Shown here: positions 1 through 52,432 of the stretch, piece after piece
Layout of the letters: each line of letters begins with the position of its first letter
Numbering within the stretch: the first letter of the stretch is position 1
IMG/VR virus record: IMGVR_UViG_3300043422_000208
Span: 1-52,432 of that record
Direction: 5' to 3' (one strand)
From: a virus
Lineage: Duplodnaviria > Caudoviricetes
Length of the DNA: 52,432 nucleotides
Notes under the pieces: generated by a model
Told to the model about the DNA's origin: nothing
Database searches by the model: none
Seen by the model: only the letters and a program-made list of their open reading frames with translations
Program-made: the position numbers and the translations under genes

Positions 1-127
1 AGATTTTATTAGAAGTAGGGCTGGGAGAGGGAATATGTAAGGGTTGTGTGGGATTATTTTATGTGGTATTGTGGACAGGTAGTAAGTAATAGGTGGAAGA
101 TGGAATTGGAAAAAAGTTAAGTTTGGA
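1..127 (+). repeat. Left inverted terminal repeat (127 bp)
   Basis: Bases 1-127 are the exact reverse complement of 52306-52432; identity ends after GTTTGGA. Confidence 0.95.
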
Positions 128-328
128 AAAATGGAAGATCGGGGAAAAGGAGAAAGTCAGTCTTAGCTATATCTTGAAGTCTTATAGTGATTTTGAGAAG
201 ATGGTGAAGTTTGGGGTTAATTCTTATAAAGGGAAGTAAGGGATTATGGAGTACAAATTGAGTACTTTTTTAGATACAGTGATTGTGTGTACAGACGAAA
301 ATCATAGAGAGAATGTTGAGGATACTGA

Positions 329-778
329 ATGTTGTTAAAAGAATATGTGGAAAATTTAGATCAAATTGATCAAGATGTGATTAATTATGTTTTAAAACAA
401 AAATGGAATGATTCAAGAATCAGTTTTTACAAAGAAATTAGGATTGTAGTAGAAAAAGAAATTGTAGATATTTTTGGAGTTTTAATTCCTAACTATTCAG
501 AAGTTCTTTTAGATATGGAAAGAATCGATTGGAAGAATGTAGATATAGATTTTGATTTATTTTTTAGATCTAAAGAATTTTATTTTATTAAAAAGTCTAA
601 AAAGCATTCTTTGTTCAGCAGTTTTATTGAAAAAATCAATGTTTGGCTCATATATATAGCTTTTCCTGATTTCATTTCAAATCTTTCAGGAGTTCCTTTG
701 TATGTTTTAAAAGTAAAGAAAGATAGAGATTTGTTTACAAAGTTTCTTATTCTTATTAGTATTTTAAAGGATTTTTAA
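329..778 (+). CDS. hypothetical protein (putative early gene)
   Basis: 149-aa ORF, tightly coupled to the next ORF; no motif recognised. Confidence 0.6.
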   Translation: MLLKEYVENLDQIDQDVINYVLKQKWNDSRISFYKEIRIVVEKEIVDIFGVLIPNYSEVLLDMERIDWKNVDIDFDLFFRSKEFYFIKKSKKHSLFSSFIEKINVWLIYIAFPDFISNLSGVPLYVLKVKKDRDLFTKFLILISILKDF

Positions 779-979
779 ATGACATACCCTGTTTTGACTT
801 TGGAACAATACGATAAATTTGATGAACTACTGAGAAAGTATGCTAAAGAAGAAGACCAAGAAAACTATTTTAAAACTCTAGAAGAAATGGATCTTTTAGA
901 AAGAAAAGTTTTAAAAAATAGAAGAAAACCACCAACTACACCTAAACCAAATTCCAGAATAGAGACTAGAAATGATTAA
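779..979 (+). CDS. hypothetical protein
   Basis: 66-aa ORF that starts right after the upstream stop and overlaps the methylase start. Confidence 0.6.
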   Translation: MTYPVLTLEQYDKFDELLRKYAKEEDQENYFKTLEEMDLLERKVLKNRRKPPTTPKPNSRIETRND

Positions 980-1847
980 ATCTAATAAATATCTTACAAC
1001 TTTACCTAAACCTTTTCTGAAATATGCTGGAGGTAAGCAACAGCTTTTACCAGAAATCATTCCTAGAATCCCTAAAGATTTTAAAAGGTATTATGAACCT
1101 TTTCTTGGAGGTGGAGCAGTATTTTTTAAATTACGACCAAAAGATTTTCTTATTTCTGATGTTAATAAAGATTTAATTAGAACTTATCATGCTATTAGAG
1201 ATAATTTTAAGATTCTTTTTTTAGTAGAAAAAGCTTTTGAGAAATCTTATGGTGATTTAATTAATGAAGAAACTTTTTACATTTTAAGAGATATTTACAA
1301 TGGAAAAGTTACTTCTAAAGTAAGATTTGATCTTCTTTTACAGAAAGCTTACTTATTTATTTATTTAAACAAAACTTGTTTTAATGGCTTGCATAGAGTA
1401 AATGCTCATGGTGATTTTAATGTAGGTTTTGGTAAAACTTTCTATGATTCTGTGCTAGATAACAACAACCTCTTTCACTGCCATAAACATTTATCCCAAG
1501 GACAGATTCAATATGTAGATTTTAGGGAAGTATTGAAATGTCCTGAAGAAGGAGATTTTGTATTTTTAGATCCTCCATATATGCCAATTTCAGCAACTTC
1601 TAATTTTACTAATTATACTGCTGATGGCTTTACCTATAATGATCTTTGTGATCTTCATAGGTGTTGTTTAGAGTTAGATGCTAAAGGTGTTAAGTTCATG
1701 TTTTGTAACTCAGATTGTGAATTAGTGCATTCTATGTTTGAGGAGTTTAATGTAGAATTAGTAGAAGCTAGAAGATCTATTAACTCAGATGGTGAAAAAC
1801 GTGGTAAGATTAACGAAGTGTTGATTACTAATTATGAGGTTAATTAA
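972..1847 (+). CDS. dam: DNA adenine methyltransferase (D12 class, Dam-like)
   Basis: LKYAGGK, YEPFLGGGAV (motif I), DPPY (motif IV), FNGLHRVN and C-terminal EVLITNY. Confidence 0.93.
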   Translation: MIKSNKYLTTLPKPFLKYAGGKQQLLPEIIPRIPKDFKRYYEPFLGGGAVFFKLRPKDFLISDVNKDLIRTYHAIRDNFKILFLVEKAFEKSYGDLINEETFYILRDIYNGKVTSKVRFDLLLQKAYLFIYLNKTCFNGLHRVNAHGDFNVGFGKTFYDSVLDNNNLFHCHKHLSQGQIQYVDFREVLKCPEEGDFVFLDPPYMPISATSNFTNYTADGFTYNDLCDLHRCCLELDAKGVKFMFCNSDCELVHSMFEEFNVELVEARRSINSDGEKRGKINEVLITNYEVN

Positions 1848-1904
1848 GATGAAAACTTTAAATATCACTGCTAGGAGTTTATTCTATACTATGGTTTTAT
1901 AAAC

Positions 1905-2087
1905 ATGAAAAATAAAAAATCGGCAAATTATATACTAGTTAAAGTGTTGGGGGGTACACTTCTTGCAGCATGTTTAGCAAATAGTCGTGAAGAAGCAAAA
2001 TCAATTTTTGAGTGTAAATTTGATTTTAATTTGTATGGTTTAAATGGATTAGTAGTCATTTGTGTTGAAGAATTTGAAATTTACTAA
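1905..2087 (+). CDS. hypothetical protein
   Basis: 60-aa ORF in the + strand run. Confidence 0.45.
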   Translation: MKNKKSANYILVKVLGGTLLAACLANSREEAKSIFECKFDFNLYGLNGLVVICVEEFEIY

Positions 2088-2104
2088 GTAATAAAAAGGT
2101 TAAA

Positions 2105-2647
2105 ATGAGTAAAGTAGATTGTAAGGTTTGGTCAGAATATGTACCAAATTTAGCTCAAGAGCAAATAGACTATATCAGAAATAAATATAAAGGAATTTAC
2201 ATTGATCATGAATTTGAGTATTCCACTGATTTACCTTTATCTAAAAATTCAGGTTTTAATATCAAAACAGACTCATATAGAAAAATGTCTGCTGCTAAAG
2301 AATATGGTAGCAATTACAGTTTTGAGTATTGGGAAGTTGATTTAGATATTGTATTAGATTTATGTAAAACATACCCTTCAGTAGATCGATTTATCAGTAT
2401 TCTTAACTCTATATGCTGGTATTATCAGAGAAATAATGATTTTGCTTTTTCTCAATTAAAAACAGTTGTAGGTTATCATCATCCTTGGTTTGATTGCATA
2501 TTTCCTCAAGATAATTCAAATTTTGGAATAGTTAATTTTAAAGGTTTTTACCTTGCAAATATTCCATCTCTTCCTAAACAAACAGTGATTACTCTTAGTG
2601 CAGCTAAGAGGCTAGGCATGTGCTATAATGCCCCTAGTGACTCTTAA
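2105..2647 (+). CDS. hypothetical protein
   Basis: 180-aa ORF with AAAGG upstream; no motif recognised. Confidence 0.6.
   Translation: MSKVDCKVWSEYVPNLAQEQIDYIRNKYKGIYIDHEFEYSTDLPLSKNSGFNIKTDSYRKMSAAKEYGSNYSFEYWEVDLDIVLDLCKTYPSVDRFISILNSICWYYQRNNDFAFSQLKTVVGYHHPWFDCIFPQDNSNFGIVNFKGFYLANIPSLPKQTVITLSAAKRLGMCYNAPSDS
2619..2629 (+). promoter_or_regulatory. extended -10 promoter (TGTGCTATAAT)
   Basis: Consensus TGn-TATAAT about 28 nt upstream of the 2657 start. Confidence 0.55.
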
Positions 2648-2656
2648 CAGACTAAT

Positions 2657-3253
2657 ATGGATTGCACCACACCTAAAATACTACTACCTCAAACTCAAAA
2701 ATCAGGGTACAAAAGTAGGTATGCTCAAGGGGAATTTTATGAAGAAATTGACTCTGGTTTAGGTGTGTCGGAAAAGAATTTTCAATTTTCAGTTCCTGCT
2801 ACTGCTTTAGAATCACCTCAGAAAGATTTTGGCTGGTTTCTTGGATCAGGAACTTTAATTGTAACTTTACCTAAAGAAAAATTTTTTCCTGGGTTTTGTG
2901 ATTCAGGAGAAAGATTTAGAGTATTTAGTTTTGGGCAATATGAAGTTTTTATAAAACCTGGTCTTTTTGTTAGATCACCTTTAGAGCTTGTTTTTGAACC
3001 TTTTCAATATTTTATATTTCTTAGTATTTTTCCTGATGAACTTACTACTGGTAATATTATTTTGTGGTTAAATATTACAGAAAATATTATAAACAGTACT
3101 CTTGATGATTTTGTTTATTTAGAATCTTCAAATTTACTTTTAAATAATTCAGGTGTATCGAATGTTGTTTATTTTGAAACAGGATCTCTTACTCACGGGA
3201 ATGATGATTTTAATAACCAAATTTTTGTAGGTGCAGATCCTATTTTTTTATGA
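2657..3253 (+). CDS. hypothetical protein, probably virion/tail-associated
   Basis: Coupled by an ATGA overlap to the adhesin genes; beta-rich composition. Confidence 0.45.
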   Translation: MDCTTPKILLPQTQKSGYKSRYAQGEFYEEIDSGLGVSEKNFQFSVPATALESPQKDFGWFLGSGTLIVTLPKEKFFPGFCDSGERFRVFSFGQYEVFIKPGLFVRSPLELVFEPFQYFIFLSIFPDELTTGNIILWLNITENIINSTLDDFVYLESSNLLLNNSGVSNVVYFETGSLTHGNDDFNNQIFVGADPIFL

Positions 3254-4389
3254 AAACACAATTTACTATTACAAGAACTACATCAACTACTAACAGTTTA
3301 GTAGTCAATTTAGCTGTTAGCGGTACTTTAGTTTTTGGTTCTGATTATACTGTTACTGGTGCTACTACTTTTACAACAACAACTGCTTCAATTACAATTG
3401 ATCCGGGACAAACTTCAAAAACTATTTATATAGATACTGTATTTTCTACTAATCCTTTTGGCATAGATAAGACAATTATTTTAACTGTTGTTGCTTCTAC
3501 AAGTTATCTAGGTATTTCTCCTTTATCTTCTACAATAACTGTAAAAGCTAATCCTGTTCAATTTATTCTTGACTATTTAACAAATCAACCTAAATGTGCT
3601 GTAGCTTTAAGAAAGTTAAGATCTGCTTATACTGGAAACTGTCTAAGAGTTGTAAATAATACAACTCTAGTAGAAACAGATATTGGTTTTACTCCTTCTG
3701 GTGCTTTAGATGTTGCTGCTTTAAGAACTGCCTGTGGTACAAGTTTAGGAACTGTTAGAACTTGGTATGATCAGTCAGGAAATGGTAATAACATTACACA
3801 GACTCTCTTAGCAAATCAACCTGTTATTTGGCGTTTAGGTGGATCTCTTTCTAGTTATTTAGATCAAACACCTGCTATTTATTTTGATTCTACATCTAAA
3901 TGGTTAGTAACAAATTCTACTACTTTTTACAGTTTTACTCCTAGCTTTTTTACTATATCAGAAGTTCATGCTTTAAATAATATTACAAATCAAAAAGTTT
4001 TAAGTCATTTTAATGGTTCTGCTTCTCAAGATTGGACATTTCCTTTGGGATATGGAAGAAAAAGAGTTTTTTATACTGGAGCTTTTGGTTCAACTACTTC
4101 TGGTCTTCTTCTTTCTATGCCTGCTGATGCTAAGAAATACTCTTATATGATGGTAGGTAAACAAGGAGCTAATTGCGATGTTTATGAAAATAATGTTTTA
4201 TTTACTACAGGATCTACACAACCAAGCCTTCCTCCTGGTGGAACTAAAAATTTAGTAATAAATTCAAATTCTAGTGGATCTGCTAGTACTGTTTATTTTT
4301 ATGAGTTAATTTTATGGGATGTGCAAATTAATGCAACAGAAATTGGTCAAGTAAATAATTCTCAAATTTTTCATTATAATATTTCTTAG
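3250..4389 (+). CDS. tail fiber/adhesin: Calx-beta-like N-terminus plus arabinofuranosidase-B/ConA-like domain
   Basis: FTITRT..LVVNL..SGT..GSDY Calx-beta pattern; ALRKLRSAYTG..DIGF..TWYDQSGNGN motif. Confidence 0.7.
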   Translation: MKTQFTITRTTSTTNSLVVNLAVSGTLVFGSDYTVTGATTFTTTTASITIDPGQTSKTIYIDTVFSTNPFGIDKTIILTVVASTSYLGISPLSSTITVKANPVQFILDYLTNQPKCAVALRKLRSAYTGNCLRVVNNTTLVETDIGFTPSGALDVAALRTACGTSLGTVRTWYDQSGNGNNITQTLLANQPVIWRLGGSLSSYLDQTPAIYFDSTSKWLVTNSTTFYSFTPSFFTISEVHALNNITNQKVLSHFNGSASQDWTFPLGYGRKRVFYTGAFGSTTSGLLLSMPADAKKYSYMMVGKQGANCDVYENNVLFTTGSTQPSLPPGGTKNLVINSNSSGSASTVYFYELILWDVQINATEIGQVNNSQIFHYNIS

Positions 4390-4391
4390 TT

Positions 4392-6047
4392 ATGGCAAAT
4401 TCTATAATTACTTTTTCAAAAACTGATTCTTTAGGAGATACTTTAGAAGTAGGTTTTATTGTTTCAGGTTCAGCAGTTTTTAATGTAGATTATACCGTTA
4501 CTGGTGCTACTACTTTTACAAATACTAATGGCACTGTAACAATTCCTAGTGGTACTCAATCGGTAGATATTCAATTAACTACAATTCCACAAGTTATACC
4601 CTCTCTGGTAAATAAAACAGTTGTTATTGATTTAGACGGTAATGGATATATTAATGCATCTCCTAGCACTGTTACTTTAACTATTATTCCGTTAAAAGTT
4701 ACTATGCCTTTAGATTTCATTAATCAGAAGCCTTTAGCTGCTTGGAGTTTAAGACAACTAAGAAGAGAATATGTAGGAGATTGTATTAGAGTAAAAAGAA
4801 TTTCAGATGGAGCATTTTTAGATGTTGGTTTTTTAGATGATGGATCTTTAGACACTGTTAGTTTGTTGACTTTTGCTGGTATTAATGAGTGTGGAGTAAC
4901 GATTTGGTATGATCAATCAGGTAATAATTTTAACTATGTTCAAAGTACTGATGCTTTGATGCCTAGAATTGTTGGTATTGGTGGAGTTTTACAGCAGTTC
5001 AGAGGAAAAGTTGGAATAAAGCAAGCAACTACTCAATTCTTACAGGCACCTCTTGCTAATTTTATTCCTGCTGGGCAATTCAACTATACTATTAGTATGG
5101 TTGCTGCATATACGGGAATTGCTAATGCTAGAAGTTTTACAAATGCTAATGCTTATTTTACTTCTTTTTGGGGTTCTGTATTTAGAACTGCTTTTAAAAT
5201 TACTAATGGTACTAATGGAGTCATGGCAGCAGATACTTTCATACATGTTGTAAATGAGGTTGGTAGAGAATCTGTAGCACCAGATTTTTATGATAGTACA
5301 TATCCCTTTAATTATGGGCAATCTGGATACCCTTCTATAAGTGTTTTATTAAGTCAAGATTTTAGAACTAATTCTAATGCTAGTGTTTCCGCTCCTTCAG
5401 ATTGTTATATTTATGAGCAAATTTATTTTCCTGATACTCTTTCACAACCTAATAGAGCTAGTTTAACTAAAGTACAACAAATATATTATTTAGGTATTAG
5501 ACCAACAACAGCTAATTTAGATTTTTCTTCTTTTGGTGATTCTTCAGGTTTATTTTACTATTTAGGAACTAGGGGTTTACAAGAAACTTGGTCTAATCCT
5601 GCTAACTATAGAGTAAATTTTGCTGGTTCTAATTTATCTACTACTATAAATTTATCAGATAGAAATACTACTACTAATTGGACATCTGATAGTGAAGGTT
5701 ATCTTTTAATAGTGTTAGAAGAAGATACAGACTTTAGACTTACTGATTATGTGATTAGAAGTGGTACTAATAATTTTCCTAGAAATTGGATTGTACAAGG
5801 AGCAACAAGTTTGTTACCTAATTGGAGAAATGTTGCTTTGGCAGATCTTAATCTTAATTGGGTTACACTAGATACAGAAGTTAATAACACGACAATAAGT
5901 GCTGCTAATACTTATTATAGATTTACTGTGACACCAAATGGCTATTACAGATTTTTTAGATTTCAAACTACAGGAAATAATAGTGGTGGTACTCTAACTT
6001 GGCTATTAAGCGAGTTAGAACTTTATGGAAATTTTAGGAGTTTTTAA
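4392..6047 (+). CDS. tail fiber/adhesin: Calx-beta, ConA-like and C-terminal discoidin (F5/8)-like domains
   Basis: Paralogous to 3250-4389 (SLRQLRREYVG, WYDQSGN); C-terminus has PRNWIVQG..YYRFFRFQTTG..LSELELYG. Confidence 0.7.
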   Translation: MANSIITFSKTDSLGDTLEVGFIVSGSAVFNVDYTVTGATTFTNTNGTVTIPSGTQSVDIQLTTIPQVIPSLVNKTVVIDLDGNGYINASPSTVTLTIIPLKVTMPLDFINQKPLAAWSLRQLRREYVGDCIRVKRISDGAFLDVGFLDDGSLDTVSLLTFAGINECGVTIWYDQSGNNFNYVQSTDALMPRIVGIGGVLQQFRGKVGIKQATTQFLQAPLANFIPAGQFNYTISMVAAYTGIANARSFTNANAYFTSFWGSVFRTAFKITNGTNGVMAADTFIHVVNEVGRESVAPDFYDSTYPFNYGQSGYPSISVLLSQDFRTNSNASVSAPSDCYIYEQIYFPDTLSQPNRASLTKVQQIYYLGIRPTTANLDFSSFGDSSGLFYYLGTRGLQETWSNPANYRVNFAGSNLSTTINLSDRNTTTNWTSDSEGYLLIVLEEDTDFRLTDYVIRSGTNNFPRNWIVQGATSLLPNWRNVALADLNLNWVTLDTEVNNTTISAANTYYRFTVTPNGYYRFFRFQTTGNNSGGTLTWLLSELELYGNFRSF

Positions 6048-6429
6048 AATGTTAATTACTAAACCAACTGTTGTAGAAATTCTAAGTGTTCAACCAAATT
6101 ACTCTAATCCTAGGTACAGTGATTTTTTATTGACTACAATTGATGAAGCTTATTTATTGTTCGGCCCATACATAAAAGATATCCCTGAAGATAATCAACT
6201 TATGGCTTTAGGTTATGCTGTATGTCATTTATTTACCATTCAATGTTGGGCTGATCAGGGCTATCCTGGAGTGCCTACGAATCTTAGTAGTAGAAACTCT
6301 TCTGTAAAATTTGCAGAAGGTAAGCATGGTATTTTTTCTGGTAGTAATTGTGGAGAAAAATTGAGGTACTTGATCAACAACTATAAAAAAATGGGTGTAT
6401 ATGTTGCACCTAAAGCTGATTGTTGTTAA
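6025..6429 (+). CDS. head-tail adaptor (DUF4054-like); likely start at ATG 6049
   Basis: Size and the pattern A..Y.VCHL...SS...SV.F.....S.CG..L. Confidence 0.5.
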   Translation: MEILGVFKMLITKPTVVEILSVQPNYSNPRYSDFLLTTIDEAYLLFGPYIKDIPEDNQLMALGYAVCHLFTIQCWADQGYPGVPTNLSSRNSSVKFAEGKHGIFSGSNCGEKLRYLINNYKKMGVYVAPKADCC

Positions 6430-6456
6430 ACTGTTTTTAAATGTTATTGGTAAACC

Positions 6457-6744
6457 ATGGAAATTATTATAGACCTTGAAACTTTAAAATCTTCTTTTCC
6501 TCACTTAGCAGATAATCCAGATCAACTAGACGCTCTTGTAGCTGAAACTAGAGGAATCTATGAGAATGCTGCTAAATTAGCTGCTCAAAGACAGCAAATA
6601 GTTATACCTTCAGAACCATTTTTATCTTCTGAAAATAAAACTATAGAAGATAAAGATGAAGTATCTGTTAAGTCTAAAAATCGTAAATTAGGAAAACAGG
6701 AGCATACTGAAGCTATTCTAGAAATTCTTCAAGATGAGGGCTAG
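6457..6744 (+). CDS. hypothetical protein
   Basis: 95-aa charged ORF. Confidence 0.55.
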   Translation: MEIIIDLETLKSSFPHLADNPDQLDALVAETRGIYENAAKLAAQRQQIVIPSEPFLSSENKTIEDKDEVSVKSKNRKLGKQEHTEAILEILQDEG

Positions 6745-7593
6745 TTACACAATTTTAGGATTGAAATAGAAATTGTTCTGATTAGATACAGTTACTGTAA
6801 CTGAGTTAGACGTAGCAGAATTGATGAAGATTTTATCTTCATCAATTTTTATTGTGCCTACATCTGGAGTAAGTTTACAAAAAATATTATAAACTCTTTG
6901 TGTTTCTCCTTTGTTTTGTAATACTACTTCAAATGGTAGAGTATTTGTAAGTGTAAAGCTAGATACTTGATTTCCAGTGTAAAGAACATTAAGCACAGTT
7001 CCAGAAGTTGTAAATTTCGCTTCTTTGACAGGATTATATTTTATTTCTGTAGCTTGAAGGTTAATTGGAGTTCCAAATACAAAACTAGGAATTAAAGTAT
7101 CTACTGTGGAAATCCTGTATTCTATTTCTACAAATTTACTGTTTTTTGTATTTAGTTCTTCATCTTTAGCGTAGATGTCAAAACCACTATAAATTTTTAT
7201 GAACCCATAGTATTGTACATTTTCAGTATCTAGAGATTCATTAAAAGGATAAATAACCCTACCCGCATAGTTTCCATACTCTGAGTTTATCCCTTCATTT
7301 TTTTCTTTTCTTTCTCCAATGTTGTTGGCTTCTTCTATAGAAAGATATACTAAACTGCATTTCCCTACTCCAAAATTCTTTATTAAAACTTCTGGACAAT
7401 CAGCATTAGAGATAGGAGGGAAAGTAGAATAGCCAATATATTGATTTATGTCGTTTCTTAAGATTAATTCTGGACTAGAGTTTTTGTTACTAAACAACAC
7501 ATACCAACCCAACGGAGAATTTACATCAATAGTAATGTCTCTATTGTCAGGTTTAAAAAATACACAGTTGGAAAAATGAAGTAAGCAATTCAT
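6745..7593 (-). CDS. hypothetical protein (possibly structural)
   Basis: 282-aa beta-rich ORF. Confidence 0.55.
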   Translation of the reverse strand: MNCLLHFSNCVFFKPDNRDITIDVNSPLGWYVLFSNKNSSPELILRNDINQYIGYSTFPPISNADCPEVLIKNFGVGKCSLVYLSIEEANNIGERKEKNEGINSEYGNYAGRVIYPFNESLDTENVQYYGFIKIYSGFDIYAKDEELNTKNSKFVEIEYRISTVDTLIPSFVFGTPINLQATEIKYNPVKEAKFTTSGTVLNVLYTGNQVSSFTLTNTLPFEVVLQNKGETQRVYNIFCKLTPDVGTIKIDEDKIFINSATSNSVTVTVSNQNNFYFNPKIV

Positions 7594-7949
7594 AGGTTTA
7601 AAGTTTCAAAGTAATTAGAGATCAACATTCCTGTAACTTCTTCAAGATCAATATTATCAATAATGTAATCTTCTAATTCCGGCCTATCATCATTAATAAA
7701 TTCTGTATCAGGATCATCGGAAACAATTACAATTCCATGGATATCGCATTCTTCTATACTAAAAGAATTTTGGTACCCTTCTGTCATACTTACTTTTGCT
7801 TGATCTCTAGTATCTCTAGCAACACCAGCAAGGATTATTTCTTTTGAGTATTTTCTTACAGTTGTATTAAATTCTGTTTGCCAGAGAATCTTATCATCAA
7901 AAACTTCTTCTATTCTTTCTTGAATAATTCCAACTACATCATAAGTCAT
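7590..7949 (-). CDS. hypothetical acidic protein (possibly tail completion)
   Basis: 119-aa ORF divergent from the tail tube gene. Confidence 0.5.
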   Translation of the reverse strand: MTYDVVGIIQERIEEVFDDKILWQTEFNTTVRKYSKEIILAGVARDTRDQAKVSMTEGYQNSFSIEECDIHGIVIVSDDPDTEFINDDRPELEDYIIDNIDLEEVTGMLISNYFETLNL

Positions 7950-8048
7950 TATTTTATTAGTTTTAAAAAAATACTCCTCAGAATCTATTTTTAATGTTAC
8001 ACTAAAATAGACTTAAAAGTACTTTTAAATTAAAATAAGGATTTCTCT

Positions 8049-8810
8049 ATGAGCGCTATTTGTTCTCAGGTTCTAGGTTCTAATATTCGTGCTGCTGTAC
8101 TTCCTAACCTCGATTGTGGCGATACAGCTCCAGTTCAGCAAGTAATTAACACTGTTGCAATTGCTCTTAATGATCGTACAGCTACTATCGGATTGGATCC
8201 TGCTTATATTGCTGGTGGTTATACTGCTTCTACATCTTTGCCTCTTTATAAAGGCACAATTCTGTTTTTTGGCACTACTGCAATTGAAGTAACAGAAACT
8301 ACCAATATTACTACTACTCCTGCTGCTGTAGCTATTAAGGCGGCTCCTGCTGCTGTAGCTATTAATGGCACTGCTAGTTCTGTGTTGGCTGCTATTCTTT
8401 GTACTAGTGGTTTCAATATTTCTGCACCTCCTCAAACTGCTACTAATTCCACTACTTGTACTGGTAACTTGTTAACTGACGTTAACACTGGATATAAGAG
8501 AATGGCAACAATTCAAGGATTCCCTGATCGTAATGATCAAGCTTATTGGAATATTCTTGAAAAGGTTGGTAAGGAACTTGGTTCTGTTTATTACTTGGTA
8601 GATTACAACGGACAATATTCGGAAAATGGTGTAATGCAACTTTCCTACCCCGATAAGCAACAGGGTAACGTTGCTCAGATCCAAACCTACCAGATTCAAG
8701 GACAAGTTCAGTCCTTTGAAGTACAAGCAGGTTCTAGCATCCTTACACCTACTCAGCTTACCGCTGTAAATGCTCTTCGTCGCCTTTACGGTTTCACTGC
8801 TGCAAAGTAA
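8049..8810 (+). CDS. major tail tube protein (putative)
   Basis: A/T/G-rich 253-aa protein with the codon style of a highly expressed gene; has its own promoter and terminator; ends in a tube-like YQIQGQ strand. Confidence 0.6.
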   Translation: MSAICSQVLGSNIRAAVLPNLDCGDTAPVQQVINTVAIALNDRTATIGLDPAYIAGGYTASTSLPLYKGTILFFGTTAIEVTETTNITTTPAAVAIKAAPAAVAINGTASSVLAAILCTSGFNISAPPQTATNSTTCTGNLLTDVNTGYKRMATIQGFPDRNDQAYWNILEKVGKELGSVYYLVDYNGQYSENGVMQLSYPDKQQGNVAQIQTYQIQGQVQSFEVQAGSSILTPTQLTAVNALRRLYGFTAAK

Positions 8811-8832
8811 GGTTAAGATGCTTTGTTAAACA

Positions 8833-8868
8833 AAGGTCAAGTGTAGTAGCTTGGCCTTATTTTTTTTT
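8833..8868 (+). terminator. intrinsic terminator
   Basis: AAGGTCAAG/CTTGGCCTT stem followed by a T-run. Confidence 0.75.
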
Positions 8869-8877
8869 AAAGGAGAT

Positions 8878-9090
8878 ATGAGAAACTTATTTGTTATCCA
8901 TGCTATACTGTCTTTAATAATTATTTTAGATGTAATTGTTGGAAGAGTTTTTAAAGAACAAAGAAGTGATACTTACGATCTAGGTATTGTAAGTACTGTT
9001 TTTGCTTATTGGTCGAAATCACCTTCTGTAAAATTAAAAGGAAAAAAAGAAGATAAAATTCTAAAACCAGAGGAAAAAAAGAATGATTGA
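8878..9090 (+). CDS. small membrane protein (holin-like)
   Basis: AAGGAG Shine-Dalgarno before ATG 8878; two hydrophobic segments and a basic C-terminal tail. Confidence 0.4.
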   Translation: MRNLFVIHAILSLIIILDVIVGRVFKEQRSDTYDLGIVSTVFAYWSKSPSVKLKGKKEDKILKPEEKKND

Positions 9091-9376
9091 TTATTTAGAT
9101 GAGGCAGATATTTTAGTCAAAGATTCTTCTTCAAAACCAAAAGTTAAAGAAGTTAAATCTAAAATATCTGCTTTTACAGAAGATATTTTATCAGAATTAT
9201 TAACTAGAGATTTAACAGGTTTTACTACTGGAGAGCTTATTGCTATTTATAAATTTATGGTAACTAATAAAAACAATTTATTGGATGAAAATGAAGATAT
9301 AAAAATAAAAAATAAGGTTGTAGATCCTTCTGAAATGACAGTATCCGAGTATAAGGAATATATGGCAAATCTTTAA
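9083..9376 (+). CDS. terminase small subunit (putative)
   Basis: Directly upstream of TerL; C-terminal DPSEMTVSEY resembles the D.S.LS.EEL tail of TerS. Confidence 0.45.
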   Translation: MIDYLDEADILVKDSSSKPKVKEVKSKISAFTEDILSELLTRDLTGFTTGELIAIYKFMVTNKNNLLDENEDIKIKNKVVDPSEMTVSEYKEYMANL

Positions 9377-9461
9377 AAATTGTAAAGATTTTATAAAGTT
9401 TATTATTTTTTAACAATTTTTACAGAACTAAGCATATATCCGATATAAAATAGAATCAGTT

Positions 9462-10901
9462 ATGGATAAATTAAATCATAAGTATTTTGAATATTTATTA
9501 AAATGTGAAGAAGATCTATCTTTCTTTTTTACTGATTTAGTTTGGCCATTATGTACTGATGATCCATTTCGTAAATCTCCATACGGATATGATCTAATGG
9601 TGGATTATGCAAAAGCATGGATTACTGGAGAAATACCAAACCTTATAATATGTTTACCCCCTAGAAATGGCAAATCAAAATTCTTCTCAGTTGCTGTCCC
9701 GTTGTGGCTTTGGATTAACAACTCTGGCACTCGCATTGTTAACGTATCCAGTACTCCAGAAGTATTGGAAGATTTTGCCCTTGACCGAAAGAGGGTTTTT
9801 AGTAGTTCAGACTACCGTAAACTCTGCCCTGCCAACATCGTTAAAGATAAAGAAGGAAGAGTAGAAAATGCTGATGGCGGATATTTTGCATATTGGACTA
9901 TGCTTAATACTAAAATTGGTATGGGTGCTGACTACATCATTGTAGATGATCCTATTGCTACAAAAAATGCTTTTAATAAATCTCATTGCGCTAGAGTTTA
10001 TCATGAGTTTTCTAATGGACTAATGTCCAGAAGAAACCGTAAGAATATAAACAACCCTTCTCCTGTCTTAATCACTATGCAGAGACTTTCAGACTTTGAT
10101 CTAGCTGGTGAGATGAAGGAGAAGGGTTTTCAATATTTAGAATTACAATCATACGCTGAAGAAAAACAGATATTTATATTTCCAACTACAGGAAGAGTTT
10201 GGGAAAGACCGGAATTAGATGTCTTAAATCCTGAGCTAGAATCTTTAGAAACTTTGTTTGCACTAAGATTAACTGTTGAGAACTTTCAAGCACAGTATCA
10301 ACAGCGACCAATGGTTTCTAATGGTGCTTATGTTACTCAGGATTCTTTAGTTTACTATGAAGAGTTATCAGAATACACAAGAATATTTGTAACTATTGAT
10401 CCTGCTAGTTCAATTTCTGATGAAGCTTGTAACTGGGGGTTTTTGGTTATTGGTGAGTGTTCTACTCCTGAAGGTTTAAGATATGATGTTTTGTTTGGTC
10501 ATGCGAATAAGTTTGAATATCCTTCTGGTAAAATGAAGAGTATTGAACTTATTGAAGAATGGAATGTGGATGGAATTATAATAGAAAATAAATCTGCTGG
10601 TGTTGCATTGATTCCAGAGTTAGAAGTTTTGTATCCTGATAAAGTTGTTAGAGTAGATCCTAAAGGATCTAAACAGGATAGAACTTTAGCAGCTTTACCT
10701 AGAATAACTCAAGGTGTTATGAGGTTTCCTAGCCTTAAAAGATTCCCGCATTGTGTGTGGATGAATCTTCTTATTTATGAGATTTTAGCTTTTCCTAAAG
10801 GAAAAACTGATGATATGTTAGATGCATTATCTCAGTTCTGCAATAAAATGATTAGCGCTAAGATGACATTAAAACAGTTTTATGGAGCTTTGAGGAGTTA
10901 A
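9462..10901 (+). CDS. terL: terminase large subunit
   Basis: Walker A PPRNGKS, Walker B IIVDDP, MQRL..DLAG, FQAQYQQRP, nuclease IDPA, IENKSAG and DDMLDA. Confidence 0.93.
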   Translation: MDKLNHKYFEYLLKCEEDLSFFFTDLVWPLCTDDPFRKSPYGYDLMVDYAKAWITGEIPNLIICLPPRNGKSKFFSVAVPLWLWINNSGTRIVNVSSTPEVLEDFALDRKRVFSSSDYRKLCPANIVKDKEGRVENADGGYFAYWTMLNTKIGMGADYIIVDDPIATKNAFNKSHCARVYHEFSNGLMSRRNRKNINNPSPVLITMQRLSDFDLAGEMKEKGFQYLELQSYAEEKQIFIFPTTGRVWERPELDVLNPELESLETLFALRLTVENFQAQYQQRPMVSNGAYVTQDSLVYYEELSEYTRIFVTIDPASSISDEACNWGFLVIGECSTPEGLRYDVLFGHANKFEYPSGKMKSIELIEEWNVDGIIIENKSAGVALIPELEVLYPDKVVRVDPKGSKQDRTLAALPRITQGVMRFPSLKRFPHCVWMNLLIYEILAFPKGKTDDMLDALSQFCNKMISAKMTLKQFYGALRS

Positions 10902-10902
10902 T

Positions 10903-11256
10903 ATGTTCGATTATAGAAATACTAAAATTCCATTTAAAGTAGGTCAAAGCGATATTTATGGAGCTGATTGTGTAGGTTTAGGGATTCTTTATTTAAGATC
11001 ACAAGGATATAGATGTGAATGGGAGAATGAACTTAAAAGAGGTTTAGGAAGGTATGATTACTACAAATCTTGCTTTGATGCATATAACTTTAAAAGAGAT
11101 CCTAAAGGAGATATTATATTAATCCGTTTTATTAAATCTGCACATATAGGTTTAGTGTTTGATGATGTGTGTATCTATCAATCAAATCTTACTCTAAAAA
11201 CAGAGTATGGAGAAATTCCAAAAAACGGTTATAGGTATTCTTATTTAGGGGATTAG
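10903..11256 (+). CDS. NlpC/P60-like tail tip protein
   Basis: IPF..G....GADCVGL, GDII and HIGL, giving the catalytic Cys/His pattern. Confidence 0.7.
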   Translation: MFDYRNTKIPFKVGQSDIYGADCVGLGILYLRSQGYRCEWENELKRGLGRYDYYKSCFDAYNFKRDPKGDIILIRFIKSAHIGLVFDDVCIYQSNLTLKTEYGEIPKNGYRYSYLGD

Positions 11257-11257
11257 T

Positions 11258-11329
11258 ATGGAAGAAGTATTGAAGTTAGTTTTACTTTTATATATATTAT
11301 TTATCGTTTATAAGACATTTTTAGAGTAA
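11258..11329 (+). CDS. 23-aa hydrophobic peptide (not in the ORF track)
   Basis: MEEVLKLVLLLYILFIVYKTFLE fills the gap between two tail-tip genes. Confidence 0.35.
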   Translation: MEEVLKLVLLLYILFIVYKTFLE

Positions 11330-11336
11330 AATTAAT

Positions 11337-13937
11337 ATGGCTTTTGTTGTTGATACTGTTTTATCTTTTGCTTTTTCAACTTTATCTAATTGGGTGTTTC
11401 CTAAAGATCAACCAAAATCCCAAGACTCAGTTCCTAATGGCGATTTTGGCTCTCCTCTTTATTGGGCTTGGGGGACTACTTTAGTTCCTGGTACTTTGAT
11501 GTATATTTTGGATCCAAGTTTGAATAATAGGGTTCAGTTAGATAAGTACACTTGGTCAGATCCTGTAGACTCATCTTCTTACGCTCATTTTCTACATGTT
11601 AATCCTAGTAATACTACTTTACGTGCTTTAAGAATTAATGGAAGTATTGTAGCTACAAATATTTCAGATTTACCTTTAGACAAAGATAATGAAAGCAATA
11701 AAGTAGGGGATTCAGTAACAGGGGGACAGAAATTTGATAATCTAAACTACAGATTTTATGATGGAACTCAAACAGTTACAGATCCAGTATATGCTAAACA
11801 AGGACATAGCAATCTAATTTATAACGGTATTTCTGTTTTAGTAGTAGACTCAGCTTTAAGAAAACTTTATGGAGGAAGAGGATCCGCTTTAACTGCATAT
11901 ATTACAAATAATCCTCAAAACTCTTTGGGAGGAATAACTTATGCTGGAACTGCAAATACTCCTACAAATCTATTAATCAATACTATAGCTGGAATAACTG
12001 TTCCTAATGGTTGGATCAGTTCAGGCTATTTTTCTGTTTTTAATGGCCCAGCTAGTATTATTCCTACTCTAGCTATCTTTGGGATGTACGCTTATTTTGT
12101 AATTGGTACAGGATCAGAGACTCAAGTTAATTTTATAGATAATACACTATTCTCAATCTCATTAGCTTCTACACCTGTTTCTGTAAATCCTCCTGGTGTT
12201 GCAGGGAAATATAGTATTGGCGCTCCTTTTTATACTGGAACTCCAGAGGTTATTCTTACAGATAAAGTTTTAGTTTGTGCTAAAGGGGGAACTGTAAGAG
12301 AAGTAATTCTGTCTTCTACGGTTTATTCCCCTTTTTACTCTCAACTTGGAGAAATTAAAGATTCAGCAGGAACAACACATGCTCTCTGTGGTTTAGATGA
12401 GGCTGTTGTAGGTTGGGCTGGAAAAATGTTTATTCGTGGTTCAGCTCCTACTTTAAATACTACTCCTAACACTCAGCCACCTACAGGAACCACTACTTTA
12501 GTTTCTATTATTACTGAGCTATTAGCAGAAAAGGGGATTACAGCTACTTACACTTCTGGTTTTGATGAAGAAGTAATTGGATTTAATACTCGTGCTACAG
12601 ATATCGCACAAGACATTATTAATCTTTTAACTGTTTTTAATAAAGTAGTTTATGAAGATCGTCAAGGAAATTTAGTATTTTCTCCATATCCTGATGATTC
12701 TAATACAGTAGATATTCTTATTTCTGGGCATTTGTCAGAACCAGAAATAGTTATTTCTCCTAAATCTGAATTACCAGATGCTGTTAATTTTGGGTTTAGA
12801 GATACAAGCAGACAGTATGATTCTAACTCTGTAAAAGTAGGTGGATCAGATAATAATATTAGAGATTTTAGTTTAGAGATTTCTTTAGATCCTGCTTCAG
12901 CTCAGTATAGAGCTTGGGTAGTGAGAAATAGACTAAGAAATACTTTTGTTTCTGGTACTTTACATTTAACAAGTATTTACAGTTATTTAGAAGCTAATGA
13001 TGTTTGTGTTTTAAAAGCTTTAAATTCAAATGATTTAGATTTAAAAATCCTCATTACTCGAATAGAACAAGGTGCAGATCTAAGTCTTAGGGTTCAATTT
13101 GTAAATTGGTCAGCTCCAGCTACATATCAAGATTTTCAAAATCAAAGTTTTTCTAATATTTATAATCCTGGTGTAGTTAATCCTCCGGTATTTAGGCTTA
13201 TAGATACTGAGCCTAGATCTTCTTCTGTAGGTTTAACTGTCTATACAGAAACTTCAAGCCTAGTAACAACTGTTGGATCTTCTCTAGTAGCTCCTACTAC
13301 AAATTTCTTAAGAGGTGTTGTTTCTAGTATTTCTAACGACAAGAAAACAATTTCTATTAGTTTAGCTGATGGACTTATGAGCATACTTCCTTTCACAGAT
13401 TACTATGTGGGAGGATCTTGGATAAGATGTGGTAGCGTTACTTCTTCTTCTGGATTAGCTATTTTAAATAATGTAACTTACGGTTTTTATGGATCTAAAG
13501 ATTCTATAAATGTGGCAGATGAGTTATTTGGTTTAGCAGAAGAAAACACATTTAATAACAGCTATTTATCCTACACTGCTTCTAGTGGGTCAGCTAGTTA
13601 TACTCTTTCTCCAGAAACTAAAAAAAGAATCAATGAGCCTACATTAGCTCAATTAAAAGTATCTGCTGGATTTCTTTATCTTCGTAGAAAACAATTAGGA
13701 TTTACAGATGATGGTAATTTCGGATCTTCTAATCTTGTTCCTTTACCTTCAGTAGTTTTTATTATTAAAAATTTAACTACTTCTGCAACTATCTACGAAA
13801 CAATGTCAATTAGTCAAGATTATTTAGAAATACCTTACTCTTCTTATACTGTTGGAGATCTAATACAAGTTCAGCAAAAATCTTCTTCTACTGCTCCTGT
13901 ACTAAATTCTCCTATAAATATCGTCACTGCAATCTAG
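11337..13937 (+). CDS. central tail tip / host-specificity protein (GTA megatron / phage-tail_3-like)
   Basis: N-terminal G.P.YWAWGT..VPG; FYDGTQT..DP; ELPDAVNFGFRD..RQYD. Confidence 0.75.
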   Translation: MAFVVDTVLSFAFSTLSNWVFPKDQPKSQDSVPNGDFGSPLYWAWGTTLVPGTLMYILDPSLNNRVQLDKYTWSDPVDSSSYAHFLHVNPSNTTLRALRINGSIVATNISDLPLDKDNESNKVGDSVTGGQKFDNLNYRFYDGTQTVTDPVYAKQGHSNLIYNGISVLVVDSALRKLYGGRGSALTAYITNNPQNSLGGITYAGTANTPTNLLINTIAGITVPNGWISSGYFSVFNGPASIIPTLAIFGMYAYFVIGTGSETQVNFIDNTLFSISLASTPVSVNPPGVAGKYSIGAPFYTGTPEVILTDKVLVCAKGGTVREVILSSTVYSPFYSQLGEIKDSAGTTHALCGLDEAVVGWAGKMFIRGSAPTLNTTPNTQPPTGTTTLVSIITELLAEKGITATYTSGFDEEVIGFNTRATDIAQDIINLLTVFNKVVYEDRQGNLVFSPYPDDSNTVDILISGHLSEPEIVISPKSELPDAVNFGFRDTSRQYDSNSVKVGGSDNNIRDFSLEISLDPASAQYRAWVVRNRLRNTFVSGTLHLTSIYSYLEANDVCVLKALNSNDLDLKILITRIEQGADLSLRVQFVNWSAPATYQDFQNQSFSNIYNPGVVNPPVFRLIDTEPRSSSVGLTVYTETSSLVTTVGSSLVAPTTNFLRGVVSSISNDKKTISISLADGLMSILPFTDYYVGGSWIRCGSVTSSSGLAILNNVTYGFYGSKDSINVADELFGLAEENTFNNSYLSYTASSGSASYTLSPETKKRINEPTLAQLKVSAGFLYLRRKQLGFTDDGNFGSSNLVPLPSVVFIIKNLTTSATIYETMSISQDYLEIPYSSYTVGDLIQVQQKSSSTAPVLNSPINIVTAI

Positions 13938-13985
13938 TTTTTATTTTAAATATTTTATTGCTTAAGATTCTTCTTTTAATGTATA

Positions 13986-14324
13986 ATGGAGTCTATGAAC
14001 AAAAATCCTATTTTTGCTGAAATTAAAGAAGTAGTTTTAGGCTCTAGAACAGTCAATTTGGCTGTGATAGAACATTCGTTCCTGTATAGAAATACTAAAG
14101 TTTTAGGTTTGACTTCACTAAGAAGTTTTGCTTTTTTCTTATTCTACCAAGGCGATACTCTAAGACTTCTTTTCGGTGATTCATTACTTGTTCCAATTGA
14201 ACAAGTCACTGTATATGAGTACTTCATAGTTCAGAAAAATTCTGAATTTGTCTATGATTTAATAAAAGCAGAAGATAGGTTTTTAAAAAAGCTAGAAAAG
14301 CTTGAGCGTCAAGATGGCAAATAA
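13986..14324 (+). CDS. hypothetical protein (possible head-closure protein)
   Basis: Size and position; a TTGCTT...TATAAT promoter abuts the start. Confidence 0.35.
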   Translation: MESMNKNPIFAEIKEVVLGSRTVNLAVIEHSFLYRNTKVLGLTSLRSFAFFLFYQGDTLRLLFGDSLLVPIEQVTVYEYFIVQKNSEFVYDLIKAEDRFLKKLEKLERQDGK

Positions 14325-15216
14325 AAAATTTCAATATGACATTTTTGGAAACATGATTGTGTGGTTACCTTTTGGTACACCTACGATCATAGAAGACTAT
14401 GGACACGGAAGTTATATAGTTACTCGCCAACAAATTGAAAATATTGAAAGCAATAGAACTTTGGCCGGAATTGATATCACTGTTTGGCACCCTACTGATT
14501 CAGATGGAAATCAAACTTTTGTTACTCCTGAAAACTACAATGATGTAACTGTTGGTACCTCAATTGGGGAATATAGAATCGTTGATAATGTAGGAGAAGT
14601 GAAATGTTTGATTAAAAACTCATTAGCTCAAGATTTAATCAAATCTGGAAGCATCGAGGAAACATCTCCTTGCTATGTGCAAGATGCTGAAGGAAACAGG
14701 CTATATAACCACATTTGCATGATTCCTAATGGGTATGCTAGAGGTGGAAGAACAATGTTAATAAAAACTGAAGGAATAAACAAAATGGAAATTGAAAAAA
14801 TTGCTGAAATGGCTTCTGTTAAAACTGTGGAGGCAATTAAAATCATGATGGCTGAGGGAGATGATCATGAAGCTAAGTTTGAAGCACAACTAGCAAAAGC
14901 AAAATTGGAAGGCTATCAAGAAGGTCTTAGTGCTGGAAAGTATATTACTTTTGCTGGAAAGATTGGTTATGAAGGATCTGACATTGAAGCAGCTAAGGCA
15001 CATATTCTAACAACTAAATTCCCTAAAAAATCTTTTGAAGGTATTGAGGAATCCACAAAGGCTACTTTTCTTGAAGCTGCTATGTGTATGGTTCCTGATG
15101 AAGAAGAAGAAAAGAAGGAAGCTAAAAATTGTGAATCTAAGCTTCCTGTAGAAGTAAAGATTGAATCTTATGATGCTTCTAAAGTTGTTCAATCTAAATA
15201 CTGGAAAAAGAAGTAA
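14314..15216 (+). CDS. prohead protease/scaffold (DUF2213-like)
   Basis: ITVWHP, VTPENY, ETSPCY, YNHICMI..ARGG motifs plus a helical C-terminal scaffold region. ATG 14314 preferred over TTG 14302. Confidence 0.75.
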   Translation: MANKKFQYDIFGNMIVWLPFGTPTIIEDYGHGSYIVTRQQIENIESNRTLAGIDITVWHPTDSDGNQTFVTPENYNDVTVGTSIGEYRIVDNVGEVKCLIKNSLAQDLIKSGSIEETSPCYVQDAEGNRLYNHICMIPNGYARGGRTMLIKTEGINKMEIEKIAEMASVKTVEAIKIMMAEGDDHEAKFEAQLAKAKLEGYQEGLSAGKYITFAGKIGYEGSDIEAAKAHILTTKFPKKSFEGIEESTKATFLEAAMCMVPDEEEEKKEAKNCESKLPVEVKIESYDASKVVQSKYWKKK

Positions 15217-15261
15217 TTCTTAATTTTCTTTCATTAAAATATAAAATTCAGGTTTAATAAA

Positions 15262-16104
15262 ATGCCATCCCCTTATGATTTGAATAATCTTCCACGCTCT
15301 AGAGCTGGAATGTTGGTAGGTACTGAGAATATCTCTCAGCCTGCTGTTGCTAGTGCTGCTGCTGGTGTACTTCCTACAGGAACAATCATTGGTACTTCTT
15401 TGACTACTACGGCTAACGCTGTTAACCAAATTGTTTTTGTTAACGGATACGATAATGCAGAAATTCGTGGAACTTACGTTGTTCCTGCTACAGGTTTTGT
15501 AGCTGCTGATTTCCATCTTTATATCCAAACTCTGCTTAGTGGATTTGTTCAATTTACAAACTTCACAAACTGGGGACTTGCAGCTACTGTAAACGTAACT
15601 TCAGCAACATACGGTGTCTTCGGAACTCTGACTGTTAATGCTACATCTTTAACTCTCACTGCTCCTGTAGATGCACCAATCCCAGAAGGTAGAATTGTAA
15701 TTCCTGATTTTGCTGCTGTTTTCTTAGCAGATGGGAATCAAACAAAGATTGATGTTTATCGTTTGCCAGTACTTGCAAATACTACAGCACAAACTTTGTC
15801 TGTTGGTGGAGTTTCTTGCACTATGCCTTGGATTTCTGCTTATAACCTTACTGGTGATAATCGAGTTCAATCTGGAGATCGTTACTCTGTCTTGAAACAA
15901 GGTGTAATTACAGTTAGCTCTATCGCTGCTATTGCTACTCTGAATACTCCTATTTTTGTTGAATGTGCTGTAGGTGCAAACCAAGGTCGAATTACTCCTA
16001 CCTCTTCAGTAACAACTGTAGCTTTGGATCCACGTAACTATCAATTACTCGAAACTGCAAATTCTGTAAATGGTATTTGTAAGATGCGAGTATCTACGAT
16101 GTAA
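15262..16104 (+). CDS. capsid decoration/cement protein
   Basis: Lies between the protease and MCP genes; SVLKQGVITV motif; A/T/V-rich. Confidence 0.6.
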   Translation: MPSPYDLNNLPRSRAGMLVGTENISQPAVASAAAGVLPTGTIIGTSLTTTANAVNQIVFVNGYDNAEIRGTYVVPATGFVAADFHLYIQTLLSGFVQFTNFTNWGLAATVNVTSATYGVFGTLTVNATSLTLTAPVDAPIPEGRIVIPDFAAVFLADGNQTKIDVYRLPVLANTTAQTLSVGGVSCTMPWISAYNLTGDNRVQSGDRYSVLKQGVITVSSIAAIATLNTPIFVECAVGANQGRITPTSSVTTVALDPRNYQLLETANSVNGICKMRVSTM

Positions 16105-16155
16105 TCTGGTTTCAGTTATTAAGTAAATTTAAAATTAATCTAAAGAAGAAAAACT

Positions 16156-17046
16156 ATGTTGCCAGATATTCTGTTACGTGAGCTTCGAGGTATTATCGAA
16201 GAGAGAATGGCCCCTACACCTTTTGCTAAAGGGGAAATTCTACCTATTAGTAATTACGGTATGGAGTTGTTTACTCCTGGTTATCAAAAATATCGTTCTA
16301 CGATTGTTTCTAGTTTTCGTGTTTATAATCCTGCTCCTTTTTCAGGAAAACAAAACATCGGAACTACTAGCATTCTTGATAATCCTAGACTTGTTACTTT
16401 TAGAAATAAAAACTGGGCATCGGGAATTGAAATTAATCCTGCAATGCTAGAAGCAGCTAGGGCTATTAATAACTACGATGTTATTACAGAAGCTGCAAAA
16501 AGCACAGATGACGGTTTCAATAATTTCATTGAAAATGCTGCTGTTTTTGGTGTTACTGGTGATCAAATTCCTGGTCTGTTGAATGGTAGCGGTATTCCTC
16601 AATCTGTTGAAACTGCAAACTACTATAACGGATCTATTAATGGATCTCAGATTGTTGATAATATTATTGAATGGGCTGGAGCTGTTCGCAGATTTTCAAA
16701 TTATCGGTACCAAACAGAAGTTTTTGTTCTTAGTCCACGTCTAAGACAACAATTTAATAAAATCACTTTTGCTATTGCTGGTTCTACTACGGATCGTAGT
16801 GTTCTATCTGTACTTAAAGAAAGACTGATGGATCTAAATCCAAATTACAGAATTGTAGAAGCTCCTATTTGTGAGCAGGCTAAGTTTATGGCTTTTCTAC
16901 CATACGATCCTGAATTGGTTGGTTTGGGTGTTGTACCTTTGCGTCAATACGTAAGACCAGAAAAACTAGATTGGCATGGTTCTACTTTAGGTGTAGTGGC
17001 CGAGCAGCCAGAGAGTTCCCTAGTCGTACGCACACCTAATAGCTAA
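16156..17046 (+). CDS. major capsid protein (HK97 fold, DUF2184-like)
   Basis: ENAAVFG....IPGLLN, FVLSP and C-terminal TLGVVAEQP; followed by a strong terminator. Confidence 0.75.
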   Translation: MLPDILLRELRGIIEERMAPTPFAKGEILPISNYGMELFTPGYQKYRSTIVSSFRVYNPAPFSGKQNIGTTSILDNPRLVTFRNKNWASGIEINPAMLEAARAINNYDVITEAAKSTDDGFNNFIENAAVFGVTGDQIPGLLNGSGIPQSVETANYYNGSINGSQIVDNIIEWAGAVRRFSNYRYQTEVFVLSPRLRQQFNKITFAIAGSTTDRSVLSVLKERLMDLNPNYRIVEAPICEQAKFMAFLPYDPELVGLGVVPLRQYVRPEKLDWHGSTLGVVAEQPESSLVVRTPNS

Positions 17047-17076
17047 ACAACCTTAACACAGTTACCTAATTCATAG

Positions 17077-17112
17077 ATGGCTCTAGGCATACGTTCTAGA
17101 GCCATTTTATTT
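17077..17112 (+). terminator. intrinsic terminator
   Basis: ATGGCTCTAG/CTAGAGCCAT stem plus a T-rich tail. Confidence 0.8.
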
Positions 17113-17152
17113 GAAGTTCTAGCTGTTTGGAGTTATGATTTAGGAAAGTATG

Positions 17153-17181
17153 TTGACCTATCCACCTGTTTCTTATATAAT
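17153..17181 (+). promoter_or_regulatory. sigma70-type promoter of the HNH gene
   Basis: TTGACC-17 nt-TATAAT. Confidence 0.7.
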
Positions 17182-17207
17182 AATAGCTGTAGTTTAGTTT
17201 ATGAATC

Positions 17208-18101
17208 ATGGTAACTTTGTTAATGGATGCAGGTAGAAATAAATTTAATATCAAGCAAGGTTTATTTCTTTGTGATTGTGGAAAAGAATTTACAAATACT
17301 TATGATGCAATTAGAGCAGGTAGAGTAAAATCTTGTGGTTGTTTAAAATCTAAAGTTACAGCTCAAAGAAATAAAGATACTGCTAAATCTGGAAAAGAAG
17401 CAAACACTTATAAGCATGGATTTTCTAACAAACCTTTTTGGAATACTTGGAGTGGTTTAAGGCAAAGATGTGATAATCCTAAAAATCATGCTTATGCTAG
17501 CTATGGTGGAAGAGGAATTACTTATGATCCTAGATGGCAAGAATTTGAAAACTTTTATGCTGATATGTTTGATACTTGGGAAAAAGGTTTAAGTATTGAT
17601 CGAATAGATAACAACGGAAACTACTGTAAGGAAAATTGCAGATGGGTAAATGCTAAAACTCAAGCTACAAATAAAAGAAACAATCTCAAAATAGATGGAA
17701 AGATTTTAGATATTGTTGCTGAAGAAACAGGAATACCTTTAACTACTTTAAGATCTAGAAAAAATCAAAATGTTGCTGAAGATAAAATTCTTAAAGTTCA
17801 TAGATCTCAACTCCCTTCAGTTCAGATTACTTACAATGGACAAACTAAGCATTACACAGAATGGGCTAAGGAATTAGGAGTAGATCCTAATACACTAAGA
17901 AGAAGGAAGAAAGATGGATGGAGCGATAAAGATGTTATTGAAAAACCTCATAGAGAGGATCTCTATTTAGTACAAAAAGACGGAGAAACTAAATGTTTAA
18001 AAATTTGGTCAAAAGAATTAGGTGTTGATTTTAGAACAATGAAAGCTAGATTCTACAGAGCTAAAGAAAAAGGAAAAGATTTAGCAACAATTTTGTATTA
18101 G
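17208..18101 (+). CDS. free-standing HNH-family homing endonuclease
   Basis: CDCG, SCGC, YGGRGI, SIDRIDNNGNYCKENCRW and C-terminal repeated G.TK...W.KELGV DNA-binding modules. Confidence 0.85.
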   Translation: MVTLLMDAGRNKFNIKQGLFLCDCGKEFTNTYDAIRAGRVKSCGCLKSKVTAQRNKDTAKSGKEANTYKHGFSNKPFWNTWSGLRQRCDNPKNHAYASYGGRGITYDPRWQEFENFYADMFDTWEKGLSIDRIDNNGNYCKENCRWVNAKTQATNKRNNLKIDGKILDIVAEETGIPLTTLRSRKNQNVAEDKILKVHRSQLPSVQITYNGQTKHYTEWAKELGVDPNTLRRRKKDGWSDKDVIEKPHREDLYLVQKDGETKCLKIWSKELGVDFRTMKARFYRAKEKGKDLATILY

Positions 18102-18110
18102 TTTTACTAA

Positions 18111-18144
18111 AAAATCTCTAGAAGAATTAACCTCTAGAGATTTT
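18111..18144. terminator. bidirectional terminator
   Basis: AAAATCTCTAGA/TCTAGAGATTTT between convergent genes. Confidence 0.75.
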
Positions 18145-18148
18145 AATT

Positions 18149-18715
18149 TTAATTGCCGTATTCTTCCTCTTCTAGTTGGATGTATTTATCGTATTCTGAT
18201 TGCATTAAGCTATTTACTTCATAATTAGATTCTAGATTTAGTTTTTCTAGTAAACAAGAAAGCTGGCTAACTATTATATCTATGAAATCTATTCTTTCAG
18301 TTTCTGCATCTACAGAATCAAATAATTTTAATGTAGCACACATAAGAGTTTTTCTACAAAATTTTTGATGACTGTTTGGAAGATCATAGATATTTGGATC
18401 GTAGTTAGTTTCGTAGTTTACAACATTCTCTAATAGAACTTTAACTATAATAGTTCTAAGATAGAATAGTAATGAAAATACTTCATATCTTTTCACAGTA
18501 CAGGGATTATATTCTTCTAGAAAATTACATTCTGCTTCAAGAATTAATCTATTAACAGCAATAAGAAATCTAGTTGCAATTAAATCTCTTTTTTCTAAGC
18601 TATGTCTTTTTTCATTAAAACTAGTATATTGAAAACTACGCTCATTATCAAATCTATTTTTTACTATAGTCATCCCTAAGTAAGGAACAAAATCTCTCAT
18701 GAAATTAGCAGTCAT
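18149..18715 (-). CDS. degenerate paralog of the adjacent MazG-like protein
   Basis: Aligns by eye with 18726-19358 (LFYLR vs LVYLR; SQLSCLL vs FQLDLLT). Confidence 0.4.
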   Translation of the reverse strand: MTANFMRDFVPYLGMTIVKNRFDNERSFQYTSFNEKRHSLEKRDLIATRFLIAVNRLILEAECNFLEEYNPCTVKRYEVFSLLFYLRTIIVKVLLENVVNYETNYDPNIYDLPNSHQKFCRKTLMCATLKLFDSVDAETERIDFIDIIVSQLSCLLEKLNLESNYEVNSLMQSEYDKYIQLEEEEYGN

Positions 18716-18725
18716 CTGTTTTCTC

Positions 18726-19358
18726 CTATGATACGTTATGTCTTTCTGTTAATTTAGCATAGTTTTGTCTAGCTAGCAATTGTAAGTATTCAAAATCTGA
18801 ACATACATTTTCTTTATCGTTAAGGATCATTTTAGTAAGTAAATCTAGTTGAAATACAAAATTACAAAAATCTTGAACTTTTTTCTTCTTACTTCTCACT
18901 TTATCAGATCTATGAAATTTAGCAAATGCATCTAGAAAACAAAAATAATCAAATTCTTCTCTAAAAGTTTTATCTATTCCCGGATAATTAAAAATTTCAC
19001 ATACATGATCTTCATAAGCAAAATAAATCTCTTTAGCTGCATCTTCTACGTATTCCCTCAAATACACTAACCAGAATAAGATATCTCCTCTCTCTGAATC
19101 TGTTTTATCTAATTCGTATTCTCTCACTTCTGCAATAAGCTCTAACCCAGCTTTAATTCCTCCAGCTTTAATATCTTTATAGATACAACCCATACTTACT
19201 ACAAAATCACCGTAATAGTAAGCACTTCCTGTAGTTGTTCTAGGACAAGTAATTTTAGAAACTTTAAAAATTAGATCAAGAAAATGGTACATGATGTCTA
19301 GATGTCTATTAACTACTTTAAAATAATACCTTAAAACTTCTCCAAAGTCAAATATCAT
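18726..19358 (-). CDS. MazG-like all-alpha nucleotide pyrophosphohydrolase (putative)
   Basis: EVRE...ERGDILFW (ExxE...ExxD) and C-terminal ARQNYAKLTER (N..KL..R). Confidence 0.5.
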   Translation of the reverse strand: MIFDFGEVLRYYFKVVNRHLDIMYHFLDLIFKVSKITCPRTTTGSAYYYGDFVVSMGCIYKDIKAGGIKAGLELIAEVREYELDKTDSERGDILFWLVYLREYVEDAAKEIYFAYEDHVCEIFNYPGIDKTFREEFDYFCFLDAFAKFHRSDKVRSKKKKVQDFCNFVFQLDLLTKMILNDKENVCSDFEYLQLLARQNYAKLTERHNVS

Positions 19359-19364
19359 GCTATA

Positions 19365-20264
19365 ATGATAAAATCTAATCTTAAACTTTACTCTACTTTT
19401 AATTTAAAAATGAACCTAACCTATGATACTGTCTTAGTAGACACAAATACTATTAGTCGAACTTGTTACGAAGTTTACGATCAAGAAACTCAGCATAATT
19501 CTTATTCTTCAGAATCAGAAAGAGCAGAAGAGTTAAAGAAAGATGCTGTAAGAATGGCAAAACATTATCTTCATTTACCTTTTTTGAATAAAATATTTTG
19601 TAAAAAACAAATATGGCTAACTGACTATAAGCCATACTGGAGAAAATTCATATTCCCAGAATACAAAGGAAACCGTCCTCCTATTACAGGTGAAATGATG
19701 AACTACTTAGAACATTTTGCTGAAGCTGTAAATGCACTAAGTTACACTCATTATGAAGCTGATGATCTTATAGCAGCGTATATTAGATTAAATGAATTAA
19801 AAGAAGAAAAAGATCAAGAAAGAATTTTAATAGCTAGTGTAGATTCAGATTTATTACAACTAACAAGTAAAAATACTTCTTGGATCTGCACTAAAGGTTA
19901 TTTCCCACAACTAAGAACTGTAGATTATGGTTTTAGTTTATGGTTTGAAGATAAAATTAAATTTTTAGGGAAAAAGAAGAAAGAGCAGATCAATATAACT
20001 AATCCTCTTCACATCATTGAATACAAAGTTATGTGTGGTGATTACTCAGACAACATTAAAATGAAAAATACTAGTCCTGAACTTCGTAGACTTTTAATAG
20101 ATCTTCGTAATCCACCTAAAGAATATGATGCGATTAACCTTCCCTATCTTTTAGAAAATTTTGAAAATTACACTAAGCCTATAAATCTTATTGACTCTCC
20201 AGATTTCTATTCCCAGTATGGTATAAAAACAAACCTAGTGTTTCCTACTAGGATGTACCAGTAA
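19365..20264 (+). CDS. 5'-3' exonuclease (T4 RNase H / FEN family); likely start at ATG 19410
   Basis: YWRK..FPEYKGNR, EADDLIA, SVDSDLLQL and GDYSDNI. Confidence 0.9.
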   Translation: MIKSNLKLYSTFNLKMNLTYDTVLVDTNTISRTCYEVYDQETQHNSYSSESERAEELKKDAVRMAKHYLHLPFLNKIFCKKQIWLTDYKPYWRKFIFPEYKGNRPPITGEMMNYLEHFAEAVNALSYTHYEADDLIAAYIRLNELKEEKDQERILIASVDSDLLQLTSKNTSWICTKGYFPQLRTVDYGFSLWFEDKIKFLGKKKKEQINITNPLHIIEYKVMCGDYSDNIKMKNTSPELRRLLIDLRNPPKEYDAINLPYLLENFENYTKPINLIDSPDFYSQYGIKTNLVFPTRMYQ

Positions 20265-20335
20265 TTTTAGATTAAATATAGAATAATGAATAAAAATGTG
20301 CTAAGATTATAACAGTTTCTTAGCACATTTTTATT

Positions 20336-21196
20336 ATGAATATTGTAGATTTTCTAAAAGCAGTAGTGGAAGATTTTGAAGAATTTGAAGAACCTATTAA
20401 AATTACTCCAAAGGGCACAATAGAAATTGGGGATGTTCAGATCCCACTATACAAAGAAATCTTAGCAACAGAAAAAGTAATCCTTGAATCAGTTCAATCT
20501 TTTCAAGAAAAACTTATTCAGGATTTAATGCTAGTCTTACAAAAAATTAAAGCAAAAACCAATCATGGTGATTTGAGCATGGAGGAGGCAGTACTTCGCC
20601 TTTTAAATGCAGTTAAAAATAAAGGTAATTACATTTTAAGAGAACCTACTTTAGTAACACAGTTTGATAGTTCTTTAATTTCAGGATATTCTGAATTAGT
20701 TTCTCTATATAATCCTCAGATTACCTATAACGATGATCTATCTTATGAGGTTGAATCTGTACTAATGGTTGAACTGAGGAGTTTCGTTAATTCCCATTTT
20801 GATAGTTGGGTTAATGTAGGAGTTCAAGGAAACTCATTAAAACAGTTGGTAGAAAACATCATCTACGAAACAAGTTTTATTGCTCCTGGTAATGATCAAA
20901 TTACTAATATCATTGATATCTTGGTTGAAACTATTCCTGAACAAATGTATAAAGACATAACTCTTTACGAGTTTGCACAAGGAAGCTATTTTATTCTACA
21001 TCTCTTAGCATATACGAGATTAGCAGTTTCTCACGATTTTACTAAATTTTCTTTGATTTCTGTTCTAAACGATGCTTTAGATGAAGCTAAAAAGGAATTT
21101 ACTATTCCAGATAAAAAATCTAAAAATAAAGCAAATCCTAAAGAAGTAGAAAAACCTCCTACAGAAGATGGAGGACAAACAACGGAAAAGCAGTAA
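20336..21196 (+). CDS. tail assembly chaperone (G-like, putative)
   Basis: Followed by an overlapping open -1 frame leading into 21256-21525. Confidence 0.45.
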   Translation: MNIVDFLKAVVEDFEEFEEPIKITPKGTIEIGDVQIPLYKEILATEKVILESVQSFQEKLIQDLMLVLQKIKAKTNHGDLSMEEAVLRLLNAVKNKGNYILREPTLVTQFDSSLISGYSELVSLYNPQITYNDDLSYEVESVLMVELRSFVNSHFDSWVNVGVQGNSLKQLVENIIYETSFIAPGNDQITNIIDILVETIPEQMYKDITLYEFAQGSYFILHLLAYTRLAVSHDFTKFSLISVLNDALDEAKKEFTIPDKKSKNKANPKEVEKPPTEDGGQTTEKQ

Positions 21197-21255
21197 AGAA
21201 CCTTCGTAGGAAGCTAAGTACAGTTAAAAAATCTGTTAGAGAAAGACAGCTTAAT

Positions 21256-21525
21256 ATGAATAGTTTAAACTATTCTTCTGCACAAGCAGCTTTGGTTAGT
21301 GCTAAAGTTAATGCTTCCGAAGGTTCTGAATTTGATTTAAGCAATTTTTTACCTTACCCAATGGCAATCAATGGAGAAATAAAAGATTTAGAAGCTGATG
21401 TTGCAATTACTATTTATCAGAGTTTAGATAGTTTACCAGCTAAACTTAAAGTAGTTCTCTTCCCTCTAAAAAACTCTTTTATTGGAACTTATTATTGGAA
21501 ATCAGGAGGTTTTCTCTACAGATAA
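21256..21525 (+). CDS. tail assembly chaperone C-terminal part (T-like, putative)
   Basis: Frame is open from 21142; contains a NFLPYP motif. Confidence 0.45.
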   Translation: MNSLNYSSAQAALVSAKVNASEGSEFDLSNFLPYPMAINGEIKDLEADVAITIYQSLDSLPAKLKVVLFPLKNSFIGTYYWKSGGFLYR

Positions 21526-21800
21526 TGTTTAACCCTGTCTATGTTTATGATTACGCTGTGGATACTTCTGACAATCTAGTTGTTTACCATTTTATTGTTG
21601 ATCTAGAAAACAGCGTAATCAAAGCTAGAGCTATTGCTGTTTCAGATCCTGAAGGTTGTTTTATTCTGCCTGTAGATGAAAAAATGTATCTTGTAAATCT
21701 TCCTAATGAGGTAATAAAAAATCCTAGATCTTTAGTTATGCAAGAAGATAGGGATGTCTTTTTAGAATTACCTATCTTAAATATTTATTCTTCTGATTAA
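21525..21800 (+). CDS. hypothetical protein
   Basis: ORF coupled by a TAATG overlap; ATG 21525 preferred over 21495. Confidence 0.5.
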   Translation: MFNPVYVYDYAVDTSDNLVVYHFIVDLENSVIKARAIAVSDPEGCFILPVDEKMYLVNLPNEVIKNPRSLVMQEDRDVFLELPILNIYSSD

Positions 21801-21802
21801 CC

Positions 21803-22354
21803 ATGAAATTTAGTTTTGAATCTAGTGCAATATGGGGTTTTACATACAATGCCAATATCTTAAAATCTGTCTATACTGATGATACATATGTAACAAATCC
21901 ACAAAGAGAAGCTACTTTTTATGGTAAGTTTAATAGTTTTGCTTCTCTTTGTCCTGCTGATGATTTTCAGTTTATTGATGAATGGTTCGAAAACTCTTCA
22001 GGATCTCTAGCAAAAAATTTAGCTTTTAACCATATCCCACTATCAGGATTAGATTGTGACAATGGGATTGTTTGGAAGGCATTTATTTCTAGTGCCAATA
22101 CACCTATTTTAAAATCTTACTATAACAATATTGAAACTCCTTATGTGGTTACCTCTATCTACCCTACCGCTTCAAATGTTCCTATTACTGGGGTTAATGA
22201 ATTTGTATCTGGAGTTCCAGGAACTCAAATAAGTTTAAGTTTTAGTTTTAAAATAGTTCCAAAAAACAATTATTTTAGCTATGTGGAAAAAGGAAATTCT
22301 TTAGAAATTTCTGAAATTCCTTTTATAGTTTTACCTAGAAAAGTTATTTATTAA
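21803..22354 (+). CDS. distal tail protein (DUF2460-like, putative)
   Basis: I..WF....GS..N.AF, PVSGV.I...F.F pattern, C-terminal ISEIPFIVL; precedes the hub gene. Confidence 0.5.
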   Translation: MKFSFESSAIWGFTYNANILKSVYTDDTYVTNPQREATFYGKFNSFASLCPADDFQFIDEWFENSSGSLAKNLAFNHIPLSGLDCDNGIVWKAFISSANTPILKSYYNNIETPYVVTSIYPTASNVPITGVNEFVSGVPGTQISLSFSFKIVPKNNYFSYVEKGNSLEISEIPFIVLPRKVIY

Positions 22355-22365
22355 AAAAGTGAAAT

Positions 22366-22755
22366 TTAACAATCCTCACAAGGACAATTTAAAATAATAA
22401 ATTTACATACTTTGTAAATCAGCAATTCATTTGTAATATTAGCACTTTCGTTAAATCTTGATTCAAAACTGTAACCTAATCTAGCTAAAGCTTTTTCAGC
22501 TAACACTAAATTATTAGAAGATCCTACATGCTGAATCAAATGAACGAAAAAAATCTTAGCTGAGGCATAGTCACCTTGCACTCTCACATTAGTATAGATT
22601 CCGTCTTTTACAATTATTTCTAGTCCTTTGATATTAGAATACTCTCTAGATGTATTCCTATTAATTGCAGGAATCTGGTCATCTCCTATCTTGTAAACTC
22701 CAAGTAAATCTTTTAATTCTTCAAAAACTGTATTATAAAAAAATGTATTATCCAT
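22366..22755 (-). CDS. hypothetical structural protein (tail terminator-like)
   Basis: L.DLLG.Y.....PAI...GLE.IV...HL.Q pattern; size fits. Confidence 0.35.
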   Translation of the reverse strand: MDNTFFYNTVFEELKDLLGVYKIGDDQIPAINRNTSREYSNIKGLEIIVKDGIYTNVRVQGDYASAKIFFVHLIQHVGSSNNLVLAEKALARLGYSFESRFNESANITNELLIYKVCKFIILNCPCEDC

Positions 22756-23536
22756 GACTAATCTACTATACTCAGTACTAGGTGTTCCTAATATATCTTA
22801 TCATTACAAGTTAGTAATTTACAAGCCATTCGACGATACTATATATAAATCATGGACTACAGATAAAATCAGTCTTGAGGCAAATCAAGATGCAGTAGGA
22901 GAGATTAGCAGTGTTTCAGGATCTACAAATCTTGAATCTTCACCAGTAGAAATTAGTCAAATCTTAATTGTACCCTTTACTAGAAGATTAATTTACTCCC
23001 GACAAATTCAAGGATGGCCAGTTAAACTATTTGTTGTAACAAAAGGGTTGACTATTGCAGACACTAAAACTCTGCAAATCTTTAAAGGAATTATCGGCAA
23101 AATCGATATAAAAGGTAATCGATCTTCCGTAGAAGTAGTTGGAGATTATGAAAAACTAAAACAACCTTCAAGATACAAACTTTCAACATCTTGCACTAGA
23201 GAATTTGGGGATTCTAAATGTGGAGTTAATAGGGCACAAGTTGTTCGTAGTGTTTTATCCCTGTCTGAACACAGTCTACAAATCAATCTACCTATCACTG
23301 TAACAGCCCCCAACCAGTACGAAGTAAGCATAGGTGATGACAACTACATGTTGGTAGATTACAACAGCTCTACGCTTACTCTACAGTTAGATAGGGCACC
23401 TTTAGCTATGCCTGATGTAGTAGTTATTAGGAAGTCTTGTGATAGGAAACTGGAAACATGTTTAGCTTATAATAATAATGCTAAGTTCCTTGGAGTGATC
23501 GGATTACCTTCAAATGCTTTATCTATTAGGTTGTAG
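22754..23536 (+). CDS. baseplate hub / minor tail protein (DUF2163, GTA-like)
   Basis: CTREFGDSKCGV and CDRKLETC..YNNNAKFLG four-Cys motifs. Confidence 0.8.
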   Translation: MTNLLYSVLGVPNISYHYKLVIYKPFDDTIYKSWTTDKISLEANQDAVGEISSVSGSTNLESSPVEISQILIVPFTRRLIYSRQIQGWPVKLFVVTKGLTIADTKTLQIFKGIIGKIDIKGNRSSVEVVGDYEKLKQPSRYKLSTSCTREFGDSKCGVNRAQVVRSVLSLSEHSLQINLPITVTAPNQYEVSIGDDNYMLVDYNSSTLTLQLDRAPLAMPDVVVIRKSCDRKLETCLAYNNNAKFLGVIGLPSNALSIRL

Positions 23537-23584
23537 TTAAAGTATAATTAAATATAAATATAGATATTACCGAGAAATTAAATA

Positions 23585-24595
23585 ATGCTTAGCTATAATC
23601 CAATTTACTTTAACTTTAATCCTGATAGTTTAATTCGGTTTATTATTGAAATTGTTCCTTTTCATGTTTGCAGTGTTCCTGTAGTTATAGAGAAAAGTAC
23701 AGGTAGGGAAGTTCCAAATTCAATTATAGTTCCTTTAATTAAAGCTATTAAAAATAATTGGTGTAATGCTAGGTTGAAATCTAGGTCTATTCTTTTGGCT
23801 AGAGAAGATGGATCAGTTATGGTAACTATTCCTTTTGAAGAAATAGAAAAAACAGGTAAAATTTCTTATTATCAAAATAGAGTTATTGAAGTTAGAGATC
23901 CTGCTGATAATAAGATTAAAACTGGATTTTTAATGTATGGAGTAGATAGGTATTCTTCAGATTGTCATGAAGTCTATAATCAATCTCCTATTTTAACTGA
24001 AACAGTAATGGAGGCAATTTGTCTTTACAGAACTGTGCTTCGGAGATTGAAAGAAAGAGTAGAAGATAGTAACAATACTATGGTTAGTTTAGATGCTGAA
24101 TCTGGTGGAGCAAGTTTAGCAGAAACTTATCAGGAATTAGAAAGTCAATTTGCGTTAAAGAAAAGGATCTACGCTCCTAAAGGATCTTCTATACAAGGTG
24201 TAAATTTTGCTTTAGCAGATGTAGATACTTCTATAGAACCATTTTTAAAGAATATTAGTTTTGAAACAGGTATTCCTTTGTGGATGTTTGAGAGGAATAT
24301 TAACAATTCTCAGTTTATTTTAGAAGACAAAGAAGCATATCTTCAAAAATTGTTTTTAATGAATGTTCTAGAACCACTGAATTACATTTTTACTACTTGG
24401 GGTGTGGCTGTAGAAATACAAACTCCTTCTTTCCGAGCAGAATCGTTTAATATTGAAATGGCTTCAAAGTTAGCAGAAATTGACTATAAGAGAGCTGCTA
24501 CAGAGAGATTGGATGCAATCACTAAACAATTAGAGAATCCCCCAAAAGACGGAAAAATTCCTTCTGGGGGATCTGTAGGTGGTAGAACGCTTTAA
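23585..24595 (+). CDS. portal protein (DUF1073-like, short)
   Basis: KAIK..W..ARL...SILL, S.L..V, ISFETGIP and Y...LQ...LEPL portal pattern. Confidence 0.55.
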   Translation: MLSYNPIYFNFNPDSLIRFIIEIVPFHVCSVPVVIEKSTGREVPNSIIVPLIKAIKNNWCNARLKSRSILLAREDGSVMVTIPFEEIEKTGKISYYQNRVIEVRDPADNKIKTGFLMYGVDRYSSDCHEVYNQSPILTETVMEAICLYRTVLRRLKERVEDSNNTMVSLDAESGGASLAETYQELESQFALKKRIYAPKGSSIQGVNFALADVDTSIEPFLKNISFETGIPLWMFERNINNSQFILEDKEAYLQKLFLMNVLEPLNYIFTTWGVAVEIQTPSFRAESFNIEMASKLAEIDYKRAATERLDAITKQLENPPKDGKIPSGGSVGGRTL

Positions 24596-24622
24596 GTATC
24601 GATTTTGAGGTGGAGTTGGTTT

Positions 24623-24743
24623 TTATAAAGCTATTTCTGTAGTATGACTTTGGTTAATTAGCAAATTCAAATACTCTTTTTATGTTTTCTGTAAGATGTA
24701 GTAGATCAAGAAAACAATATTCTGTTACTGTGTACTTTTTCAT
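24623..24743 (-). pseudogene. frameshifted third paralog of the 24749/24984 small-protein family
   Basis: MKKYTVTEYCFLDLL N-terminus; the +1 frame gives EYLNLLINQSHTTEI, resembling KHLETMICTGVINEI. Confidence 0.4.
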
Positions 24744-24748
24744 GGCTA

Positions 24749-24994
24749 TTACTTTATATCCTTTTTTTCAATAAATTCAATTTTTTCTGTAGACATAAAA
24801 AGTATCATTTCATTTTCTATCATTCCTTCTATTATTGATTGTAGCTGATTATCAGTAATAACCATTTCTGCATTTTTTGGCATCTTAAGAGTAGCATAGT
24901 ATGTAGTAAATCTTAAGAGTTGTTTAAGAGTATACTCAGGTATGATGTAATGTTTATCTGTTTTAGGTATTTCAATTAAATCATTAAATTTCAT
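24749..24994 (-). CDS. hypothetical protein (paralog family)
   Basis: HYIIPEYTLKQLL; GGAG Shine-Dalgarno upstream. Confidence 0.6.
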   Translation of the reverse strand: MKFNDLIEIPKTDKHYIIPEYTLKQLLRFTTYYATLKMPKNAEMVITDNQLQSIIEGMIENEMILFMSTEKIEFIEKKDIK

Positions 24995-25184
24995 TTATTA
25001 CTCCTGTGCAGATCATTGTTTCTAGATGTTTATTGTATATCTTTTCAGGATCTCTTTCTATTGTTTTTTCATAATCATCAATAGCATCGTCTTCTTCTAA
25101 TAAAAGACCCAATATTATTTCTAAATGATTAATTCTTAGAATTAATTTTCTTAGTTCTTGTTCAGATATTGTGTAATTTTTCAT
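24984..25184 (-). CDS. hypothetical protein (paralog family)
   Basis: NYTISEQELRKLI. Confidence 0.6.
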   Translation of the reverse strand: MKNYTISEQELRKLILRINHLEIILGLLLEEDDAIDDYEKTIERDPEKIYNKHLETMICTGVINEI

Positions 25185-25320
25185 TGTATTTCTTCTTGTT
25201 GAGTAATAAAGTAAATCTCTCTTTTATAAGAATCTAGTAGAGACCTTAAATTTTCTACTTTATAGTTTAGAATTTTAAAAATCCTATTTTTAATAAATAA
25301 TCAATGCTATTGTCTTCCAT
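25181..25320 (-). pseudogene. small ORF with an apparent 1-nt deletion in an A-run
   Basis: MEDNSIDYLLK continues in the -1 frame as NRIFKILNYKVENL..., ending in an ATGA overlap with the next gene. Confidence 0.35.
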
Positions 25321-25346
25321 AACTGTTTCCAAGTAAACATGAAACT

Positions 25347-25375
25347 ATTCTACCACCTAGGCTAAAAATAAGCAA
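25347..25375 (-). promoter_or_regulatory. sigma70-type promoter
   Basis: TTGCTT-17 nt-TAGAAT with a TGG extension. Confidence 0.65.
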
Positions 25376-25376
25376 G

Positions 25377-25496
25377 AAAAAAGATCTTCTACTGTGAATA
25401 GAAGATCTTTTGCTAACTAGGTTGAGTTTTTACAAAGAAAATAAAAGTGCTTTCAAGAAAATGGAAGTAATTCCTAACAACTTTATTTGCTACTAT
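25377..25496 (-). ncRNA. candidate sRNA unit 3 (~118 nt)
   Basis: TGTGT-TATAGT -10 at 25503-25513; 5' AGUAGC; hairpin with UUAG/CUUGAAAG; 13-bp terminator 25379-25411 plus U-run. Confidence 0.6.
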
Positions 25497-25521
25497 ATGG
25501 TTACTATAACACAGAATAAAG

Positions 25522-25634
25522 AAAAATGGATCCTTAAAGGATCCATAATAGCCCAACTAAATTACAGCATAAAAATTAATTTAAATTAGTTTCAAGATTT
25601 TGCAGAATTTTCTAAATTTAAATAATTTCCTACT
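25522..25634 (-). ncRNA. candidate sRNA unit 2 (~113 nt)
   Basis: TGT-TAAGAT -10 at 25640-25648; 5' AGUAGG; long hairpin with UUAG/CUUGAAAC; terminator 25526-25546 plus U-run. Confidence 0.62.
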
Positions 25635-25652
25635 TCTTTATCTTAACATATT

Positions 25653-25817
25653 AAAAAAAAAATCACTAGCTATAACTAATGATCCTTAAAGATAAATAAT
25701 GTAGTCCAAACATGATATATGAAAGAAATCTTAACGGCGCAATTCCAAGAAAGATTACAACAGGTACAAGGAGGGTACCTATCTTTCTAATGACATCACG
25801 TTAAGATTCCTTCCACT
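25653..25817 (-). ncRNA. candidate sRNA unit 1 (~165 nt)
   Basis: TTGACA-16 nt-TATTAT promoter at 25823-25850; 5' AGUGG; 16-bp outer stem with two G-U pairs; apical loop CCUCCUU; terminator 25662-25683 plus U10. Confidence 0.7.
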
Positions 25818-25851
25818 TTTTAATAATAACACATTTTCCTCCCCTGTCAAC

Positions 25852-25883
25852 AAAAAAAAAAAGGTCGCTCTTTCAGACGACCT
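25852..25883 (-). terminator. terminator of the RNR operon
   Basis: AGGTCG/CGACCT stem followed by a long U-run on the minus strand. Confidence 0.75.
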
Positions 25884-25907
25884 ACAATGAATACTCACTT
25901 AAATTTA

Positions 25908-26729
25908 CTATACCATATCTTCTAGGACTCTACTGTAGAGAGTAGAGTTAGGCACCTCAAATGGTGCTATCTGAGGAGAGAAATTACAAAGAGAGTCTAG
26001 AGTGTTGGCTTTTCCTTTATTAATTAAATCTTCACTTGCTTTAATAAAGAAATTTAGATCTAACTTTATTCCAAAAATAGTTTTAGGAATAATAAGATCT
26101 CTAAAAATAAAATCCAAAGTATCTTTAACTAAACCATAGAAACTAGGCATCCTCTCAATCCCTAGCAAATGTAAACACTCCCAATTAGTTCGATAGTGCC
26201 TACTCTCATCCTTCCCGATCTCTGTAGCAGCATGACAAATAGATTTACCACCAGCTATTCTAAGTAACCCTAGGCATGGTAAAAGGACACCAGCCTCGAT
26301 CACAAATGCAGCTTGGATCGGATGGCAAGGAAGTTCTAGCCATCGAGAAGTAATTAAATCTGCTTCTGATTGATCTTCTGAAGAAATTGGGTATTGATCA
26401 ATAAGAAATTTTACACCTTTTAGATGGCTCGCCTCATCGGTAATGTTACTTTTGAGTAATAGAAGCAACCCATCTACTTCCGGTAAATCTCTTTTTGTAG
26501 CTTCTAAAATAAATTCACCTACTGGAATTTCTAATCTTAGTGCGATACTAAGAATTTTAGAAATAACAGATTCTACATTAAAAGATGGATCTACTTCTCT
26601 AGTCTCATCTGATAAGAAACATAGAGGAGTTTTTTCTACTTTTTGAGGTTTCCAGAAATGAGGTACTATTCTCCCATCTTCTTTAACGTAAGATCTGGAG
26701 CTGTATAATTCTCTAAATAAAGTTGTCAT
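25908..26729 (-). CDS. nrdB: ribonucleotide reductase beta subunit (cyanophage-type class I, ferritin-like)
   Basis: LEIPVGEFI, DEASH, IEAGV and DESRH dimetal motifs; downstream of alpha. ATG 26729 preferred. Confidence 0.8.
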   Translation of the reverse strand: MTTLFRELYSSRSYVKEDGRIVPHFWKPQKVEKTPLCFLSDETREVDPSFNVESVISKILSIALRLEIPVGEFILEATKRDLPEVDGLLLLLKSNITDEASHLKGVKFLIDQYPISSEDQSEADLITSRWLELPCHPIQAAFVIEAGVLLPCLGLLRIAGGKSICHAATEIGKDESRHYRTNWECLHLLGIERMPSFYGLVKDTLDFIFRDLIIPKTIFGIKLDLNFFIKASEDLINKGKANTLDSLCNFSPQIAPFEVPNSTLYSRVLEDMV

Positions 26730-26770
26730 TTGTTTTGTTGATTTATTTTGTTGATTTGACTTGTTTTGTT

Positions 26771-28462
26771 TTACTCTACACAATCACAGACAATACCCGA
26801 TTTTACATTAGAAACTCTGTCACCAACAGATTTCCTAATGTAGTCTTGGCTATATTGTTCATGCAGAGAATAGTACTTAGTGATACAAGGAGAATACAGA
26901 AATTTCTTAATCTCTAATTCAGAAGCTTCTTCGATCCAGTCCATTGAGATACAATGAGGGCGACCGAATCTATTCATAAAATCTTGCCAAAGGCTATTTA
27001 ATTCAAAATAGAGATCTTTACCAATATTTGCTAATGTCTCTACATCTCCATGGTAGACTGTAACATTTTTTTCTATATTGCTAACTCGATTCTCAAATTG
27101 GCCTAAAGGTGGCCAAATTCCCCTACATAAAGAATTGCCTTCTCGATCTTCCACATCATAAGCATGAAATTGTGCAGGTTCAACACAATGAATCCTTTCT
27201 AGTTTAGGGAATCCATATTTGGCTGACATCTCATCACAAACTCTAATTGATTCTTGAAATCCTTTTAGAATTGCTTTAATGATCCTTTGTAGTTTTGTTA
27301 GATCTTCATCAAAGACGTACCAATACATTTCTTTTATAATAAACTCTTTACCTGCTTCTACAAATTGTTTATAGGTGAATCCTTCAATGGCAAGCAGATT
27401 AGCTAAACCAAAAACATCTAAACCAATTTGTAGATCTTTTTCTACAGGGATAAAGATACTCCCATCTGTATAATTTCTCCATTCATAGTGTAATTCAATC
27501 AAATTCCTAGCAGCATCAGCAAATGCTTTAGGGATATCATTGATTCTACATAGACCTAAGTTTACTCTCCAAATTAAACAAGTAGCTTTGTGTTCTAGAA
27601 GAATACCATTACAAACGTTTTCATATAGTCCTGGTTGATCAAGAATTTTAGCTAAAAAGCTCGATTCAGAATTACAAGAATCTGCAATTTTTCGTACAAG
27701 AGCAGGATTAGAAAGAACATTTTTATCTATCCTAATTCCTTTTTTATGAGATCCGTCTATATCTACAATAGGCGTATCTAAGTAATCTTCTATGTACTTG
27801 CTTCGATAATCCATAGAAGATACTATAATACCTTTCTTGTATCCTCCTCTTCTCATAACACTATTAAGAGTTCCTAGAAGACGAATTAAATTGTAGATTG
27901 TAGGTGAGTTTAAGAAAATTCCTAGTTGCCTAGAAATATTAATAAAACTTAAAGCACCGCTAGATACTAATCCTTTACTATTCTCTGTACCAGCAGGACG
28001 AAGATTAGAAAAATTAAAAGAAGGATTTTCTCCTCGATCTGCACAATCGATCATGAACTTCCAAGATTCAATAATCCCATCTGTTCCCTCCATAGAATCT
28101 TGAATATCGAACTCTTTGTAATCTACAAATTGTCTTAGTTGATTAGGAGGATCGGTCTCTAGCCGATACTTGATAAACTCCCCATATTCTTCTGAAGAAT
28201 TATCAACAAAACAATCCCAAACAAAATCTTTACGATAGCCTAGATCTGCATCTTGATTAAAAATTACTTTTACACCAGCTCCAGCTTTTAGTGATCTTGC
28301 TGCAAAACTCAGCAGATCAAAAAGATCGCCATTCCACACAAATAAAGTGCAGGATGGCGGCAAAGTGTTTTTTTCTGGATTAAGAAGAAAAGTTCTGATT
28401 CTACCCGGAGCAGTGTTAGTAGATTCTAGTAAATCTTCTTTTTTTAAATTAAAAACTGACAT
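26771..28462 (-). CDS. nrdA: ribonucleotide reductase alpha subunit (cyanophage-type class I, divergent)
   Basis: SCTLFV, DSMEG.DGI.ESW, LRPAGTEN..GLVSSG, RRGGYKKG, NVC, TCL..VNLG, QIGL...GLANLLA, KYY and C-terminal CDC. Confidence 0.88.
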   Translation of the reverse strand: MSVFNLKKEDLLESTNTAPGRIRTFLLNPEKNTLPPSCTLFVWNGDLFDLLSFAARSLKAGAGVKVIFNQDADLGYRKDFVWDCFVDNSSEEYGEFIKYRLETDPPNQLRQFVDYKEFDIQDSMEGTDGIIESWKFMIDCADRGENPSFNFSNLRPAGTENSKGLVSSGALSFINISRQLGIFLNSPTIYNLIRLLGTLNSVMRRGGYKKGIIVSSMDYRSKYIEDYLDTPIVDIDGSHKKGIRIDKNVLSNPALVRKIADSCNSESSFLAKILDQPGLYENVCNGILLEHKATCLIWRVNLGLCRINDIPKAFADAARNLIELHYEWRNYTDGSIFIPVEKDLQIGLDVFGLANLLAIEGFTYKQFVEAGKEFIIKEMYWYVFDEDLTKLQRIIKAILKGFQESIRVCDEMSAKYGFPKLERIHCVEPAQFHAYDVEDREGNSLCRGIWPPLGQFENRVSNIEKNVTVYHGDVETLANIGKDLYFELNSLWQDFMNRFGRPHCISMDWIEEASELEIKKFLYSPCITKYYSLHEQYSQDYIRKSVGDRVSNVKSGIVCDCVE

Positions 28463-28617
28463 GCGAAAACACAATAAAGTTTGTAGTCTTTAGATTATAG
28501 CAAAAAAAGAGAACTTTTGTATAGTACGCCTAAACTAAGCAAGTATGTTAAATTCTTGGTAATAAAGGGCTGTGTGCATATAATGTTTAAGGTTGTTTAA
28601 ATGAAAAATAAAAAAGA

Positions 28618-29373
28618 TTACTGTCTAGCTATTCCAAATTTGTCTGCTTGTGCGTTAGAAATTGTTCTGTAACCCGATTGCCAACGTTTAGAAAAAATGT
28701 TTTCACTCATAGAGTAGGTAAATTTACTAAAATCTTTGTAATCAGATTCTAATAAACCATAAGGATCAGAAACAGCAAATTGTTTAGTTTTTTCATCATA
28801 AGATCGAAGTACAATAATATGCCCTCCCCTTAGAGTACCCTGTGTTACAGATCCCCTATGAAGGATATTTACTACTACAGGATATCCATTTTTTAGAATA
28901 GCTTTAATTCTAGAAAGGTTTTTATCAATATTCCATACAGTGTTTAACCCATAAGCATCTAGAGAAGCTGTTTGTACTTCATGGTAAATTGTATCTCCTC
29001 TTTTTAATACAGAAGCTAAATAAACATCATCTTCTACTTGAGGTTTTCCAATAAAAGATCGATAGAAGTTTAGCAACATTGCATTAGAAGTAGAATTACA
29101 AGTCCTATGAGGCATTGTAAAATTGTCTCTTTGGCTTAGAGTTGGAGAAATTTTAGAAGAAATAGCTAACCTTACTTCAGGAGAAGCATTTAAAAATCTT
29201 TGTTCAATATCAGCTTCTTTAATAATAGGTGTAGGCGATACTTTAGGATCTGATTTAGAAGTATTTGTTAAATTTGTATAAGTAGTTCCACCACCAACCA
29301 GGAGCGCAATAATTGCAGCATAGGTAGTAGGACTAGTTTCTTTAATTTTCTGCAAAAGAGTTTGTACAGCCAT
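28618..29373 (-). CDS. endolysin, peptidase C39-like, with an N-terminal hydrophobic anchor
   Basis: SQRDN..RTCNSTSNAM, GGHIIV and SDPYG (Cys-His-Asp triad). Confidence 0.8.
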   Translation of the reverse strand: MAVQTLLQKIKETSPTTYAAIIALLVGGGTTYTNLTNTSKSDPKVSPTPIIKEADIEQRFLNASPEVRLAISSKISPTLSQRDNFTMPHRTCNSTSNAMLLNFYRSFIGKPQVEDDVYLASVLKRGDTIYHEVQTASLDAYGLNTVWNIDKNLSRIKAILKNGYPVVVNILHRGSVTQGTLRGGHIIVLRSYDEKTKQFAVSDPYGLLESDYKDFSKFTYSMSENIFSKRWQSGYRTISNAQADKFGIARQ

Positions 29374-29447
29374 AAAATAATCAAAGATTAGTGTAATTTA
29401 ATTGTAACACTAATCTTTGATTATAGAAGGATTATAGTAGATCTAAC

Positions 29448-30632
29448 TTACTTACAAAAATAAACATAATCCCTAGCTCTGGATGCTGCGGAGTATTGAA
29501 TATTTGGATCAGTTCTGCAAAATGCCAAATCTGCCCAATTAATAAATGCTAAATCTGTTGTTGACCCTTGGTAAGAATGTACAGTTGATACATTTGGGAA
29601 ACTCCATCTTACGAAAGAGTTAACAATGTTGTAGTATTTATTCCAATCTCTAGCAGATTCTTTTTTTGTTTTACCTGTTTTATCCTTTGCTATATTATAA
29701 GCAATTTGTACTTCAGACAAATGTCCTTCGTATTGAGGTTTTGTGTGAAATCCTTCGTATCTTAAAAAAGGGCAATACACCCAATTATTGCGATACATAA
29801 CAGTCATTCCAAATTGATCAACGTCTACTACTTCTACAATAGCGTTAGAATGAATAATCTTTTCCCCTTGATCATTAGTAAGCATTTTAACTCTTACTTT
29901 CTCTCCTACAATTGGAATATCTTCTGCTTGTTCATAAAGTCTTAACCTAGCTTTTCTTGCAACTTCATTTATTACTTTGTTATGAAAAGCCAAGTAAGTT
30001 GCATCTTTACCTTCTTCTAAAGCTGTATAGAATTTTTCTAAAAATACATTTGATTTAGTAAATTCAGGAATGAATAAAGATCCTTTGTCTCTAATTTCTT
30101 GAATAATAGGAAAACAAGTTCCTCTAGACCTTTCTTGTATGGTAAGTTCATATTCAAACAATAACTCCATCTCATCCAATAAAGAGCTATTATCCCCAAT
30201 AGCTTTTAATTGTCCACCATCACCTAAGCAGATCCATAAGATATCTCTGCGCTCCCACATAGCCTGTAGTATAATATTTGGAGTGCAATAAGCTTCATCA
30301 AGAACAACTATTCTGTAAGGAACTTCTTTATCTAAAATAGCATTTAGCCATTGTTTACCATTATGATCAGAAGAAGGATAATAGCCGAGAAGAGAATGTA
30401 TTGTTTTTGCTGGATAAAATTCTAAATTCTGAGATACTACCTCTAAAGCCTTATCTGTGGGAGCGCAAACACATATCTCTTCCGGTGGTATTCCTGATTC
30501 TTGTAAAATAATAGATATGGTGTACGTTTTTCCAACACCCCCAACTCCACTAATTAAGCAAATTCCTCCACTTTGCTTTTTCATTATTAGGTCTAATTTA
30601 TCTTTTACGAACTGTTGTTGAACATTAAGCAT
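29448..30632 (-). CDS. SF1B (Dda/RecD-like) helicase
   Basis: GVGGVGKT, APTDKA, TIHSLL, VLDEA, GDGGQL, TVHSYQGST and YSAASRA. Confidence 0.9.
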   Translation of the reverse strand: MLNVQQQFVKDKLDLIMKKQSGGICLISGVGGVGKTYTISIILQESGIPPEEICVCAPTDKALEVVSQNLEFYPAKTIHSLLGYYPSSDHNGKQWLNAILDKEVPYRIVVLDEAYCTPNIILQAMWERRDILWICLGDGGQLKAIGDNSSLLDEMELLFEYELTIQERSRGTCFPIIQEIRDKGSLFIPEFTKSNVFLEKFYTALEEGKDATYLAFHNKVINEVARKARLRLYEQAEDIPIVGEKVRVKMLTNDQGEKIIHSNAIVEVVDVDQFGMTVMYRNNWVYCPFLRYEGFHTKPQYEGHLSEVQIAYNIAKDKTGKTKKESARDWNKYYNIVNSFVRWSFPNVSTVHSYQGSTTDLAFINWADLAFCRTDPNIQYSAASRARDYVYFCK

Positions 30633-30643
30633 TTTTTTTTCTA

Positions 30644-31033
30644 CTAACTTAGCCAGTAATTATCACTATTGAAAACTATACTTTCTGATCCATCATACTC
30701 CTCTATTCTAAATAGAGTTCCTTGAGGGATCCACACAATTTCTAAATCTCTCCAACCCCCATAGTAACCCTCAGCATCCTCATAAAAAAGTTTAGCTAAT
30801 TATTCATACTCATGTTGATAGTACTTTCTTTCTGACAATAGCATCATTACTGCTAAAGGACAAAATAAGTTAGCATCCCAAGTAGACCATCCTGCTCCAT
30901 AACCTGGACTAAGGAGAATAGCAAATTCGTTTTTTTCGTTATATACTCTGCCTTCTTTTATAGTATATTTTTTATCTAGATTGCATAAAAATGGTTGAAG
31001 AATTAGTAGATTGTTTTCTGTTAGATTATTCAT
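30644..31033 (-). pseudogene. conserved phage protein interrupted by an in-frame TAA at 30800-30802
   Basis: SPGYGAGWSTW N-half; after the stop the frame continues YYGGWRDLEIVWIPQGTLFRIEEYDGSESI, the C-half I recognise for this family. Confidence 0.75.
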
Positions 31034-31295
31034 TTAGTATATCCTGTAAGACATTTGACCATTCTGTTTCTTCAAACATTTTTCCTGAAAGTTCATCATT
31101 CACAATACCTTGATTTGCTAATACTTGGCATTGTTTTAATAGCAATAAAGACTGTTTTTTACAATCTGAATCTACTACTAAATTTTCTATTTTTATAGCT
31201 AGTTTAAGGACATCTGCATTAATTACCCTATGTGCCCATTTTCTACTTTCTGTTTTAGGTGGATGATGAAAAAATAGATGATTAGAAGAAATCAT
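31026..31295 (-). CDS. hypothetical protein
   Basis: 89-aa ORF with AGGAG Shine-Dalgarno. Confidence 0.6.
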   Translation of the reverse strand: MISSNHLFFHHPPKTESRKWAHRVINADVLKLAIKIENLVVDSDCKKQSLLLLKQCQVLANQGIVNDELSGKMFEETEWSNVLQDILNE

Positions 31296-31393
31296 TTTAG
31301 TGTCTCCTATGTTTTTGTTCTAAGAGAATTTCTTAATTCAGTAGAATTCATATTTTCTCTTTTAAATCTTTCATTATTAGAGTAGTTCATTAT

Positions 31394-31984
31394 TTATCCT
31401 AAGTAAAGTGAAATTAAGTGGTTTAAATGAGAAAAAACTATTTCTTTGTATTGTTCTTTAGTTCCAGTATTTACAATGTCAAAAGCTGATGTAAGTAATT
31501 TTCTAGAATCTGCTGAAGGATTTTCTTCCTGTCTCCTGATATTAAATCTTATTACAACTGCTGTAGGAAGAAAAGTTTGTAAGTAATACTCCAAATAATC
31601 AAGTTCCACATCTCCAAAAGTTTCAATAACATGAGCTTTACCGGAATCGTTTTTACATAGTATCTGATCTACTATAGCAGAAGCAAATATGCCTCTAGAA
31701 AAAGTTTCTACTAAAATATTTTCAGCTAAATTAATTAAATCTTCTCTAATTGTAACTTGACCTAATTCATTAGGAGTTAACCAAGTATAAATCAGATCAT
31801 TCTTTTTTAAACTATCTATCTTTTCACCATAAAACCTAAGAGCAATTTTTTGATAAACAGAGTGTAACAAAACAGAAGAAGAGTAAGTATTACATCCTAA
31901 CTCTTCTGCAAATTGCATAAAAGTACTCTTTCCAGAATTTGCGTAACCTCCAATTAAGATTATTAGCTTATCTTTACTTGTCAT
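31394..31984 (-). CDS. P-loop (deoxy)nucleotide monophosphate kinase-like protein
   Basis: IGGYANSGKST, IREDLINLAE and C-terminal DIVNTGT.E. Confidence 0.7.
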   Translation of the reverse strand: MTSKDKLIILIGGYANSGKSTFMQFAEELGCNTYSSSVLLHSVYQKIALRFYGEKIDSLKKNDLIYTWLTPNELGQVTIREDLINLAENILVETFSRGIFASAIVDQILCKNDSGKAHVIETFGDVELDYLEYYLQTFLPTAVVIRFNIRRQEENPSADSRKLLTSAFDIVNTGTKEQYKEIVFSHLNHLISLYLG

Positions 31985-32009
31985 TTTTCTACCTCAAAGC
32001 AACTTAGTT

Positions 32010-32038
32010 ATTTTATCCCCTCAATCCTTCCTTGTCAA
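32010..32038 (-). promoter_or_regulatory. sigma70-type promoter
   Basis: TTGACA-17 nt-TAAAAT, divergent from the TATAAT at 32063-32068 upstream of the tape measure gene. Confidence 0.7.
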
Positions 32039-32104
32039 CAACAATAGCGCCACCATTTAATCTATAATAGATAAACTAGTTTTAAATTAAAAATAAATCC
32101 TACT

Positions 32105-35100
32105 ATGGCTTACCAAATCAATATCGATGTTAACTCTCAGAAGCTAAGCTCTGTCTCTGGGGCCATTACAGAGTCTGTAAGCAAGATTGAAGCCGCTGTA
32201 GGTAAACTAGTTACTCAGACGAATGAGGCCGGTAAGGTCAAAGTAGAGAATCTTAACGTTGACATTGAGAAGATTAAAACTAGTCTTAGCTCTTTAGCTG
32301 GAGAAATTAACTCTGTAAAATTAGCGGAATCTTTGAATAAACTAGAATCTGCTATTCAAAATGTAACTATTAAATTTTCTGAAATTAATGTAGATTCCTC
32401 TGCTATTTCTAGAACTATAAATGAAGAACTAGCAAAAATTAAAATTACTGTTTCTGATGTAGCTTTAGATCTCAAAACAGATATTACTAAAGCATTAAAA
32501 ACAGAAGGCACAATAACTGTAGGCGCGATGCAGTTAAATCTGAAAAGCCTAATCCAAACAGCAGTAAATAAAGAAGGTGTTATTAGTGTTTCTAATTTTA
32601 GTCTAAATCTAGCTGAAGTAATTCAAAGTGAATTAGCTAGAAAGATTACTATTAAAGATTTAGCTTTAGAGCTTCCTGTAGATGAAATTACTTCTGCAAT
32701 CAGTATAGAAAATGCTGCTAATTTCGGAAAAGTCATTAATGATGCAATTAATAGACTATCTTCTAGAATTGCTACTGAAGTAACGGAGCTAAAACTATTT
32801 AGTGAATCCACAATAACAGTAGGAAATGTTGATTTAACAAAATCTATTCAAGAGAAGTTAGACTCTGTAGAGATTAATATAGATCGAATATTGCTTGGAG
32901 AGTTGATTAATCAAAGACTTCAACAACAAGGAATTGTTCTTGATGAAATTAGTATTGATCTAAATCCTCTTATTGGCGCTAAACTTGCAGAGATTAAATT
33001 TGCAGAGATAGATACTAGTTTATTTGTAACTGAGGTTTCTAACTACATCCAAAAAGTAGCTACAGCCATAAAAAACTCTTCTATCGAAACAGCTAAACCT
33101 GTAGATGTTGAACCTGTAGCTATCTCTACTAGTAATACTAAAAAAGCTATAGAAGCTGCTATCGAAGTACAAGAAATAGTTTTAAATCTTCAAAAACTAA
33201 TTCAAGCAGAAGTAACAGCTAAAACAACTATCAATCCAGCAGTATTAAAGCTTCAAGGGTTTTTAGATCGAGAATTAGCTAAGGTTAATACTCTAACTTC
33301 TGATATCAAAGTATCTCAAAATATTCCTAGTGGTGTTGAAGCTGTTGTAGATACTTCGGAAGTTAATACAGAGATTAAAATTATATCTGAAGAACCAAAT
33401 ATCTTACAAGCAGATATTGACTTAACAGGTATTAACAAACAAGTTAATCTTATTTCTGAAGAACCTCACAATATTGAAGCAGAAGTAACTACAACTGGAG
33501 TAAATAACCAAGTTAACTTAATTGCGGATCTATCCTCTAACGTAGAAGCTGACGTAAAAGCTACGATAGATACAACAAACGTAAATCCTCAAGTTGATTT
33601 AATTCATGAACCAACCACAACTTTACAAGCAAGAATTAATACTGCTGATGTTAACACTACTGTTAATTTATCTTCTTCTGCTCCAATCAATATTGATACT
33701 ACTCCTGTATCTCCTGATGTTCAGTTAGTTTCTTCAGGAACATCGATTATTCCAGCAGTTGTAGATCTTACTGGAGTTAATCGAGATGTAAAGCTTGTTT
33801 CTTCAGAAGTTAATATTTTACCTGCTGATATTGATGTTACTGAAATAAACAAAAAAGTAAATTTAGTTTCTGAAGAAACTGTAAGAATCAATGTAGATAT
33901 GCCTAATGCTGCACTAACAGCTTTAGGATTTATTGGAGATGTTGATAATATTGCTCAGGAGTTAATTGATACTTTTAGAGGAATTACTCAGCTACTAACT
34001 TCTCAGTTAAGCAGTATTACAGTTGATCTCGATCCTCTAAGAAATTCTTTTCAGATTACTATTGATCGAATCTCTGGTTTAATTAGATCTATCGAACTAC
34101 CTGATACAGGTTCTGGATATGAGCCTATTGAGCAGCCTATAGTTCCTTTGTCTGGATCTCAGCAGAAGACGAATGATATTACAAATCTCTTTTCTGGTGC
34201 TATTGCAGATCAAGAAGAAATCATACGATTAGCTCAGGAAGGAGGTGATCCAAAGACAAATAAGGAAATTCAAAAATTAATCAAAGGGAAGATCGATAAA
34301 TTAGGTCAAATGCTTAATTTGTTATCTGAAATTGAATTACCTGATCCTGCTTCTTTAATGCAGATAGCCACGGAATTTAGTAATTTGAAACAGCTAGCAA
34401 ATACTAGCATGAGTTCTAATACTAAGGGAAGTTTTTCTTCTGTATTAGGTGTAAAAGCTGGAGGAAAAGCAAATTCTGATCAAGCTAAAGCTTATGAAGC
34501 TGTCTATACTCCTGTAGGGCAACTACCAACAGACAAAATAAACAACTTAGATCTTATCCCTAATCTCCAAAAGTCTAGACTTACAGATCGAGTAAAACAG
34601 ATTGAAGCAGGAACTAAACCAGCAGACTTCTACGCTGCTTCTGGAGAATCTGGAAGATTTACACCTTCTGAGATGCAAGCTAGGAATGAAAACGCTGCTG
34701 GAGGTTTCTATACTACTGCTTCTCAAGAATTAGCAGAAATAAGAAAAGAAGCACATAAAGCTTTTGAAAATTTTAAAAAAGAGAATCTTCAAGAATACGA
34801 AAAATTTATTTCAGAATTACATCAACAATACGCAATCAAAGGATCTTTATTTACCAGACCTACAGGAGATATAAAAAACTTTGTAGAGAGGTATCCTTAT
34901 CTAGCAAAACAAGAGTTAAATGCATATAAGGAAATTACACCTTGGCAAAATAATAATCCTGAAAGTTCTGTAGAACCTATGGATTGGGAAACGGAAACTA
35001 AAGCAGAAGATATCAAACCTAGTACTGATTCTAAAACAAGAGTCACTAATAAAATTGTAGAAATTCTCAATAAAGATATTTCTGATATTTTTAGTGATGT

Positions 35101-38100
35101 AGCTTCTAAACTAACTGCAAAACAAAATAAAATTTCAGTAACTAACGACCCTACATACTATGCAAACAATGATCTAGAATACACTCCTTCTTCTGAATTA
35201 CCGGGTGAAGCTACTCTTAACTCCCCGTTAAATTTCAGAGTTTCAGATACTGGAGATATCGATCAAAAAACTTTAGATTTTCAGAATGCTGAAGAAATCT
35301 TAAGAGTTAGAGAAGAAGCAATTCAAGCTGCTTTAGATGCTTCAGTTGTAGAAACTCCGAATCTTAATGTTCCTAGTAGACCGATAATTGAAAACTCTTT
35401 TGATGATGAAGATTTTGCAACTGTAACTATTGATGAGGTTTCAGAACCAGTAGTTCCACGCAAAGTAAGAGAAGCAGCAACTTTAGCAGATCAAGCAATT
35501 GATGAGGCTATAAAAGTTTATGCTGCTCTTAAACAGCAACTAAAAGGATTAGTTAAACAAGGGCAAATAGTTGATATTGATCAACTATCTGAAGCTTTTA
35601 AAAACATTCCTTCTGGTGAAAGAAAGAACAAAAAAAGAGAAGAACTGAAAACAGATAAAGAGTTTTTCAAAACTGCTAATCAGAAAACAGATTTAGCAGC
35701 TCAAGCAAATGATCTAGTTAGTCAAGCTCAGGAATTTATTAATAGTGGTCAAGGAGATCCAGCAGCAATTAAAGCAGCTATTGGTAAAATCCTTAGTAAT
35801 CCTAATTTTAAAGCTGCTAGAAAACTCTTAAAGGATGCTGTTAAAGGTATTGAAAGAGAATTAGATAGGCTAGATACTGTTCCTGCTGATGCTTCAGAGG
35901 GAGCAGGGATGACTAAGACTAAATATGGAGAAATGCTAAATCAAAAGATTACAGCATTTAAAGAAAAGCTAAGACAAGTTGAAACAGAAATAGTAAAAAA
36001 AGTTAATGATGTTGGTGAAGCAATAATTCCCGATGTCAATGGTCTTATTGCTGCTTTTAATGATTTGTTCCCTTCTCAGCAAAAAAATGAAGAACTTCCT
36101 TTTGTTAAAACAAGGAATAAAGCAAATCAAAGAATTGAGGAAATCAATACACCTGTTCAAGCTACAACAGATGAAACTAGGAAAAATTCTCTTTCTATTA
36201 AATCTTATGAGATTTCTAGCAGTATCTTAGATGGTGTAAAAGTAACTGATGAAGCTTTTAACGATCTTCTAGCTATAGCTAATTCTTTTGAAGATGAAGT
36301 TAAAAAAGCTGCTGCTATTGTAAAAGCTAAAAGAAAGATTAATGAAGGTAAAAAATCAAACAGTAAAATTGATGAATTAAATAATGGTGATGGTGGAGAT
36401 GGTGATGGTGGTGATAGTGATGGTGATGGTGGAATGGATCCTGAAGATCCTAATTTTAATTACAAAGCAGGATTAGCAAGAAAACAAATCAGAATCGGAG
36501 AAAGACCAGATATCTTGGATCTAAACTCTGCTGTTAATTCTGAGTATGATAATCTTGATGCAGAAGATATTAGATTAAAAGATATTCAAAAACAACAAAG
36601 CATTCTTCTTAAAAATTTAAGAGAAAATGTAGCAACTGCTAAAAGACAGATTGCACAAAATTTTGATGGTGTTGATATCTCTCTTCCTGATTTTAATGAA
36701 GCTGGAATTACTAATCGAGATCAACAACTAGGAATCTCTGATAAGATTCTAAACATCCAACATGCATTTGAACAATGGTGGGATAATCATGATCTTAAAC
36801 AAGCTAAAGGAGACGATCCAGCTCTTAATAACTCTATTGCAAAGATAAAAACTAAAATTGCTTTAGGTGAAGATTCGGGTGGTAATAATCAGGATATTAC
36901 AGATCAAATAAATAAACTTGATCAAACTAACGATGAAGTTAAAAAACTAATCCAATTCCGTCAAAAAGAAGCTAAGGCAGAATTGAAGAGATTTTTACAA
37001 TCCGAAATTCTTAAATCCAACAATGAAATTAGAACTATTGGACAGTACACTTCTGATTTCTCTTATTTTGCTGGCAAAGGTTTAGATGAGGAACTAACAA
37101 AAGCTCTTCTAGATCTAGAACAAGCAAAAGCAAAAGCTCTTAAGAAAGCTACAGAAGAAAATCCAGAGTTTGCTAAAGAACTAGCTAGACAGAAAAGAAA
37201 CTTAACTTTAGGAAAAGAAGTTAGTTTCAGTATGTTAGATTCTTTAGCTGAAAATTCAGATCAAAAACAAAAAGTAGATATTTTAGAAAAGTCTACCAAC
37301 AACAAAGAACTAAAACAAGCTATAGATCAGTCTATTAAAACTGGTAATACTGGAAGTTTAGAAGCTTTAGTAGTTAACGATCTAGAAGGTGCTAAAGAAG
37401 CTTTAGATGATGTACTTAAATCTTTGTCTGAAGATCGAATTAGTAATTACATCAAATCTGTTAAACAGTTCAAAAGAGCTTTAGCAGTTGGTGTAGATAC
37501 TTCTGCTGAAGTTGCTAAAGCTAAAAATAAACTTTCTTACGAAGAATCTCAAAATCCAGATGTTCTTATTGCTGATGGAGATTTGCAAAAAACTAAACAA
37601 AAACAAAGACTAAAAGAACTAGTAATCAACAAAGATTATGATGCTTTACAAGCTGGTGCTGATAGTGGTTTAGAAGGGTATTCTAAAGCTTTAAATGCTC
37701 TTAAGAAATCTCAGGAGAATCTAGGAAGACGTTACAGCGACTATGTAAAAGAAATAAATGCTTTGATTGCTCAAAATAGAGTATTTGAAGCAGAGAGTAA
37801 ATTAAACACATTAAAAGGATTTCGTGGCCTTAGTGTAGGTCAAAAGGAATCTCTTAATGCTTTGTCTGGAAAGATATCGTCTAAATCTGATAATGCTCAA
37901 CTTGCAGATGTCAGAGATGCAATTGCAGCAGAAAAGATTCGCAATATTAGGGGTTTAACACCTGATCAAAATAACGTATCAGCTATAAATAGATCTAGAA
38001 CTTTCAATGATGACAGTAAAGCTACTGAACTTGATACAATAGTTAATGAATACAAGAAATGGGCAGCTAAAGAAAAACGAGCTTTACAAAAAGCTACGTT

Positions 38101-41100
38101 TGATGATGCTAAGTTGGAATTTCGCTTAGGTAATTCTGATCCTTTACAGGCTATAAGTGAATCTGTTAGTGAATTTGCAAAAGAAGCAAAAGCAATCTTA
38201 GCAAAAGCTACTGCTGAACTTTCTTCCCTCACCCCAGAAGAAAGAGCTTCTTTAAATGTCTATCAGTCTGCTTCTAAAAGAGCATTAAGTAGTGGTAAAG
38301 AAGAAGAAGTTGAGAAAGTTTTAGAAGAGTACAAACTTAGAAAACTAAAATCTGAAAACTCTATATATAACGATAAATTCGATACAATTACAAATCAACT
38401 AGGAAAAGGACAAGCAAAAGAAGATAATGGACTTAGGATTCAAGATCTAGCTATTGCATTCTACACTTTCTTTAATGGCTTATCTATGGCTTCTCAAGCT
38501 TTAGGTAACTTAGCTAAAGTTGCTTCTGCTTATGAGATTTCTTTAAATCGATTAACTGTATCTTCTGATGGAAGATTAAGTCAAGTTAGTAACGATGTAA
38601 GCTTTTCTGAAAGAGTATCTAATCAATTCTCTCAAAATAGACAAGAAGTTTTAAACACGGTAGCGGGTTACAAGATCGCTAACCCTACAACCTACGACAG
38701 ATTCGGAACTCAAGTTTCTAAACCTGTATCAGATGATGGTATTAACAAAATCATTCAAGGTTTAACCGCTGCTGGTGTAGCTAACCAAATCTCTGCTGCA
38801 CAAATGCAAGATGCTACTACTGCTGTTCAGCAAATGTTGAATAAAGGTGTAGTTCAATCTGAAGAATTGAAACGTCAGCTATCTAATACCATCCCTGGTG
38901 CATTTAACCTATTCGCGCAATCTCAAGGTGTTAGTCCTAGAGAATTAGAAGGAAGATTGAAAAGGTCTGAGGTAACTTCTGAGAATATTGTAGACTTTGG
39001 CGATTTACTTGATCGTATGTTTTCTGAAGCTGCTAAAAAAGCAACTTTGGTAAAATCAGTAAATACTCTTGTTAACAAATCTCAAGAAGTAGTACAATCT
39101 GGATCTGCTGTACCAGGAGCAATCACCCAAGGAATATTAGATGCTGGTGTCAATCCTCTAGTTGTAGGATTATCTAAAAATGCTGCTAGTGCTACTCCGG
39201 GATTATTGTTGATTGGCGGTACTGTAGGATTAAGTTTATTGGGAGGAATCATAGAGGGATTGAAAAAATCTGATGGAATTAATTCTATCGGAAAAGATAT
39301 CTTAGCTAAATTCTATTCTCAAAAAGACGGATTTACTTCTTTAGGTAGAGCTAGTGGTACTTTGTTTGGAGCTGCATTTTTAGCTAGTGTTGGATCTGCT
39401 GCTGGTGGTGAAGGTCTAGATAAATTGTTAGGCCGAGTAACTAAGAATATAGGAATTGGAATTGACAAGACTCTAAATGCTGCTACTGGTGGAAAACCTG
39501 AATCTGTAGGATCTGGAATATCTGCTGTTCAAAAGGCTACTCTAGGAAATGATATCGTTTCTCAGATTTTACCTCTTGCTGCTGGTCTCTATGGTGTTGC
39601 TCAATTAACAGGATATAAGCCTTCTTCTAAAGCACTAGACGATAGATTGGAGAGGATCAGAAAAAATTCTGATGGTAATTACCAAGTACCTTATACTAGA
39701 TTAGACACAAAGCAAGAAAAATCTTACAGCTTAGGTTTAATTGACGAAAAAACAAACTCAGAACATATTAAAAAATCTACTTCTGGAATTACAGGAGCAT
39801 TAAAAGGTACTGGAGAGTTCTTAGGCACAGCTATGATGTCTGCTGTTGCTGGATGGCCAATGATTCTATTAACGATTGGATCATCTATGGCTTTGTATGC
39901 TTTAGGTAATCAAAAGTTTGTAGATAGTTTTACTGAAAATGTAAAAGAGATTCTAATCAAACTAGAGAAAACTAAAAACGATATAGGTGTAAAACCATCT
40001 AAGCCTTTAACTGTTGATCAACTTGGAAACAGAGAAGTAGATCCTAATAATGGACAAACTAATAAATTTTTAGATTACCTAAGAAACATCCAAACAGATC
40101 AAGAAGCTTTTAATAGTGGAGATTTTAAAGCTCTTACTGATAGAGGATTAGCAGATAGATATAAAGAACTTAAAAAAATTAAAGATAATCCAGCCGATAA
40201 TCCTAACATTAGAATAAACCCAGTAGAGTTTTCTAAACTAGAAAGTGAAGTTAATCGAAGATTAAAAGGAGGACAACAAGTATCGACTGACTACAATAAA
40301 GTTTCTACTGATTATCAATTTGCACAATCTTCTGAAACTGCTAAAGGTATTGCAACATCTATAAAAGACATCTTAGCTCAAAACACTAGAAATCCTGTAG
40401 GAATGGATGCTCAAGGTGTAGATGCCCAGTCTAAGCTTACTGCTGCAATGGCTAAAAAACAGGAGATATATAACAAAGGAATCCTAACTAGGGAAGATGA
40501 AGATGCATTAGAAGCTCTTAATTCTGAAATTACAAAATATAACTCTATCTATAAAGAATCTGTTCGGAAATTTACTAAACGTACTACCGAGTTAGAAGAT
40601 ACTGTAAAACAAGCAGATAGCGCAATTGAAGAATATAAAAAAGTTCCTGAGAAATTCAAACAAACTAAGGAATACAGAGATACTTTATCTGAATTAGAAG
40701 GTAAAAGAGATCAGGCTAAAACACAATTAATAGCTTCTCGCAAAGAAACTGAAAGAGTCGATCCTGCTACACAAGCAGCTTTGGCAGCAGAAAAATTTGC
40801 TAGAAAAACTAACTACATTAGTGATCTGAATATCTCCCTAAATAGTGAAAAAGCTAGAGAGAGTAGAAAATCGGATATACAAAGATTGACAGAAGACAAT
40901 AATAGAGGAGCAGATAAAAGATCTGCTGATTTAACTTTTAGATTTGCTTCTGGTGATTTAAAAATTGCTGAAGAAAAATTAAAAGTAACTTCGGAATACT
41001 ACAAATCTCTATTCTTACTGCCTAAATCTTCTGAAACAGATAAAAACATAGAAGAAACTAGAACGAAAGTTTTAGAAGCTACTACAGCAGTTGAAGAAGC

Positions 41101-43942
41101 AAAAACTAAAAAAATTAAAGCTTATCTAGATAAAAGAATAGTATTTGAACAAAAAGCTATTGAGGAACTAGAGCTAAAAAGAACTAGGCAAGATCGTGCT
41201 TTAGGTGTTGTAGAATCTAAAGCTAGAGCTGTAGCGCCTACTAATGATTCTGGAGTTGATAACTATCTTAATAACTATAGATCTGCTAATACAAATCAAA
41301 GAGCTTTAGATCTACTTGTATCTCAAATAAAAGATCAAGAACAAATAGTAAGAAAAACGGAAATCAACCGTGAAGCTCAACAAGAAAAACTTCTTGACAT
41401 GAGAGCTGCTGCTGAAGCTAAAACTACAGAACTGTACTTATCTAATTTACAAAAAGTTAGATCTGAAATTGAAGCTTTAAACTCCATAGCTCAGTCTATC
41501 GTTGCTGCTGCTGTAGCTTTAAGAGATGTTAAGAAAAATCGAGATGATCAAAGAAGTAGTGAAATTGTCGGTAACTCTGTAAAGCCTAGATTAGGTGATC
41601 TCTACTCTACCGATATGTCTTTGGAGGAATCCAGACTAAGACTACAGAGAGCTAGGATCGATGCTAGATCTTTTCAACAAACAGGTCTTTCTGCGGAGTT
41701 CAACCTATTAAACAACGAGAGATCCAGACAAACTGGATTCGGTGAAGGTGGAAAAGTTGTTCCTCTTCAATCGCTAAGTGAGTCTACTCGAAAATACATC
41801 GAGTCTCTATCTCCTGAAGAAATTCAACAAGCTATTGTAGACGCTACAGCAGCTATGGGAGTTACTAAAGAGATATTAATGAGGCAAGGCACAGGAGCTG
41901 ATACCTCTGATCTTGAAGGTCAAAATAGTTTCAGAATCGGTAATTCTACTCCTCAATCTATTCAATCAGTTGAAGAAGGACAAAGTTTAATTAATTTCTT
42001 AAACTCTGCTAAAGCTTTTATTGAACAAAGACAATCTCAACAAGATAACATCAAAAAATTAGAATTAGACTTTAGAAACTTAGCTGTAGGTAAAGTAAAT
42101 ACTTACAACACTGTTGCTAAAGATACAAGAATAGCAAATGATAACACTGTAAACGATAATAAAGTAAAAGATCAAGAACAACAAGATGCATCTAACAACT
42201 TAAGAAATAGGTTAGCTTCTGCTGGAATAACTAATCCGATAAACACACTAGTTCTAGATATTAATGCTCAACTAGATAGGAATGAAACTGATGCTAAGAA
42301 AAGAGCAAATGCAAATATTGCTTCTAGAAGAGATGCAGATGAGAAAATTAAAAAAATCAATGCAGATTTTGAAGCATCTAGACAAGGTTTTATAGATGCT
42401 GGAATTTTACCAGAAGCAACAGCAGGTAAAAATCGTCAAATTGCTGAGATAAATAGAGGAGTACAAGTAAATCTACAAGTAGATAGAGGAGAAGCTATTA
42501 ATGCTCTTGTTCCATCTATTGCAGAATTATTTAATTCTCTTACTAGATCTCTTCCTAGACAAAGACAAATTCAAAACGATTACGAAGATAAAAGAATTGC
42601 AAGACAAGAAATTCTTACTAGTGCTAATGTAAATTCTGGGATGACTGAAGAAGACAGATCTAATCAAGACATTGCTAAAAAAGTCAGAGATTTTAATTAT
42701 TCTTTGGATGCTTCAGTCTTATCTATATCTCAAGAAGCAGCAATTCAGTTTAATAAAAAACCTGGAGATCCTAATGCTAGAGCTGATGTTTCTAGTATCT
42801 CTAAAAGATTATTAGAAACTAATGATCCATCTAAAATAAAACTAGGAAACACAATCAATGACATTTTAAGAGAATTAGGATCTAACGGACTTCTTACTGC
42901 TAATCAGCTTGCAGAACTAGTAGAGAAACTTAAAAAACTAGGTTTTACTGCTAAAGATGTTGCAGCTCTCCAAGAATCAGCAAGGATTAAAATTATTAGA
43001 GCTAGAAAACTAGCTTTAGATACTCAAGATCAAGATATATCTGAAGCTAGAGAGGAAATGAATCAAAAACAATCTGATCAAATTTCCCCTTATGTCTCTG
43101 ATCGAATTATGCGAATTAGAAACAGAGTTAAAGCTGAACAAATCAATAATAGAAGAAGACTAGCTTTAGATGCTATTGATCAAGATGAGGATAATGATAC
43201 CTCAGCTAGAACACCAGAAAGAGATAAGAAATACAACAATCGAAGAGAACTAGAAACCATTAAAGCTCAAACTCAGCTTAATGATCTACAATCTCCATCC
43301 AGAAAATTAGCTAAAGATATGGCTGAAATTCTCCGTAGTGGATTAAAATTCTCTCAAGTATTTCGAGAAGCGTTATCTGATGGAAAATGGGGTGATGCTT
43401 TAAAGAAAATGTTCGGAGGTATTTTAGACAGTATCGCTGATTACTTTTCTAATAAAGCTGCTGATGCTCTCAGCAAAGCTTTAGGATCTATGCTTGATCA
43501 AGTATTAGCCTCTATCAATTTTGGAGGAATAGGCAAAGTATTCGGGTTCAGTACTGGAATGTTACCTTCTAAAGCCACTGGAGACTTTGAGCCTATCCAT
43601 GGATCTTCCCTACCTAACACTCCTTCACAGGATTATAGAGAACCGACCAGATCTAAATTTGCTATGATCAACGGTCAAGCATCTATCGTAAATGCTACGG
43701 AATGGGTTGTCTCTGGTGCAGATGCTCATGGGTTTGTGAAATATAAGCAAGAGGAGAATAACAGAAAACAAAATGAAGCTGTTCAATCGATTTACTCTTC
43801 TAATATAAATAATACTTCTAATTCAAATTCAACAACAAATCATAACTACTTAATTCAAGAAGACACATTTAAAAGATCTGCTTCTACAAATATCGTAATT
43901 AATGATAGAGAAGAGGCAAATCGTAGAAGATTTAAAAGATAA
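32105..43942 (+). CDS. tape measure protein (3945 aa)
   Basis: Tape-measure domain AVQQMLNKGVVQSEELKRQL..IPGAF, a Gly/Ala hydrophobic region, long coiled coils and a lambda-H-like C-terminus. Confidence 0.88.
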   Translation: MAYQINIDVNSQKLSSVSGAITESVSKIEAAVGKLVTQTNEAGKVKVENLNVDIEKIKTSLSSLAGEINSVKLAESLNKLESAIQNVTIKFSEINVDSSAISRTINEELAKIKITVSDVALDLKTDITKALKTEGTITVGAMQLNLKSLIQTAVNKEGVISVSNFSLNLAEVIQSELARKITIKDLALELPVDEITSAISIENAANFGKVINDAINRLSSRIATEVTELKLFSESTITVGNVDLTKSIQEKLDSVEINIDRILLGELINQRLQQQGIVLDEISIDLNPLIGAKLAEIKFAEIDTSLFVTEVSNYIQKVATAIKNSSIETAKPVDVEPVAISTSNTKKAIEAAIEVQEIVLNLQKLIQAEVTAKTTINPAVLKLQGFLDRELAKVNTLTSDIKVSQNIPSGVEAVVDTSEVNTEIKIISEEPNILQADIDLTGINKQVNLISEEPHNIEAEVTTTGVNNQVNLIADLSSNVEADVKATIDTTNVNPQVDLIHEPTTTLQARINTADVNTTVNLSSSAPINIDTTPVSPDVQLVSSGTSIIPAVVDLTGVNRDVKLVSSEVNILPADIDVTEINKKVNLVSEETVRINVDMPNAALTALGFIGDVDNIAQELIDTFRGITQLLTSQLSSITVDLDPLRNSFQITIDRISGLIRSIELPDTGSGYEPIEQPIVPLSGSQQKTNDITNLFSGAIADQEEIIRLAQEGGDPKTNKEIQKLIKGKIDKLGQMLNLLSEIELPDPASLMQIATEFSNLKQLANTSMSSNTKGSFSSVLGVKAGGKANSDQAKAYEAVYTPVGQLPTDKINNLDLIPNLQKSRLTDRVKQIEAGTKPADFYAASGESGRFTPSEMQARNENAAGGFYTTASQELAEIRKEAHKAFENFKKENLQEYEKFISELHQQYAIKGSLFTRPTGDIKNFVERYPYLAKQELNAYKEITPWQNNNPESSVEPMDWETETKAEDIKPSTDSKTRVTNKIVEILNKDISDIFSDVASKLTAKQNKISVTNDPTYYANNDLEYTPSSELPGEATLNSPLNFRVSDTGDIDQKTLDFQNAEEILRVREEAIQAALDASVVETPNLNVPSRPIIENSFDDEDFATVTIDEVSEPVVPRKVREAATLADQAIDEAIKVYAALKQQLKGLVKQGQIVDIDQLSEAFKNIPSGERKNKKREELKTDKEFFKTANQKTDLAAQANDLVSQAQEFINSGQGDPAAIKAAIGKILSNPNFKAARKLLKDAVKGIERELDRLDTVPADASEGAGMTKTKYGEMLNQKITAFKEKLRQVETEIVKKVNDVGEAIIPDVNGLIAAFNDLFPSQQKNEELPFVKTRNKANQRIEEINTPVQATTDETRKNSLSIKSYEISSSILDGVKVTDEAFNDLLAIANSFEDEVKKAAAIVKAKRKINEGKKSNSKIDELNNGDGGDGDGGDSDGDGGMDPEDPNFNYKAGLARKQIRIGERPDILDLNSAVNSEYDNLDAEDIRLKDIQKQQSILLKNLRENVATAKRQIAQNFDGVDISLPDFNEAGITNRDQQLGISDKILNIQHAFEQWWDNHDLKQAKGDDPALNNSIAKIKTKIALGEDSGGNNQDITDQINKLDQTNDEVKKLIQFRQKEAKAELKRFLQSEILKSNNEIRTIGQYTSDFSYFAGKGLDEELTKALLDLEQAKAKALKKATEENPEFAKELARQKRNLTLGKEVSFSMLDSLAENSDQKQKVDILEKSTNNKELKQAIDQSIKTGNTGSLEALVVNDLEGAKEALDDVLKSLSEDRISNYIKSVKQFKRALAVGVDTSAEVAKAKNKLSYEESQNPDVLIADGDLQKTKQKQRLKELVINKDYDALQAGADSGLEGYSKALNALKKSQENLGRRYSDYVKEINALIAQNRVFEAESKLNTLKGFRGLSVGQKESLNALSGKISSKSDNAQLADVRDAIAAEKIRNIRGLTPDQNNVSAINRSRTFNDDSKATELDTIVNEYKKWAAKEKRALQKATFDDAKLEFRLGNSDPLQAISESVSEFAKEAKAILAKATAELSSLTPEERASLNVYQSASKRALSSGKEEEVEKVLEEYKLRKLKSENSIYNDKFDTITNQLGKGQAKEDNGLRIQDLAIAFYTFFNGLSMASQALGNLAKVASAYEISLNRLTVSSDGRLSQVSNDVSFSERVSNQFSQNRQEVLNTVAGYKIANPTTYDRFGTQVSKPVSDDGINKIIQGLTAAGVANQISAAQMQDATTAVQQMLNKGVVQSEELKRQLSNTIPGAFNLFAQSQGVSPRELEGRLKRSEVTSENIVDFGDLLDRMFSEAAKKATLVKSVNTLVNKSQEVVQSGSAVPGAITQGILDAGVNPLVVGLSKNAASATPGLLLIGGTVGLSLLGGIIEGLKKSDGINSIGKDILAKFYSQKDGFTSLGRASGTLFGAAFLASVGSAAGGEGLDKLLGRVTKNIGIGIDKTLNAATGGKPESVGSGISAVQKATLGNDIVSQILPLAAGLYGVAQLTGYKPSSKALDDRLERIRKNSDGNYQVPYTRLDTKQEKSYSLGLIDEKTNSEHIKKSTSGITGALKGTGEFLGTAMMSAVAGWPMILLTIGSSMALYALGNQKFVDSFTENVKEILIKLEKTKNDIGVKPSKPLTVDQLGNREVDPNNGQTNKFLDYLRNIQTDQEAFNSGDFKALTDRGLADRYKELKKIKDNPADNPNIRINPVEFSKLESEVNRRLKGGQQVSTDYNKVSTDYQFAQSSETAKGIATSIKDILAQNTRNPVGMDAQGVDAQSKLTAAMAKKQEIYNKGILTREDEDALEALNSEITKYNSIYKESVRKFTKRTTELEDTVKQADSAIEEYKKVPEKFKQTKEYRDTLSELEGKRDQAKTQLIASRKETERVDPATQAALAAEKFARKTNYISDLNISLNSEKARESRKSDIQRLTEDNNRGADKRSADLTFRFASGDLKIAEEKLKVTSEYYKSLFLLPKSSETDKNIEETRTKVLEATTAVEEAKTKKIKAYLDKRIVFEQKAIEELELKRTRQDRALGVVESKARAVAPTNDSGVDNYLNNYRSANTNQRALDLLVSQIKDQEQIVRKTEINREAQQEKLLDMRAAAEAKTTELYLSNLQKVRSEIEALNSIAQSIVAAAVALRDVKKNRDDQRSSEIVGNSVKPRLGDLYSTDMSLEESRLRLQRARIDARSFQQTGLSAEFNLLNNERSRQTGFGEGGKVVPLQSLSESTRKYIESLSPEEIQQAIVDATAAMGVTKEILMRQGTGADTSDLEGQNSFRIGNSTPQSIQSVEEGQSLINFLNSAKAFIEQRQSQQDNIKKLELDFRNLAVGKVNTYNTVAKDTRIANDNTVNDNKVKDQEQQDASNNLRNRLASAGITNPINTLVLDINAQLDRNETDAKKRANANIASRRDADEKIKKINADFEASRQGFIDAGILPEATAGKNRQIAEINRGVQVNLQVDRGEAINALVPSIAELFNSLTRSLPRQRQIQNDYEDKRIARQEILTSANVNSGMTEEDRSNQDIAKKVRDFNYSLDASVLSISQEAAIQFNKKPGDPNARADVSSISKRLLETNDPSKIKLGNTINDILRELGSNGLLTANQLAELVEKLKKLGFTAKDVAALQESARIKIIRARKLALDTQDQDISEAREEMNQKQSDQISPYVSDRIMRIRNRVKAEQINNRRRLALDAIDQDEDNDTSARTPERDKKYNNRRELETIKAQTQLNDLQSPSRKLAKDMAEILRSGLKFSQVFREALSDGKWGDALKKMFGGILDSIADYFSNKAADALSKALGSMLDQVLASINFGGIGKVFGFSTGMLPSKATGDFEPIHGSSLPNTPSQDYREPTRSKFAMINGQASIVNATEWVVSGADAHGFVKYKQEENNRKQNEAVQSIYSSNINNTSNSNSTTNHNYLIQEDTFKRSASTNIVINDREEANRRRFKR
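33347..33898 (+). repeat. about eight degenerate ~23-aa protein repeats in the tape measure N-terminal region
   Basis: ID(T/L)T.VN..V.L.SEE...(L/I).A repeated. Confidence 0.8.
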
Positions 43943-43947
43943 GTAAT

Positions 43948-43982
43948 AAAAAAAAAATGGAGGTATCAGCACCTCCGTTTTT
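43948..43982. terminator. bidirectional terminator
   Basis: A-run, AAATGGAGGT/ACCTCCGTTT stem and T-run between convergent genes. Confidence 0.8.
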
Positions 43983-43983
43983 C

Positions 43984-44454
43984 TTATTTTTTATAAAAAG
44001 AAACTTTAATCAATTCCCTTTCTTCCAAAGGTTTTAAATCAAAATCTCCACCTTTATCAGATAGACCTTTAAGTAGCATTGATGATCTACAGATCCTAGA
44101 ATAATAAGAATAAACCTTATTAAGCTCTTTTTGAGGAATACCTTCTAAAGTAAGTTTTAATTTCTTTGTTTCTTTAAAGATATAATTTCTTCTATCTAGA
44201 ACTTTCTTTCTCAAATGTTGAGGACAAATAGTGTAAAAATGAATTAAACTATCAATAGGAATAATGTGTGGAAATATTCTATCTGTCTGTTCCTCCCTTT
44301 TTAGTTTTTTAAAATCTGGTGGTAGTTCTAGATTAAATTTCCTTTGAAACAATCCTAAAACTTCTTTTCCATCGATGATGCAAGTCTTCCTATACTGAAG
44401 AAAGTAATAAGAAGAATAAGAAAATAATGCAGATCCCTCTTCTCTGATTTTCAA
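43984..44454 (-). CDS. hypothetical basic protein
   Basis: 156-aa ORF with a TTG start overlapping the upstream stop. Confidence 0.55.
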   Translation of the reverse strand: MKIREEGSALFSYSSYYFLQYRKTCIIDGKEVLGLFQRKFNLELPPDFKKLKREEQTDRIFPHIIPIDSLIHFYTICPQHLRKKVLDRRNYIFKETKKLKLTLEGIPQKELNKVYSYYSRICRSSMLLKGLSDKGGDFDLKPLEERELIKVSFYKK

Positions 44455-44720
44455 AATGGTATACTCCTAGTGTTTATCTCATCTTCTATTTTTGGAAGTA
44501 GCATGTGGAGAGACAAAAATTCTTGACAAACTTGATAGAAATATTCCAAATACTGATCAGAAAATTCTATAGAGTTTTCAATTTGTTTTTTCCTTAACTG
44601 CTGCTCCCAATAAAAATTAGTCTGTAGAAACAAAACAAATTCTTCACTGAGATCATCCATAGTGTCTACCCAAGGCACAACATCACAAATTAACTCGATT
44701 TCTATATCTGTAAATTCCAT
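44451..44720 (-). CDS. hypothetical acidic protein
   Basis: 89-aa ORF in the operon. Confidence 0.55.
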   Translation of the reverse strand: MEFTDIEIELICDVVPWVDTMDDLSEEFVLFLQTNFYWEQQLRKKQIENSIEFSDQYLEYFYQVCQEFLSLHMLLPKIEDEINTRSIPF

Positions 44721-44721
44721 A

Positions 44722-45252
44722 CTATCTGATATATATATGAGTAGAGTTTACAATTACATCGTAAATTCCTGCTGTTAACACCAAAGAAGTTCCAATCAAT
44801 GTTAATGAAGAGGTTAGAGTTAGTGTAGATCCACTAGTAACTAGAATCCGATAAGACTGATAAAGAGGAGTATTAGGAACTGCCATTGTTACACTAGCAG
44901 AGACTACTGTTAATACTCCTTCCTTCAGTATATCATTTTTCCAATCGGTAGAATCTGTATAGTATCCACCTAGCACTAAATCAGAAACAGGTACAACAAT
45001 ATTTGGAGTAGCACCTCCATCAGTATAATATAACAAATCTCCACCATGACCAGCTAAGATACCAGATCCACCACTAGCGATAAGATACAGTACTCCATCT
45101 AAAGGAGAGATAGGAACTGCTGTAATAGGTGTTGGGAATACTCTAGCAAATACTAAAGAGTCTAAAAATTTAATTACGTCGTTTATAGAATCGTATTTAT
45201 TAAGCTGGGCATTAGTTAAATACGGAATATTCAAAAAAACTGAATTTGCCAC
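44722..45252 (-). CDS. DUF2793-like minor tail/fiber adaptor protein
   Basis: LNIPYL..AQ.NK...IND....LD.LV, P..P..G..YLI..G.SG..AGH. Confidence 0.7.
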   Translation of the reverse strand: MANSVFLNIPYLTNAQLNKYDSINDVIKFLDSLVFARVFPTPITAVPISPLDGVLYLIASGGSGILAGHGGDLLYYTDGGATPNIVVPVSDLVLGGYYTDSTDWKNDILKEGVLTVVSASVTMAVPNTPLYQSYRILVTSGSTLTLTSSLTLIGTSLVLTAGIYDVIVNSTHIYIR

Positions 45253-45662
45253 TAATTAAACCTCGAATCATCTTTACAAAACAATTCAGCAGCTTTACCA
45301 GATAAAGAAGAAGCAATAGCTATAGATTCCATATCTCCATAATCTAAACTTAATTGTCCATTACCAGAAATAGCAGGAATAAATTTAAGTAATTTCACAG
45401 AAAAAATAGTCTTAGAATTGCTTAATTCTTTTTTAATAAACTCAAAATTACCTTTTGTAATGCCTACCGTAACCCCATATTTAGAACACATGATTACTTC
45501 ACTTGCTAATTCTGAACGATCCATAAAAGAGATAGTTCCTGGAGATCCATTTTCAGTATTAAAATCTCCTTCTGTTAAAGATTTATCTACTAACTGTAAA
45601 AGAAGGGCACCATAAACAATAGGCTCTTCTGTTTCTTGAGTTTCTACATTTTTAGTTGTCAT
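45252..45662 (-). CDS. hypothetical protein
   Basis: 136-aa ORF with AAGGA Shine-Dalgarno. Confidence 0.6.
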   Translation of the reverse strand: MTTKNVETQETEEPIVYGALLLQLVDKSLTEGDFNTENGSPGTISFMDRSELASEVIMCSKYGVTVGITKGNFEFIKKELSNSKTIFSVKLLKFIPAISGNGQLSLDYGDMESIAIASSLSGKAAELFCKDDSRFN

Positions 45663-45726
45663 GATTTAATCCTTTTTAATTTTTAGAGGTAGTGTCAATT
45701 ATTATAAACACTACCTGATTACTTAC

Positions 45727-46725
45727 TTAAACTGCTACTTCTTTCTTAGCTTCATTCAATTTAGCTAAATGTGCATCAACTTCTTTTTGAGAGGCGATAA
45801 GGAAAGAGTAGGATTTATAAGGATTCTGCTTTTCTTTAGAGACTTTATCCACAGCTTTACTACATTTTACCCAAATTGGTAGCTTATTAGCTGCTTTAAG
45901 CAATTTAGTTAGTTGAGGTTCTGACCAGTAATCATTACCATTAATAGTGATTTTGACAATATACCCCGATCCATCCTTCTTAGTTTTAGCGCTGTAATCA
46001 TCAATAAGGTAAATTCCTCCAACCTCCAATTCTAGTTTTTCAATAGAGCCACCAGAAATACTAATCTCTCTCTTTCCAAAGAAAATTTTTCCTTCTTTCA
46101 GAGTAACAATATCACCATTTTTTACGATATCTTTTTCAACAATAACAGAAAATTCACCTAAATCTAGTAAAGTTGAATTTTTAAGATTAGATGTATCTCT
46201 AACAGTAAAATCACCTTCTTGACCATCTGCTGGAATAGGAAAATAGACTGCTGTTACTGATGCTGGCTTAGGGTAAATAATCTTTTTAGAGTACCCTTCT
46301 TCCCCAAATTCACCTTCTTCAACTATGCTAATCTTGCTAGCAGAGTTGATATCTTTTGCCTTTGCACCAGATCGAAGCAAGGTAGAAAATTCAATAACAT
46401 CTTCTTCACCATCGATTTCTAAAGTATAAGTTAAACCGTACCAGAGTTCTTTATTTGTACCTTCATTTTGTTTTACAGTTACTTGATCTGTAACAATAGG
46501 GTAGAAATCACCAAAAATTGTAATACCTAAAACACCTGCTTTATGGCCAATAGATGGGAAAAATGGATTTTCACACAAATAAGAAATACCGATGGTCTTC
46601 GGAACTTCAGCAATCTCAAGTAAAACCTGAGCTGCATTGACGATTGTAGGATTGTCCTCTGTAGCCAAAGAAGGATTCTCACGAAGAACCTTCAACATAT
46701 CACGCAAACTAACTAAAACTGCCAT
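45727..46725 (-). CDS. hypothetical protein, possibly ssDNA-binding
   Basis: Own promoter, near the polymerase, beta/OB-like composition; the function is a guess. Confidence 0.4.
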   Translation of the reverse strand: MAVLVSLRDMLKVLRENPSLATEDNPTIVNAAQVLLEIAEVPKTIGISYLCENPFFPSIGHKAGVLGITIFGDFYPIVTDQVTVKQNEGTNKELWYGLTYTLEIDGEEDVIEFSTLLRSGAKAKDINSASKISIVEEGEFGEEGYSKKIIYPKPASVTAVYFPIPADGQEGDFTVRDTSNLKNSTLLDLGEFSVIVEKDIVKNGDIVTLKEGKIFFGKREISISGGSIEKLELEVGGIYLIDDYSAKTKKDGSGYIVKITINGNDYWSEPQLTKLLKAANKLPIWVKCSKAVDKVSKEKQNPYKSYSFLIASQKEVDAHLAKLNEAKKEVAV

Positions 46726-46807
46726 TTTGTTTTCTCTTTATTAATTTTAGGTGGCTTATTTATTTGCCAGTGATAACACTGTAACATAAAATAATTGACA
46801 ATACAAG

Positions 46808-47323
46808 CTATTTCAAATAAATTCTTTTATGATACATTGGCCTTAAATTAGGAATATTGAACTCTTTTGGTACATACACACCCGTCTCTACTTTATCTTT
46901 AAAAGTAGAATAAAGTGTTCTAAGCGCTTGATGATACTGTTCAATATCTTCAAAGTTATCTTTATTTATTTCTATAAAAAAAGGTTTTCCTGTTATCGGA
47001 TGTTCTTTTCTATAGATTTCACCAGTTTCTATTTCCAAAGATGTCCTAATTATCTTCTTTTTAAAACGATAAGATAGGTTTTCTTCTGGATTTAAGATCT
47101 GCACTCCTACTACTGATTCCTCATCTACACTAAAAACAGATTCATAAAAATACTTTAAGTATTCTTGAAAATATAAATACACATTAAAAGGACTTTTAGG
47201 ATTATCATAATCTTTAAAATCAATCAAAAACATTAAAAATCCACCATCCGTACAAGATGTCAAATTAAATTTCTGTAGAAGAATAAATTTCCTAACTAAA
47301 AATTCTTTGTTAAATGAAATCAT
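46808..47323 (-). CDS. hypothetical protein
   Basis: 171-aa ORF with GAGG Shine-Dalgarno, downstream of the polymerase. Confidence 0.6.
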   Translation of the reverse strand: MISFNKEFLVRKFILLQKFNLTSCTDGGFLMFLIDFKDYDNPKSPFNVYLYFQEYLKYFYESVFSVDEESVVGVQILNPEENLSYRFKKKIIRTSLEIETGEIYRKEHPITGKPFFIEINKDNFEDIEQYHQALRTLYSTFKDKVETGVYVPKEFNIPNLRPMYHKRIYLK

Positions 47324-47332
47324 AAATACCTC

Positions 47333-49912
47333 TTAATCAAATTCAAAATAAAATTCATCTTCTTCAGGAATATCGTCATCCTCATCCTTAAGAATTTCTT
47401 CTATATCATCAGAATCTAAATCTAAAGATTTATACCCTTTTGGCATAGAAACTGTAACAGCATCTAATTCATCTTTTGGAGATTTAACCCAACGATTAGT
47501 AACATCTATAGAACTAGGGAACCACATATGTTCAGGAACTGTGTCTAGATCCACATTCCAAGTCTCAAAGAAAATTTTATAAGCTTCATAATGTGCCCTA
47601 TTTGCGTAAATTTGAAAATCTCTTAAGTTATTTCCTTCATCTTTTACCCACCACGCAAACATATCATGACAATCAAAAGCTTTTCTACAAATAAGACCAT
47701 ATTTTTCTTCATATTCTGCTACTTTTGTTGTAATAATAAACTTAAAATCTGCATCTCCAGATTGGATTGTAGAATTTCCTTTCGTTGCCATATGCTCCTT
47801 ACCAGATACCTGAAAACTCAGAACATTAGGTAAATCTCTACCTAAAACAGAAGATTTCATATACCTGTATTTCCTCCAATACCCACCAACAGGAAACCAT
47901 CCCATAGCACAATCAGCCTGACAATTAAAACCATGGCTTCCCATTCCACCAAAAAACTTACCTGTACGATCTCTAATTCCCTTGTACCCTTCATGCATAG
48001 AAGTAGCCAAAGATAGAGCTACACCTGCAATATTAGCAATTTTCTTTGCAGAAGCACCAAATAAAGCTGCAAATTGTGTAGTTTTTCCTACCAGGTATCC
48101 TTTTTCCATGTTAGCTGGATCATTGGCATCATATCCAGCAGATTTAGCTATTTCATGAGCAATAGAAGTAAATTTCTTTTTATCTCCCAAAATAGCTGCT
48201 TTAGAAAATTCTGTTTGTAATAAACTTGTCTTTCTAGCACAAAGTTCTCTAGCTAACTTTGCATCACACATTACAGCAAAAATACGAAGCTGACAAGAAT
48301 CTAAATCGAAATTAACTAACTTCCATCCTGAAGGTGCTTTAACTAATCCTTGTGTTTCTGATCCAACTTTTGTAGGAATCAATTTACTCAACACTAACCA
48401 AACTCGATCCACACTTCTACCACTAACAGCAGCAGCTAAAGAAGGTCTAGGAATTGTAATTAAATTTCCGTGGATTTTTTTAATGAAAAGAGAAAGTAAT
48501 CTAGTTCTTATTGAAGTCCAAAAGGTTGTAGAAACTTGTTTTTGAATTAATTCTTGTCCTTCAGCTAAACTAGAAGTTAGTATCCCTTGTTTCCAATAAA
48601 TCTCAAATTTAGCACCAAAAAAAGAAACAATATTCTTAAACTTCCCACTGATATTAGTAGGATTATCAAAAATCTCAGCTCCTCTATTTTCCCCCATCAC
48701 TTCTTCATAAACATCTCCTTCTTTTGATTCTAAAGTATGCCAATAGAGTTTTTCTTTATCTCCAGGCTTATCAGGATTCATAGCTTCAATTCTTTTCAAT
48801 GGTTTATTTAACCAATGCAATCTTAAAGCTATTGCAGTTTCCTTTCTAGTAATTCCAACTTTTTTAGGATCAAACCATTTAGGTAATCCTGCTTTCAATT
48901 TTGCTGCTTTTGTCCATAGATTCCAATCTTGGCCATCCCAAGATCCTGAAGTTTCAATATGAAGTCTTTGTATTTTTTCAGCTTGCAATAACAAATCTTC
49001 CTTAATTTGATTGTACAGATCCTCAATTGCTTGAATATGGGAATACCATTGAGAATCTAAATACATGATAGGAGTACTACCATGCAACAACCCTAAAAAC
49101 ACATAAGGGTTGATCTCAAATTCTAAGATAGGCTCTATAATACATACTGTAGCTGCTACGTCAAGGTAGTTATACCTAAACGCTTGCATGATATGTTCAT
49201 CCCCTTCGTAAATAACATCTGGAGCTAACTTTAAAATTTCTTCTTCTGATAAACCTTCTTTCTTTAATTTCTTCCTTTGTTTCTCTATAGACTTTTTAAT
49301 TACAGTGTTAGAGAAATCTAAATCTAGCCATTGTTCTTCATCAGAATCTATAAAAATCTGGACAAAAGACTTATCCATTTTTTTTCCAGTAAAATGATTA
49401 TACAATCCCGCAAGATCCAACAAAGAAGATTCCTTAAACCAAGGGATCTTAGGATTAGATCTCATTAATCCTTCTTTCAATGGATGTAATCTTAAAGAAG
49501 CAAGAGAGTGCGTACAAATACCTTTTACATAAGTAATCGGATCATAAGTATTTGCTATAAAACTCATTTCAAAACAAACTCTATGGGCAGCAATTAAAGT
49601 TTCATCTTCAAACCTAATTAAACCTTCTCCTTTAGAACTAGCAAAAAATACAAACCAAGTTCGTAATTCTAAATGAAAAGCAGAAGCTAGAGCTAATGTT
49701 TTGTTACTATTAACAGATTCTACATCTGTAACTATAGTCCCTGCTGGAACTGAAGAAACAGGAATAAATTCAAAATTATCAGCATCCCATCTATGCCAAA
49801 CGTCTTTTACAGAAGGATAGCCAATAGGAATATCAGGTTGAGTATAATCTAAATCTTTTAAACGATCAATTATATATTCAAAATTAGTAAAAGATGTATA
49901 ATTAAACTGCAT
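47333..49912 (-). CDS. family A DNA polymerase, mitochondrial Pol gamma-like
   Basis: ExoI DVE, ExoIII YNYLDV, and Pol gamma signatures LRLHW..KPL, TFWTSIRTR, GRSVDRVWL...KVGSE...VKAPSGW.LV.FDLDS, IQSGDAD, CHD. ATG 49912 preferred. Confidence 0.9.
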   Translation of the reverse strand: MQFNYTSFTNFEYIIDRLKDLDYTQPDIPIGYPSVKDVWHRWDADNFEFIPVSSVPAGTIVTDVESVNSNKTLALASAFHLELRTWFVFFASSKGEGLIRFEDETLIAAHRVCFEMSFIANTYDPITYVKGICTHSLASLRLHPLKEGLMRSNPKIPWFKESSLLDLAGLYNHFTGKKMDKSFVQIFIDSDEEQWLDLDFSNTVIKKSIEKQRKKLKKEGLSEEEILKLAPDVIYEGDEHIMQAFRYNYLDVAATVCIIEPILEFEINPYVFLGLLHGSTPIMYLDSQWYSHIQAIEDLYNQIKEDLLLQAEKIQRLHIETSGSWDGQDWNLWTKAAKLKAGLPKWFDPKKVGITRKETAIALRLHWLNKPLKRIEAMNPDKPGDKEKLYWHTLESKEGDVYEEVMGENRGAEIFDNPTNISGKFKNIVSFFGAKFEIYWKQGILTSSLAEGQELIQKQVSTTFWTSIRTRLLSLFIKKIHGNLITIPRPSLAAAVSGRSVDRVWLVLSKLIPTKVGSETQGLVKAPSGWKLVNFDLDSCQLRIFAVMCDAKLARELCARKTSLLQTEFSKAAILGDKKKFTSIAHEIAKSAGYDANDPANMEKGYLVGKTTQFAALFGASAKKIANIAGVALSLATSMHEGYKGIRDRTGKFFGGMGSHGFNCQADCAMGWFPVGGYWRKYRYMKSSVLGRDLPNVLSFQVSGKEHMATKGNSTIQSGDADFKFIITTKVAEYEEKYGLICRKAFDCHDMFAWWVKDEGNNLRDFQIYANRAHYEAYKIFFETWNVDLDTVPEHMWFPSSIDVTNRWVKSPKDELDAVTVSMPKGYKSLDLDSDDIEEILKDEDDDIPEEDEFYFEFD

Positions 49913-50765
49913 TATGAAACCTTGATTTATAAATGTAAGTAGAAATAAGTTCAAAAAACTCTTGAGTATCTAGGTACTTAAGTTCTCCATCTACATCATA
50001 ATAAGGATAATCTAAAAACTCAAGAAATTTTTTTACACGTAATGAGATATCTTCAAGATTAGATTTAGGTTTTCTCTTCAAAATAAATCTAACTTTTTCT
50101 TCTACTGTAATGTAATTAGGTGTAGCTAAAACATCTTCTGATAGATTCAATCTAAGAATACTTTTAAAACTATGAATATTTTGATAGCTCCATCTAAAAG
50201 TAGAGATACTAAAAATCATCGTAATACCCTTACAAGAGATATTTACTTCTTCAGAACCGTAAGAATCCATCCTCATAGTAGCAATATCATTAATTGCCAT
50301 AGGATCTACTAAAGTGTAACCTAAACACCTAGCCATTTTTATAACATTAAAACTGCTAGGTCTTTGAGGTTCTGGTAAATTATAATTAATAAAAAAGATA
50401 TTTTTTAAATTTTTCATATTCAAAAAATATCTAATACCTTCTGAAGAAAAAGAATAAACCATCTTTTTTAATCTATCTTCTACAAGAGAATTATGATCTT
50501 TATTTGAATGTCTTTCAATTTTATATAAAAAACTTAATTCTGCAATAGAGATAAACAATGTTCCTATATAGAAGTCCTCATGTAATTTTAATTTTTCTGA
50601 CTCAGACATCTTATTCAAAGAATCAAAAACATCTGAATTAAAATAAACATCCTCATTACATTCTTGAAAAGGTAAACCAAAATGCTTAGAAAAGAAATTA
50701 TTCATTTCTTGCTGTCTGTCTAGAAATATGCCAGTTTTAATCATTTTTAATTCCTTTGTTTTCAC
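49902..50765 (-). CDS. hypothetical protein; likely start at ATG 50744
   Basis: ORF overlapping the polymerase start; no motif recognised. Confidence 0.6.
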   Translation of the reverse strand: MKTKELKMIKTGIFLDRQQEMNNFFSKHFGLPFQECNEDVYFNSDVFDSLNKMSESEKLKLHEDFYIGTLFISIAELSFLYKIERHSNKDHNSLVEDRLKKMVYSFSSEGIRYFLNMKNLKNIFFINYNLPEPQRPSSFNVIKMARCLGYTLVDPMAINDIATMRMDSYGSEEVNISCKGITMIFSISTFRWSYQNIHSFKSILRLNLSEDVLATPNYITVEEKVRFILKRKPKSNLEDISLRVKKFLEFLDYPYYDVDGELKYLDTQEFFELISTYIYKSRFHNAV

Positions 50766-51057
50766 TAATTGAATAATTTACCTGTAAAAAAGTCTTATCT
50801 TGTATAACTGCTAAACGTAGTTTTTTGTAAAAATTAAACAAATTTGGCATCTGCTTTCTGTTCTCTAGATTAACATAAACACCGTTGACTTGATCAACAG
50901 TTTTAGCTAATCTGAGGTCTATCAAGAAAAATATTTTGTGGCATTCTTGAATCTGCTTAGTATAGTAAGTAATTCTTTGCTGAGTTACTAGCAAATTATC
51001 CTCACATTCATCTAAACTTCTTTGCCAGATATGTAACACCTCATCAATTTTACTCAT
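50737..51057 (-). CDS. hypothetical protein
   Basis: 106-aa ORF in the operon. Confidence 0.6.
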   Translation of the reverse strand: MSKIDEVLHIWQRSLDECEDNLLVTQQRITYYTKQIQECHKIFFLIDLRLAKTVDQVNGVYVNLENRKQMPNLFNFYKKLRLAVIQDKTFLQVNYSISENKGIKND

Positions 51058-51247
51058 TTTTAACTACCGGATCATCATAAATAATATAGTCTACAGTGTG
51101 TGCTGATCTCTCTTGTACAGATAAGCCAATACTGATTATACCAAACATTTTAAAATATCCTTTCAATAAAGGAGCATATTCAATAAACTTATTTAAAAAT
51201 TCCTCACTCTTAAATTCAATTTTAAGTAAAACAACTTTATTGAACAT
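51050..51247 (-). CDS. hypothetical protein
   Basis: ATG 51247 (MFNKVV) follows the stop of the Lar-like frame. Confidence 0.5.
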   Translation of the reverse strand: MFNKVVLLKIEFKSEEFLNKFIEYAPLLKGYFKMFGIISIGLSVQERSAHTVDYIIYDDPVVKNE

Positions 51248-51248
51248 A

Positions 51249-51445
51249 TTAAATTCTCTTATTCCAAATTTCAATAACTATTTTTCAGAAATTTTAGGAT
51301 CCATACAAATAATCTCTTTAGTCTTAGTAGCACACAAAGAGCATTCAACATGACTTACATAATAGCCATAATCATAAGCTGACCTTGTATGGATAAAAGA
51401 TTAAGAGCTACAAAAAGGACAATCTTTTATTTCTTCACTCATCAT
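51249..51445 (-). pseudogene. Lar-like restriction alleviation protein, disrupted
   Basis: IKDCPFC...VECSLC...IEIWNKR; in-frame TAA at 51401-51403 and a -1 frameshift near 51283. Confidence 0.7.
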
Positions 51446-51908
51446 TTTTCAATTCTCCAACAACAGTTAATCTGTAAACAGTATCAACATTAAAACAATC
51501 TACAGCATCTGAAAATCTCCTTTTAATCTCATAAAAACAATTTTTCTGTTTTTTCATATCTACAAAATTATCAAAAATTTCATTTTTACTTTCTGCCCTC
51601 ATAGTATAAGTTTCTATGGAACCATCTGTAAATAAAATAGTAACAATAAAAATTTTTAAATGAGGAAAATTAATAGCTGGACAAGTAGGATTAGGTTCAA
51701 AATTTTTTGATTTATTTTTCATATTTTCCTCTGTAACTCTAACTAAAATATTTATAAACTTTTCTAAATGATCTTTTGCTTTTAGTCTATCAAATCCGTC
51801 AATTGATTTTAAAGTAGATCTCAATGATGATATTCCTAGATCAGAAACTCCCCATCTAGATTTTTCATCTAAATAGTTATTCTCTTTAAAATTATTCAAT
51901 TCTTCCAT
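51435..51908 (-). CDS. hypothetical protein (C-terminal domain paralogous to 51919-52242)
   Basis: FIVTI...ETY.......EI ... DCF....V..LTV pattern. Confidence 0.6.
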   Translation of the reverse strand: MEELNNFKENNYLDEKSRWGVSDLGISSLRSTLKSIDGFDRLKAKDHLEKFINILVRVTEENMKNKSKNFEPNPTCPAINFPHLKIFIVTILFTDGSIETYTMRAESKNEIFDNFVDMKKQKNCFYEIKRRFSDAVDCFNVDTVYRLTVVGELKNDE

Positions 51909-51918
51909 CTTATATCTC

Positions 51919-52242
51919 CTAAGAACATTTTAAATTGTCAGTAACACCAAATTTACTAATCCTGCCTAAAAGACTATTTTTAGGTAAGATTTTTACATCT
52001 GCTTGTACAGGATGAGTAGCTTCAGATTCTATAGTTTCTAATCTTAAAATTGTTAAAAGTGCAACTTCAGAACTTCTGAAACAATCAAAATCTTCTGTAG
52101 AAGATTTTTTTAAATACAGAATCGCATTTTCTCTAAAAATAAAAGATGCAATTTCTTCTACATCTACACCTTGAATAATGTAACTCTCTGTATAGCTACA
52201 TTTTAATCTTACAGTAATAAAAAAATTATAAAGCAGAGACAT
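51919..52242 (-). CDS. hypothetical protein (putative early gene)
   Basis: FFITV...ESY.......EI ... DCF....V..LTI pattern; AAGGA Shine-Dalgarno. Confidence 0.6.
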   Translation of the reverse strand: MSLLYNFFITVRLKCSYTESYIIQGVDVEEIASFIFRENAILYLKKSSTEDFDCFRSSEVALLTILRLETIESEATHPVQADVKILPKNSLLGRISKFGVTDNLKCS

Positions 52243-52305
52243 ACTAAATCCTTAAAAAACAAAAAACAATTTTAAAGAAATATTATTCCTAAAACTTAAA
52301 ATCAA

Positions 52306-52432
52306 TCCAAACTTAACTTTTTTCCAATTCCATCTTCCACCTATTACTTACTACCTGTCCACAATACCACATAAAATAATCCCACACAACCCTTACATAT
52401 TCCCTCTCCCAGCCCTACTTCTAATAAAATCT
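52306..52432 (-). repeat. Right inverted terminal repeat (127 bp)
   Basis: Exact reverse complement of 1-127. Confidence 0.95.

What the first reader, a model, noticed from the sequence alone, without database searches (positions are those of the whole stretch)
25377..25850. Tandem array of three self-contained sRNA cassettes with a shared scaffold and variable 3' segment
Seen: the largest gap in the ORF track parses on the minus strand into three units of promoter, RNA and intrinsic terminator. Each promoter abuts or overlaps the previous terminator. All three predicted RNAs begin AGU(A/G)G, 6-9 nt after a TGT-extended -10 (25817, 25634, 25494). Each forms a long 5' hairpin with UUAG(A/G)AA on one side and UCUUG(A/G)AA on the other. 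Each then carries an unrelated ~25-37-nt single-stranded segment before the terminator. Stem sequences differ but pairing is kept, and the G-U pairs work only on the minus strand. GATCCTTAAAG recurs at 25529 and 25681, which suggests origin by duplication. Inference: a phage sRNA family with a protein-binding scaffold and a variable guide or antisense module. It could be guides for a host or phage RNA-guided protein, decoys against host defence, or silencers of host mRNAs. I recognise no known family and no Cas or TnpB protein in the window.
Basis: partly seen in the sequence, partly recalled or inferred. Interest (0 to 1): 0.88.

Follow-up and report, generated by a model that had tools for sequence, protein, structure and literature searches.

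The report
Three tiny gene-less phage transcription units
The largest gene-free gap of an uncultured freshwater phage holds three back-to-back promoter-to-terminator mini-units that probably make small RNAs, but only one folds convincingly, the claimed shared scaffold is barely above chance, and no relatives, targets or transcripts could be found.

Summary
The cassette layout is real. On the minus strand of 25377-25886, four intrinsic-terminator-like hairpins each lie just upstream of a TG-extended -10 promoter. That promoter form also precedes ordinary genes in this phage. The junctions bracket three ORF-less bodies of about 166, 113 and 118 nt.

The "shared scaffold plus variable guide" reading is not supported:
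- Only unit 1 has a hairpin better than shuffles (z -6.3). Units 2 and 3 do not (z -0.3 and -0.2).
- RNAalifold finds no common structure for units 2 and 3.
- A covariance model of unit 1 does not recover units 2 or 3.
- Words shared by the three bodies are no more numerous than in shuffles. Their collinear order is borderline (15 of 300 shuffles match it).

No match was found in Rfam or in 50,697 phage records, and no relative in IMG/VR, JGI contigs, GTDB contigs or sampled cyanobacterial genomes. No target was found in the phage. The only close relatives sit on contigs I could not fetch. Two studies' freshwater metagenomes carry the array unchanged, so there is no covariation data.

Best reading (0.42): orphan phage small-RNA genes in a PeSL-like terminator/promoter array. 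The main rival is insulating or shuffling cassettes with no RNA function. This scan has reported similar arrays on other phage DNA. It is a new member of a known kind, of modest interest.

The parts
25851..25883 (-). T0: intrinsic terminator closing the RNR-like operon (stem 25883-25862, then a run of 11 T)
   Evidence: -9.9 kcal/mol
25823..25850 (-). P1: TTGACA-16-TATTAT with TG-extended -10
   Evidence: 11 of 12 matches
25652..25817 (-). Unit 1, predicted RNA of about 166 nt. It has a 99-nt three-tier hairpin (25817-25719) with a CCUCCUU apical loop, a single-stranded tail and terminator T1 (25687-25658, then 10 U).
   Evidence: z -6.32; 0 of 500 shuffles; 4 G-U pairs; plus strand 10 kcal/mol weaker
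25640..25648 (-). P2: TG-extended -10 (TGTTAAGAT) with no recognisable -35
   Evidence: not listed by the two-hexamer scan
25522..25634 (-). Unit 2, predicted RNA of about 113 nt. The body is AU-rich with no structure beyond shuffles. Terminator T2 is at 25546-25526.
   Evidence: z -0.29
25503..25511 (-). P3: TG-extended -10 (TGTTATAGT)
25377..25494 (-). Unit 3, predicted RNA of about 118 nt. The body is AU-rich with no structure beyond shuffles. Terminator T3 is at 25411-25379.
   Evidence: (z -0.24)
25347..25375 (-). P4: TTGCTT-17-TAGAAT with TG. It drives the leader and the two small acidic ORFs at 24984-25184 and 24749-24994.

Best explanation
The stretch is a row of three very short, protein-less transcription units on the minus strand. 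They sit between the ribonucleotide-reductase-like operon and a small operon of two acidic mini-proteins, in an uncultured freshwater phage whose replication genes resemble those of cyanophages.

Seen in the sequence: each unit starts a few bases after a TG-extended -10 promoter of the type this phage uses before its ordinary genes. Each unit ends 113-166 nt later at a hairpin with a U tract. Every terminator abuts the next promoter.

Inferred: host sigma-70 RNA polymerase makes three discrete small RNAs.
- Unit 1 is a stable 99-nt hairpin RNA with a pyrimidine-rich apical loop.
- Units 2 and 3 are AU-rich, essentially unstructured RNAs. They are probably diverged duplicates of each other.

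They most likely act in trans as regulatory or decoy RNAs on host factors or host mRNAs. If the short shared words (AGURG, UUAGRAA, UCUUGRAA) mean anything, they are more likely duplication remnants or a shared seed, as in sibling sRNAs, than a protein-binding scaffold. Nothing shows that the variable 3' segments are guides.
For: - Terminator clustering: 5 sites in 1.3 kb against 0.3 +/- 0.5 in shuffles. 4 of the 18 minus-strand sites in the 52 kb window fall within 505 nt.
- P1 matches the consensus at 11 of 12 positions, with TG.
- P2-P4 share the TG-extended -10 form found before ordinary genes. On the minus strand TGTTANNNT occurs 29 times. Six of these were counted as intergenic in a genome that is 94% coding. 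A seventh site, P3, was masked by a spurious ORF in my crude gene map.
- There is no credible ORF.
- RNA-level strand asymmetry supports unit 1 and T1.
- Unit 1 fold: z -5.35 for the whole unit, z -6.32 for the hairpin.
- Units 2 and 3 align with 38 identical columns. An 11-nt exact repeat links T1 and T2.
- The array is identical in contigs from two studies' freshwater metagenomes.
Against: - No transcript evidence exists.
- No homologue was found anywhere I could search, so there is no test of selection or covariation.
- Units 2 and 3 fold no better than shuffles.
- Shared words among the three bodies are at chance level, and their order is only borderline.
- No target was found in the phage.
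- P2 and P3 lack a -35 and were not listed by the two-hexamer scan.
- The metagenome contigs are near-identical over the whole 2.2 kb and may be the source of this record. Their identity therefore says nothing about constraint.
Confidence: 0.42

Rival explanations
1. This is a PeSL-like regulatory cassette array without functional RNAs. The terminator/promoter junctions insulate the RNR operon from the downstream small-ORF operon and serve as recombination or shuffling points. The three bodies are empty or decayed cargo slots whose transcripts have no role.
For: - Every terminator abuts a sigma-70-type promoter, which is the composite layout described for PeSLs. They lie in plastic regions next to ORFans and nrd genes (PMC2839356, abstract and section 13 read; PMC4122927, abstract and passages).
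- The fourth junction does drive small ORFs of no known family.
- Two other promoters of this phage have stem-loops around the -10 box.
- The bodies of units 2 and 3 look like unconstrained AU-rich sequence.
Against: - The four junctions are not repeated copies of one motif. In pairwise alignments of the promoter regions, 130 to 727 of 1000 shuffles reach the observed score. Homologous exchange between them is therefore not evident.
- The unit 1 body is a highly non-random, strand-specific hairpin.
- PeSLs are described in T4-type myoviruses and are followed by a ribosome-binding site and a start codon. Three of the four junctions here are not.
Confidence: 0.25
2. This is the first reader's model: one sRNA family with a conserved protein-binding hairpin scaffold and an exchangeable guide or antisense segment before the terminator.
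For: - The AGURG, UUAGRAA and UCUUGRAA words are collinear in all three units, and the combined pattern occurs nowhere else in the window.
- The collinear chain of shared words is reached by only 15 of 300 shuffles.
- The segments before the terminators are unrelated to each other.
Against: - Hairpins of units 2 and 3 are at shuffle level.
- No consensus structure was found.
- The unit 1 model does not find units 2 or 3.
- The count of shared words is at chance level.
- No RNA-guided protein family appeared among the 30 ORFs scanned.
- No matches for the variable segments were found.
Confidence: 0.07
3. The units are CRISPR-repeat mimics (RNA anti-CRISPR or solitary repeat units) or single-repeat mini-crRNAs. 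The stretch ending in UCUUGAAA(C/G) imitates the 3' end of a host type I/III repeat, and the following segment is loaded or sequesters Cas proteins.
For: - Units 2 and 3 carry the octamer followed by about 40 nt and a terminator, directly downstream of a promoter and away from cas genes. That layout matches the one described for solitary repeat units and Racrs (PMC10651486, abstract and passages read).
- Real CRISPR arrays whose repeats end in this 9-mer exist, including one in a cyanobacterial genome (L143, L152, L250).
Against: - None of the 120 loci returned has TTAGRAA upstream of the 9-mer or resembles the units. The best ungapped identity is 15 of 28 against a background of 9.8 +/- 2.0.
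- The three 'repeats' differ from each other, and unit 1 has GGAA and a 33-nt spacing.
- The host and its CRISPR repeats are unknown.
- That GAAAC/GAAAG is a common repeat ending is recalled, not tested.
Confidence: 0.05
4. There is one long leader from P1 with three serial attenuators that gate the mini-protein operon by antitermination. P2 and P3 are not real promoters.
For: - Only P1 has both hexamers.
- The terminators are in series on the strand of the downstream operon.
- A short word recurs before each terminator.
Against: - P2, P3 and P4 match the phage's own promoter form.
- P4 has TTGCTT-17-TAGAAT with TG directly before the operon, which makes a 630-nt leader unnecessary.
- The recurring words lie 40-60 nt upstream of the terminators and do not overlap them.
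- No antiterminator protein family was seen in the ORFs scanned.
Confidence: 0.08
5. The gap is a DNA-level element, such as a replication origin or a protein-binding region. The promoters and hairpins act in priming or binding, not in making RNAs with a role.
For: - It is the largest non-coding, AT-rich gap, with several promoters and palindromes.
- TWGRAA words are spaced 19, 20 and 41 nt apart (from the coordinates).
I did not test that.
Against: - There are no iterons.
- G-U-dependent strand asymmetry points to RNA, not DNA, for unit 1 and T1.
- Cumulative GC skew simply follows gene orientation.
Confidence: 0.05

Closest known systems
PeSL (promoter-early stem-loop) cassettes of T4-type phages (Arbiol et al. 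2010, PMC2839356; Comeau et al. 2014, PMC4122927)
   Same: - Both are composite intergenic elements in which a terminator stem-loop sits against a strong sigma-70-type promoter.
- Both are packed in series in a variable region next to small ORFs of unknown function and nucleotide-metabolism genes.
   Different: - The four junctions here share no significant sequence.
- Three of the four are followed by ORF-less bodies instead of a ribosome-binding site and an ORFan.
- This phage is not T4-like.
- No mini-circles or indel comparisons are available.
Tandem 'sibling' sRNA genes of bacteria (Qrr1-5, LhrC1-5, OmrA/B; names recalled, not tested here)
   Same: Both are several small RNA genes in a row, each with its own promoter and intrinsic terminator, sharing short conserved words while the rest diverges.
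   Different: - Paralogy here is only weakly supported statistically.
- No chaperone, seed or target is known.
- The genes are encoded by a phage.
RNA anti-CRISPRs / viral solitary repeat units (Camara-Wilpert et al. 2023, PMC10651486)
   Same: Both are promoter-proximal small non-coding RNA genes in phage intergenic DNA. Two units here contain an octamer that also ends some CRISPR repeats.
   Different: - No CRISPR repeat resembling the units was found.
- The units differ from each other.
- The host is unknown.
Similar ORF-less promoter-to-terminator arrays reported earlier by this scan in other phages (e1-5611569, e1-5348423, e1-5754587, e1-5746641)
   Same: The overall architecture is the same, and so is the state of the evidence: sequence-level cassettes with no transcripts.
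   Different: - There is no sequence relation to them (one search found look-alikes only in this genome).
- Some of those arrays had homologues or antisense targets. This one has neither.

Membership tests
Any Rfam 15 family | Match at or above the family's gathering score | tested here: not met
   There were 0 matches in the whole window. At E<=10 on 25150-25950 there were 8 weak matches. The best was RefA9 at 32.3 bits against a gathering score of 49. The three whose alignments were printed rest largely on the terminator 3 hairpin.
PeSL cassettes | Composite of a sigma-70-like promoter and a stem-loop terminator in intergenic DNA | tested here: met
   Four junctions were found: T0/P1, T1/P2, T2/P3 and T3/P4.
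PeSL cassettes | Copies form a repeated, conserved sequence motif that can recombine | tested here: not met
   In pairwise local alignments of the four 43-nt promoter regions, 130 to 727 of 1000 shuffles reach the observed score.
PeSL cassettes | Followed directly by a ribosome-binding site and the start of a small ORF(an) | tested here: not met
   This is true only of P4, and with a leader of about 150 nt. Units 1-3 have no credible ORF.
RNA anti-CRISPR (Racr) / solitary repeat unit | Sequence and structure similarity to a CRISPR repeat | tested here: inconclusive
   I scanned genome contigs for arrays with the 9-mer three times at 50-75 nt spacing. None resembles the units, and the best identity is 15 of 28. 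The host's repeats are unknown.
RNA anti-CRISPR (Racr) / solitary repeat unit | Promoter within about 250 bp upstream, intergenic, not next to cas genes | tested here: met
   No Cas family appeared in the 30 ORFs scanned with Pfam. The remaining ORFs of 80 aa or more were not scanned.
Guide-RNA systems (crRNA, tracrRNA, omega/reRNA) | Conserved scaffold structure shared by the copies | tested here: not met
   
Guide-RNA systems (crRNA, tracrRNA, omega/reRNA) | Partner effector gene (Cas, TnpB, IscB) in the element | tested here: inconclusive
   No such family appeared in the 30 ORFs scanned. Most of this phage's proteins match no Pfam family, and the record is estimated 66% complete.
Sibling sRNA family | Paralogous genes with significant sequence similarity, including a shared seed | tested here: inconclusive
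   Shuffles reaching the observed alignment score: u2-u3 56 of 1000, u1-u3 11 of 1000, u1-u2 721 of 1000. The collinear chain of shared words is reached by 15 of 300 shuffles. The count of shared words is at chance level.
Sibling sRNA family | Discrete transcripts | not testable with these tools
   No RNA data could be laid on the stretch.

The most novel reading that the evidence does not exclude
The units are phage-made imitations of host CRISPR RNAs. Each promoter drives one repeat-like stretch ending in UCUUGAAA(C/G), followed by a spacer-length segment and a terminator. The products would either soak up Cas6 or Cas7-type proteins of a cyanobacterial type I/III system (RNA anti-CRISPR) or be loaded as single-repeat crRNAs that turn the host system against competing phages. 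Unit 1 would be a diverged or differently acting member.
Probability: 0.05. Interest if true: 0.8.

Novelty: new member of a known kind. Interest (0 to 1): 0.33.

Why it matters
Rows of promoter-to-terminator mini-units without ORFs keep turning up in phage genomes, and this scan has reported several. Almost none has been tested. If the three RNAs are made, unit 1 in particular would be a candidate for a new phage regulatory or decoy RNA. It is a strongly folded, strand-specific 99-nt hairpin with a pyrimidine-rich loop, in a lineage with cyanophage-like replication genes and almost no known proteins.

As it stands this is an orphan. It has no homologues, no targets and no transcripts. The feature that drew the high first score, a common scaffold with swappable guides, does not survive controls for the AT-rich composition.

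Tried and rejected
- **Rfam.** No family at gathering score. The weak hits whose alignments I saw rest on the terminator 3 hairpin. No tRNA or tmRNA.
- **DNA similarity to 50,697 phage records.** None at E<=1e-5 for 24000-27500. For the 484-nt array at E<=1, 16 records matched; those listed lie within query positions 205-282, in the AT-rich unit 2, best E 0.04.
- **Relatives through neighbouring proteins in IMG/VR.**
  - RNR-beta-like: 5 loci at 29-34% identity, none with the motif.
  - RNR-alpha-like: none.
- **Relatives in JGI metagenome contigs.** 4 loci at 35% identity or less.
- **Relatives in GTDB genome contigs.** None.
- **Large protein collection.** It holds relatives at 79% identity (a 4072-bp contig) and 74% identity (a 1058-bp contig).
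- **IMG/VR pattern scan.**
  - Pattern: AGTAG..TTAGRAA..TCTTGRAA.
  - In my screen of 125 pattern matches (the fetched loci plus the window's own three), the best non-window one (L114) lies inside an ORF on the other strand.
  - Units 2 and 3 did not reach the top 30 by arm-pairing energy.
- **Cyanobacterial genomes, BLAST of the array.** 401 genomes gave only scattered low-complexity matches, best E 3.1e-5, most of those listed within unit 2. Three named MAGs gave chance-level matches.
- **Cyanobacterial genomes, unit 1 model.** 0 of 151 genomes matched. There was no positive control, so this shows little.
- **Microcystis phage Mic1.** It has a 1.7-kb unannotated gap downstream of its RNR. 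There is no comparable cassette row (3 terminator-like sites against 1.8 expected), and the neighbouring protein is unrelated.
- **Targets in the phage.**
  - Genome-wide duplex scan: best trans hits at about z -4 to -5 among about 13,000 windows. The best hit of the unit 2 tail lies opposite a plus-strand gene.
  - 50 translation-start regions: no segment beat shuffled queries (12 to 59 of 60 shuffles did at least as well).
- **Anti-Shine-Dalgarno idea for the unit 1 loop.** Only 13 of 43 genes have even a loose SD. The apex gave no start-region hit above shuffles.
- **Sequencing runs.** No RNA holder was listed. The four DNA runs (2 samples, 2 studies) hold the stretch near-identically and may be its source. 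Short low-depth contigs of a diverged relative covered only part of the RNR-beta gene, not the array.
- **Literature searches.** They turned up no description of such an array in cyanophages. Supplementary files of papers were closed and may hold Racr candidate lists that bear on the CRISPR-mimic reading.
Full report
**What the window is**

The window is a complete IMG/VR virus record of 52,432 bp. It is classed as having inverted terminal repeats, and CheckV estimates it 66% complete. G+C is about 31%. Four freshwater metagenome runs from two samples and two studies hold the 2.2 kb around the finding almost unchanged.

Most proteins match nothing in Pfam. The two genes upstream of the finding are ribonucleotide-reductase-like (phrog_367 and phrog_6799).
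- The alpha-like protein matches 56 phage records, which by name are all cyanophages or uncultured marine phages.
- The large polymerase matches 8 records, all cyanophages, annotated as DNA polymerase or DNA polymerase gamma.
- The terminase hits are taxonomically mixed.
- Only 13 of 43 genes have even a loose Shine-Dalgarno sequence.

A cyanobacterial host is therefore plausible but not shown.

**The observation**

The stretch 25185-25907 is the largest non-coding gap. The few ORFs of 30 aa or more inside it start with TTG or GTG and run across terminators.

On the minus strand the RNR-like operon ends at 25908. Then come, in order:
- T0: stem 25883-25862, then 11 T.
- P1: TTGACA-16-TATTAT with TG, 11 of 12 matches.
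- Body 1 and T1 (25687-25658, then 10 T).
- P2: TG-extended -10 at 25648-25640.
- Body 2 and T2 (25546-25526).
- P3: TG-extended -10 at 25511-25503.
- Body 3 and T3 (25411-25379).
- P4: TTGCTT-17-TAGAAT with TG.
- A leader of about 150 nt and two small acidic ORFs.

The terminator scan found 5 sites in 1.3 kb against 0.3 +/- 0.5 in shuffles. My own whole-window scan found 18 minus-strand sites under the same rule, four of them within 25379-25883. One of those four is the inner hairpin of unit 1. T1 needs the looser rule of two G-C pairs.

The TG-extended -10 of the form TGTTAnnnT or TGnTAnnnT also precedes ordinary genes at 46786, 29409, 20314, 28502 and 7995. P2 and P3 lack a -35 but fit the phage's own promoter type.

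The stated motifs are at the stated places. The combined pattern occurs three times in the whole window, all here. The 11-nt repeat is exact. The cassette layout is therefore real.

**The shared scaffold**

- Hairpins taken alone: unit 1 is far better than dinucleotide shuffles (-36.7 kcal/mol, z -6.32, 0 of 500). Units 2 and 3 are not (z -0.29, 173 of 500; z -0.24, 182 of 500).
- The whole-unit z-scores of units 2 and 3 (-1.19 and -2.66) come from their terminators. Their plus strands fold as well as their minus strands.
- MAFFT aligns units 2 and 3 with 38 identical columns, but RNAalifold predicts no pair on that alignment.
- A covariance model of the unit 1 hairpin, run over the window with filters off, gives 29 matches at E<=10. 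They include itself, its own reverse strand, and two promoter-overlapping palindromes at 29375-29425 and 20289-20336. Neither the unit 2 nor the unit 3 hairpin is among them.
- Words of 7 nt shared by all three bodies with up to one mismatch number 12, against 11.5 +/- 4.2 in shuffles.
- Their longest collinear chain is 4 against 2.46 +/- 0.65, reached by 15 of 300 shuffles.
- Pairwise local alignments are marginal for u2-u3 (56 of 1000) and u1-u3 (11 of 1000, but in a different register), and null for u1-u2 (721 of 1000).

Units 2 and 3 are probably diverged duplicates. The kinship of unit 1 is doubtful. A conserved hairpin scaffold is not supported.

What does hold is strand specificity at the RNA level for unit 1 and T1. 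Each has four G-U pairs and is 10 and 8 kcal/mol weaker on the plus strand.

**Search for relatives and known families**

- Rfam gave nothing at gathering score. The weak hits whose alignments I saw rest on the terminator 3 hairpin.
- No phage record resembles the region.
- Neighbouring proteins found only distant relatives in IMG/VR (29-34% identity, without the motif) and in JGI contigs. They found none in GTDB contigs.
- A large protein collection holds two relatives of the RNR-beta-like protein at 79% and 74% identity, on short contigs.
- A pattern scan of IMG/VR gave chance-level single hits.
- A BLAST of the array against 401 cyanobacterial genomes found no homologue. The unit 1 model found none in 151 genomes, but that search had no positive control.
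- The metagenome contigs differ from the window only in the length of two T runs (at 25652 and 25852) and by an 11-nt deletion at 25292 in one run.

No covariation test is therefore possible.

**Tests of specific mechanisms**

Guide or antisense module:
- No segment pairs with any of 50 translation-start regions of the phage better than shuffled queries do.
- The genome-wide scan gives only ordinary extremes.
- Nothing protospacer-like turned up in known phages.

CRISPR mimicry:
- I scanned GTDB contigs for three copies of the 9-mer at array-like spacing. Real arrays with repeats ending in that word exist, for example L152, L250 and the cyanobacterial L143.
The best identity is 15 of 28 against a background of 9.8 +/- 2.0.
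- Racrs are defined by likeness to a repeat plus a nearby promoter (PMC10651486, abstract and passages). Only the promoter criterion is met.

PeSL:
- An earlier report of this scan pointed me to PeSLs.
- These are composite promoter/stem-loop elements, dense in plastic regions next to ORFans and nrd genes, that insulate and shuffle small genes (PMC2839356, abstract and section 13; PMC4122927, abstract and passages).
- The four junctions here have that layout, and two other promoters of this phage have stems around the -10 box.
- The junctions are not copies of one motif, and three of them are followed by no ORF.

**Verdict**

My best reading, at 0.42, is three orphan phage small-RNA genes in a PeSL-like terminator/promoter array, transcribed by the host polymerase.
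- Unit 1 is a structured RNA.
- Units 2 and 3 are unstructured AU-rich siblings.
- All three would act in trans on unknown host targets.

The promoter, terminator and fold features are read directly from the sequence. That RNAs are made, and what they do, is inferred.

| Rival | Confidence |
|---|---|
| The junctions are the functional parts and the bodies are filler | 0.25 |
| Leader with serial attenuators | 0.08 |
| CRISPR mimic | 0.05 |
| DNA-level element | 0.05 |

It is a new member of a known kind. This scan has already reported similar ORF-less cassette arrays on other phage DNA, with no sequence relation to this one.

Noticed in passing
window 29375-29425 and 20289-20336: Long near-perfect palindromes enclose the -10 box of two promoters, TGTTACAAT before the C39-like peptidase gene and TGTTATAAT at 20314. 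They look like operators or PeSL-type stem-loops overlapping the promoter.
   Followed up: partly
window 972-1847 and whole window: A D12-class N6-adenine methyltransferase gene is present (Pfam E 1.2e-55). GATC occurs 281 times, roughly twice my back-of-envelope expectation from base composition. Terminators T2 and T3 and the flank of T1 contain GATC.
   Followed up: no
window 25292, 25652, 25852: Metagenome contigs differ from the window by an 11-nt deletion in the leader of the mini-protein operon (one run). They also differ by 1-2 extra or missing bases in the T runs of T1 and T0.
   Followed up: no
window 26207-26411: Short, low-depth contigs in three of the four runs match part of the RNR-beta-like gene with about 6-13% differences. 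A diverged relative therefore co-occurs in the same lakes.
   Followed up: no
window 25908-26783: The two closest relatives of the RNR-beta-like protein start at the residue aligned with M19. The real start is therefore probably the ATG at 26729, not the TTG at 26783.
   Followed up: partly
window 24749-25184: The two small ORFs downstream of the array encode acidic proteins of 66 and 81 aa. They have no Pfam match passing the curated cut-off and no PHROG match (one sub-threshold TPR_1 hit, E 0.0078), and they are not hydrophobic toxins.
   Followed up: partly
L269 5872-7585 (Microcystis phage Mic1): A 1.7-kb stretch downstream of the Mic1 RNR region carries no annotation. It contains open frames of 110 and 74 aa.
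   Followed up: no
L143, L152, L250, L140, L153-L157 and L207 (GTDB contigs): CRISPR arrays of several unrelated lineages have repeats that contain or end in the same 9-mer as units 2 and 3. The lineages include a Leptolyngbyaceae cyanobacterium, Desulfurococcales and Chitinophagaceae.
   Followed up: partly

What the first reader, a model, noticed from the sequence alone, without database searches (positions are those of the whole stretch)
47655..48310. Non-canonical polymerase active site: steric gate E to Q, motif B R to Y and Y to F, motif C HDE to HDM
Seen: motif A DLDSCQL (Pol gamma DVDSQEL), motif B YLVGKTTQFAALFGA (canonical RxxxKxxxY/FxxxYG) and motif C CHDM. Upstream, ExoII reads HRVCFE instead of HNxxFD. 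Both catalytic Asp residues and the motif B Lys are retained. Established: the Glu excludes ribonucleotides and contacts the motif B Tyr, and the Arg binds the triphosphate. Inference: coordinated remodelling of the dNTP pocket, giving altered sugar/base selectivity or lower fidelity.
Basis: partly seen in the sequence, partly recalled or inferred. Interest (0 to 1): 0.7.

Follow-up and report, generated by a model that had tools for sequence, protein, structure and literature searches.

The report
Phage polymerase lineage with rewired active site
This freshwater phage's mitochondrial-type (Pol gamma-like) DNA polymerase belongs to a small, old lineage that has swapped several active-site residues usually described as invariant in this enzyme family, which makes it a natural test of how these polymerases hold the incoming nucleotide.

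Summary
ORF 47333-49912(-) encodes an 859-aa Pol gamma-like family-A polymerase. It carries DLDSCQL, YLVGKTTQFAALFGA, CHDM and HRVCFE at the stated places.

This is not an alignment slip. MAFFT, HMMER and hhalign all pair Q541 with the steric-gate Glu, Y606 with the O-helix Arg and F618 with the O-helix Tyr.

It is also not a one-off.
- Among 152 proteins, 17 form one well-supported branch.
- All 17 have Q/Y/F. The other 135 have E in 132/132, R in 130/132 and Y in 127/131 filled rows.
- The same branch also replaces the Pol gamma D930, H932 and R1190 equivalents. It gains invariant K624 and D720 and rewires ExoII.
- Both catalytic Asp, the motif-B Lys and the four exonuclease acidic positions (the ExoII Asp as Glu) stay.
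- The AlphaFold2 model is confident (pLDDT 92.7) and matches Pol gamma best.

HDM is the weakest point: that residue varies within the branch.

Best reading: an active replicase in which charged pairs around the nucleotide were replaced by neutral residues. Altered substrate choice is untested. Novelty: new variant of a known kind. Interest 0.62.

The parts
47333..49912 (-). Pol gamma-like family-A DNA polymerase gene (ATG at 49912, 859 aa, stop included). The ORF list opens at a TTG at 49954. The ATG lies 8 nt upstream of the end of ORF 49902-50765, so the two genes overlap.
   Evidence: Profile against solved structures: yeast Mip1 E 5.8e-58 over positions 40-843. AlphaFold2 pLDDT 92.7, pTM 0.90. 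Foldseek best match is a human Pol gamma ternary complex, E 3.4e-37, TMq 0.74.
49715..49726 (-). ExoI DVES (D63, E65), canonical
   Evidence: D and E in 15/15 filled clade rows
49568..49585 (-). ExoII HRVCFE: R111 replaces Asn and E115 replaces the metal-binding Asp
   Evidence: R 14/15 and E 15/15 in the clade; the other rows have N 100/121 and D 118/124
49361..49363 (-). V184, where the canonical relatives have a near-invariant Arg in the exonuclease domain
   Evidence: V 14/15 in the clade; R 119/122 in the others
49160..49174 (-). ExoIII YNYLD (Y247, D251), canonical
48287..48307 (-). Motif A DLDSCQL: catalytic D536 kept; Q541 sits at the steric-gate Glu position (human E895)
   Evidence: Q 17/17 in the clade; E 132/132 in the others
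48155..48169 (-). N-helix TSIAH (aa 582-586): S583 replaces the Asp that pairs with the O-helix Arg (human D930). A585 replaces the dNTP-contacting His (human H932).
   Evidence: S/T 15/17 and A/P 17/17 in the clade; D 128/132 and H 129/132 in the others
48053..48097 (-). Motif B / O-helix YLVGKTTQFAALFGA: Y606 replaces Arg (human R943), K610 is kept (K947), F614 is at the variable F/Y position (Y951), F618 replaces Tyr (Y955)
   Evidence: The O-helix is modelled as helix 599-617.
48041..48043 (-). K624, a clade-invariant Lys just after the O-helix
   Evidence: K 17/17 in the clade; the others mostly G (50), H (15) or T (14) of 131
47837..47839 (-). R692, a clade-specific Arg
   Evidence: R 16/17 in the clade; the others mostly A, C or S
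47753..47764 (-). QSGD (Q717-D720): conserved Gln kept; D720 is a clade-invariant new acidic residue
   Evidence: D 17/17 in the clade; G 114/130 in the others
47660..47671 (-). Motif C CHDM: H749 and catalytic D750 kept; M751 at the Glu position (human E1136)
   Evidence: the third residue varies in the clade (M4 E2 Y2 A7 D1 F1); E 110/128 in the others
47483..47488 (-). V809-K810: the conserved Arg before the conserved Lys (human K1191) is lost; the Lys is kept
   Evidence: R 113/118 in the others; V/L/T/C 15/16 in the clade; K 16/16

Best explanation
The gene encodes the phage's replicative, proofreading DNA polymerase. It is a member by descent of the Pol gamma-like branch of family A. It belongs to an old, monophyletic sub-lineage, called QYF here.

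In this sub-lineage the charged and hydrogen-bonded pairs around the incoming nucleotide were replaced together by neutral residues:
- Asp-Arg (human D930-R943) became Ser/Thr-Tyr.
- Glu-Tyr (E895-Y955) became Gln-Phe.
- His (H932) became Ala or Pro.
- The Arg before K1191 became an aliphatic residue or Thr.
- The motif-C Glu became free to vary.

New invariant residues K624 and D720 appeared, along with near-invariant R692. The first-shell catalytic set is untouched: both Asp, the motif-B Lys, and the Arg, Gln and His that contact the primer terminus.

Inferred mechanism: two-metal DNA synthesis from ordinary dNTPs continues. The triphosphate is held by K610, the Tyr606 hydroxyl, backbone and metals instead of an Arg/His/Lys clamp. 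The Gln keeps the bulk of the steric gate. The likely result is a weaker, less ionic grip on the nucleotide (higher Km, perhaps lower intrinsic fidelity), backed by a retained exonuclease whose site is rewired in parallel (N..D to R..E, R184 to V).

Shown: the residues, their conservation, the single origin and the fold. Inferred: activity, substrate and kinetics.
For: Homology and fold:
- The profile of the 17 matches yeast Mip1 at E 5.8e-58 and human POLG at about 1e-56.
- AlphaFold2 gives pLDDT 92.7 and pTM 0.90, with only the acidic C-terminal tail disordered.
- Foldseek ranks 1-34 are all Pol gamma (best TMq 0.74); T7 DNA polymerase follows at TMq about 0.4.

Signature:
- Q541, Y606 and F618 are 17/17 in the clade, against E 132/132, R 130/132 and Y 127/131 in the other 135 rows.
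- Of 49 positions that are at least 93% one residue in the canonical rows, 11 are replaced in the clade. These include D583, H585, R606, Y618, E541 and R809.
- Of 48 clade-invariant columns, 28 are shared with the canonical rows. These include D63, E65, Y247, D251, R499, D536, D538, K578, K610, Q717, H749, D750 and K810. Eleven are clade-specific.
- That is the pattern of a selected, working site, not decay.

Single origin:
- FastTree on 140 rows gives one branch, support 99, length 0.6.
- IQ-TREE (LG+C20) on 63 rows with 13 trait columns removed gives SH-aLRT 99, length 0.53.
- Members are only 27-36% identical to P0001 outside its near kin, so the signature has been kept through deep divergence.

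Pairwise logic:
- In T7 the Asp (D504) contacts the triphosphate-binding Arg (R518) (PMC3241644, passages).
- One otherwise canonical protein, P0068, independently shows the same Asp-to-Thr plus Arg-to-Tyr pair.

Context:
- It is the only DNA polymerase detectable in the record. There is no family-B hit, and the family-A model found only this gene, below its cut-off.
- It sits with a separate 5'-3' exonuclease, an SF1 helicase, ribonucleotide reductase and a dNMP kinase-like gene.
Against: Published single substitutions at these positions cripple canonical enzymes.
- Klenow E710Q has overall Kd 230 uM against 0.83 uM for the correct dNTP, a low incorporation rate, and is a mutator (PMC3715850).
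- Human H932Y and R943H keep less than 1% activity (PMC4207668, introduction).
- The O-helix Arg is called non-mutable in Taq Pol I (PMC8599892).

No enzyme of this lineage has been assayed, and I found none in a cultured phage.

I could not read model coordinates. Whether Tyr606, K624, R692 or D720 reach the nucleotide is therefore unknown.

CheckV rates the record 66% complete, so a second polymerase or nucleotide-modifying genes could lie off the contig.

Gene neighbourhoods of the other members could not be fetched.
Confidence: 0.6

Rival explanations
1. The rewired pocket serves a different substrate preference. Candidates are base- or sugar-modified dNTPs, ribonucleotides or diphosphates. 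On this reading the phage DNA is chemically non-standard.
For: The changed residues are those that contact the sugar and the triphosphate (PMC3241644 and PMC9307957, passages). Phe at the last motif-B position was previously noted as a substitution shared only by the two 2-aminoadenine polymerase (DpoZ) clusters (PMC10201439 and PMC8599892). The record carries a dNMP kinase-like gene and a weak MazG-like ORF.
Against: The record has no PurZ, ThyA or ThyX hit. The DpoZ authors judge the Phe unlikely to set base choice. Gln is the same size as Glu, and Klenow E710Q does not favour rNTP closure. None of the changed residues reads the base edge. The MazG match is below its cut-off.
Confidence: 0.2
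2. The polymerase site is catalytically weak or dead. The protein is kept for its exonuclease, for strand displacement, or as a scaffold, and another polymerase (from the host or the missing part of the genome) copies the DNA.
For: Each of E-to-Q, R-to-X and H-to-X alone is severely damaging in canonical enzymes. The record may be incomplete.
Against: Both catalytic Asp, the motif-B Lys and the primer-terminus Arg, Gln and His are 17/17. The replacement residues are themselves invariant, not drifting. The fold is complete with high confidence. No other polymerase is found in the record.
Confidence: 0.13
3. Artefact: a misalignment, an assembly error or a pseudogene.
For: Single-sequence Pfam matches are weak (PF00476 11.4 bits, PF18136 13.8 bits, both under their cut-offs).
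Against: Three aligners agree. The frame is open for 859 codons. An 81% and a 51% relative from other contigs keep the residues. In all, 27 of 27 lineage sequences that cover motif A have Gln, and 28 of 28 that cover motif B have Tyr and Phe; several of these are near-copies. Four sequencing runs from two samples hold the gene's sampled words at share 1.00, though they may be the source.
Confidence: 0.02

Closest known systems
Mitochondrial DNA polymerase gamma catalytic subunit (human POLG, yeast Mip1)
   Same: Best sequence and fold match over nearly the whole length, covering the exonuclease, spacer, palm, fingers and thumb. It shares the catalytic Asp pair, the motif-B Lys, ExoI and ExoIII, and the Lys equivalent to K1191.
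   Different: It lacks the equivalents of E895, D930, H932, R943, the Y955 hydroxyl, R1190 and (in this protein) E1136. ExoII reads HR..FE, not HN..FD. It is shorter (859 against about 1240 aa). No accessory subunit is known.
Pol gamma-like polymerases of cultured cyanophages (S-CBWM1 gp77, S-TIM5 gp158; also A-HIS2, Mic1)
   Same: They are phage-encoded Pol gamma-like enzymes and the nearest hits among deposited phage genomes, at 22-24% identity.
   Different: The two I aligned are canonical. S-CBWM1 has DYDGQE, GTDPH, ARDLAK..F...YG, HDE and HNISFD. S-TIM5 has DFDAQE, GTDMH, SRAVAK..Y...YG, HDS and HNVAYD. No cultured phage with the QYF signature was found. A-HIS2 and Mic1 were not aligned.
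DpoZ, the 2-aminoadenine-specific family-A polymerases (phiVC8-like and Wayne-like)
   Same: Phe replaces the 'otherwise strictly conserved' last Tyr of motif B. A non-Glu third residue in motif C occurs there as well (PMC10201439 and PMC8599892, passages).
   Different: DpoZ keeps the O-helix Arg (stated for phiVC8 R440). It belongs to other family-A subfamilies and travels with PurZ, which this record lacks.
Engineered Klenow-fragment mutants E710Q and Y766F
   Same: They carry the same two substitutions at the steric-gate pair.
   Different: In Klenow, E710Q alone is a poorly active mutator and Y766F is near wild type (PMC3715850). Here both are fixed in nature together with at least five further changes.
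T7 DNA polymerase (gp5)
   Same: Next-best fold family after Pol gamma. It is the source of the structural roles assigned to the Asp-Arg pair and the Arg/Lys triphosphate contacts (PMC3241644).
   Different: TMq is only about 0.4, and T7 has canonical motifs. That T7 has canonical motifs is recalled, not checked here.

Membership tests
Family A DNA polymerase, Pol gamma subfamily (by descent) | Significant sequence homology over the exonuclease and polymerase domains | tested here: met
   Profile of the 17 against Mip1 gives E 5.8e-58 over positions 40-843, and against human POLG about 1e-56. hhalign against 30 canonical Pol gamma-like proteins gives probability 100, E 1e-103.
Family A DNA polymerase, Pol gamma subfamily (by descent) | Pol gamma fold | tested here: met
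   AlphaFold2 pLDDT 92.7. Foldseek ranks 1-34 are all Pol gamma, best E 3.4e-37 and TMq 0.74.
Family A DNA polymerase (curated models) | Pfam PF00476 or PF18136 above the gathering score; an NCBIfam model | tested here: not met
   P0001 scores 11.4 bits against a 34.3 cut-off and 13.8 against 26.7. Of the 17, 11 match PF00476 and 6 match PF18136 at E <= 0.01. No NCBIfam hit for 3 of 3 members tried.
Family A DNA polymerase (conserved active-site signature) | Catalytic Asp in motif A and motif C; motif-B Lys | tested here: met
   D536, D750 and K610 are 17/17.
Family A DNA polymerase (conserved active-site signature) | Steric-gate Glu in motif A, called universally conserved in PMC3715850 | tested here: not met
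   Q541 is 17/17; E is 132/132 in the other rows.
Family A DNA polymerase (conserved active-site signature) | Motif B R-x3-K-x3-[FYL]-x3-Y-G | tested here: not met
   The clade has Y-x3-K-x3-[FY]-x3-F. Arg and the last Tyr are replaced in 17/17; the Gly is kept in 13/17.
Family A DNA polymerase (conserved active-site signature) | Motif C H-D-E | tested here: not met
   P0001 has HDM. The Glu varies within the clade and is also absent from some canonical relatives and from T5 and DpoZ, so it is a weak criterion.
DEDDy 3'-5' proofreading exonuclease domain | ExoI D-x-E, ExoII Asp, ExoIII Y-x3-D | tested here: inconclusive
   D63, E65, Y247 and D251 are kept. The ExoII Asp is Glu in 15/15, with Asn to Arg beside it. 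The acidic character is kept, but activity is untested.
DpoZ (2-aminoadenine DNA polymerase) | Co-occurrence with PurZ; membership of the phiVC8-like or Wayne-like clusters | tested here: not met
   No PF00709 match at E <= 1 in the record. The nearest relatives are Pol gamma-like. Only the motif-B Phe is shared.
T7-like single-subunit RNA polymerase | No exonuclease domain; last motif-B Tyr kept to read the 2'-OH (recalled) | tested here: not met
   A full exonuclease domain is present and the Tyr is Phe. No RNA polymerase appears among the listed fold matches.

The most novel reading that the evidence does not exclude
The QYF lineage is a natural family-A replicase that has given up the canonical Arg/His/Glu/Tyr nucleotide clamp. 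It binds its substrate in a distinct way and has relaxed or shifted recognition of the sugar-triphosphate part. Substrates might then include ribo-, dideoxy- or otherwise modified nucleotides, or diphosphates. These phages may build or tolerate non-standard DNA.
Probability: 0.2. Interest if true: 0.85.

Novelty: new variant of a known kind. Interest (0 to 1): 0.62.

Why it matters
Mechanistic accounts of family-A polymerases, including the disease biology of human POLG, treat several residues as fixed parts of the machine. These are the steric-gate Glu, its Tyr partner, and the O-helix Arg with its Asp and His neighbours.

The papers I read say so directly:
- E710 and Y766 are 'universally conserved' (PMC3715850).
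- The Arg is 'non-mutable' in Taq (PMC8599892).

Here a lineage has replaced all of them at once and kept the replacements through deep divergence. If the enzyme is active, it shows which contacts are truly required. It also offers a natural scaffold with an uncharged nucleotide pocket for enzyme engineering. And it gives a set of compensating changes against which single pathogenic POLG substitutions (H932Y, R943H, Y955C, E895G) can be understood.

The lineage also sits at or below the detection limit of the curated family models. That may be why surveys have not described it.

Tried and rejected
Gene neighbourhoods of relatives. None could be retrieved.
- The search for related loci in viral contigs found nothing with A1, A3, A4 or P0008.
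- Genome contigs found nothing with A3 or A6.
- Metagenome contigs gave one 1566-b fragment, L001.
- So I could not test whether a second polymerase or modification genes co-occur with the lineage.

2-aminoadenine or thymidine-modified genome. The record has no PurZ, ThyA or ThyX, so I rejected this as far as a record rated 66% complete allows.

A second polymerase in the record. There is no family-B match. The family-A model found only one sub-threshold candidate.

Word-indexed homologue searches. They returned few rows: 3 and 5.

Sequencing runs. No RNA holder was listed. Laying four runs' contigs showed only short pieces, nearly all under 90% alike. The main contig did not appear, so nothing could be concluded about the motif codons.

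Atlas search. It only restated the family-A kinship.

Literature. Eight full-text searches found no description of a natural family-A polymerase with Gln, Tyr or Phe at these positions. These searches cover open-access text only. I read passages, not whole papers, and supplementary files (for example the motif logos in the supplements of PMC10201439 and Table S2 of PMC3715850) were not seen.

Model coordinates are not exposed. Distances from Tyr606, K624, R692 and D720 to a bound nucleotide could not be measured.

Full report
WHAT IS THERE

The window is a whole virus record of 52,432 b with about 27-36% G+C. ORF 47333-49954(-) reads 859 aa from the ATG at 49912 (P0001).

- ExoI DVES, aa 63-66.
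- ExoII HRVCFE, aa 110-115.
- ExoIII YNYLD, aa 247-251.
- Motif A DLDSCQL, aa 536-542 (nt 48287-48307).
- Motif B YLVGKTTQFAALFGA, aa 606-620 (48053-48097).
- Motif C CHDM, aa 748-751 (47660-47671).

IDENTITY

Single-sequence family models barely see the protein:
- PF00476 scores 11.4 bits and PF18136 13.8 bits, both under their cut-offs.
- There is no NCBIfam hit.
- PHROG 22619 'DNA polymerase' matches at 1e-23.

Direct comparison with solved structures finds human Pol gamma at E about 2e-9. That alignment pairs DLDSCQL with DVDSQEL and CHDM with IHDE.

A profile built from the 17 closest relatives removes any doubt. It matches yeast Mip1 at E 5.8e-58 across positions 40-843 and human POLG at about 1e-56.

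An AlphaFold2 model built from 88 sequences is confident, with mean pLDDT 92.7 and pTM 0.90. Only the acidic C-terminal tail is disordered. Its 34 best Foldseek matches are all Pol gamma structures (best E 3.4e-37, TMq 0.74). T7 DNA polymerase follows at TMq about 0.4.

THE RESIDUES ARE A LINEAGE SIGNATURE

An exhaustive HMMER search of 1.84 billion representatives gave 351 relatives at E <= 1e-3, of which the best 150 were listed.

I aligned P0001, those 150 and P0003 (152 rows) and tabulated the key columns. Rows P0001-P0017 share one pattern:
- Gln at the steric gate, 17/17.
- Tyr at the O-helix Arg position, 17/17.
- Phe at the last motif-B Tyr, 17/17.
- Arg (14/15) and Glu (15/15) in ExoII.

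The other 135 rows have E in 132/132, R in 130/132, Y in 127/131, N in 100/121 and D in 118/124 filled cells.

hhalign of the 17-row profile against 30 canonical rows reproduces each pairing independently of MAFFT.

Twelve further cluster members and two more representatives show the same residues wherever they cover the site. Gln is in 27/27 and Tyr/Phe in 28/28; several of these are near-copies.

The two cultured cyanophage enzymes I aligned, S-CBWM1 gp77 and S-TIM5 gp158, are canonical.

ONE ORIGIN, LONG RETENTION

The trait columns were removed before tree building.
- FastTree (140 rows, 378 columns) puts the 17 on one side of a branch, with support 99 and length 0.6.
- IQ-TREE with a site-heterogeneous model (63 rows chosen from the 152, 13 trait columns dropped) agrees, with SH-aLRT 99 and length 0.53.

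Within the branch, identities to P0001 fall to 27-36%. Yet Q541, Y606, F618, K624 and D720 are among only 26 invariant columns.

The nearest canonical sisters (P0019, P0043, P0036, P0048) keep E, R, H, D and Y but already lack the motif-C Glu.

THE REMODELLING IS WIDER THAN REPORTED

Of 49 positions that are at least 93% one residue in the canonical rows, 11 are replaced in the lineage:
- D115E
- G148 (variable)
- R184V
- L363 (variable)
- E541Q
- G565L/M
- D583S/T
- H585A/P
- R606Y
- Y618F
- R809 to V/L/T

By motif spacing these map to human E895, D930, H932, R943, Y955 and the Arg before K1191. The numbering of those human residues comes from passages of PMC9307957, PMC3241644 and PMC4207668.

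Gains are K624 and D720 (both 17/17), R692 (16/17), K510, and N417 in place of a common His.

Counting the motif-C Glu, three acidic and three basic side chains (E, D, E; R, H, R) have gone from the pocket. That is a roughly charge-balanced loss of ion pairs.

One pair is documented. In T7 the Asp (D504) contacts the triphosphate-binding Arg (R518) in the closed complex (PMC3241644). One otherwise canonical protein, P0068, shows the same Asp-to-Thr plus Arg-to-Tyr double change on its own. This supports pairwise compensation.

WHAT STAYS

The following are retained: D536, D538, D750, K610, R499, K578, Q717, H749, N713, K810, and ExoI and ExoIII. This is not the pattern of a decaying active site.

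WHAT THE LITERATURE PREDICTS

I read passages only.
- PMC3715850 calls E710 and Y766 universally conserved in the family. It reports E710Q as a mutator with overall Kd 230 uM against 0.83 uM for the correct dNTP and a low incorporation rate. Y766F is close to wild type. E710Q shows no improved closure on rNTPs.
- PMC4207668 states that H932Y, R943H and Y955C leave less than 1% activity.
- PMC8599892 calls the O-helix Arg non-mutable in Taq. It notes Phe at the last motif-B position as the one change shared by both DpoZ clades, and motif-C Ser in DpoZ, phiJL001 and T5.
- PMC10201439 describes 19 family-A subfamilies with strict conservation of the catalytic residues. It says the function of phage Pol gamma-like enzymes remains to be proven.

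Each change alone should therefore hurt. Fixed together and conserved, they imply compensation.

The equivalence of these residues to Klenow R754 and H734 is recalled, not taken from a call.

CONTEXT

The record encodes:
- a DNA methyltransferase, terminase, head protease, major head protein and HNH endonuclease;
- a stand-alone 5'-3' exonuclease (PF02739);
- class I ribonucleotide reductase subunits, an endolysin, an SF1 Dda-like helicase and a dNMP kinase-like protein;
- a 3945-aa tape-measure-like ORF.

No family-B polymerase, PurZ, ThyA or ThyX is present. The terminase has only 24-28% identical relatives among deposited phages. Four DNA runs from two freshwater samples hold the gene, though they may be its source.

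READING

Most likely (0.6), this is the phage's working replicase, with a nucleotide pocket rebuilt from neutral residues.

A changed substrate preference (0.2) or a catalytically weak protein kept for other roles (0.13) cannot be excluded. Both need an enzyme assay, a structure or the relatives' genomes. Artefact is effectively excluded.

The weight placed on HDM, and the step to altered sugar or base selectivity, are not supported by what could be tested.

Noticed in passing
window 1-127 and 52306-52432: A perfect 127-nt inverted terminal repeat, purine- and G-rich, unlike the rest of the genome. A length of 127 equals a common largest k-mer of metagenome assemblers (recalled). It may therefore be a graph artefact or the inner edge of a longer true repeat. 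That would fit the 66% completeness estimate.
   Followed up: partly
window 32105-43942 (+): A single 3945-aa ORF takes up 22.6% of the record. It matches tape-measure families only weakly (phrog_2335 1e-14 over residues 1718-2901; PF20155 40.5 bits, just under its 41-bit cut-off).
   Followed up: partly
window 18726-19358 (-): A 210-aa ORF with a weak MazG-like nucleotide pyrophosphohydrolase match (PF03819, E 0.008, under the cut-off). It is of interest only if the polymerase proves to have unusual substrate needs.
   Followed up: no
window 49902-49912: The polymerase ATG (49912) lies inside the end of the upstream 287-aa ORF 49902-50765, which has no family match. This suggests coupled translation. 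The flanking ORFs 46808-47323 and 45727-46725 also have no family match.
   Followed up: no
protein P0068 (representative library): An otherwise canonical Pol gamma-like protein (Glu, His and Tyr kept) independently carries Thr and Tyr in place of the Asp-Arg pair. Its sister P0074 is canonical at the positions tabulated.
   Followed up: partly
window 25908-28474 (-): The ribonucleotide reductase pair is very divergent. The large subunit matches its PHROG only at 1.6e-8 over residues 283-463 of 567.
   Followed up: no
window 47333-49954, runs X1-X4: The same freshwater runs contain short contigs, nearly all under 90% identical to the polymerase gene. Diverged relatives of this phage probably co-occur there.
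   Followed up: no
L001 419-1564 (+): A partial lineage member (ExoI VDVET, ExoII AHRATFE) on a 50% G+C metagenome contig. At least the ExoII part of the signature is therefore not tied to A+T-rich genomes.
   Followed up: partly
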